DNA of 36,912 nt, taken from Gemmatimonadota bacterium (GTDB lineage: Bacteria > Gemmatimonadota > Gemmatimonadetes > JACCXV01 > JAHWKZ01). Under the pieces are notes generated by a model. That model made no database searches and was not told the origin of the DNA. It saw only the letters and a program-made list of their open reading frames with translations. Below, one piece after another: positions 1 through 36,912 of this stretch (position 1 is the stretch's first letter; every line of letters begins with the position of its first letter). Where the stretch lies: the NCBI GenBank assembly GCA_035698825.1, contig DASSBK010000194.1, forward strand, positions 1 to 36,912, written 5' to 3'. The translations under genes were made by a program, and so were the position numbers.

Positions 1-168
1 GCGGTCCACGCGGGCCTGATCACGCTCGCCGGCGGCGGGACGGTGACGATCGAGATGCGGGGCGGCGAGGCGAGCTATCGGGGAGAGGACCGGAACGGGA
101 TCACGAGCTGGAACTACGGGGCGTGGGGGAGCTCGTTCGTGGTCCCGCGGCCCGGAGATCCGCCGGCC
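1..168 (+). repeat. Intragenic direct repeat copy A (LCCL-coding), ~95% identical to 985-1152
   Basis: Hand alignment gives 8 mismatches in 168 nt. The core (nt 25-140 versus 1009-1124) has a single mismatch. Confidence 0.9.
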
Positions 169-3100
169 CGACCTCCGTCGCAGGCGGGAGCGCCCGCAGG
201 AGCGGCCGCAGAAGCCCCGGCGGAGGGTGCGCAGCCCCCCACCGCCGGTGCGGCGGAGACGCCCGCGGCGGGCGGCCCCCCCACTCCGCTCGGCGGCTCC
301 TCCTCCTGGTTGACGTCCCTGCAGGCCTCCTGGATCGGGTTGGATGCCGACCTGGTGACCAACGGTGCGGAGACGCGTCCCGACGGCTCGCCGGACGGAC
401 ACTTCCGGGTCGACGCCGCGTTCTCCTTCTGGCAGGACGTGACGTACATCGCGGTCCAGAGCGCGGACGAGGCCGGATCCCCCGCGGGAGGGCAGATGTG
501 GCACTCCCAGAATTCCAGCTACTGGCTCCTCGCCGTCCTCGTCGACGGGATGAATCTCAATGCGCGCCACGTTCCCCTTCTCGGCGGGTTCACCGGGGAC
601 GTCACGTTCGACCTCTATGCGGGGAACTCGGGCTGGTTCCGTCCCGGGCAGCGGGTCCTGGTCGAGCTGGGCCTCGGGTCCGGTCAGGCCGTGACCCGGC
701 TCGTTCAGATCGGAGGGGAAGCGCCGGCCACTCCTCCCGCGGCGGGCGCTCCGTCACCGCCATCGGCCGAGGCACCGTCACCGCCACCGGCCGGGGCTCC
801 GGCGGCGGCTCCCCCTGCGGTGGCGGGAACGCCGACCGCGGGGCCGGTGGACTGGAACACGCGAGGCGAGAGCCATCGCGGCGAGGTCGGCACGCGCTAC
901 ACGTATACGTGTCCGCCGAACGGGACGGCGGGTCCGGTGTGGGGAACCGACGTGTACACGGACGACTCGTCGGTCTGCACGGCGGCGGTCCATGCCGGGT
1001 TGATCACGCTCGCCGGCGGCGGGACGGTGACGATCGAGATGCGGGGCGGCGAGGCCAGCTATCGGGGAGAGGACCGGAACGGGATCACGAGCTGGAACTA
1101 CGGGGCGTGGGGGAGCTCGTTCGTCTTCCCGCGGCCTGGAGATCCGCCGGCCGCCGCGGCGAACGCTCTGCGCGGGCCGGAGATCTGCGGCGTGTGGCGG
1201 TGGTTCGATCGGTCGGTCGTCGTCTTCGACGCTGAGGGCGGCTTGGCGGCGACCGGCGTGAATGCGCCCAGCCTGATGCTCGTCGACCGGGGGCGCTGGG
1301 AGCTCGCCGATGCCGCTGGCCGGCAATACCGGATCAGCTGGCCGGTGGGACAGGATCTGTTGACCCTCTCGCCCGACCAGAACAGTCTCGGCGGGACCAA
1401 CGTGGGCGGCGCAGTTCAAGTCACGGCCACGCGCACCGGCGCATGTGGCGCCCCGCCTCCCTCCCCTCCGGGCGATTTCGACGCCCACGTCTCCTACGGG
1501 GCGGAATGGATCGGCATGGACGCCGATTTCGTGGGCGTGGGCGGCAGCGGATCGCCGGACGGTGCGGCGGATGGTCACTTCACGTTCACGGTCGACAGCG
1601 ATATCGGTCCCTACGAGATCCGGTCGATCGCGGTCGTGAGCTCCGACGCCGCGGGGAACGCGAGCGGCGGGCAGGTGTGGCATAGCGCCAACTCCAGCTA
1701 CTGGCTCCTGGGCGTGAGCCGCCAGGGTGTCCGTCTGAACGACGGTCCCGTTCCCTCGCTCGGGACGCACCAGGGGTTCAGCAGCTTCGACCTCTACGCC
1801 GCCGATTCGGGGTGGTTCCAGCCAGGGCAGCACTTCGTCGTGGAGGTGGACATGGGCGGCGGCACGCCGATCCGCCAGGTCGTCCGCATCCCCGAATCGT
1901 TCCAGCCGGACGTCCAACCGCAGGCGGAGCCTGCGCCTGCGGAAGCGCCGCCCGCGGAGGAACCCGCGCCGCCGGCGCAGGCCCCCGAGCCGCCAGAGGC
2001 TCCGGCCGCGGAAGAGCCGCCGATGGGAGCCGATGCTGCCGCGCGTCCGCAGCGGGACAGCTACCTGGAAGGGGAAACCATCGTCGTCGACTTCCGCGGA
2101 TTCCCCGGCTACGCCCAGGACTGGATCGAGATCTCGCCGGCGGGGGCTTCGGACGAGAGCTACGGACAGTGGTTCTACCTGGGCGGACAGACCGCGGGGT
2201 CGCTCCAGTTCAGCGGACTGGCGCCCGGGACCTACGAGGTCCGCGGTCGGTTCAACTGGCCGGACGGCGGTTACGTGGTCCGGACGCAGTCCACGTTCAC
2301 CGTCGTCTCGAACCAGCCGCCGGTCGAGCCACCGGTCGAGCCATCGGTCGAGCCACCGGCTGAGCCGTACCGCGTGACCGGGCTGAGCGCGGCGTGGATC
2401 GGCGTGGACGCCGACGTGGTGTCGACTGTCACCGTCTCACCGGACGGTGCGCCGGACGGGCATTTCGCGATCGACATGACGATCGAGGGCTCTCCGCTCG
2501 TCTCCTATGCGACGGTGTACAGCTCGGACGCCAGCGGGAACCCATACGGTGGCCAGATCTGGCATACGCAGAGCACCAGCTACGCGGTGCTCGCCGTGGC
2601 GGGGTGGGGCCATTTCCTGAATACCGGCTACGTCAGCGAGATCGGCCGCTTCCCGGCCGGAGCCACCCGACTCGACCTCTACGTCTTCGACTCCGGCTGG
2701 TTCCGGCCCGGGCAGCACTTCGTCGTCGAGCTCGGCTTCGCGGACGGCCAGAAGGTGTCCCGCGTCGTCGAGATTGCGGGCGCCGCACCGCCGCCCCCCG
2801 CGCCGCAGCAGCCCGCGGCACCACCGGCCAATCAGTACCGCGTAACGGGACTCAGCTTGACGTGGATCGGCATGGACGCCGACGTCGTCTCTGTCGGCAC
2901 CGCGACGGTCCCGGACGGCGCAGCCGACGGTCGCTTCCGTGTGGACGTCACAATCGAAGGCTCGGTCGAGCTGCGCTCCGTGACCCTCTACAGCAGCAAC
3001 GCACAAGGGAACCCGGAAGGTGGACAGGTCTGGACGACGGCGAGCGGGACAAGCTGGTGGGTGCTGGGCGTGGGGGCAGGAGGCAGTCTCCTCCACAACG

Positions 3101-3891
3101 GCCAGGTCGAGGGCATCGGTGTGCTTCAGGCCGGTACGACCTGGCTCGACCTCTTCGCCGGCAACTCCGGCTGGTTCAACCCTGGCCAGTCGTTCCTCGT
3201 CGAGTTGGCCTTCGCCGACGGCCAGAAGGCCGCCCAGGTGGTCCGGATCCCCGACTCGTTCGTCCCGCCGGGAGCCGCTCCGCCCGTGAGCCCGGAGGGA
3301 CAGGCTGCCGGCGGCGCACCCGGGGCCTGCGACGTCTCCGGCTTGTGGCACGGAAACATCCAGGGCTTCGGTGCCAGCGACTGGACGTTCACTGCCACGG
3401 GGAGGGACCTGTACGCGGTCCAGGAAACCGGTCTCGGCAACGCCCAGGGGACCGCCATTGTCTCCGGCTACACGCTCCAGTTCGATTGGCGGACCGGGGA
3501 CTTCACGGGCACGGCCATGCTGGGCCTCGATGCATCGTGCACGAGCGCGAGCGGCCAGGACATCCTCCACACAGGTGCCCCGGGGGCCTATCCCATGACG
3601 CTCCAGCGCGCCGGCGCCGCTCCTCCGGCCGGAGGGGGGGAGGGCCCTGCTCAGGTCTTTTCGGCCCCCATGTGGAACGGCCTGCGGGTGGATATCTGTC
3701 TCGTATGGGGCGGACAGTGCGGCGAGCCGGCGGCGACCGAGTTCTGCAGGCAGTCGGGCTACACGAAGGCGACCGCTTGGGAGCCCGCCTATGACATCGG
3801 CGCTCAAACGCCGACCTTCGTACTGGGAACCGGGCAGACATGCAGCGAGGCGGGCTGCGACGGCTTCACGTCGATCACCTGCACGCGATGA
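1..3891 (+). CDS. Giant secreted modular protein (5'-partial) with two LCCL-like domains, four copies of an unassigned ~125-aa module, Pro/Ala-rich linkers and a Cys-rich C-terminal module
   Basis: Frame +1 is open from nt 1, with no stop before the first ATG at 43, so the gene continues upstream. An LCCL-like signature (VCTAAVHAGLITLAGGGTVTIEMRGGEASYRGEDRNGITSWNYGAWGSSF) occurs at nt ~853-1128, and its C-terminal half occurs again at nt 1-140. A repeated module (WIGxDADxV..PDGxxDGHF..GGQxWH..SGWFxPGQ..VxI) lies at nt 331-711, 1507-1889, 2394-2775 and 2863-3249. The last ~75 aa carry 6 Cys. Stop TGA at 3889-3891. Confidence 0.85.
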   Translation, partial: AVHAGLITLAGGGTVTIEMRGGEASYRGEDRNGITSWNYGAWGSSFVVPRPGDPPARPPSQAGAPAGAAAEAPAEGAQPPTAGAAETPAAGGPPTPLGGSSSWLTSLQASWIGLDADLVTNGAETRPDGSPDGHFRVDAAFSFWQDVTYIAVQSADEAGSPAGGQMWHSQNSSYWLLAVLVDGMNLNARHVPLLGGFTGDVTFDLYAGNSGWFRPGQRVLVELGLGSGQAVTRLVQIGGEAPATPPAAGAPSPPSAEAPSPPPAGAPAAAPPAVAGTPTAGPVDWNTRGESHRGEVGTRYTYTCPPNGTAGPVWGTDVYTDDSSVCTAAVHAGLITLAGGGTVTIEMRGGEASYRGEDRNGITSWNYGAWGSSFVFPRPGDPPAAAANALRGPEICGVWRWFDRSVVVFDAEGGLAATGVNAPSLMLVDRGRWELADAAGRQYRISWPVGQDLLTLSPDQNSLGGTNVGGAVQVTATRTGACGAPPPSPPGDFDAHVSYGAEWIGMDADFVGVGGSGSPDGAADGHFTFTVDSDIGPYEIRSIAVVSSDAAGNASGGQVWHSANSSYWLLGVSRQGVRLNDGPVPSLGTHQGFSSFDLYAADSGWFQPGQHFVVEVDMGGGTPIRQVVRIPESFQPDVQPQAEPAPAEAPPAEEPAPPAQAPEPPEAPAAEEPPMGADAAARPQRDSYLEGETIVVDFRGFPGYAQDWIEISPAGASDESYGQWFYLGGQTAGSLQFSGLAPGTYEVRGRFNWPDGGYVVRTQSTFTVVSNQPPVEPPVEPSVEPPAEPYRVTGLSAAWIGVDADVVSTVTVSPDGAPDGHFAIDMTIEGSPLVSYATVYSSDASGNPYGGQIWHTQSTSYAVLAVAGWGHFLNTGYVSEIGRFPAGATRLDLYVFDSGWFRPGQHFVVELGFADGQKVSRVVEIAGAAPPPPAPQQPAAPPANQYRVTGLSLTWIGMDADVVSVGTATVPDGAADGRFRVDVTIEGSVELRSVTLYSSNAQGNPEGGQVWTTASGTSWWVLGVGAGGSLLHNGQVEGIGVLQAGTTWLDLFAGNSGWFNPGQSFLVELAFADGQKAAQVVRIPDSFVPPGAAPPVSPEGQAAGGAPGACDVSGLWHGNIQGFGASDWTFTATGRDLYAVQETGLGNAQGTAIVSGYTLQFDWRTGDFTGTAMLGLDASCTSASGQDILHTGAPGAYPMTLQRAGAAPPAGGGEGPAQVFSAPMWNGLRVDICLVWGGQCGEPAATEFCRQSGYTKATAWEPAYDIGAQTPTFVLGTGQTCSEAGCDGFTSITCTR
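985..1152 (+). repeat. Intragenic direct repeat copy B (LCCL-coding)
   Basis: Partner of nt 1-168. Same reading frame, 984 nt downstream. Confidence 0.9.
2320..2367 (+). repeat. 12-nt tandem repeat x4 (ccggtcgagcca) encoding a (PVEP)n linker
   Basis: Units at 2320-2331 and 2332-2343 are identical. The unit at 2344-2355 has 1 mismatch and the unit at 2356-2367 has 3 mismatches. The repeat lies in frame inside the giant CDS. Confidence 0.85.
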
Positions 3892-3925
3892 AAGGCCGCC
3901 GTTTCCGCAGAGGCGCGCCCGCAAG

Positions 3926-4720
3926 GTGAATGGCCGAGCGGTCGGAGGGTTCCTCCTCGCGCTCCTGACCTGCGTTTTCGCGCCGCCGACGGCCCGCGCG
4001 CAGACGGCCTCCGTGGCAGACACGGAAGCGGCGACCGAGGTCGGGGAGGAGATGGCCACGCTGCGCAGCATGATCGACCGGGTGGAGAACCAGAGGTGGG
4101 TTCTGATCCCTTCGCGCGGCTCGGTGATGGCGATCTCCCCCGAGCAGGCGGGAGAGCTGTTCACGCTCGCGCTCCTGGAAGGGTCGATGCATCCCGACTC
4201 CATCGAGACGCATGCCCAGCGGCTCCGTGCCGCCACGCGAGAACGCCTGGTTCTCCTCAAGCAGCAGCTGGCGGAGATGGAGGCCGGCCGCTGGCCGGCC
4301 GGGCGGGGACCCAACGGCAGCTGGGTCCTCCACTGCACGGGAGACTACCCGTCGACCATTCGGGGAACGGTCGAGTCCCTCAGGGTCGACAGCGACGGAC
4401 GATTCGGATTTGCCCTCATGATCCAGACGCCTTCGAGTTCCACGCCGTGGGTCTGGGCCGCGCCGGTGGGGAGGATTCGGATGGACTACGGTGCTTCCGG
4501 CGCCGTCCAGGGGGTCCACCTCAACAGCTACGGCAACTGGGTCTGCGCCCATGACTGCGACAGGAGCACGCTGAAATGGAGCGCCCGTGTCGAGCTGATT
4601 CAGCGGTCGTCGCGTTCCAGCAGCGTCGATGGCGTGATCCACGGTCAGGGTACGCTCGAGCTGACCGACGATCCCGGCGGTTCCTGCGTCGGCAGCTGGG
4701 CGGCTCCGGAAAGCCCGTGA
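3926..4720 (+). CDS. Secreted hypothetical protein
   Basis: An in-frame GTG at 3926 gives the N-terminus VNGRAVGGFLLALLTCVFAPPTARAQ, which reads as a signal peptide. The ORF upstream of it overlaps the preceding gene. A coiled-coil-like N-terminal half is followed by a Cys-containing beta-type C-terminal half. Stop TGA at 4718-4720. I recognise no family. Confidence 0.6.
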   Translation: MNGRAVGGFLLALLTCVFAPPTARAQTASVADTEAATEVGEEMATLRSMIDRVENQRWVLIPSRGSVMAISPEQAGELFTLALLEGSMHPDSIETHAQRLRAATRERLVLLKQQLAEMEAGRWPAGRGPNGSWVLHCTGDYPSTIRGTVESLRVDSDGRFGFALMIQTPSSSTPWVWAAPVGRIRMDYGASGAVQGVHLNSYGNWVCAHDCDRSTLKWSARVELIQRSSRSSSVDGVIHGQGTLELTDDPGGSCVGSWAAPESP

Positions 4721-4742
4721 GCGAGGAGTCCGGCGGGATCCG

Positions 4743-7127
4743 TTGAGGAAGGTAACGGCCGCGTGGATCCTCTTCGCTCTCGCCACTGGGGTGGCGGCGA
4801 CCGGGCACGCCCAGCAAAGGCCGCCGCAAGGGACGTGGAATCTCTGCGGCGCGGTGGGCACGATCTTCAACCTCGGCGCTCCGGCCGCGGGCAAGTTCCG
4901 CATCCATCTCGTCGAGCTGCGTCGTCGCGATCCGTCGCTGGCCGTGTTCATGGAGGGCGCGCCCGGCGCGGACGGGCGCGCCTCCGGCACCATGCGCGTC
5001 CTCGAGCCGGGCTGTCAGGGCGCGGGCTGCGCGGCCGGAACCCTCACGTGGGACGCGAAGGTGATCTCCTGGGGTCCCTCCGCCGGGGATCCGCTCGCCG
5101 GCAGCGGCACGCTCACGTTTCAGGGCCCCGCCGGGACGTGCGCCGGCGCGTGGACGGCCGACGGGCCGGGGCTGGCCGATGTCGAGATCCTCCTCCGGCT
5201 CTCTGCCCAGCCGCCCGGATCGATCGACGATCTGCGAGCGTTGAGCGATCCGAGCGGCGTCGTTCAGTCGACCTTCGACCTTCCGTATGGCGAGCCGGAA
5301 GAGTGGTGGGTCTCGATCCGCGGAGCCCGGCGCCGGGGCGACGGCAGGATCGTGGAGCGGGGGCTCGTCCTTCCCGCCGAGGTCGAGCTCAAGCTGGGCG
5401 GTCGCCTCATCGGAACGGCGACGACCGACGGAAACGGCGTCGCCAGTTTCGATTTTCTGCCACCGGAGGACGCGCCTCGAGGACGGAGCAGTCACAGAAT
5501 CGAGGTCTTCGCCCGGCGCGGCGAGGCCACGGGCTCGTTGCTCGGCTCGGCAACGGTCGTGCGGGGGCTTCAGGACATCGTGGTCGCGCTCGAGCCGATC
5601 GAAAGCCCCCAGCCCGTGGGCGCGACGGTCACCGTGAAAGGCCGTGTCCTGTCCATCGCCTCGGGACTCTTCCTGGACCCGGTCGAGGCCGATCTCACGA
5701 TCAATGCGGTCGGGAGGCAGGTCCCGGCCCGGACCGACTCCAACGGGTTTTTCTCCACTCGCTTCGAGCTGTCGAGCGACGCATTCGACGCCCGATTCGC
5801 GGATTCCGAGAACGAGCGCTGGGAAGGGCTCAGCGTCACGGCGACGCCCGCCGATCGTGACAGGTACAGGGAGAGTCAGAGCAACGTGCGATTCGTGCTC
5901 GTTCGGAAGGGCGCGCTGAGCGCGACGATCCTGACGGATCGGGCGATCTACTTTCCCGACGACGACGAGGTCGCCGTCACCGGTCGAGTGACGGCTGGTG
6001 GAAATCCGGTAGAGGCGGCGGTGGATCTGACCTACGACGGGCAGCCGCTGGCGGTCGTGGAGTCGGGTGCCGACGGCCGCTTCTTCCACCGCTTCTCTGC
6101 GGCGTCGAGAAATCCCGGCGAGCGGCCGGGCGCGGAGCACGCGCTGGTCGCCGTCGCCCAACGGGTCGGTTACCTCAGAAGCGGCCGCGCCACCGCCGTT
6201 CTCGTGGCCGGCGACCGGAGCGCGGCCTGCGAAACCGGCCAGGCCCGGATTCTGAAGACCACCGGCCGCAGCCGGTTCTGGCGTCCAGGCGGCTCCGGCG
6301 AGATGCGCTACGCGGACCTGGTCGAGGGGGGAAAGCTCCTGCCCGGCACGATGATCGAGACCACGTCCTCGACGGCGGCGCTCGGCTTCGACGTAGGGGG
6401 AGGCACGGGAGTGACGGTCGTGGTCGGTGCCGGCACGCGCCTCGAGGTCGCGCGCTACTGCCGCGAGGGCTCGGGCCGGGTGCGGATCGGCCTCGTGGTC
6501 GACAAGCCCGGCAACATCGTGATCGACCGCAAGGTCTCTGCCGGCGCGAGTCCCGACTACCGGATCGAGGTCGTCACGCCCACGGTCGCGATCGCGGACC
6601 TCAGGACGCGGTACTTCGTGGATGTGGAGGAAGACGGCGCGACGACCGTGGCGGTCCTCGACGGATCGGTGTCGGTCGCACGGCCGGAGGGCGGCGCCGG
6701 GATCGAGGTCATGGCGGGGGAGCAAATCACGGTCCACGCGGGCGAACCCCCCGAGCGATCGCGCGTGCTCGCGCTCCAGGGCCAGGTCGACCCCCGGCTG
6801 GTCGACGTGATCGACGCCGCGCAGGGAGCGATGGCCGGGGGGTCACCGGCACCTCCCGGCGTAGCCGGCAGGCTCGCTAGATTGCGGGAGATCGAGCGCG
6901 CGGTCCTGATCGACGGCGACTGGGTCCTCGTCCGAACGGGGAGCGGAGCCTTCGTGATCACAGTCGAACAACTAGAGGCGTATGTGACGCTGCAGGTCGA
7001 GGCGGGTGCGATTCGCCCTGAGGAGCGCGTGGAGCTGGTCCAGCGCTTGTTGCATGAGTCCCGCGAGGTGTTCCAGGAGCTCATCCAGCCCGAGATCGAA
7101 GCCCTGGAGGCCAGGGCCGGTCGCTAG
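4743..7127 (+). CDS. Large secreted protein with Ig-like/carboxypeptidase-regulatory-like beta-sandwich repeats and a FecR-like domain
   Basis: A TTG start gives the signal peptide MRKVTAAWILFALATGVAATGHAQQ. Three motifs of the type G-R-V..A-x-V....T-D/S-x-N/D-G-x-F (for example ARTDSNGFFSTRF and ESGADGRFFHRF) are present. The FecR-like stretch at nt ~6240-6750 reads GTMIETTSSTAALGFDVGGGTGVTVVVGAGTRLEV...VLDGSVSVARPEGG..IEVMAGEQITV. Confidence 0.75.
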   Translation: MRKVTAAWILFALATGVAATGHAQQRPPQGTWNLCGAVGTIFNLGAPAAGKFRIHLVELRRRDPSLAVFMEGAPGADGRASGTMRVLEPGCQGAGCAAGTLTWDAKVISWGPSAGDPLAGSGTLTFQGPAGTCAGAWTADGPGLADVEILLRLSAQPPGSIDDLRALSDPSGVVQSTFDLPYGEPEEWWVSIRGARRRGDGRIVERGLVLPAEVELKLGGRLIGTATTDGNGVASFDFLPPEDAPRGRSSHRIEVFARRGEATGSLLGSATVVRGLQDIVVALEPIESPQPVGATVTVKGRVLSIASGLFLDPVEADLTINAVGRQVPARTDSNGFFSTRFELSSDAFDARFADSENERWEGLSVTATPADRDRYRESQSNVRFVLVRKGALSATILTDRAIYFPDDDEVAVTGRVTAGGNPVEAAVDLTYDGQPLAVVESGADGRFFHRFSAASRNPGERPGAEHALVAVAQRVGYLRSGRATAVLVAGDRSAACETGQARILKTTGRSRFWRPGGSGEMRYADLVEGGKLLPGTMIETTSSTAALGFDVGGGTGVTVVVGAGTRLEVARYCREGSGRVRIGLVVDKPGNIVIDRKVSAGASPDYRIEVVTPTVAIADLRTRYFVDVEEDGATTVAVLDGSVSVARPEGGAGIEVMAGEQITVHAGEPPERSRVLALQGQVDPRLVDVIDAAQGAMAGGSPAPPGVAGRLARLREIERAVLIDGDWVLVRTGSGAFVITVEQLEAYVTLQVEAGAIRPEERVELVQRLLHESREVFQELIQPEIEALEARAGR

Positions 7128-7199
7128 CGCGTCAGGCGACGTTGGGAGGACGACGGGTTGGGCAATCCGAAGGACTTTGCAACCAGGGAGGCATGGGCT

Positions 7200-7607
7200 A
7201 TGAGGAACGTTCGCTACCGCTGGCTTCTTGTGATCCTTCTCGCTCCCTTTCTTACGGCCAGCGTATGCGGAGGGGGAAGCGAGAGCATTCTTGATCCGAG
7301 CGCCGACGAATTCGACAAAACGGTCGACCTTTTCAACGACGATGGGCTGGAATCCAGCTGCGTCCATGTCTTCGCTCCCGGGGAAACCTTTCCTTGCTGC
7401 CAGGTGTGCACCAGCTCGCAGGGGATGGCAGGGCAAAGAACCGTGGTCATGCACCTCGTGCGGCAACAGCGGTATGAGTTTCGAGCTGGACGCAATGGCG
7501 AAATCCTGGCCACGAAAAGCTGCAAGGCCTCCGGGGCAGAGAGCGAGCGCTTCCGTGTCGATTGGAACGGCAGCGGACTCAGATGTAGAGACGGATTCGT
7601 GGACTGA
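7200..7607 (+). CDS. Small Cys-rich putative lipoprotein (135 aa)
   Basis: ATG at 7200 is preceded by agggagg at 7183-7189. The N-terminus is MRNVRYRWLLVILLAPFLTASVCGGGS, a signal peptide with Cys followed by a Gly-rich stretch. The protein has 8 Cys. G+C and GC3 are noticeably lower than in neighbouring genes. Confidence 0.6.
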   Translation: MRNVRYRWLLVILLAPFLTASVCGGGSESILDPSADEFDKTVDLFNDDGLESSCVHVFAPGETFPCCQVCTSSQGMAGQRTVVMHLVRQQRYEFRAGRNGEILATKSCKASGAESERFRVDWNGSGLRCRDGFVD

Positions 7608-7663
7608 CGCGGCGAGCCCTCACTGCTCGGAGCGCAGGCCTCGAAGAGGCCAGGCCGCAGAGG

Positions 7664-10465
7664 TCAGGGCCGCGATGGACGGTCTTCCTGCGTCCCCGCG
7701 ATCGAGGTGGCTCGAATGAGAAGGTCCCGAACCTCGCGAATCCGGTCCGGCTCGAGGGGGACGTGCGCTTCCCATTGCGCCAGCCCCTCGCGCAGGTAGC
7801 GGGCCGCTTCGGGCAGCCGCCCCGCGTCGAGCAGCACCGCCCCGAGACCTTCCGCGGTCGCGGCCCGGTGCGAGTGTCCATTCGGCAGGTATCTCCGGTA
7901 GAGTCCGAGCGCCCTGCGATAGTCCTCCTCGGCGGCTTCGAGATCGCCCCGGCGGTGCTCGGCCCAGGCGAGGTAATCGATCCCGTCGGTCACGAAGATC
8001 GCCGAGCCCGGCGCTCGCGCTGCGTCCACGGCGACCGCCTCCCGGTAGATGGGTTCCGCGTCCGCGGCTTCCCGCTTCACGACGATGTAGGCCAGCCGGT
8101 TCACGACGTCTCCCAGGTCCGGATTCGGGCTGGAGACGAACCGCCGGGAGTCCGCAAGGGCCTGGCGAAGGAGCCGCTCCGCTTCGATCTCGTCGCCGCG
8201 CTCCAGGCGGATTCCGCCGATCTGGCCCACCCGGCCCCATTCCAGGAAATGGCCGCGTCCGTAGATCCGCCGGGCGAGCTCGAAATTCCGGCGGGCGTAG
8301 GTTTCCGCCTCCTCGAACTCTTCCTTTCGCTCGAGCACGAGGGCCAGGACGTGATTCGCGGCCTCGGTCTCGATGTGCTCCTCGCCGTACAGGGCACGCG
8401 ACACCCGCAGGGCATCGCGGTAGAGCGACTCGGCCTGGTCGAGATCGCCGCGGTCGCGGTACGACGACCCGAGGGATCGGATCGTGAACAAAGTGGAGGC
8501 ATGGATGTCTCCGAAGATCTGCCGCTGACGCTCGAGTGTCGGTCCGAGGACTTCGATCGCTTCGTCGAATCGAGCCTGATTGAACAGCGCGTATCCGAGC
8601 TCGGAGGAGGCCTCGAGAGCGAGCGGGGTCGTCGAGCGGTCGGCCTCGCTCATCGATCCGAGGAGCTGCCGCAGCAACCGCTCCGATTCCACGTACCGTC
8701 CCTCCTGTCGCAGAACGATCGCGAGCTCCTTCTGGACGCGCAGCGTCTCGAGATGCGTGGGGCCGTGGATCGTCCGGGCCAGGGCCAGCGATCGTCGCAC
8801 CGCGTCCTCCGCCCGATCGTACTCTCCGAGGTAGCGCAGCAGTCGGCCGCGGCGGTAGAGCGTGGCGGCCAGATCGGAGTTCGGCTCCTCGAAGATCCGG
8901 GCCTGTATGCGGAGCGCCCGGGTGAGCAGGGAATCGGCGGTCGCCCAGTCGCCGAGCGTGGTGTGGAAGTCGCCCAGGATGCTGAGCGTCGCGGCCAGCA
9001 TCTCCGGACGCGTCCGGAGCTCGCGCTCGGCTCGCAAGGCCGCCTGCCGCAGCATGCTCTCCGTGCTCACCTCGCCGCGGTCGGAGGCGTCGGGACTCCA
9101 GCCCTGGAGGAACCGTTCCATGAGCTGGGCCGTCTCGATCGCCTTGTCGGCCTCGTAGCGTGCGCGGTCGCGCTCGGCCCGAACGCGCGCCATGTCGACC
9201 GCGAGCAGTCCCAGCGTCAATACCAGCGCTGCGAGGCCGGCGGCGACGGCGAGGCGATGCCGGCGGATGAACTTCCCGGCGCGGTACGAGATGCGGTCTC
9301 CCCCGAAGCGTATGGGAAGGCTCGCGAGGTGGCGCTCGACGTCCTCGGCGAGCGCCTCGGCGGATGGATAGCGGCGCTCGGGCTCCGCCCGCAGCGCCCG
9401 CAGCGCGATCGCGTCCAGATCGCCCCGGAGCCGCCGCCGCAACCGCTCCGGAGTCGTCGCCCTTCGGTGAGCGATCTCCGGCGCGTTCCCGTTCGACTCG
9501 CCGAACTGCGAGCGGGCGTCGGCCTTCCGAGTCGCGGTCGAGGGGCGGCGAGTCTCGATTCGTTGATGCGGCCCCGACTTCGCCGGGCGCCGGCCGCACA
9601 GGAGCTCGTACAGGAGCGCCCCGAGCTGGTAGACGTCGCTCGCCGTCGTCACCCGCTCCCCCGCCAGCTGCTCCGGGCTCGCATAGTCCGGCGTGACGAA
9701 GCCCGGGCCCGCACCGATGGTCCTCGTCCGATCGACTCCGTCGTCCGCGAGGAGCCTCGCGATCCCGAAGTCGAGCAGCTTTACCTCGCCGTTTTCGTCG
9801 ACCAGCACGTTGGAAGGCTTGATATCGCGATGGACGATCAGGTTCCGGTGCGCATATCCGACCGCACGGCAGGCGATCGTGAACAACCTCAGGCGATCCT
9901 CGATGGGCAGGCAGTGCTTGTCGGCGTGCTCGGAGATGGGGATCCCCGAGACGTGCTCCATCACGAAGTACGGTCGTCCGTCATCGCTTACGCCCCCGTC
10001 GAGCAGCCTGGCGATGTTCGGGTGTTCCAGTCGCGCGAGGATCTGCCGCTCGCGCAGGAAGCGAGCGATGATCTCCTCGGTGTCCATGCCGCGTCTGACG
10101 AGCTTGAGCGCGACGCGCTGCTCGAATTGGCCGTCCGCTCGCTCGGCCAGCCAGACCGTTCCCATGCCTCCGTGGCCGATCTCCTCGACCAGCAGATATC
10201 GGCCGATCATCGACCCTGGAGAATCAGTCGACCCTGGTATGGCGGCGGTTGCGAGGTAGGGTAGGGCGAAGGATTCCGCGGTTGTGTTCAGGAATCCACC
10301 GGCTGCCTCGTGTGCGGCGAGCAAGGACTCGACTTCCTTGCGCACGAAGTCGTCGTTGCCGCACGTGCGCTGAAGAACGGCCGCGCGTTCCGATAGCGGC
10401 GCCTCGAGCGCCTCTTCGAACGCGGCTTCGATCTTCCGCCAGAGATCAGGTCTCTGTGATCTCAC
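7664..10465 (-). CDS. Ser/Thr protein kinase with one TM segment and a C-terminal TPR-repeat domain
   Basis: Hanks kinase motifs are present: GHGGMGTVW, VALKLV, HRDIKPSNVLV, DFGIARL and ASPEQ. A TM helix (LAVAAGLAALVLTLGLLAV) is followed by about 450 aa of TPR-like repeats. The GTG start at 10465 overlaps the sigma factor stop by 20 nt. Confidence 0.95.
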   Translation of the reverse strand: MRSQRPDLWRKIEAAFEEALEAPLSERAAVLQRTCGNDDFVRKEVESLLAAHEAAGGFLNTTAESFALPYLATAAIPGSTDSPGSMIGRYLLVEEIGHGGMGTVWLAERADGQFEQRVALKLVRRGMDTEEIIARFLRERQILARLEHPNIARLLDGGVSDDGRPYFVMEHVSGIPISEHADKHCLPIEDRLRLFTIACRAVGYAHRNLIVHRDIKPSNVLVDENGEVKLLDFGIARLLADDGVDRTRTIGAGPGFVTPDYASPEQLAGERVTTASDVYQLGALLYELLCGRRPAKSGPHQRIETRRPSTATRKADARSQFGESNGNAPEIAHRRATTPERLRRRLRGDLDAIALRALRAEPERRYPSAEALAEDVERHLASLPIRFGGDRISYRAGKFIRRHRLAVAAGLAALVLTLGLLAVDMARVRAERDRARYEADKAIETAQLMERFLQGWSPDASDRGEVSTESMLRQAALRAERELRTRPEMLAATLSILGDFHTTLGDWATADSLLTRALRIQARIFEEPNSDLAATLYRRGRLLRYLGEYDRAEDAVRRSLALARTIHGPTHLETLRVQKELAIVLRQEGRYVESERLLRQLLGSMSEADRSTTPLALEASSELGYALFNQARFDEAIEVLGPTLERQRQIFGDIHASTLFTIRSLGSSYRDRGDLDQAESLYRDALRVSRALYGEEHIETEAANHVLALVLERKEEFEEAETYARRNFELARRIYGRGHFLEWGRVGQIGGIRLERGDEIEAERLLRQALADSRRFVSSPNPDLGDVVNRLAYIVVKREAADAEPIYREAVAVDAARAPGSAIFVTDGIDYLAWAEHRRGDLEAAEEDYRRALGLYRRYLPNGHSHRAATAEGLGAVLLDAGRLPEAARYLREGLAQWEAHVPLEPDRIREVRDLLIRATSIAGTQEDRPSRP

Positions 10466-11003
10466 GGTAGAGCCAGGCGCGGGCCTTCTGCCAGTCGAGT
10501 TTCACCGTGCTGGGCGATATCTCCAGGGCCTCGGAGATCTCTTCGACGGTCAGGCCCCCGAAGAATCGGAGCTCCACGATGCGGCCGAGTCGCTCATTGA
10601 GGGCCGACAACTTCTCCAGCGCCGTGTCGAGTGCGAGCATCTCGTCCGCGCGCTCGTCCGATACGGACAGGTCCTCGTCCAGCTCGAGCGGGGTCCGGCC
10701 CCCGCCGCGCTTCTTCGCGCCATGGGCTCGGGCATAGGATACGAGCACGAACCGCATCGCCCGGGATGCAAGCGCGAGGAAGTGCGCGCGATCCTGCCAG
10801 CTGACCCGCTCGTTGACGATCAGCTTCAGATAGCTTTCGTGAACCAGGGCCGTCGTGGACAGGGTGAGACCGGATGGTTGCCCCCGCAGGGCACGGTGCG
10901 CCACGCGCCGCAGCTCCTCGTAGACGAGAGGGAACAGCGAATCGAGGGCGTCGCGGCTTCCGCGGCGCCAGTCGACCAGCAGCGAGGTGGCATCGGGTTT
11001 CAA
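10446..11003 (-). CDS. ECF-type RNA polymerase sigma factor (Sigma70_ECF / TIGR02999-like)
   Basis: ATSLLVDWRRGSRDALDSLFPLVYEELRRVAHRALR...TALVHESYLKL and the C-terminal region-4 HTH (RIVELRFFGGLTVEEISEALEISPSTVKLDWQKARAWL) match this family from memory. I chose the TTG at 11003 (185 aa) because family members start a few residues before the TxLL motif. The 46 codons up to the ATG at 11141 have lower GC3 (~72%) and rare codons. The ATG at 11141 remains an alternative start. Confidence 0.85.
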   Translation of the reverse strand: MKPDATSLLVDWRRGSRDALDSLFPLVYEELRRVAHRALRGQPSGLTLSTTALVHESYLKLIVNERVSWQDRAHFLALASRAMRFVLVSYARAHGAKKRGGGRTPLELDEDLSVSDERADEMLALDTALEKLSALNERLGRIVELRFFGGLTVEEISEALEISPSTVKLDWQKARAWLYREITET

Positions 11004-11139
11004 CGGAGGCCGAGGTCGAAACCTATGCGGCGGCCGGGTCGCGCGGGAGAGGATCCGTTGGGACCCGTTCGCCCCGGTGAGGGGGCTTTTCGCCGCCCAC
11101 CGTTGACGCCCGCCCACCCGTGGTCTATGATCGGTGGTC

Positions 11140-11520
11140 ATGCGGTTTACGTGGATCGCACTGCCCGTACTTCTGGTCACCCTGACCGGAACGTCGGGCG
11201 CCTCCCCCCCGCCCGCCGACGAATCGTCGGACCGCGAGCGCGTGGTGGAGCGCGCGACGACGTCAACGGCGACTCCAGTCGTCGCCTTGCCGTCGACGAG
11301 AGTGTCCGATTGGAAGCGCCTCGGCGCCGAGGAACAGGAGCGTCGCGATTCGCACCCCGACGCCGCTGCGCCACCCGGATCGCGGCGGGCCACTCAGGCC
11401 CGCGTCCGGATCCGGACGGTCGATCTCGCGGGAACGGCGTTCATCCCGGAGATAACCCGCGCCACCACCGGCTTCCTCTCGTCCTCCACGACCGCCTGTC
11501 CGCCGCCAGCCAATCGTTGA
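11140..11520 (+). CDS. Possible small secreted protein (126 aa), hypothetical
   Basis: The ATG gives MRFTWIALPVLLVTLTGTSGA, which looks like a signal peptide. GC3 is ~80% by hand count. It lies between the divergent sigma gene and tonB. I recognise no family and the sequence is compositionally biased, so it could be spurious. Confidence 0.35.
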   Translation: MRFTWIALPVLLVTLTGTSGASPPPADESSDRERVVERATTSTATPVVALPSTRVSDWKRLGAEEQERRDSHPDAAAPPGSRRATQARVRIRTVDLAGTAFIPEITRATTGFLSSSTTACPPPANR

Positions 11521-11628
11521 CACGCAACCGATCGCGACGTTCGCGGGTATAACGGTCGTATGACTCCCGTCGCGGTTTTGTAAGACGGCGAACGCCAGCG
11601 TTTGAACCAGCAGGCCAAGGAGACTGGA

Positions 11629-12369
11629 ATGGACCAGCAACCACATCCCAAGGGCGAGACGGAATCGATGTTCCGGCTGCTCGCCAGCAAGCCGCCCCGG
11701 CGCGGCAAGCGGGAGGCGGGCACCATGGTGGCCTCGATCGCGCTCCACGGCGCGTTGGCGGCCGGCCTGATATGGGCTACGCTGGCCGTCGGCGAGGAGG
11801 TCGCTGAGGAAGCGGAAGAGGTGACGATCATCGAGGTGACGGAAGAGGTCCCGCCTCCGCCGCCGCCTCCGCCGGAGCCCGAAGCGCCCCCGCCCCCCGA
11901 GGTCGAGGCCAAAGGCTTCCAGACCCTGGCCACGCCGGTCATCGTTCCGCCCGACATCCCCCCGCCGGGTGAAAAGGTCGAAGAGGCCGACTTCAGCGGC
12001 GAGGGCGTCGAAGGCGGAATCGCCGAGGGTGTGCCGATGCCCGCGGCCCCGGTCGAGGAGACGACGTTCTCATTCACGCCGTACACGGTGAAGCCCAAGT
12101 GCCGCTCGGGTTGCACGGCCGACGACATCCTGCGCCACGTGCCGCCGATGCTCAAGCGCAGCGGCGTGCAGTGTGAGCTCACGGTCGGCATCCGCATCGA
12201 CACCGCCGGAAACGTGACGAACACCGACCTGCTCAAGTCGAGTGGAAACGAAGCCTGCGATCGCGCGGCCCAGGAGTGGGCTCGCACGACCACGTGGACA
12301 ACCGCCTACAACCGCGATCAGGCGGTCATCGTCTGGATCGCTCAGCCGGTCAGCATTCAGACCCAGTAG
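11629..12369 (+). CDS. tonB: Energy transducer TonB
   Basis: aaggag at 11617-11622 lies 6 nt before the ATG. The protein has an N-terminal TM anchor (MVASIALHGALAAGLIWATLAV), a Pro-rich spacer (PPPPPPPPEPEAPPPPE) and a TonB_C-like C-terminal domain. Confidence 0.9.
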   Translation: MDQQPHPKGETESMFRLLASKPPRRGKREAGTMVASIALHGALAAGLIWATLAVGEEVAEEAEEVTIIEVTEEVPPPPPPPPEPEAPPPPEVEAKGFQTLATPVIVPPDIPPPGEKVEEADFSGEGVEGGIAEGVPMPAAPVEETTFSFTPYTVKPKCRSGCTADDILRHVPPMLKRSGVQCELTVGIRIDTAGNVTNTDLLKSSGNEACDRAAQEWARTTTWTTAYNRDQAVIVWIAQPVSIQTQ

Positions 12370-12388
12370 CCAGTAGGGAGGAGAAACC

Positions 12389-13114
12389 ATGCAGCTGTCG
12401 TTACTCGAGCTTTGGGCCACAATGGGGTGGTTCGCCAAGGGGATCGTCTTCCTCCTCTTCGGCATGTCCATCTTCGCGGCCGCCATCGCGATCCGGAAAG
12501 CGGTCGAGCTGCGGCGAGGGAAGCGCGCGACCGTCAGGTTCTCCCAGCCGTTCTCCCAGGCGCTGGCCGACGAGAACTTCGACGCGGCGGCGGCGCTGGT
12601 GGAGAAGCACAAGGCCAGCCATCTCGCGGCGGCATTCCGCGGCGTGATGGAGAACCTGTTGGTCTTCGGGAAGGACCGGCACCTCAGCGCGGTGGAGATC
12701 GCGTCGATTCAGCGCACCATCGAGCTCAACTCGCTGGAGCAGCTGGCGAATCTCCGTCGCGGGTTGGGGGTTCTGGCGACGGTCGGAGCCACGGCGCCGT
12801 TCGTAGGTCTGCTGGGAACGACGATGGGCGTCGTCAACGCCTTCACGGGCATGGCCGCGGCGGGAAGCGGCGGTCTGTCGGCCATCTCGGCCGGTATCGC
12901 GGAAGCGCTCATCACGACGGCCTTCGGCCTCATGGTGGCGATCCCGGCGGTGTGGCTCTACAACTACTTCGTCAACAAGATCGAGTACGTCGGCATGGAG
13001 ATCCAGTACGCTGCGAAGGAGTTCACCGACTTCATGCTGAAGCATGAGGCGCACGTGCAGGGTCAAGCGGATCCGGTGGTGAACCGCACGCCCTCGATCG
13101 CGGCGGGAACGTGA
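12389..13114 (+). CDS. exbB: MotA/TolQ/ExbB proton-channel protein
   Basis: gggaggag lies 5 nt upstream of the ATG. Signature: GLLGTTMGVVNAF...GIAEALITTAFGLMVAIPAVWLYNYF. Confidence 0.93.
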   Translation: MQLSLLELWATMGWFAKGIVFLLFGMSIFAAAIAIRKAVELRRGKRATVRFSQPFSQALADENFDAAAALVEKHKASHLAAAFRGVMENLLVFGKDRHLSAVEIASIQRTIELNSLEQLANLRRGLGVLATVGATAPFVGLLGTTMGVVNAFTGMAAAGSGGLSAISAGIAEALITTAFGLMVAIPAVWLYNYFVNKIEYVGMEIQYAAKEFTDFMLKHEAHVQGQADPVVNRTPSIAAGT

Positions 13115-13665
13115 TCGACAGAGGCAACGGCGGCCTCACCCGGGAGGACATCCAGGAGCTGAGCGAGCACGAAGGCGCGGTCATCGCCGAGGCATTCGAT
13201 CGCTCGAACGTGATGGGCGACATCAACGTGACGCCAATGGTAGACGTCATGCTCGTGCTGCTGATCATCTTCATGGTGGTGACGCCCGCGTTGGTGGCGG
13301 GCTTCCAGGCGCAGCTTCCCGTGGGCATGAATCTGCGGGAGCGGCCGGAGGAAGAAGGGCGCACGACCCTCGGAATCGATGCCTTCGGCGCCTACTATCT
13401 GGACACGCGGCCGGTGCCGAATTGCACGGCGGCCGATCGTCAGACGGAAAGCGGACGAGCGCGGTGCGCGTCGGAATTTCGCGGTCGTTTGTCGGCCGCC
13501 TTCCAGTCGCATCCTCAGGACCGCGTGCTCTTCGTCAAGGCGCACGCAGGGCTCAAGTATCAGGAGATGATCGACGTGATGCGACTCGCCAAGGAATCCG
13601 GCGCGCGGGTCGTGGCGGCCGTGACCGAGCAGACTCCGACCGACGAAGAAGACACCGAGGATTAG
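13111..13665 (+). CDS. exbD: Biopolymer transport protein ExbD/TolR (long paralog)
   Basis: The GTG at 13111 overlaps the exbB stop (GTGA). Signature: DINVTPMVDVMLVLLIIFMV. It has an unusual ~35-aa N-terminal extension, an internal insert and an acidic tail. The ATG at 13213 is an alternative start. Confidence 0.85.
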   Translation: MIDRGNGGLTREDIQELSEHEGAVIAEAFDRSNVMGDINVTPMVDVMLVLLIIFMVVTPALVAGFQAQLPVGMNLRERPEEEGRTTLGIDAFGAYYLDTRPVPNCTAADRQTESGRARCASEFRGRLSAAFQSHPQDRVLFVKAHAGLKYQEMIDVMRLAKESGARVVAAVTEQTPTDEEDTED

Positions 13666-13674
13666 GAGGCTCCC

Positions 13675-14115
13675 ATGGCAATGGCAGTGGGTGGCAAGGC
13701 CAAGGGCTCGATGTCGGACATCAACATGACGCCGATGATCGACGTACTGCTCGTGCTGCTCGTCATCTTCATGATCGCGCAGCCGCTGCTCCAGCGCAGC
13801 ATCGACGTGCAGCTGCCGATCGAGCAGGAGGAGGAGTCGACCACCCCGGCGACGCCGATCGTGCTCGAGATCGACGCTCGCGGGAACATGAACATCAACA
13901 CACGGCCGGTCAGCAAGGACGCACTTCAGGACCGCCTCAATGAGATCTACTCCGCTCGGCCGGACAAGGTGCTGTTCGTCAAGGCCAGCGGAGAGGTCCT
14001 GTATCAGGACGTCATCGTGGTGATGGATGCGGCGCGCGGGGCGGGCGTGGAGGTTCTCGGAGCGATGCTTCCACCGGTCGGCGGCGCGCAACCGGCACCT
14101 TCGGTTCCGTCCTAG
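13675..14115 (+). CDS. exbD: Biopolymer transport protein ExbD/TolR
   Basis: aggagg at 13664-13669 precedes the ATG at 13675. Signature: DINMTPMIDVLLVLLVIFMI. Confidence 0.92.
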   Translation: MAMAVGGKAKGSMSDINMTPMIDVLLVLLVIFMIAQPLLQRSIDVQLPIEQEEESTTPATPIVLEIDARGNMNINTRPVSKDALQDRLNEIYSARPDKVLFVKASGEVLYQDVIVVMDAARGAGVEVLGAMLPPVGGAQPAPSVPS

Positions 14116-14161
14116 AACCCCGCACGCGGGGGGACTCCTCTCTCCTTCGCACGGAGACCCG

Positions 14162-15634
14162 ATGTCCCTCTTTCGCCGCAAGTCGCTCGAGGATCTCCAG
14201 CGTTCCGAATCCGAAGGGGCCCTGCTGCGGGTGCTGGGCCCCTGGCACCTCGTCCTCCTCGGCGTCGGGGGGGTGATCGGGGCCGGGATCTTCTCCCTGA
14301 CCGGGCTGGCGGCGGCCACGAACGCCGGCCCCGCCATCGTCATCTCCTTCCTGCTCGCGGGCTTCGCCTGCGCGATGGCCGGTCTCTGCTACTCGGAGAT
14401 GGCCTCCATGATCCCCATCGCGGGCAGCGCGTATACGTATTCGTACGCCACGATGGGAGAGCTGATCGCCTGGATCATCGGCTGGGACCTGGTGCTCGAG
14501 TACGCGGTCTCGGCGGTGACGGTCGCCATCGCGTGGTCCAGCTACGCGACGAGCTTTCTCGCCGACTTCGGCCTGCACCTTCCTGCCAGGCTGACGGCCA
14601 CGCCGGGCACCGAGATCGCGCTCTCCAACGGATCGACGGTGACGGCGCTCTTCAACCTGCCGGCCGTGATCGTCTCGCTGGCCATCACGGCGATCCTCAT
14701 CGTCGGGATCAGGGAATCCGCCCGCGCAAACGCGATCATCGTGGCGATCAAGGTGGCGGTCATCGCGGTGTTCGTGGTCGCGGGCTGGTCGTTCATCGAC
14801 GGTGACAACCTGACCCCGTTGGTGCCGCCCAACTCCGGCGAGTTCGGGGTCTTCGGCTGGAGCGGCGTCCTGCGGGCGGCAGGTATCGTCTTCTTCGCGT
14901 ACATCGGCTTCGACGCCGTCTCGACCGCTGCCCAGGAAGCGCGAAATCCGCAGCGCGACATGCCGATCGGCATGCTGGGATCGCTGGCGATCTGCACGCT
15001 GCTCTACATCCTGGTGTCCTACGTCCTGGTCGGGCTGGTCGACTACCGGCAGCTGAACGTCGCGGACCCGATCGCGGTCGGAATCGAGGCCACCGGCATC
15101 GGGTGGCTTCAGCCGCTGGTCAAGCTGGGGGCCCTGATGGGTCTGTCGTCGGTGATCCTCGTCAGCCTGCTCGGGCAGTCGCGGATCTTCTTCTCCATGT
15201 CCCGGGACGGCCTGCTGCCCCCGTTCATGGGCCGCACCCACGAGCGGCTGCGGACCCCGCATCTGACGCTGCTCCTGACGGGCGGTCTCGTCGCGTTGGC
15301 GGCGGCCGTGCTGCCGCTCAGGATCGTGGGGGAGCTGGTGTCGATCGGCACCCTGTTCGCGTTCCTGCTCGTGTCGCTGGGGGTATGGATCCTGCGACGC
15401 ACACGCCCCGACGTTCCGCGGCCCTTCCGCACGCCGTGGGTGCCGCTGGTGCCGATCGTCAGCGTCGTCAGCTGTCTAGCCCTCATGCTGGCGCTCCCGA
15501 GCGACACCTGGATCCGGCTCGTGGTCTGGCTAGCGATCGGCCTGACGATCTTCTTCCTGTACGGCCGCCACCATTCGGTGCTCGGCCGCAGGGAAGGGGG
15601 AAGGGCGCCGACGGCAGGGGCCGGCGCGCGCTGA
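14162..15634 (+). CDS. Amino acid permease (APC superfamily, cationic amino-acid-transporter-like)
   Basis: The ATG at 14162 gives MSLFRRKSLEDLQ...LGVGGVIGAGIFSLTG. The protein has about 12 hydrophobic segments. The upstream part of the track ORF overlaps exbD and is Arg-rich. Confidence 0.9.
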   Translation: MSLFRRKSLEDLQRSESEGALLRVLGPWHLVLLGVGGVIGAGIFSLTGLAAATNAGPAIVISFLLAGFACAMAGLCYSEMASMIPIAGSAYTYSYATMGELIAWIIGWDLVLEYAVSAVTVAIAWSSYATSFLADFGLHLPARLTATPGTEIALSNGSTVTALFNLPAVIVSLAITAILIVGIRESARANAIIVAIKVAVIAVFVVAGWSFIDGDNLTPLVPPNSGEFGVFGWSGVLRAAGIVFFAYIGFDAVSTAAQEARNPQRDMPIGMLGSLAICTLLYILVSYVLVGLVDYRQLNVADPIAVGIEATGIGWLQPLVKLGALMGLSSVILVSLLGQSRIFFSMSRDGLLPPFMGRTHERLRTPHLTLLLTGGLVALAAAVLPLRIVGELVSIGTLFAFLLVSLGVWILRRTRPDVPRPFRTPWVPLVPIVSVVSCLALMLALPSDTWIRLVVWLAIGLTIFFLYGRHHSVLGRREGGRAPTAGAGAR

Positions 15635-15649
15635 GGTCCGGATCCGGCC

Positions 15650-17200
15650 CTATCGCTCGGCGGGCGCCGGTTCTTCCACGGTCGAGAGGGTTCCCACCGC
15701 GGGTCCATGGATCACATCGCCGCGCGGGGTGAACCGGGAGCCGTGGCACGGGCAGTCCCAGCTCGCCTCGACGGGATTCCAGGCCACGATGCAGCCCAGG
15801 TGAGGGCAGACGGCGGAGCGCTCGTGCGCGCTGCCGTCCTCGGACCGATAGACCGCGATCTTGGAGAGTCCCCTCCGCACGACGGCGCCCGTACCCGGCG
15901 GGATCTCCGACGGATCGCCCGCTTCGCCCGGCGTGACCCATTCGGAGTAGCGGCCGGCCACGTTCAGGTTCTCGCGTAGGAATTGCGGCGTGGCCTGGGA
16001 CGTGACCCGTTCGGGGTCGTAGAGCTCGGCCCACGGGTTCTGCCGCCCCGCGATCCCGTCGGCGACGATTCCGGCGCCGATCGTCGCGTGGGTCATGCCG
16101 TGGCCGGAATCCCCCGTGATGACGTAGACGTTTCGCTCGCCCGGGCTGCGCCCGAGGAACGCGAGGCCGTCGACCGGCTCCATGACCTGGCCCGACCAGC
16201 GGAACGCGATCGCACCGAGCTCGGGGATCCGCGTGCGCGCCCACGCCTCCAGCCGGTCGAAGCGTGGAGCCGGATCGTCGTCCTGGCCCGTCTTGTGGTC
16301 CTCGCCGCCCACGATCACGATGTCGGCGCCGTCCTCGGCGGGGTCCGGCGCGAGCCGCACGTAGTGGTACGGGTCGCTCGTGTCCCAGTAGAGCGCCCCG
16401 TGGACCGACCCGCGGCGGACGCGCGCGCCCAGCGCATACGACCGGTAGGCGGCCTGCTTCGTGTGGAGCGCGATCCGCGTCGTGATCGGGGAGTTGGTGG
16501 CGCAGACCGCCGCGAAGGCGTCCACGTGCCACCCGTCCGCCGTGGTCACGCGGACACCCTCCTCGAGGCCCTCGACGTCGACCACGCGGGTCCCGCCGAA
16601 GAGCTTCCCACCCGCGCGCTCGATCGCCGCCGCGAGCCCCTCCACGTACCGGAGAGGATGGAACTGTGCCTGACGGGGGAACCGCAGACAGGGCCCGGTG
16701 CGCAGTCCCTTGCCTCTGGTGCGGGAGAGCCGGCGGGCCCCGGAGAGCCCGAGCCGGTGGGCGGCGTCCAGGATCTCCTCCAGAGCGTCCTCGTCCGCTT
16801 CCGGGGACGCGAAGAGGTAGCCATCCAGCCGCTCGAACCCGCACGCGATCCCTTCGGCCTCGACGATCTCCTCGATGCGGGCGATCGCGGCGGAATGGCT
16901 CGAGACGGCGAGCCGGGCGCGTTCCTCGCCGTGCATCGCTATCAGCTCGGGGAGGCCCTCGTCGAGGACGTCGCTCAGGTGCGCGGTCGTGCGGGAGGTC
17001 TCCTGGCCGCCGATCCGGTCGAGGTCGAGGACGGTGACGGAGCGGCCCTCGCGCGTGAGCAGGTACGCAGTGGTGAGCCCGGCGATCCCGGCCCCGATCA
17101 CGCAGACATCGGCTTTCCGATTCGCGGAGAGGGCGGGCCGGCCGCCGGATTCGCGGTCGCCTACCATCCAGATCGAGCGGGTGGGCCCTCGGGCAGTCAT
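15650..17200 (-). CDS. FAD-dependent oxidoreductase fused to a C-terminal Rieske [2Fe-2S] domain
   Basis: The N-terminus has the dinucleotide fold DVCVIGAGIAGLTTAYLL. The C-terminus has the Rieske motifs CPHLGC...CPCHGS. I chose the ATG at 17200 (516 aa). Confidence 0.88.
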   Translation of the reverse strand: MTARGPTRSIWMVGDRESGGRPALSANRKADVCVIGAGIAGLTTAYLLTREGRSVTVLDLDRIGGQETSRTTAHLSDVLDEGLPELIAMHGEERARLAVSSHSAAIARIEEIVEAEGIACGFERLDGYLFASPEADEDALEEILDAAHRLGLSGARRLSRTRGKGLRTGPCLRFPRQAQFHPLRYVEGLAAAIERAGGKLFGGTRVVDVEGLEEGVRVTTADGWHVDAFAAVCATNSPITTRIALHTKQAAYRSYALGARVRRGSVHGALYWDTSDPYHYVRLAPDPAEDGADIVIVGGEDHKTGQDDDPAPRFDRLEAWARTRIPELGAIAFRWSGQVMEPVDGLAFLGRSPGERNVYVITGDSGHGMTHATIGAGIVADGIAGRQNPWAELYDPERVTSQATPQFLRENLNVAGRYSEWVTPGEAGDPSEIPPGTGAVVRRGLSKIAVYRSEDGSAHERSAVCPHLGCIVAWNPVEASWDCPCHGSRFTPRGDVIHGPAVGTLSTVEEPAPAER

Positions 17201-17296
17201 TCGAGCAGGATGACCTTCGGCCCTGGAGGCCGCAGTCAGTTGGGTTACAGTCGCGCGTGACGGTCCGCGTTCAACCAGCCGCACGGGCGGCGGCGC

Positions 17297-18112
17297 CTAG
17301 TTCTCCAGCTCGCTCAGTTCCTTGGATCGGGCCGTCGCGGTGGCGACCGCGTTGATCAGCATCGTGCGCAGGCCGTGGGACTCGAGCTCGGCGACGGCCG
17401 CGATGGCCGTCCCGCCCGGTGTCGTCACCTCGTCGCGCAGGATCGCGGGATGCTTTCCCGACTCCAGGACCAGCTTGGCCGCGCCGTAGATCGTCTGGGC
17501 CGCGAGGCGGAACGCGATCGGCCGGGGAATCCCCTGCTTGACGCCCGCGTCGGTCAGCGCCTCCACGAACATGTAGACGTAGGCGGGTCCGCTCCCCGAC
17601 AACCCTGTCACCGCGTCCATCAGGTATTCCGGAACCTCCTCGACCGTTCCTACCGCCTCGAAGATCGAACGCGCGAGGTCCATGTGGTGGGGCGTGGCGA
17701 AGCGCCCGCCCGCGATCGCCGACGCGCCCTGATCGACGATCATGGGCGTGTTGGGCATCGCCCGGACCACTGCAACGTCCTGGCTCAGTGCCGTATGCAG
17801 GAACTCCGTCGTCACGCCGGCCAGCACGGAGATGACCATCGCCTGCGCGGGGACGAGGCCGCGGATCTCCGACAGGACGGTGCCCGCGTTCTGGGGCTTC
17901 ACCGCCAGGATGACGATGCTGGCGTCCGACACGGCCGCGGCGTTGTCGCTGCCGGTCGTGATGTCGCGGAACTGCTCGCGCAGAGGCTCGAGGTTCCGCC
18001 GGGTGGCGTGGATCCGGGAGGGATCGACGTCGTGACCGCGCAGGAGCCCGCCGATGAGCGCGCGGCCGATGTTGCCCGCGCCGATGATCGCGATGGAGTG
18101 GTCGGAGAGCAC
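17297..18112 (-). CDS. proC: Pyrroline-5-carboxylate reductase
   Basis: Motifs: IAIIGAGNIGRALIGGLL, and the C-terminal TPGGTAIAAVAELESHGLR. I chose the GTG at 18112 from family architecture. The maximal ORF starts at the TTG at 18178, which overlaps the upstream stop (TTGA). Confidence 0.9.
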   Translation of the reverse strand: MLSDHSIAIIGAGNIGRALIGGLLRGHDVDPSRIHATRRNLEPLREQFRDITTGSDNAAAVSDASIVILAVKPQNAGTVLSEIRGLVPAQAMVISVLAGVTTEFLHTALSQDVAVVRAMPNTPMIVDQGASAIAGGRFATPHHMDLARSIFEAVGTVEEVPEYLMDAVTGLSGSGPAYVYMFVEALTDAGVKQGIPRPIAFRLAAQTIYGAAKLVLESGKHPAILRDEVTTPGGTAIAAVAELESHGLRTMLINAVATATARSKELSELEN

Positions 18113-18174
18113 GTCAGGTCCGGATCTGTTCGCCGGGCTCACGCTGCGAGACGACCCGCCTCGCCGCGCCGACG

Positions 18175-18618
18175 TCAATCATGACGCGGCAGCTTGACGC
18201 ACTGGAACCAGAACGTCTCGATCTCGCGGACGACCTTCTCGAACTGTTCGAAGTCGACCGGCTTGGCGATGTAACAGTTGGCATGGTCCTCGTAGCAGAG
18301 GTTGATGTCCGCCTCGGCGGTGGACGTCGTGAGGATGATGACCGGGATTCCCTTGAGCTCGGGGTCTTCCTTGATCTCCCTGAGGACCTTGTGGCCGTGC
18401 TTGCGGGGAAGGTTCAGGTCGAGGAGTACCAGGTCCGGCCGCGGGGCAGCCGCATAGGGGCCTTCCTGGCGCAGGAACGCCATGGCCTGGACCCCATCCT
18501 CGACGACGTGGATCTGGGTCTCGGCGCTGCTCCGCCGGAACGCCACCTGGGTCAGGTAGACGTCGGACGGGTTGTCCTCGACGAGGAGGACGTCGCCTGG
18601 TCGGGAGCTGATCGCCAC
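18175..18618 (-). CDS. Stand-alone response regulator receiver domain (CheY/Rcp-like)
   Basis: Motifs: LLVEDNPSD, the phospho-acceptor context DLVLLDLNLP, ILTTS and YIAKP. There is no output domain. GTG start at 18618. Confidence 0.9.
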   Translation of the reverse strand: MAISSRPGDVLLVEDNPSDVYLTQVAFRRSSAETQIHVVEDGVQAMAFLRQEGPYAAAPRPDLVLLDLNLPRKHGHKVLREIKEDPELKGIPVIILTTSTAEADINLCYEDHANCYIAKPVDFEQFEKVVREIETFWFQCVKLPRHD

Positions 18619-18762
18619 GGAAAGGAAAGAATACGTACTCCGGAGCGTTTCGTGTAGTAGTTTCGGATACAGATGGGCGGCCGGGACCCTTTTTTACGGG
18701 ATTTCGGCCCTTTTGTTGCATAGCTTCTGCCGCCGCAGGGGGACACCCAACGAAAGGGCGCC
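18619..18762. promoter_or_regulatory. Divergent intergenic region (receiver gene <-> ppsA), relatively AT-rich
   Basis: 144 nt lie between divergently oriented starts. T-runs (cccttttttacggg, cccttttgttgcat) are unusual for this DNA. Promoters are inferred from gene orientation and I could not call precise -35/-10 elements. Confidence 0.35.
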
Positions 18763-21161
<2,399 letters not shown>

Positions 21162-21165
<4 letters not shown>

Positions 21166-22127
21166 GCGAGCTCGCGATCGGGTACGAGGACGTCCTGGCC
21201 GCGAGCCGGAGCGTCCGGCCGCACATCCATCGCACCCCCGTCATGACGTCGCGGCTGGTCGACGAGGCCGCGGGGATCCGTCTCTTCTTCAAGTGCGAGA
21301 ACCTTCAGCGCGCGGGTGCGTTCAAGGCGCGCGGCGCGTTCAACAAGCTCCTCTCGTTGAGCCAAAAAGAGCGCGGTCGGGGCGTCGTCGCGTTCTCGAG
21401 CGGCAACCACGCGCAGGCCGTGGCGCTCGCAGCCGGCACGCTGGGCGTGGACGCCGTGATCGTGATGCCGTCGGACGCGCCGCGTTCGAAGCTCGAGGCG
21501 ACGCGGAACTACGGGGCGAAGGTGGTCGAGTACGATCGGCGGGCGGAGAATCGCGACCGGATTGCGCAGGAGATCGCTGAGAAGGAGGGTCGCGTGCTCG
21601 TCCCCCCGTACGACGATCCGTGGATCATGGCTGGTCAGGGCACCGCGGCGCTCGAGCTCCTGGAGGAGGTGCCGGACCTGGACGCGATCGTCACCCCGGT
21701 CGGGGGCGGGGGTCTGCTCGCGGGCACCGCGACCGCGCTCGAGGGCGCGGCGACGCGCGTGCTCGCCTTCGGAGCCGAGCCGGCAAGGGCGGACGACACC
21801 GCGCGGTCGCTGGAGGCCGGCGAGCGCGTGCGGATCGACCCTCCCGACACGATCGCCGATGGCGCGCGAGTGGAGATCCCCGGCGAGAAGACGTTTCCGG
21901 TGCTCATGGAGCTGGCCGAGGCGGTGGTTCGGGTCCCCGACGAGGCGCTCGTCCGCGCCATGCGGCTGATCCTCACCCGCATGAAGATCCTGGTCGAGCC
22001 GACCGGCGCGCTGGGTGCCGCGGCGGCGCTCGAGGGGTTGCTGCCCGACGACGTGGAGCGGGTGGGGGTGATTCTCTCGGGCGGGAACGTCGACCCCTCT
22101 ACCCTCGCCGAGCTCATCGGGAGCTGA
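21162..22127 (+). CDS. PLP-dependent threonine/serine dehydratase family enzyme (serine racemase / hydroxyaspartate ammonia-lyase-like)
   Basis: Motifs: FKCENLQRAGAFKARGA (PLP lysine), SSGNHAQAVA and PVGGGGLLAG. The TTG at 21162 overlaps the ppsA stop (TTGA). The 300 upstream codons of the track ORF are an off-frame shadow of ppsA. Confidence 0.88.
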
Positions 22128-22151
22128 AACCGGCCCCCTCCGCGGGGTTGC

Positions 22152-23318
22152 CTAGCGGCCTCCTTCGGCCGCCATCGGACGGGTGTCCTGGAACTCCACC
22201 GGCGTGCCCGGCCCTACCGCCCCCGCGAGCAGCACCGCGTTCCAGTTCGTGAGCCGCACGCAGCCGGAGGAGCTGGCATAGCCGATCGTCGCGGGATCGC
22301 GGGTGCCGTGGATCCCGTAATGAGGCTCCGACAGCTTGATCCACACGTTGCCGACGAGGTTGTTGGGCCCGGGAGGCAGATGCGTGTCGGGCTGCGTGTC
22401 GTCGACTCCGGCCAGGAGCCGCGGCTGGTAGTGGAACCACGGGTCCAGGTGCACGCCGACCACCGACAGCTCGCCGAGAGGGGAAGGGTCGTACTGCGAT
22501 CCGAGCGTCGTCGGGAAGTGGTAGAGGACGCGGCCGTCGGCGTCGAGCGCGTGGACGTAGGACCCGAGCCCCGAGACCAAGACCCGTTCGACCGGCCTGC
22601 CGGGTGCAGGCCCGCCCTCGACGGCGGGGACCGTGACGGCGTCCCCGGCGGCGAGGGCGTTCAGGTCGAGGCCTGGATTCAGTTCCTCGAGGACCTCGGT
22701 GGACGTGTGGAATCGCTCGGAGAGCTCTTCGGCGAGCGACTCGTAGCAGAGACACTCGAGCTCCGCCTGCCGGTACACACTCCCCGGGAGCGCCACGAAG
22801 GGCCCCGACACGTCGTCCTCGTCGAGGACGTGACGCACCAACGTGTCGTCGGGCTCCCCGGCCGCGACCCGCAGGAGCTCGAACGTCAGGGAATCCACGG
22901 CGCCGGTCGGCTCCAGTCCCTCGGAGACCTGGAACCACCACACCGCCTTCTCGGTGTTCTTGCCCCACCGCCCATCGATGACACCCGGGAAGAACCGCGC
23001 GCGGTCGAGCAGCGTCTGGACGCGGAGCACCTCGCGGGGGTCGCGCCGCCGGCCCATCTCCAGCCATTCGGCGGGGATCACGATCGTGTCGAGCGGGAAC
23101 TCGCGCGGGGCGGGAGGCCGCCCGAGCTTGACCGCCTCGCGCCACGAGTCGTCCATGCGGCCGGCCTCGAGCTCCGCCTCCGTCAACGTGTCCGCCGGGT
23201 TCCAGGCGACCTCGGCGCTCTCGGCGTCGGGCGGCGGCTCGCGCGGGCTCTCGGGTCCGCACGCCGCGGAGAGCGCGAGGAGCATCGCGGCTTTGGACAG
23301 GTGGCGATGGCCGGGCAT
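22152..23318 (-). CDS. L,D-transpeptidase (YkuD) with a PG_binding_1-like domain, putative lipoprotein
   Basis: The signal peptide is MPGHRHLSKAAMLLALSAAC. The PG-binding motif is VQTLLDRARFFPGVIDGRWGKNTEKAVWWFQ. The catalytic motif is YGIHGT...SSGCVRLTN. Confidence 0.9.
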   Translation of the reverse strand: MPGHRHLSKAAMLLALSAACGPESPREPPPDAESAEVAWNPADTLTEAELEAGRMDDSWREAVKLGRPPAPREFPLDTIVIPAEWLEMGRRRDPREVLRVQTLLDRARFFPGVIDGRWGKNTEKAVWWFQVSEGLEPTGAVDSLTFELLRVAAGEPDDTLVRHVLDEDDVSGPFVALPGSVYRQAELECLCYESLAEELSERFHTSTEVLEELNPGLDLNALAAGDAVTVPAVEGGPAPGRPVERVLVSGLGSYVHALDADGRVLYHFPTTLGSQYDPSPLGELSVVGVHLDPWFHYQPRLLAGVDDTQPDTHLPPGPNNLVGNVWIKLSEPHYGIHGTRDPATIGYASSSGCVRLTNWNAVLLAGAVGPGTPVEFQDTRPMAAEGGR

Positions 23319-23330
23319 GAGGCCCGGAAT

Positions 23331-24734
23331 CTAGCGGCGCGCGGCTACTCCGTCCGCAGTGGCGAGGCGGGGAATGCTACGCGCGTCCGCGACCGGCGTC
23401 TCCTCCGCCCCGATGTCGCGGAAGACGACCGGAACGCCCTCCCGCACGCGTTCGGCGAGGAAGCGCGCGTCCCAGTTCGTCAGCCGCACGCAACCGTGCG
23501 AGGTCGCGTACCCGATCGTGGCGGGCTCGGCCGTTCCGTGGATTCCGTAGTTGTCCTTCGACAGGGCGATCCAGACGACCCCAACCGGACTGTTCGGCCC
23601 CGGCCTCAGGCGCTCGTCCTCCTCGGTGTCGGGCACCTCGTCGAAGAGCGTGGGCTGCCAGTGGAACCACGGATCGAAGGCGATCGACGCGATGTGGAAC
23701 TCCCCGGTGGGCGACGGCTGGTACTTCGACCCGACGGTGGTCGGGAAGTGGTAGAGGAGCCGCCCCTGGTCGTCGAGCGCATGGAGGTAGAAGCCGTCGA
23801 TCGAAACCACGATCCGGGCGACCTCGCCGCCGGGGGACATCCGGCTCCCGCCGCCCGCGGTGTCGATCGCGGCGCCCCGCTCGACGGAAGCGATCGCGGG
23901 CGGCTCGTCGGTCTCGACGTTGGGAACGCGGAGCGAGTCGCCCGCCGCCAGCGAGTCGAGCGCGCGGCCGGCGTTCAGCGATTCCAGGAGCTCGGGCGCC
24001 GCGTGGTACCGCTCGGCGACCTTCTCGAGCGGCGATCCGTAGCACATGCACTCGAGCTCCGCCTGGGCGTGGATGTCCGCGGGGATCTGGACGAACGGGC
24101 CGGAGACGTCCTCGTCGGTCAGCCGGACGGTCCGGATGTATTCGTCGGGCCGGCCGGCCACGTCGACCAGCCGGACGAACGTCAGCGAGTCGACCTCGCC
24201 GGTCGGCTCCAGCCCGGAGGTGCGCTGCAGCCAGTAGACGGCCTGGCGCGTGTTCTTGCCCCACTTGCCGTCCAGGATCCCGGGAGAGAACGGCGAGCGG
24301 TCGAGCAGCACCTGGACGTACAGAACCGAAGGCCCCTGCGCCTCCCCGGAGACCGGCAGCCTGACCGCCGGCAGGGCGGAGTCGGGGGCGGCGGGGGACA
24401 GGCGCTCGAAATCGGCATAGGTCTCGGGGAACGATTCGACGACCTCGAATCGCGGCGGCGTGAGAGGCTCGACCGCGACGGTGTCGAGCCCCGCGAGCCG
24501 GAGGTCGCTGGTGTCGGAGGAGACGACCCCCAGCCACGTCGAGTCGTGACGCCCCAGCTCGATGTCCTCGAGCGAGAGCGGCGGCTCGTTGTTCCAGTAC
24601 GCGCTCGCCTCGCCGGACTCGCCGCCCCCTTCGCCGACCGGGATGACCGGCTCCTCCGTCTCCCGGCCGTTCGTGCACGCGAAGAAGATCGCGATGATCG
24701 CCGCCACCGCGGCGCGGATCCAGATCGCTCGCAT
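23331..24734 (-). CDS. L,D-transpeptidase (YkuD) with a PG_binding_1-like domain, putative lipoprotein (paralog)
   Basis: The ATG at 24734 is preceded by ggagga with a 6-nt spacer. The N-terminus is MRAIWIRAAVAAIIAIFFAC. Motifs: VQVLLDRSPFSPGILDGKWGKNTRQAVYWLQ and YGIHGT...SHGCVRLTN. Confidence 0.9.
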   Translation of the reverse strand: MRAIWIRAAVAAIIAIFFACTNGRETEEPVIPVGEGGGESGEASAYWNNEPPLSLEDIELGRHDSTWLGVVSSDTSDLRLAGLDTVAVEPLTPPRFEVVESFPETYADFERLSPAAPDSALPAVRLPVSGEAQGPSVLYVQVLLDRSPFSPGILDGKWGKNTRQAVYWLQRTSGLEPTGEVDSLTFVRLVDVAGRPDEYIRTVRLTDEDVSGPFVQIPADIHAQAELECMCYGSPLEKVAERYHAAPELLESLNAGRALDSLAAGDSLRVPNVETDEPPAIASVERGAAIDTAGGGSRMSPGGEVARIVVSIDGFYLHALDDQGRLLYHFPTTVGSKYQPSPTGEFHIASIAFDPWFHWQPTLFDEVPDTEEDERLRPGPNSPVGVVWIALSKDNYGIHGTAEPATIGYATSHGCVRLTNWDARFLAERVREGVPVVFRDIGAEETPVADARSIPRLATADGVAARR

Positions 24735-24999
24735 CGACATTCCTCCCCGTCCAGCGTTTTCGGGCGGGGATCGAGCGATCCGCCGGCCCACCGTCACCCG
24801 ACCCGAGTATCGGGGAGCCGGAGCGCGGCGACCGTAAGGGCCCTTACCCGCGGGCGGAGAAAATCAGCGCGCGCGGATCCGGAAGATCTTCTGGGACCGG
24901 GCGGGGGATGAGCCGTAGGCCCCCCACACCTCGCCGGTGCGGGGGTCGATGGACTGACGCTCGCGTCCGAAACGTCGTTCCACTATCCTGTCGCCCCCC

Positions 25000-27009
25000 A
25001 TGACGCTTCCGTTCCGATACATCGCGGCCCGGACCGGGCGGATCGCCGTCCGGCTGGCGGCTGCCGCGCTTGCGGTGATCGCGCTGGCCGCTCCCCTCCA
25101 CGCCCAGGCGAGCCTCGCGCAGCCTCGCGGACTCCGGCCCTCCGACGGGCTCCTCTCGCGCCCCGATCTCCAGCGGCTGGTCGATGCGCAGACCGCGCGC
25201 GACGGGGAGACACTCGTCGCCGCCCTGTCGGATTCCGATCCCGTGGTTCGCGCTCGCGCGGCCTTCGCGCTCGCGTCGGTGCAGGACACGACGGCCGTGC
25301 CCGCGCTGGTCCTGGCCCTGGCCGATCCCGAGGCCGCCGTCCGCGCCGACGCGGCGTTCGCGATCGGCCTCACCGCGGACTCGACCGCTGAGGACGCGCT
25401 CCTGGACGCGCTCGACGGGGAGAGCGACGCCGCGGTGCGCGCCGAACTGTTCGAGGCGCTGGGGCGGACCGGCGGGAGCGCATCGCTAGCCGCGCTCGCC
25501 GCCATGAGCGCCGACGGCGACGAGCGCGCGCTCCTCGCGCTGGCCATCGGCCGCTACGGGGCGCGCGGAATCCACGACCCTCGAGCCGTTGTGCGCCTGT
25601 CGACCCTGGCGGCCGACCCCGATCCCCTGGTCGCCGCCGATGCCGCTTGGTACTTCGCCCGCGCGGACACCGCGGCCTGGAGCTCCGGCGTACCCGATCT
25701 CCGGCGCGTTCTCGACGGCCTCGATCCGAAGGGCGACGACGCCCAGGCCGCGATCCATCTCCTGCTCGCGCTCGGCCGCCTGGACCGGCCGGAGGACAGG
25801 GACCGGCTCGCGGCATGGCTGGAGGGCGCCGCCGACTGGCGGGCGCGGGTCGCCGCTGCACGCGCGCTGACGGGTTTCACCCGCGACTCGATCGTAACCG
25901 GCAAGCTCATGCGGGCGCTGGACGATCCACGCATCCACGTGGCCATCGAGGCCGCTCGCACGCTGTCGGCGGAGGATTCGCTCGACCCGGACGTGGAGAC
26001 CGAGATGGGGCGGCGCGTCATGACGCGCCCCCACCCGTGGCAGGTCTCGGTCGAGCTCCTCCCCGCCGTGGCGAAGGCCGGCCACTCGCGGCTCATTCTC
26101 CTCTGGCTCCTGTGGCTGGACGGCAACCCTCCGCGCGACGTGACCGCCTACGCCGCCGGGCTGCGCTCGCTGGGGTGGGGAGACGGACGCGAGGCGTACC
26201 TCGTACTCCAGCACGCCGCCACCCGGCCGGAGCCCCGCATCAGCGCTGCGGCGCTGGAGGCGCTCGCCCAGTGGTGGACGCGCGGCGTTCGCACCGAAGA
26301 AGTCACTCCCGAGCGGTACTACGCGGTGTTCGACCGGGCACTCCGGTCCCGCGACGTCGCCGCCGTCGCCACGGTCGCTCCCGTGCTGGCCGACTCCGCG
26401 CTGGTGGCGATGGGCTCGGTGGCCCTCCTCCAGGAGGTGTACGCCGACCTCGAGGCACCCGCCGACGACGAGGCGATCGCCGCCGTGCGCGAGGCGCTCG
26501 AGGCGGCCGGCGCGTCCGTTCCGCCGGCTCCTTCGCCCGCGCCGGTCCGCGCGATCGACTGGGAGTACCTGGAGCGGCGTGGTCCGCGGCCATCGCTACG
26601 CCTCGAAACGGCCCGCGGGCCGATCGAGGTCGAGCTCGACGCGGAGGCGGCCCCGCAGACGGTCGAGACCGTCCTCAAGCTCGCCGAGGACGGCCGGTAC
26701 GACGGCGTGGAGTTCCATCGAGTGGTGCCCGGCTTCGTCATCCAGGGAGGCGACGTCGGTCGGGGCGACGGCTGGGGGGGACCGGGCTTTGCGATCCGCA
26801 GCGAGCTGACGAGGATCCCCTACGTTCGCGGCACGCTGGGGATGGCGAGCGCCGGAAAGGACACCGAGGGGTCGCAGTACTTCGTGACCCACGGCATGCA
26901 GCCGCACCTCGACGGCCGCTACACGGCGTTCGGTCGCGTGGTATCGGGGATGGAGGTGGTCGACGCGATCCTGGTCGGCGACCGCGTCCAGCGCGTGGTC
27001 GTTCCCTAG
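25000..27009 (+). CDS. Secreted HEAT-repeat protein fused to a C-terminal cyclophilin-type peptidyl-prolyl isomerase
   Basis: The signal peptide ends in ALAAPLHAQA. HEAT-like repeats are present (DPVVRARAAFALASV, DPEAAVRADAAFAIGL and others). The C-terminal 160 aa read FHRVVPGFVIQGGD...GTLGMASAGKDTEGSQYFVTH...LDGRYTAFGRVVSGMEVVD. Confidence 0.9.
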   Translation: MTLPFRYIAARTGRIAVRLAAAALAVIALAAPLHAQASLAQPRGLRPSDGLLSRPDLQRLVDAQTARDGETLVAALSDSDPVVRARAAFALASVQDTTAVPALVLALADPEAAVRADAAFAIGLTADSTAEDALLDALDGESDAAVRAELFEALGRTGGSASLAALAAMSADGDERALLALAIGRYGARGIHDPRAVVRLSTLAADPDPLVAADAAWYFARADTAAWSSGVPDLRRVLDGLDPKGDDAQAAIHLLLALGRLDRPEDRDRLAAWLEGAADWRARVAAARALTGFTRDSIVTGKLMRALDDPRIHVAIEAARTLSAEDSLDPDVETEMGRRVMTRPHPWQVSVELLPAVAKAGHSRLILLWLLWLDGNPPRDVTAYAAGLRSLGWGDGREAYLVLQHAATRPEPRISAAALEALAQWWTRGVRTEEVTPERYYAVFDRALRSRDVAAVATVAPVLADSALVAMGSVALLQEVYADLEAPADDEAIAAVREALEAAGASVPPAPSPAPVRAIDWEYLERRGPRPSLRLETARGPIEVELDAEAAPQTVETVLKLAEDGRYDGVEFHRVVPGFVIQGGDVGRGDGWGGPGFAIRSELTRIPYVRGTLGMASAGKDTEGSQYFVTHGMQPHLDGRYTAFGRVVSGMEVVDAILVGDRVQRVVVP

Positions 27010-27025
27010 CGAGCGAGCTCCAGCT

Positions 27026-27868
27026 CTAGGGCTGAGCGATGTGGCGGAGAAAGCGCGGAGCCGCGACGACCTTGCCGCGGCGATCGGAGGGGATCCTGTC
27101 GGCTGCGTCCTCGAGCGCGTCCAGGCGGTCGTCCGGGTCCGGATGGGTCTTCTCGAGCAGCGACAGCGACGCGTCGTCGGAGTGCTCCTCGAGCCGGGCG
27201 ATGAACCGCTGGATCCCTCCCGGATCGTAGCCCGTGTCGGAGGCCATGCGCATGCCGATCGTGTCGGCCTCGATCTCGTCCTCCCGGCCGAGCCCCAGGA
27301 ACAGGACGTTCGCACCCACGCCGATCGCCTGCTCGAGGTACTGCTCGCCGGTGATGTCGACCCGTTCGGCCGCCTCGCTGATGCCGAACTCGGTCCGCGC
27401 CCGATCCTGGATCTCCTCGATCACGTGCCGCTGGTTGACGTGGACGACCTCGTGCGCGAGGACGCCCGCCAGCATCGACTCGTCTTCCATCAGTGCCAGC
27501 GCGCCGCGGGTGACGAACACGTAGCCGCCCGGCGCGGCGAAAGCGTTGACCTCGTCGCTGTCGAGGACCGCGAACCGGTAGACGATGTCGGGGCGCGGAT
27601 CGGCCGACGCGACCGCGTTGCCGACGAGGTTGACGTATTCGGTCAGCGCGGGATCGCGGGAGATCGTGTAGTGGCCCGCCACGGTCGCGGCGACGCCGCG
27701 GCCGATGTCGATCTCCTGCGCGGTCGAGATCGGAACCACCGCCGCGCCCACCTTCTCGGCCGTGTCCATCACCTGTCCGGCCCTCTCCGTCACCTCGCGC
27801 CAGATCTGGGCCTGCGACGGGGCCGCGGCGGCGAGCAGGAGGATCGCGGCGGACAAGAACCGGATCAT
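27026..27868 (-). CDS. Periplasmic M48-family Zn-metalloprotease
   Basis: The ATG at 27868 overlaps the upstream stop (ATGA). The signal peptide is MIRFLSAAILLLAAAAPSQAQ. The HExxH motif is LAHEVVHVNQRH. EADTIGM and THPDPDDRL are also present. Confidence 0.9.
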   Translation of the reverse strand: MIRFLSAAILLLAAAAPSQAQIWREVTERAGQVMDTAEKVGAAVVPISTAQEIDIGRGVAATVAGHYTISRDPALTEYVNLVGNAVASADPRPDIVYRFAVLDSDEVNAFAAPGGYVFVTRGALALMEDESMLAGVLAHEVVHVNQRHVIEEIQDRARTEFGISEAAERVDITGEQYLEQAIGVGANVLFLGLGREDEIEADTIGMRMASDTGYDPGGIQRFIARLEEHSDDASLSLLEKTHPDPDDRLDALEDAADRIPSDRRGKVVAAPRFLRHIAQP

Positions 27869-28650
27869 GCGCCGGCCTCCTCGGGAAGGGCGTCGTACGG
27901 CGACAGCCGGCCTTCGAGCCGGAACCGTTCGAGCGCTGCGGGGCTCACCCGCTGGTCTTCCATCCACTCCACCGCCGCGGGATCGGGGGTGACCGACACC
28001 GTTCCCTCGGCGGTCTCGACCTGATCGACGCCGCGAGCTCCCGCCGCGGCCGTCACGTTAGGATCCCGACCCGGGCTGAACTGGGCCAGGCCCTCGCGCA
28101 CGAGGCCGCTTCCCCCCTGAGGGAGCCGCAGCGCGAAGGCCTTCTCCTCGTCGAAATCGGTGGGCTCCGAAGCGCGCAGGACGACCGCCGCTACGCCGCC
28201 GTTCGCCGCGTCGACGGTCCGGTACGCGGGCGTTTCGCCCGGCGGTCCGGCGAGCACGAGCGCGAGCCAGGCGTCCGATGCCCTGGCGCTCTCCGCGAGC
28301 GGGGTCGCGCCGACCTTGGTGACCAGCCAGTATCCATCGCCGTCCGACACGATGACCACGGGCTCCTCGAGCGCGTCGCCGCGCGCGGCGCGCAGCTCGA
28401 GGCGCTCCCGGTCGCCGTCCTGGTAGGCCCAGACCCGGCCGCCGAACTTCGAGACCTGCGCCGCGTCCGCGGCCGCCGTCCCGCTCTCGGGAACGAGCCA
28501 TGTCTCCTGCCACGCGTGCTTGCCGCGCGGCATCGCCTCCCGTCGGGCGTCGAGCGCCGCCTGCAGAGCCTGGGCGAGGGAGGGAACCGGGAAGGCGGCC
28601 GCGATCGCGAAGGCGAGGGTCGCCCCTCCCGCGAGTCGTCGCATCCTCAT
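27865..28650 (-). CDS. Secreted hypothetical protein (261 aa)
   Basis: The ATG at 28650 overlaps the upstream stop (ATGA), and its own stop overlaps the M48 start. The signal peptide is MRMRRLAGGATLAFAIAAAFPVPSLAQA. I recognise no family with confidence. Confidence 0.7.
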   Translation of the reverse strand: MRMRRLAGGATLAFAIAAAFPVPSLAQALQAALDARREAMPRGKHAWQETWLVPESGTAAADAAQVSKFGGRVWAYQDGDRERLELRAARGDALEEPVVIVSDGDGYWLVTKVGATPLAESARASDAWLALVLAGPPGETPAYRTVDAANGGVAAVVLRASEPTDFDEEKAFALRLPQGGSGLVREGLAQFSPGRDPNVTAAAGARGVDQVETAEGTVSVTPDPAAVEWMEDQRVSPAALERFRLEGRLSPYDALPEEAGA

Positions 28651-30233
28651 GGCCGGGCTCCCGCGCGGAAGCCGAAGAACTCCCAGATGCGCGACAGGAT
28701 CTGGCCCTTCTCGATGTCGCCGCCTTGGCTCGCCGCCTCGTGCAGGGCGGCCAGCGTCGCGTCCCGTTGCTCCCGGCGGGTCGAGAGAAGCTCGGAGATC
28801 TGCTCGGCGATCTGCGGGTTCTGGAGCAGGGTCTTGCGGAACGCCTCGCGATCGATGACCACGAACTGCGTGGGCAGGGTCGCCGTCACGGTGGCGGTCC
28901 TCTCGGCTCCTGTCATCAGCGCCATCTCTCCGATGATAGTGGATGGTCCCAATTCGGCCAGCTTTTCGCTCCTGCCGTCGGCGCTCACCGCGACGGTCAC
29001 GCTCCCCTCGTCGATGATGTACAGGGAATCTCCGGGCTGTCCCTGGCGCATGACGACCTCCCCCGTGAAATAGCGCTCGACGCGCGCTCGCGACGCCAGC
29101 GAGCGCGTCTCCTGATCGGTCAGCGGGTCGAACAGGGGAACCTCGCGAAGCTGTTCGAATATGCGGTCCTCGGCCGCGCGGGCTGCCGCCTTCTCCGTCT
29201 CCTCCGTGATCGTGCGCAGATAGAGGTGGCGGATGGGGTACGGGATCTCGATGCCGTGCCGGTTGAACGAGTACCAGATGCGCGTCATGAAGGCGTTCTT
29301 GATCTCCTCGAGCTCTGCGTAGTCCTTGATCCAGTACTTGACCTCGTAGATGATCGCGAAGTCCTGGAAGTGTTTCGTGCGCACGTGAACCCGGGGCATC
29401 TTGAGGATCGTCGTGGTCTGGTCCGCGGCCTCTTCGATCGCCCGCCTGACGTCGGCGGGCGGATGGCGATAGTGGACGCCCATCTCCGCCAGAACCGCGT
29501 GGACGCGTGTGGGAGCGCTGTAGTTCACCACCACGTCCTTGGAGATGAGCGAGTTGGGAATGATCACCAGGTCGTTGGCGCGCGTCCGCAGGATCGTGGC
29601 CCGCCACGAGATGTCCGTGATCACTCCCTCCATCTCTCCGAACCTGACCCAGTCGCCGACCTTGAACGACCGTTCGGTCTGAAGGGAGAGGCCGCTGAAG
29701 ACGTTGCCGAGCGTGTCCTGGAGCGCGAGGCCGATGATGACGGAGAGCACGGCGGAGGTGGTGAACAGGCCTGCCACGTCGAGATCCGTCTGATAGATCA
29801 GGATCATCATGACGCCGACGAAGAACAGCACCATGATCGTGACGTCCCGCAAGATGTTCGGGATCTCGAACTTGAGCTGGTTCACGAGAAGGAGGTCGAC
29901 GAGCAGGATCGATACGATCAGCAGGAGGGAGAGCAGCCCCACGACGAGCATGAGGATGCTGACGATCTGGAACGATGGATTGACGACGAGGCCGCGGATC
30001 TCCTCGCCGGTGGGCGTCAGAATCGTCCCCGTGATGCGAGGCGGGAGCTCGGCGAGCACGACGCGCAGGATCACGAAGACGAGAAGCAGGCCGACGACGA
30101 GAAGCGCCCGCCGCCGCACGATGTGGTCCTTGCTGAGCCCGCGGATGATCAGCCCGGCGATCGCGAGCATCGCCACGACGGCGTAGAGAAGCCCGGACCC
30201 GGAGTAGAATTGATCGAGCGACAATGGGCTCAT
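28647..30233 (-). CDS. MscS-family mechanosensitive channel with a C-terminal cyclic-nucleotide-binding domain (bCNG-like)
   Basis: The ATG at 30233 gives MSPLSLDQ. Several TM helices are followed by the MscS core (GLALQDTLGNVFSGLSLQTERSFKVGDWV...VIIPNS). The cNMP-binding domain has a phosphate-binding cassette, IIGEMALMTGAERTATVTA. Confidence 0.9.
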   Translation of the reverse strand: MSPLSLDQFYSGSGLLYAVVAMLAIAGLIIRGLSKDHIVRRRALLVVGLLLVFVILRVVLAELPPRITGTILTPTGEEIRGLVVNPSFQIVSILMLVVGLLSLLLIVSILLVDLLLVNQLKFEIPNILRDVTIMVLFFVGVMMILIYQTDLDVAGLFTTSAVLSVIIGLALQDTLGNVFSGLSLQTERSFKVGDWVRFGEMEGVITDISWRATILRTRANDLVIIPNSLISKDVVVNYSAPTRVHAVLAEMGVHYRHPPADVRRAIEEAADQTTTILKMPRVHVRTKHFQDFAIIYEVKYWIKDYAELEEIKNAFMTRIWYSFNRHGIEIPYPIRHLYLRTITEETEKAAARAAEDRIFEQLREVPLFDPLTDQETRSLASRARVERYFTGEVVMRQGQPGDSLYIIDEGSVTVAVSADGRSEKLAELGPSTIIGEMALMTGAERTATVTATLPTQFVVIDREAFRKTLLQNPQIAEQISELLSTRREQRDATLAALHEAASQGGDIEKGQILSRIWEFFGFRAGARP

Positions 30234-30247
30234 GGACGGGGGGAATC

Positions 30248-32257
30248 TTAGCCGCGGTCCGGACCCTTTTCCAGCGTGTGAACCGCGACCGGACGGCCAC
30301 GTCCTTTGACCTGGACGACCCCGCGGGGGCTGGTGACGAGGTCGGGAGGCAGCTGCGCCGCGGTGTCGGCGGAGACGAGAATGCGGGTACCGAGCTCCTT
30401 GTTCATGCCCTCGAGCCGGCTGGCGAGGTTCACGGAGTCTCCGATCGCGGTGTAGTCCATCCGGCGCTCCTCGTCGCCGATGAATCCGACCACCGCGTCG
30501 CCGGTGTGGATTCCGATGCCGATCTCGAGGGCCGGCCGGCCGGCCGTCTTCCAGCCGGCGTTGAGCTCCTCGAGCCGCGCGAGCATGGCCAGACCCGCGC
30601 GGACGGCGTGCTCGGCGTGCTCGGGATCGGCGAGCGGCGCGCCGAAGAACGCCATGAGGCCGTCGCCGATGTACTTGTCGAGCGTCCCGCGGTGCAGGAA
30701 CACGAGCTCGACCATGGCTGTCAGGTACTCGTTCAGCGTATCGACCACGATCTCGGGAGCGAGGTTCTCCGACAGCGTCGTGAAGCCGCGCACGTCGCTG
30801 AAGAGGATCGTCAGCTCGCGGCGGTCTACCCGCCGGTAGAGGCCGAAACCATCCTCCGCGATCGCTTCGACGACGTCGGGGGGGATGAACTTTCCAAACG
30901 CCTGCTTGATCTCGCGGTTGCGCCGGCCTTCGGTCAGCGAGCGTCCAGCCATGGCGCCCGCGTAGGCGAGCACCGCGCCCGTCACCGGGCCGGCCCAGGG
31001 CAGGATCCAACCGGTCGCCGCGAACGCGCCCACGGCGATCCCCGAGATCAGGACGACGGTCGCGGTGAGCGCCACGCCGCCGCGGCCGATGGAGCGCACG
31101 TGCGCGAAGAGAAGACCCGCGAGAAGCGGGACGAGCAGCACGACCGCCCACGCCGCCGCGGGGGGCAGATCGCGCAGGAAGTCCCGCGACCGGATCGTGT
31201 CGAGCATGGTCGCGTGGAGAAAGACCCCGGGCTCGGTGGCGCTGAAAGGGCCCGCGACGAGGTCGCCGACGCCGGTCGCGCTGGATCCGACCAGTACGAT
31301 GCGGTCGCGGAACACCGCCGGGTCCAGATCGGGTTCGGCGCCCAGGGCGATCTGGCCGTAGGCGTTGAGCACGTCGTGGACGGGGATCACCGGATAGGGG
31401 CGCTCGGAGTAGGACCCGCGCCAGTGGGGCCTCAGGCGGCCGCCGTCGAGCGGGATCGCCCGGCCGTCGAGCGCGAGCGCGCCGTCTCGAGCCGCCAGGC
31501 GCGCGTATCCCGTCGCGCCTTCGAGCTCGGCCGCCAGGGCGAGCGTCGGATACGCGCGCCCGCCGAAGCCCAGCATCAGAGGCTCGCGCCGCTCGACCCC
31601 GTCGGCGTCGGGGAACCGGTTGATCGCCCCTACCCCCGCCGATGCGGCGAGCAGGGGCTCGACCGGCAGGTCGACGGTGCCGTAGGATCGAGCCCAGGCG
31701 GCCGGAGGGTCGATCGGAAGCGCGAAACGCTCGAGAAGCGCGAGCCGCTCTCCGCGGTTCAGCATCGCGCGCTCGAACGCCGACGCCGCGGCGGAATCCG
31801 CTCCGGGCTCGTCGAAGACGACGGCCGAGACCGTCGGCGGCCCCGAGGCGAGGGCAGCGGCGAAGGCCGAGTCGGCCTCCGGCCGCGCGATATCCGGCTC
31901 GCCGAACAGGACGTCGAAGCCCACCACCCGCGGCTCCCCCAGTTCCAGGAGCTCGATCAGCGCGGCGTGCGCGTTTCGGGGCCACGGCCAGCGGCCGAGC
32001 TCGTCCTGGTAGAGACGCAGGGAGCGGTTGTCGATGTCGACGATGAGGATCGACGAGTCGGCGACGGCCGGCCCGGTTAGCGCTCGCTCGGCACGAAAGC
32101 GGAGGTCCTCGGTGCGGGCCTCGACGGAGCGGAAGGCGTCGGACAGCGCGGCCAGCCCCACGAGACAGGCGGCGAACCCTCCCGCCGCGAGGCCGACGAG
32201 GAGTCGTTCCGCGCTTCGCGACGGAGGACTCGAGCGACGCGGCCCCGGGCTCGTCAT
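30248..32257 (-). CDS. CHASE2 sensor-domain class III adenylate/guanylate cyclase
   Basis: The ATG at 32257 overlaps the upstream stop (ATGA). An N-terminal TM is followed by a ~300-aa extracytoplasmic region ([11 protein letters not shown]...WPWPR) and three TM helices. Cyclase motifs: [28 protein letters not shown] and [12 protein letters not shown]. Confidence 0.92.
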
Positions 32258-32568
32258 CCGCTGGTCACGTCCGTGAACGCGTTGTGATCGTCGATGATGC
32301 CCCGAAGCGCGGCCTTGCACTGGTCTGCCGCGGCGTACTGGTTCGCCGCGTGCCCGGTGCGGAGATCGCTACCCGTGATCGTGCCGGCCACCTCGAGCGA
32401 CCAGTCGACGCGCTCACCGGTGCGCTCCAGATGCGCGGACCACTCCAGCGAGCCGGCACGACCGGCGGCCGCCCATTCGCGAGGCACGAGCGAGTCGCCC
32501 ACGACCTCGAAGCGGACGCGTGGATAGCCGACCGCCCGCCGGCCTCTTCTGCGCCGCCACCATCTCAC
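32254..32568 (-). CDS. Small hypothetical protein (up to 104 aa) translationally coupled to the cyclase
   Basis: Its stop overlaps the cyclase ATG. GC3 is high throughout. No signal peptide and no family recognised. The start is uncertain: GTG at 32568 gives an Arg-rich N-terminus, and in-frame GTGs at 32502 and 32487 are alternatives. Confidence 0.45.
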
Positions 32569-32748
32569 GTGGCGGGCGCATCCTCGTCGACGAGTCGCAT
32601 CGGGGAACCAACCTAGAGGCGGAGGAGTCCGCGGGCTAACCTAGACATCGGTCAGAGTGTGCATTACCGTCGCGACGTGGCCGACGTCCGCGCCGCGTTC
32701 GCCGGCCGCCTCGTCGACAGGAGACTCTACGGGAACGGAGGGGAATCG

Positions 32749-33042
32749 ATGACGAAGGAAGAGTTCGCGGAGAAGCTGGCTGGCAAGATCGATATTCCGA
32801 AGTCGAAGGCGCACGAGGCGATCGACGCGATCTTCTCGACCGAGCCGGGCCAGGGGATCATCGCCGTCGAGCTTGACGCGGGCCGGGACTTCACGGTCAC
32901 CGGTTTCGGTACGTTCCACACGCGGCAGCGCGCGTCGCGCCAGGGTCGCAACCCCAAGACCGGCGAGTCGCTTACGATTCCGGCCATGAAGCTGGCCGCG
33001 TTTCGCGCGGGCAAGGGGTTGAAGGAGCGGGTCCGGCGCTAG
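32749..33042 (+). CDS. HU/IHF-family nucleoid-associated DNA-binding protein
   Basis: ggagggg lies 6 nt upstream of the ATG at 32749. Motifs: MTKEEFAEKLA...FGTFHTRQRASRQGRNPKTGESLTIPAMKLAAFRAGKGLK. The protein has a longer-than-usual insert before the beta-arm. Confidence 0.9.
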   Translation: MTKEEFAEKLAGKIDIPKSKAHEAIDAIFSTEPGQGIIAVELDAGRDFTVTGFGTFHTRQRASRQGRNPKTGESLTIPAMKLAAFRAGKGLKERVRR

Positions 33043-33174
33043 CGATCGCCGAGCGCCGCCACCACGGGCAGAGTAGGCAAGGGGTATCCCCGGCTGCCGA
33101 AATCGATTATGCTCGAACGACGAGGTGCCCTTCCCGGCCGCGGGTCTTCCGCACCTCCCAGAAGGTCGTGCCGC

Positions 33175-34434
33175 TTGATCCTCCCGCGGATTCGCAGTCT
33201 GCTCGCCGTAGCCTTGGTGGCCGCCTGTGGCGGCGGCGTCACGGGTCCCGCCGATCTGGCCCCCGTTCCCCAGATCGCGATCCGGCCGGCCGCCGACGGC
33301 GGCGTCATCGCCCCCGAGCCGGTACCGATCGATTCTGACGCGGATGGGGTCCTCGACGGCCAGGACAACTGCACCTACACCCCGAACGCCGATCAGGCCG
33401 ATGACGATGCGGACGGCATCGGGGACGCGTGCACGGGCGACCTCGACGGCGACGGCGCGCCCGACACCGAAGACAATTGCGTGGATTTCCCGAATCCGGA
33501 CCAGGCCGATTCCGACGGCGACGGAATCGGAGATGCCTGCGGAGAGACGGTTGTAGACGAGGACGCCGACGACGACGGGATCCTCGACGTCGAGGACAAC
33601 TGTCCCTTCACGCCCAACCCCGACCAGGGCGACTCCGACGGCGACGGCGTAGGGGACGCCTGCGCCGGTGAAGGAGGGGGAGGCGGCGGCGGCTGTGTGC
33701 TGCCCGATGGAACCGTGCCGCCCGACGACGGGAGCGCCGAGCCCGAAACGTGTCCAGAAGACGATTCGGACGGAGACGGAGTTCCGGACGCGGAGGACAA
33801 CTGCCCCTTCGCCTTCAACCCCGACCAAGAGGATGCGGACGCCGACGGAGCCGGGGACGTCTGTGACGGCGACGGAGAAGATGGCGGCTGCGTGCGTGCC
33901 GATGGAACCGTGCCGCCCGACGACGGCAGCACGGAGCCCGGGTCGTGCCCCGTGGAGGACTCAGACGGCGATGGGGTAGCCGACGCCGACGACAACTGCG
34001 CGTTCGTGCCCAACCCCGATCAGGCCGATTCCGACGGGGACGGCGCCGGCGACGCGTGCGCCGGGGACGTGGGAGGTGGGGAGGATCCCGGGCCCCCTGA
34101 AACGGGCGACCTGGATGCAGACGGAGTGGCCGACGGTCAGGACAACTGCACCTGGAGGACCAACCCGGATCAGGTCGACGACGATGGGGACGGCATGGGC
34201 GACGCCTGCGATTTCGTCGTGGGCCCAGGCTGGAACGAAGCCCAGAACGGCGCCGTCAGCACCGATCGGGACATCGACGGGCGGATCGACGCGGAAGACA
34301 ACTGTCCCGCGGTACCCAACCGCTTCCAGCTGGACCGGGACCGGGACGGCTTGGGCGACGCCTGCGATCCCTCCAGTCCTCTAAGTCGGCTGATCGACGG
34401 ATTCTTCTCCTGGTGGCGGAACCGTCAGCCCTGA
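33175..34434 (+). CDS. Thrombospondin type 3 (TSP3) repeat calcium-binding lipoprotein
   Basis: The TTG at 33175, with agaagg 9 nt upstream, gives (M)ILPRIRSLLAVALVAAC, a lipobox. The ATG at 33109 is an alternative, but the extension has only ~59% GC3. Seven units of DxDxDGxxDxxDNCxxxxNxxQxDxDxDGxGDxC are present. Confidence 0.88.
   Translation: MILPRIRSLLAVALVAACGGGVTGPADLAPVPQIAIRPAADGGVIAPEPVPIDSDADGVLDGQDNCTYTPNADQADDDADGIGDACTGDLDGDGAPDTEDNCVDFPNPDQADSDGDGIGDACGETVVDEDADDDGILDVEDNCPFTPNPDQGDSDGDGVGDACAGEGGGGGGGCVLPDGTVPPDDGSAEPETCPEDDSDGDGVPDAEDNCPFAFNPDQEDADADGAGDVCDGDGEDGGCVRADGTVPPDDGSTEPGSCPVEDSDGDGVADADDNCAFVPNPDQADSDGDGAGDACAGDVGGGEDPGPPETGDLDADGVADGQDNCTWRTNPDQVDDDGDGMGDACDFVVGPGWNEAQNGAVSTDRDIDGRIDAEDNCPAVPNRFQLDRDRDGLGDACDPSSPLSRLIDGFFSWWRNRQP
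33688..34077 (+). repeat. Internal tandem duplication, 2 x 195 nt (65 aa), inside the TSP3 gene
   Basis: The units are 33688-33882 and 33883-34077 (GGCVxxDGTVPPDDGSxEPxxCPxEDSDGDGVxDAxDNCxFxxNPDQxDxDxDGAGDxC). An exact 26-mer, gatggaaccgtgccgcccgacgacgg, occurs at 33706 and 33901. Confidence 0.85.
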
Positions 34435-34455
34435 CGGCTCCCCCGATCGATCGCG

Positions 34456-35229
34456 TCAACCGCCCCGGATCTCCGTCAGCTTTTGCCTCGCGTTTTCGTT
34501 TTCCGGGTCCAGCGCGAGCGACTTCTCGTAGGCCTCGACGGATCGGACCGAGTCCCCCACCGCCAGATACCCCTCGCCGAGACTGTCCCACGCGTTGCCG
34601 GAATCGGGGAACTGTTCGGCGTTGAGCTGGAAGATCGCGACGGCGTCCGCTGCCTTGCCCTGCTCGAGCAGGCCGTAGCCGAACATGTTCAGCACGTTCT
34701 CGCCGAAATCGAACGCGCCTCGGCCGTAGAACTGCTCGCGGAGCTCGCGGTAGGCGGCGACGGTGGCGTCGATCCCCTCGGCTGCGTGGATCTCGCCCAG
34801 CTCCTCGTCGAGGGTCGTGGGCCGCGGCCGTCCGCGGTGGCAGGTGTGGCACCACATGTTCACGGGCTTGGGACCGCTGGCGTCGATCGTGCCCAGCGTG
34901 TCGTTGATCACGCCGAGCATGCGGTACATCGTGCGCGCGATGCTCTTCTGGGGGATGCTGTCCGAAACGAAATCGTACGTCGTGAGCGGCTGGCCTTCCT
35001 CCCCGACGTGACAGTACGAGCACCGGACGCCGAGCGCGCGGGTGAACCCGATCATGATCGGCCGCAGGCGCTCGGGCGGCGTGTCCTCGGGCAGGACCTG
35101 CAGGTTCTCGCCGCGCTCGGGCCACTGCCACTGCTGGGCCCACCCCGTCGACGGCGCGACGATCGCCGGCGCGGCCAAGAACGCGAGCCCCGCGATCGCG
35201 GCTCTAAAGGCACTGCGAGATTTCTTCAA
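34456..35229 (-). CDS. Secreted diheme c-type cytochrome (photosynthetic-reaction-centre cytochrome-c-like domain) fused to C-terminal TPR repeats
   Basis: The TTG at 35229 is preceded by aggagg with a 7-nt spacer. The signal peptide is (M)KKSRSAFRAAIAGLAFLAAPAIVA. Two CxxCH motifs are present (CSYCH, CHTCH) in the context ARTMYRMLGVIN...CHTCHRGRPRP. The TPR-like tail reads AWDSLGEGYLAVGDSVRSVEAYEKSLALDPEN. Confidence 0.8.
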   Translation of the reverse strand: MKKSRSAFRAAIAGLAFLAAPAIVAPSTGWAQQWQWPERGENLQVLPEDTPPERLRPIMIGFTRALGVRCSYCHVGEEGQPLTTYDFVSDSIPQKSIARTMYRMLGVINDTLGTIDASGPKPVNMWCHTCHRGRPRPTTLDEELGEIHAAEGIDATVAAYRELREQFYGRGAFDFGENVLNMFGYGLLEQGKAADAVAIFQLNAEQFPDSGNAWDSLGEGYLAVGDSVRSVEAYEKSLALDPENENARQKLTEIRGG

Positions 35230-35552
35230 GCTCCGGCCTCCTGTTCGATTCGAGTGCCGATACGGTGCCACATCCCGGTCCGCGCTGGGGACCGGCCGCT
35301 GTCCCGATGAAGGGTGCTCTCGGCGAGCCGTTCGGGGCAACCCGCCCGCGGGGACCGGCGAGCGACGTGGTGCGAGCGGCGACACCGGCGCGGCCGTCGT
35401 TACGCCGAGTCGCGTGACGTTTGGCTCCGCCGGCCGCCCGACCTATGTTGGACGGGCCGCGAGGAGGAACCGGCGGCGGGGAGGCGACGGAACGAGCTTT
35501 GCTTTCTCTGCCGGCGGATCTTCCTGAACGGCATTCCGAGGGGAGGCAGCGA

Positions 35553-36912
35553 ATGCGTGTACACCTGATCAACCCCAACCACCTCTCGTACGGAATCGGC
35601 GTCATCACGCCCCGCTGGCTCTATGTGCTCGCAGCGGCCACGCCCCGATCCTTCGGCGATCCGATCGTCGTCGACGAGTCGCTCGCGCCTGTGGACCCAT
35701 CCCGCATACAACCGGGAGATCTGGTGGGGATCGGGATCCACACGGGCAACGCCCTGCGTGGCTACGAGGTGGGCCGCATGGCACGAGAGCGTGGGGCGTA
35801 CGTCGTCTACGGGGGGATCCACGCCACCCTCTACCCGGAGGAGGCGTACGAGCTCGGTGGTGCGCACGCGGTCGTCAAAGGCGATGGGGATGTCGTCTGG
35901 AGCCGGGTCGCCGCCGACTGCGCGAACGGAGGACCGCAACGCCTCTACGAAGGGGGTCGGATCGAGGGCGACGAGTTCCTGCCCGCGCGATGGGATCTCA
36001 TCCCGCCCGACAGCTACATGTGGGCCTCGGTGCAGACCGTGCGCGGCTGTCCCAAGCATTGCTCGTTCTGCTCCGTGTGGCGGACCGACGGCCAGAAGCC
36101 GCGCCAGCGCGTCTCCGACGCGGTGATCCGGGAGATCGTCGAGCTGCGACGCATGGGATTCCGGTTCATCGCGCTGGCCGACGACAACTTCTATCCGGTC
36201 ACGCTCCGCGACCTCGAATTGGCCGAGCGTCGCAGCGACCCGAGTCGATTCCACGAGCTGAAGGCGGTTCGTGACGAGCGCTTCGAGCTCATGGCGCGGC
36301 TCGCCGAGCTCCCCGAGGACATGGTGTTCTTCACGCAGATCACCATGGAGGCGGCCGAAGACCCCGAGTTCCTGGACGCCATGCGGAAGGCGAACATCAA
36401 GGGTGCCCTCGTGGGTGTGGAATCGGTCACGCGAGAGGGGCTGAAGGCGGTCTTCAAGGATTTCAATCTCAGCGGCGAGAACCTCGTCCAGCGGCTGCGG
36501 ACGTTCCGGGAACATGGCGTCCACGTCCTGGGGTCCTTCATCTTCGGCCTGCCCACCGATCGCCCCGATACCTTCGAGGCCACGGTCGCGCTGGCCGAGA
36601 AAGCGGGGCTGACGTTCGCTCAGTTCGTGATGCTGACGCCGTTCCCGGGCACGATCGATTTCGCGAGCTGGGAGGAGAGCATGGCGGACGACCCGACTCG
36701 GATCGCCGGCATTCCCCTGACCCGGCATTGGCTCATCCCGCAGGCCCTTCGACCGAAGATGTTCATGCCGCACCCCGTGATGTCGGCCGACGAGATCCGG
36801 GGTCGGACCCAGGAGGTGTGGGATCGCTTCTATGCGCTGCGCGCGATCTGGAGTCGCTCCGGCAGCCTCGTGTCGCTGCGCGGGCGGCTCGCGTTCGTGC
36901 TCATCTCCAAGC
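35553..36912 (+). CDS. B12-binding-domain radical SAM protein (3'-partial, runs off the window)
   Basis: gaggggagg ends 6 nt before the ATG at 35553. My hand translation of frame +3 finds no stop to nt 36912. The N-terminal B12-binding-type fold reads VHLINPN...GIGIHTGNA...VVYGGIHATL. The radical SAM motif CPKHCSFC lies at 36048-36071. The C-terminal region (EVWDRFYALRAIWSRS...LAFVLISK) resembles DUF4070-type tails. This gene is not listed in the supplied ORF track. Confidence 0.88.
   Translation, partial: MRVHLINPNHLSYGIGVITPRWLYVLAAATPRSFGDPIVVDESLAPVDPSRIQPGDLVGIGIHTGNALRGYEVGRMARERGAYVVYGGIHATLYPEEAYELGGAHAVVKGDGDVVWSRVAADCANGGPQRLYEGGRIEGDEFLPARWDLIPPDSYMWASVQTVRGCPKHCSFCSVWRTDGQKPRQRVSDAVIREIVELRRMGFRFIALADDNFYPVTLRDLELAERRSDPSRFHELKAVRDERFELMARLAELPEDMVFFTQITMEAAEDPEFLDAMRKANIKGALVGVESVTREGLKAVFKDFNLSGENLVQRLRTFREHGVHVLGSFIFGLPTDRPDTFEATVALAEKAGLTFAQFVMLTPFPGTIDFASWEESMADDPTRIAGIPLTRHWLIPQALRPKMFMPHPVMSADEIRGRTQEVWDRFYALRAIWSRSGSLVSLRGRLAFVLISK

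Follow-up and report, generated by a model that had tools for sequence, protein, structure and literature searches.

The window analysed here, a 36,912-nucleotide stretch of DNA from a soil bacterium of the Gemmatimonadota, carries five genes on its minus strand between positions 27026 and 32568, which we term g1 (32254–32568; 104 amino acids (aa), GTG start), g2 (30248–32257; 669 aa), g3 (28647–30233; 528 aa), g4 (27865–28650; 261 aa) and g5 (27026–27868; 280 aa). All five open reading frames translate cleanly, each with a GC3 of 0.83–0.93 in the proposed frame, and they are joined by ATGA stop/start overlaps at 32254–32257, 28647–28650 and 27865–27868 and by a 14-nucleotide gap at 30234–30247, so that translation re-found the five genes, three overlaps and single gap of an initial annotation exactly where it had placed them. 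Its domain calls also agreed with Pfam, which identified CHASE2 and cyclase domains in g2, MscS and cNMP-binding domains in g3 and an M48 peptidase in g5, and no family in g1 or g4. As a promoter and terminator scan was uninformative, co-transcription of g1–g5 is argued from the overlaps only. Neighbouring genes in the window, encoding two YkuD L,D-transpeptidases and a secreted HEAT-cyclophilin, are envelope-related.

The g2 product comprises a first transmembrane segment, a periplasmic CHASE2 sensor domain (residues 32–382; 31112–32164, minus strand; Pfam PF05226, 6e-54), a hydrophobic membrane block and a cytoplasmic class IIIb catalytic domain (residues 481–656; 30290–30817, minus strand; Pfam Guanylate_cyc, 3e-26). 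Its hydrophobic segments (18–42 and 363–420) flank CHASE2 on the N- and C-terminal sides, as in CHASE2 receptors, and its closest PDB matches are CyaB (3r5g, 2e-36) and CyaC (1wc0, 4e-34). Metal-binding aspartates lie within FSDVRGFT (486–493) and DKYIGDG (527–533) and are kept in all orthologues examined, and a further catalytic-domain motif holding Thr603 and an Asn is conserved in every one of them. The counterparts of Lys528 and Thr603 in 1wc0 are chain residues 74 and 156, corresponding to CyaC K1057 and T1139; both likewise align with their equivalents in CyaB 3r5g. Of these two substrate-specificity positions we take the Lys to be adenine-specifying and the Thr, replacing Asp, to be a hallmark of subclass IIIb. 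The purine-specificity pair had initially been read as Lys and Asp; alignment with CyaC and CyaB retains Lys528 and shifts the second residue from the Asp of MDY to Thr603 (DY-T-AIGD), a correction that leaves the predicted product, cAMP, unchanged. We therefore predict g2 to be a CHASE2 receptor adenylate cyclase of subclass IIIb with a Lys/Thr pair.

By its sequence, g3 is an MscS/YnaI-type channel with a predicted cNMP-binding (CNB) domain, resembling the bCNG channels. Pfam identifies MS_channel_2nd (PF00924, 1.5e-21), MS_channel_3rd (PF21082, 1e-9) and cNMP_binding (PF00027, 2e-21), and the PDB matches divide accordingly into YnaI/MscS over residues 75–351 (6e-20) and the CNB domains of PKA and PKG over residues 356–490 (down to 1e-27); g3 has five hydrophobic segments at its N-terminus and is closest to YnaI. 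The phosphate-binding cassette that the initial annotation had described as intact lies at residues 433–449 (IIGEMALMTGAERTATV; 28887–28937, minus strand). The cassette GEMALMTGAERTA has both its Gly-Glu pair and its Arg, positions that are preserved in the orthologues except L019, where the alignment breaks down. Like bCNG channels (Caldwell 2010 and Malcolm 2012, as cited in PMC13591265), g3 joins an MscS pore and beta domains to a CNB domain at the C-terminus whose cassette is intact; unlike them, it shares an operon with a receptor cyclase. According to PMC13591265, described members are mostly cyanobacterial, their upstream cyclase and physiological role are unknown, those tested gave Escherichia coli no protection against hypo-osmotic shock, and nucleotide gating is structurally uncharacterized and unresolved even for described members.

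The last gene, g5, encodes a predicted secreted, soluble M48 zinc metalloprotease (Pfam Peptidase_M48 PF01435, 3e-26) with a zinc motif, HEVVH, at 139–143 and EDEIEAD, with the downstream Glu ligand, at 196–202; HExxH is kept in every orthologue. Like BepA and LoiP, periplasmic or outer-membrane proteases of E. coli, it has a catalytic domain of the M48 type containing HExxH and is exported to the envelope; unlike them, it is dedicated to a cyclase operon, and it lacks the TPR domain of BepA and the lipobox of LoiP. Assignment to either was rejected: the 280-aa protein has no TPR match and scores 115 against a cut-off of 570 for the BepA model NF052400, and its signal peptide, MIRFLSAAILLLAAAAPSQAQ, lacks a lipobox Cys and it reaches a score of only 37.8 with the LoiP model NF052399 (cut-off 365).

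Between channel and protease lies g4, a predicted secreted periplasmic protein of a previously undescribed family, with 81 clusters of homologues and no Pfam match in 26 members. It consists of a signal peptide (1–27), a beta-rich N-domain (approximately 28–175) and a conserved C-terminal tail (approximately 176–261). The AF2 model (pLDDT 81, falling below 50 at residues 180–208) gives LolA (4ki3) as the top Foldseek match of the N-domain, with E 1.3e-3 and probability 0.92 and a TM score of only 0.23–0.30, a weak match; LprG (E 0.13) is also among the top matches, RseB (E 0.79) stands far down the list, and at the sequence level no match to a LolA/LprG/RseB-like fold was found. The N-domain is possibly LolA-like. 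The most conserved motif of the family, VTAAAGARGVD (residues 199–209; 28024–28056, minus strand), was identified by family alignment within the tail, with invariant columns at A203, G204, R206, G207 and V208, in a segment modelled with low confidence and presumably flexible. Fused and remote members of the family retain the motif. We regard it as a candidate recognition site for a protease or receptor.

At the other end of the block, g1 encodes a small cytoplasmic protein with a basic N-terminus, predicted to form a beta-meander and a C-terminal helix, for which no Pfam or NCBIfam family was matched and whose AF2 model (pLDDT 78) gave no PDB fold match at E ≤ 0.001. With a GC3 of 0.83 and, in comparisons with L004, L005 and L007, a dN/dS of 0.12–0.19 in frame and of more than 2 out of frame, g1 is a real gene; its homologues, in 30 clusters, all have at least 65% identity and come from close relatives only, and in other lineages the position upstream of the cyclase is taken by a DUF6982 gene or unrelated genes. 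It is a cytoplasmic, lineage-specific add-on outside the conserved core. Both g1 and g4, initially listed as unknown open reading frames, accordingly have homologues and pass coding tests.

We compared the locus with about 45 related loci. The arrangement recurs in 24 species-level Gemmatimonadota genomes of split type and in further metagenome loci, which is more than chance would give. In all 24 split-type species g4 adjoins the M48 gene, and the cyclase was found in every split-type locus that reaches far enough upstream. A linked MscS–cNMP channel gene is present in most split-type loci, and the co-localization of CHASE2 cyclase, MscS–cNMP channel and M48 protease that the initial annotation had put forward for checking is conserved across the 24 Gemmatimonadota species and in a distant locus, L037. 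The position of the channel varies: it immediately precedes g4 in 20 of the 24 split-type species, and is 1.8–2.9 kb from the cyclase in five species and downstream of M48 in two; in one species none was found within 10 kb, and it is absent beside fused-type loci. In L033, a gene encoding cNMP_binding and patatin domains overlaps the M48 stop by 4 nucleotides and takes the channel's place. No cNMP effector was found nearby in most fused-type and remote loci, so the channel is an optional component of the module.

Fused-type loci belong to the Longimicrobiales, where g4 sits on the C-terminus of the cyclase after an extra membrane helix. This fusion of CHASE2, cyclase, hydrophobic helix and g4 is found in seven 50%-identity representatives and in approximately 85 90%-identity clusters (900–1,019 aa) named Longimicrobium or Longimicrobiales. 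The gene that follows starts 4 nucleotides before the stop of the fused gene in nine of nine loci and is M48 in all seven complete cases; a g5 start that overlaps the preceding stop codon, whether of g4 or the cyclase–g4 fusion, by the same 4 nucleotides is seen in the window, in L001, in L003 and in the nine fused loci, M48 being translationally coupled to g4. A remote lineage (cyclase identity about 38%) has a g4-like family of about 316 aa between CHASE2 cyclase and M48 in six of six sufficiently long loci. In L037 (35–37% identical), the order is cyclase, M48, MscS–cNMP and no g4 gene was found in the locus; a C-terminal segment of its M48 protein scores 16.1 bits with the g4 tail profile, where 2,000 shuffles reached 8.1 at most, and this protein is the top open reading frame of the locus; the match is a short one of 26 aligned residues (within-locus E 0.0015). 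On the evidence of gene order, the conserved core is thus CHASE2 cyclase, g4 and M48, with L037 as an exception lacking a g4 gene, and the five-gene block initially taken as the unit gives way to three genes, g1 being confined to close relatives and the channel variable in position. The fusion of g4 to the cyclase argues that g4 and M48 sit on the sensing side of CHASE2, and we consider it more likely that they are input-side partners than parallel outputs.

Several systems provide precedents. The Sinorhizobium meliloti cyclases CyaD1, CyaD2 and CyaK resemble g2 in combining CHASE2 with a class III cyclase, with 39% identity over the C-terminal 57%; there too a gene for a dedicated extracytoplasmic partner abuts the cyclase gene (nsrA–cyaK), and the receptor for cAMP, Clr, has a CNB domain. 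The partner NsrA is, however, a 1,200-aa FecR and TPR protein unrelated to g4 (hhalign probability 0.2%), the S. meliloti locus has no protease, and its effector, encoded elsewhere, is a transcription factor of the Crp type rather than a co-encoded channel. FecR and TPR genes adjoin an Ensifer CHASE2 cyclase, and CHASE2 histidine-kinase operons include a LysM/FecR periplasmic protein, for example the Burkholderia 'BiofilmReg' operon (PMC5192318). Like the present locus, these are conserved operons that pair a CHASE2 receptor with a secreted accessory protein; they differ in their accessory family, FecR as opposed to g4, and in having no M48, and the output of the kinase operons is a two-component phosphorelay, where here it would be cAMP. 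Classification of g4 as a FecR/NsrA-type CHASE2 partner was rejected, with no FecR domain (PF04773) in 26 members and hhalign probabilities of 0.2% with NsrA and with the Ensifer FecR protein alike. Together, nsrA–cyaK, the Ensifer FecR/TPR genes and the LysM/FecR kinase operons set a precedent for CHASE2 receptors with dedicated periplasmic partners, and the module appears to be a variation on known receptor-cyclase signalling.

We put at about even the chance that the locus is a dedicated module converting an envelope signal into cAMP, with g4 and M48 controlling the cyclase and the channel reading out its product. In such a module g4 would bind or modulate the periplasmic CHASE2 domain, and in the fused proteins the extra hydrophobic helix before g4 would return it to the periplasm beside CHASE2. 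The M48 protease might act on the AGxRGV tail of g4, which is invariant and presumably flexible, or on another substrate, and cleavage of the tail would switch the state of the cyclase. In a characterized relative CHASE2 is autoinhibitory: CyaD1 without CHASE2 makes cAMP constitutively (PMC5498481). A cNMP-binding effector is frequently co-encoded, here the MscS/YnaI-type channel and in one other genome a patatin lipase, and binding of cAMP to the CNB domain of g3 would alter gating, so that the envelope cue would be coupled to the flux of ions or osmolytes.

The initial annotation had instead read the locus as running from a periplasmic cue through cNMP to ion flux plus proteolysis. On such a model the cyclase would be the sole sensor, with channel, g4 and protease as parallel outputs, a co-expressed set for envelope maintenance that feeds nothing back. 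All four genes are co-directional and closely packed, their neighbours are envelope-related, and g5 has weak NCBIfam similarity to proteases of the BepA/LoiP type, M48 enzymes that perform envelope quality control; yet g4 is covalently joined to the cyclase across a whole order, and the g4–M48 pair stays with the cyclase also in loci that have no cNMP effector close by. Outputs that are merely co-expressed are not expected to fuse with a receptor or to track it across 35–40% identity, and we regard this model as unlikely. That the genes are neighbours by descent, with no functional coupling, is scarcely credible: the flanking HEAT-cyclophilin and YkuD genes are also syntenic in several relatives, showing that gene order is generally conserved in the lineage, but the triad persists where the flanks are wholly different, is joined by 4-nucleotide overlaps and in one order forms a single fused polypeptide with g4, and the fusions effectively refute neutral synteny.

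The fusion and coupling evidence applies also to a constitutive maturation in which g4 serves the CHASE2 receptor as pro-domain or assembly chaperone and is processed by M48, in a one-off cleavage during biogenesis that carries no signal. An invariant motif in a flexible segment would suit a processing site, whereas the N-domain, with some 150 folded residues kept across lineages, is large for a simple pro-peptide, and L037 dispenses with that domain while the tail remains on the protease; this account, too, seems improbable to us, and regulated and constitutive cleavage are not separable from sequence data. RseB is a LolA-fold stress sensor that gates RseA proteolysis, and with LolA (high Foldseek probability), LprG and, distantly, RseB as its best fold matches, g4 could be a true ligand-binding co-sensor, a lipid or lipoprotein binder of the LolA/LprG/RseB type reporting to CHASE2, with M48 merely clearing damaged or unliganded g4. 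The weak TM scores, the retention of protease and tail without an N-domain in L037, and the concentration of conservation in the tail of the family rather than in the barrel leave this a decidedly doubtful proposal.

A more specific, though improbable, form of the input-side reading is a protease-activated receptor cyclase. An M48 cut at AGxRGV of free or tethered g4 would release or unmask the conserved tail as a ligand or anti-ligand of CHASE2, and an envelope cue arriving through the g4 N-domain or the protease would, by this single cut, produce a cAMP pulse that gates the MscS-type channel or, in another lineage, activates the patatin lipase. The RseA/RseB/DegS system offers an analogy only, with its periplasmic protein (of LolA fold in the case of RseB and possibly of g4), periplasmic protease and membrane signalling protein; the proposed logic is similar, with an output in the cytoplasm switched by proteolysis of a periplasmic segment. 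The two have no sequence relationship, DegS being an S1 protease in contrast to the M48 enzyme here, and the RseA output is sigma-factor release where ours would be cAMP, with cleavage only proposed. If the protease-activated reading were true, it would provide the first defined input mechanism for CHASE2 and a physiological trigger for bCNG channels. The cluster itself offers a testable lead on how cyclase sensors of the CHASE2 type are controlled.

Five minus-strand genes, designated g1 to g5 in transcription order, translate without interruption: a small ORF with a GTG start (g1, 32254–32568, 104 aa), a CHASE2 adenylate cyclase (g2, 30248–32257, 669 aa), an MscS-cNMP channel (g3, 28647–30233, 528 aa), a secreted periplasmic partner protein (g4, 27865–28650, 261 aa) and an M48 protease (g5, 27026–27868, 280 aa). 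Their junctions read, in gene order, GGATGACG, TAA-14 nt-ATG, CCATGAGG and GCATGATC, bearing out the three ATGA overlaps (32254–32257, 28647–28650 and 27865–27868) and the 14-nt gap (30234–30247) of the initial annotation. GC3 in the five proposed reading frames is 0.83–0.93, in a window of approximately 70% G+C whose gene homologues carry the name Gemmatimonadota. Pfam searches agreed with the earlier domain calls for three genes: CHASE2 (6e-54) and Guanylate_cyc (3e-26) in g2; MS_channel_2nd, MS_channel_3rd and cNMP_binding in g3; and Peptidase_M48 in g5. Between 26800 and 33100, a scan for sigma-70 promoters found none and a scan for intrinsic terminators gave two terminator-like matches, within chance expectation; for this phylum such scans are uninformative. 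Over the whole window, searches for tRNAs and Rfam families found nothing.

The conserved unit is three genes, the CHASE2 cyclase, the g4 family and the M48 protease, instead of the five-gene block originally proposed. Scanning one genome per GTDB species, with gene content then determined by tblastn, we found 24 loci in which the three are separate genes (the split type), all in Gemmatimonadota. The g4 and M48 genes are adjacent in every one (24/24), and every contig that extends far enough has a CHASE2 cyclase upstream, on the same strand. The MscS-cNMP gene is directly upstream of g4 in 20 of the 24, has moved downstream of M48 in two (L013 and L024) and, in L026, was not found within 10 kb; in five loci, unrelated opposite-strand insertions of 1.8–2.9 kb part it from the cyclase (inserted genes identified in L010 and L014). 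The claim of a conserved gene order thus stands for cyclase, g4 and M48, which are kept together, but not for the channel, whose position varies, or for g1, which is limited to one clade.

In a second arrangement, the fused type, CHASE2, the cyclase, a hydrophobic helix and the g4 domain form one polypeptide (seven 50%-identity representatives; approximately 85 clusters of 900–1019 aa, named Longimicrobium or Longimicrobiales, in a search with one representative). The extra helix fits a topology with the cyclase domain in the cytoplasm and g4 in the periplasm. The following gene begins 4 nt before the stop of the fused gene in 9/9 loci and is M48 in all seven where it is complete. A metagenome scan from a four-sequence alignment added remote split-type loci with a cyclase approximately 38% identical to g2 and a g4-like family (approximately 316 aa) that shares the N-domain motif and ends in the tail VTATAGARGVDEE...ME...FLKEGKLGxY; this gene lies between those for the CHASE2 cyclase and M48 in each of the six metagenome loci long enough to include all three. 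A NUDIX hydrolase gene follows M48 in two remote loci (L040, 4502–4900; L041, 9926–10402), which could bear on nucleotide turnover or be a coincidence.

At locus L037, where proteins are 35–37% identical to those of the window, the cyclase is followed by M48 (4-nt overlap) and directly afterwards by MscS-cNMP, with no separate g4 gene in the locus. The L037 protease (8182–9303, 373 aa) carries a C-terminal extension with SESKSAEVTGSGASRGVDTERNAKGG...INAFKKEGNLK (GASRGVD...INAFKKEGNL), which gives a short match of 16.1 bits to the g4-tail profile. Among 2000 composition-matched shuffles the highest score was 8.1 bits, and the protein is the top-scoring ORF of its locus for that profile. Since the tail motif is retained on the protease in a locus that lacks the remainder of g4, the tail is the candidate element for recognition by M48. 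At L046, a short segment matching g4 in the tail alone (448–660, 39% identity over query residues 234–308) directly precedes an M48 gene on a contig of 71% G+C; here too the g4/M48 pair may exist in a reduced form.

The g4 protein begins with MRMRRLAGGATLAFAIAAAFPVPSLAQ and g5 with MIRFLSAAILLLAAAAPSQAQ, each read by eye as a signal peptide and each without a lipobox Cys. That g4 is a real ORF is upheld by its coding signal and by 81 homologue clusters, down to 50% identity; an all-against-all profile search gave 47 matches to remote relatives. It belongs to no Pfam or NCBIfam family: 26 members searched against Pfam with E up to 1 returned only noise, as did a search against PDB sequences. 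The g4 model (pLDDT 81) has a beta-rich N-domain with weak fold resemblance to LolA and LprG, RseB ranking far lower in the list. Residues 180–208 are of low model confidence, yet they hold the invariant A203, G204, R206, G207 and V208, and are followed by a C-terminal unit modelled as a small hairpin and helices. We rejected BepA and LoiP as identities for g5, an M48 peptidase that is neither of these.

The first gene, g1, has 30 homologue clusters, all at least 65% identical, and a dN/dS of 0.12–0.19 in frame against >2 in other frames (compared with three sister species), which supports its annotation as a real ORF; an ATG at the same place in L004 supports the GTG start. It is without a Pfam or NCBIfam family, and its model (pLDDT 78), a four-strand meander with a long helix, had no match among PDB folds by Foldseek at E≤0.001. 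Outside a narrow clade g1 is absent, and either a DUF6982 gene or unrelated genes stand upstream of the cyclase instead, the DUF6982 protein (Pfam 7e-12) being immediately upstream in many species without g1 (L011, L012, L014, L016, L017, L019, L021, L022 and L027; for example, L022 5692–6153). g1 is a recent lineage-specific addition. A conserved small partner upstream of the cyclase was also considered and rejected, as the small ORF that precedes the fused cyclase gene in L032 encodes a TM and coiled-coil protein unrelated to g1. The divergent intergenic region of approximately 90 nt (32569–32658) between g1 and an HU-like gene (32659–33042) is 88% identical across four species and contains two invariant copies of TCTAGGTT(A/G)G approximately 30 nt apart; the operon may have a promoter element or regulator site here.

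Several other genes of the window were noted. A secreted HEAT-repeat and cyclophilin PPIase (25000–27009, plus strand) converges on g5 with 16 nt between the stop codons and in many relatives is likewise found close to the module. A tandem pair of YkuD L,D-transpeptidases containing PG_binding_1 domains occupies 22152–24863 (minus strand). At 33109–34434 (plus strand) lies a 441-aa secreted protein, with calcium-binding thrombospondin type 3 repeats (4e-48) making up nearly all of it, and at 34456–35385 (minus strand) a secreted protein with CxxCH motifs and a weak match (2e-6) to CytoC_RC, the photosynthetic reaction-centre cytochrome c subunit; a radical SAM gene (35418–36911) adjoins the latter. 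A partial ORF of >1296 aa at 1–3891 (plus strand) contains an LCCL domain (6e-28), a domain described mainly in eukaryotic extracellular proteins. At 7664–11393 (minus strand), an ECF sigma factor (Sigma70_ECF) adjoins a Ser/Thr protein kinase of 945 aa that has an extended TPR region (stop-to-stop frames 7664–10501 and 10446–11393, overlapping by 56 nt), which may form a kinase-controlled ECF pair; a TonB/ExbB/ExbD cluster (11584–14115) is next to them.

The solved cyclase domains nearest to g2 are those of Pseudomonas aeruginosa CyaB (3r5g) and Spirulina CyaC (1wc0), both class IIIb. In the 1wc0 alignment, Lys528 (DKYIGDG) and Thr603 (DY-T-AIGD) of g2 pair with chain positions 74 and 156, which, with the construct offset, we take to be CyaC K1057 and T1139, the adenine-specifying pair. 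The g2 specificity pair is therefore Lys/Thr, in agreement with 3r5g, and the Lys/Asp reading of the initial annotation was wrong; its prediction of cAMP as the product survives the correction. Catalytic and ligand-binding motifs are intact across orthologues, and g2 has the features examined of both a class IIIb cyclase and a CHASE2 receptor, with cAMP its predicted product. Class IIIb cyclases are typically responsive to bicarbonate, and membership suggests that g2 may be as well.

Residues 75–351 of g3 match YnaI/MscS structures, a likeness to YnaI that extends to its five N-terminal hydrophobic segments, and residues 356–490 match PKA/PKG CNB domains; the phosphate-binding cassette previously reported as intact is IIGEMALMTGAERTATV at residues 433–449. 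g3 has the architecture of bCNG channels, and its gating by cyclic nucleotide is a prediction. The cNMP effector often accompanies the module but can be exchanged: two distant lineages have an MscS channel, and another has a patatin lipase. In the latter (L033, a 3.68-Mb Longimicrobiales-type contig), a cyclase-g4 fusion and M48 are followed by a 618-aa protein (13569–15425) with cNMP_binding, an NTE P-loop and patatin lipase, whose gene overlaps M48 by 4 nt and takes the place of the window's MscS channel; by its domains, it is a predicted alternative cAMP effector. Both kinds of effector act on or in the membrane.

From the first definition of CHASE2, the signal it senses has been unknown. 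Its ligand is still stated as unknown (PMC5192318), and in CyaD1 the domain is inhibitory, since CyaD1 without CHASE2 makes cAMP constitutively (PMC5498481). Other CHASE2 receptors have periplasmic partners: cyaK is abutted by nsrA (FecR and TPR), FecR and TPR genes neighbour an Ensifer CHASE2 cyclase, and LysM/FecR proteins share operons with CHASE2 kinases (PMC5192318). g4 differs from these partners; hhalign found no relationship to NsrA or to the Ensifer FecR protein, and we rejected both as relatives. Receptor cyclases with co-encoded CNB effectors and CHASE2 receptors with periplasmic partners are thus kinds already known. The g4 family, its fusion to a cyclase and its obligate M48 partner were not found in the literature searched, where no paper names CHASE2 along with M48 and the nine bioRxiv matches for CHASE2 were unrelated.

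The sequences show domain content, topology-compatible hydrophobic segments, intact motifs, translational coupling and fusion, and we consider it very likely that the genes described here form one functional module. The cyclase-g4 fusion is evidence, of the Rosetta-stone kind, for a physical partnership of g4 with the receptor in the periplasm. We propose that g4 would modulate CHASE2, that M48 would act on the flexible AGxRGV segment of g4 and thereby switch the cyclase, and that cAMP would bind the CNB domain of g3 and alter its gating. The behaviour of CyaD1 and the dedicated partners of other CHASE2 receptors lend this mechanism support by analogy. As an overall explanation, we regard it as evenly poised between right and wrong; the proteolytic switch specifically is more tentative, the balance tilting somewhat against it.

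In the parallel-output model of the initial annotation, the cyclase would act through cNMP on both ion flux and proteolysis, and under neutral synteny the shared order would carry no functional meaning. The fusions, and the survival of the triad among wholly different flanking genes, count strongly against both a pure output role and neutral synteny. Two further alternatives were considered: cleavage could be a constitutive maturation of the receptor, which the sequence data do not separate from regulated cleavage, or g4 could be the true ligand binder, with M48 merely clearing it.

A 2026 review calls both the physiological role of bCNG channels and their gating by nucleotides unexplored (PMC13591265), and the loci reported here place an MscS channel of the bCNG type immediately after one particular cyclase. 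Replacement of that channel by a patatin lipase in one genome suggests that the module feeds membrane-directed effectors. The strictly conserved, sometimes fused triad leads to a concrete hypothesis for CHASE2 signalling, in which a receptor cyclase would be under proteolytic control.
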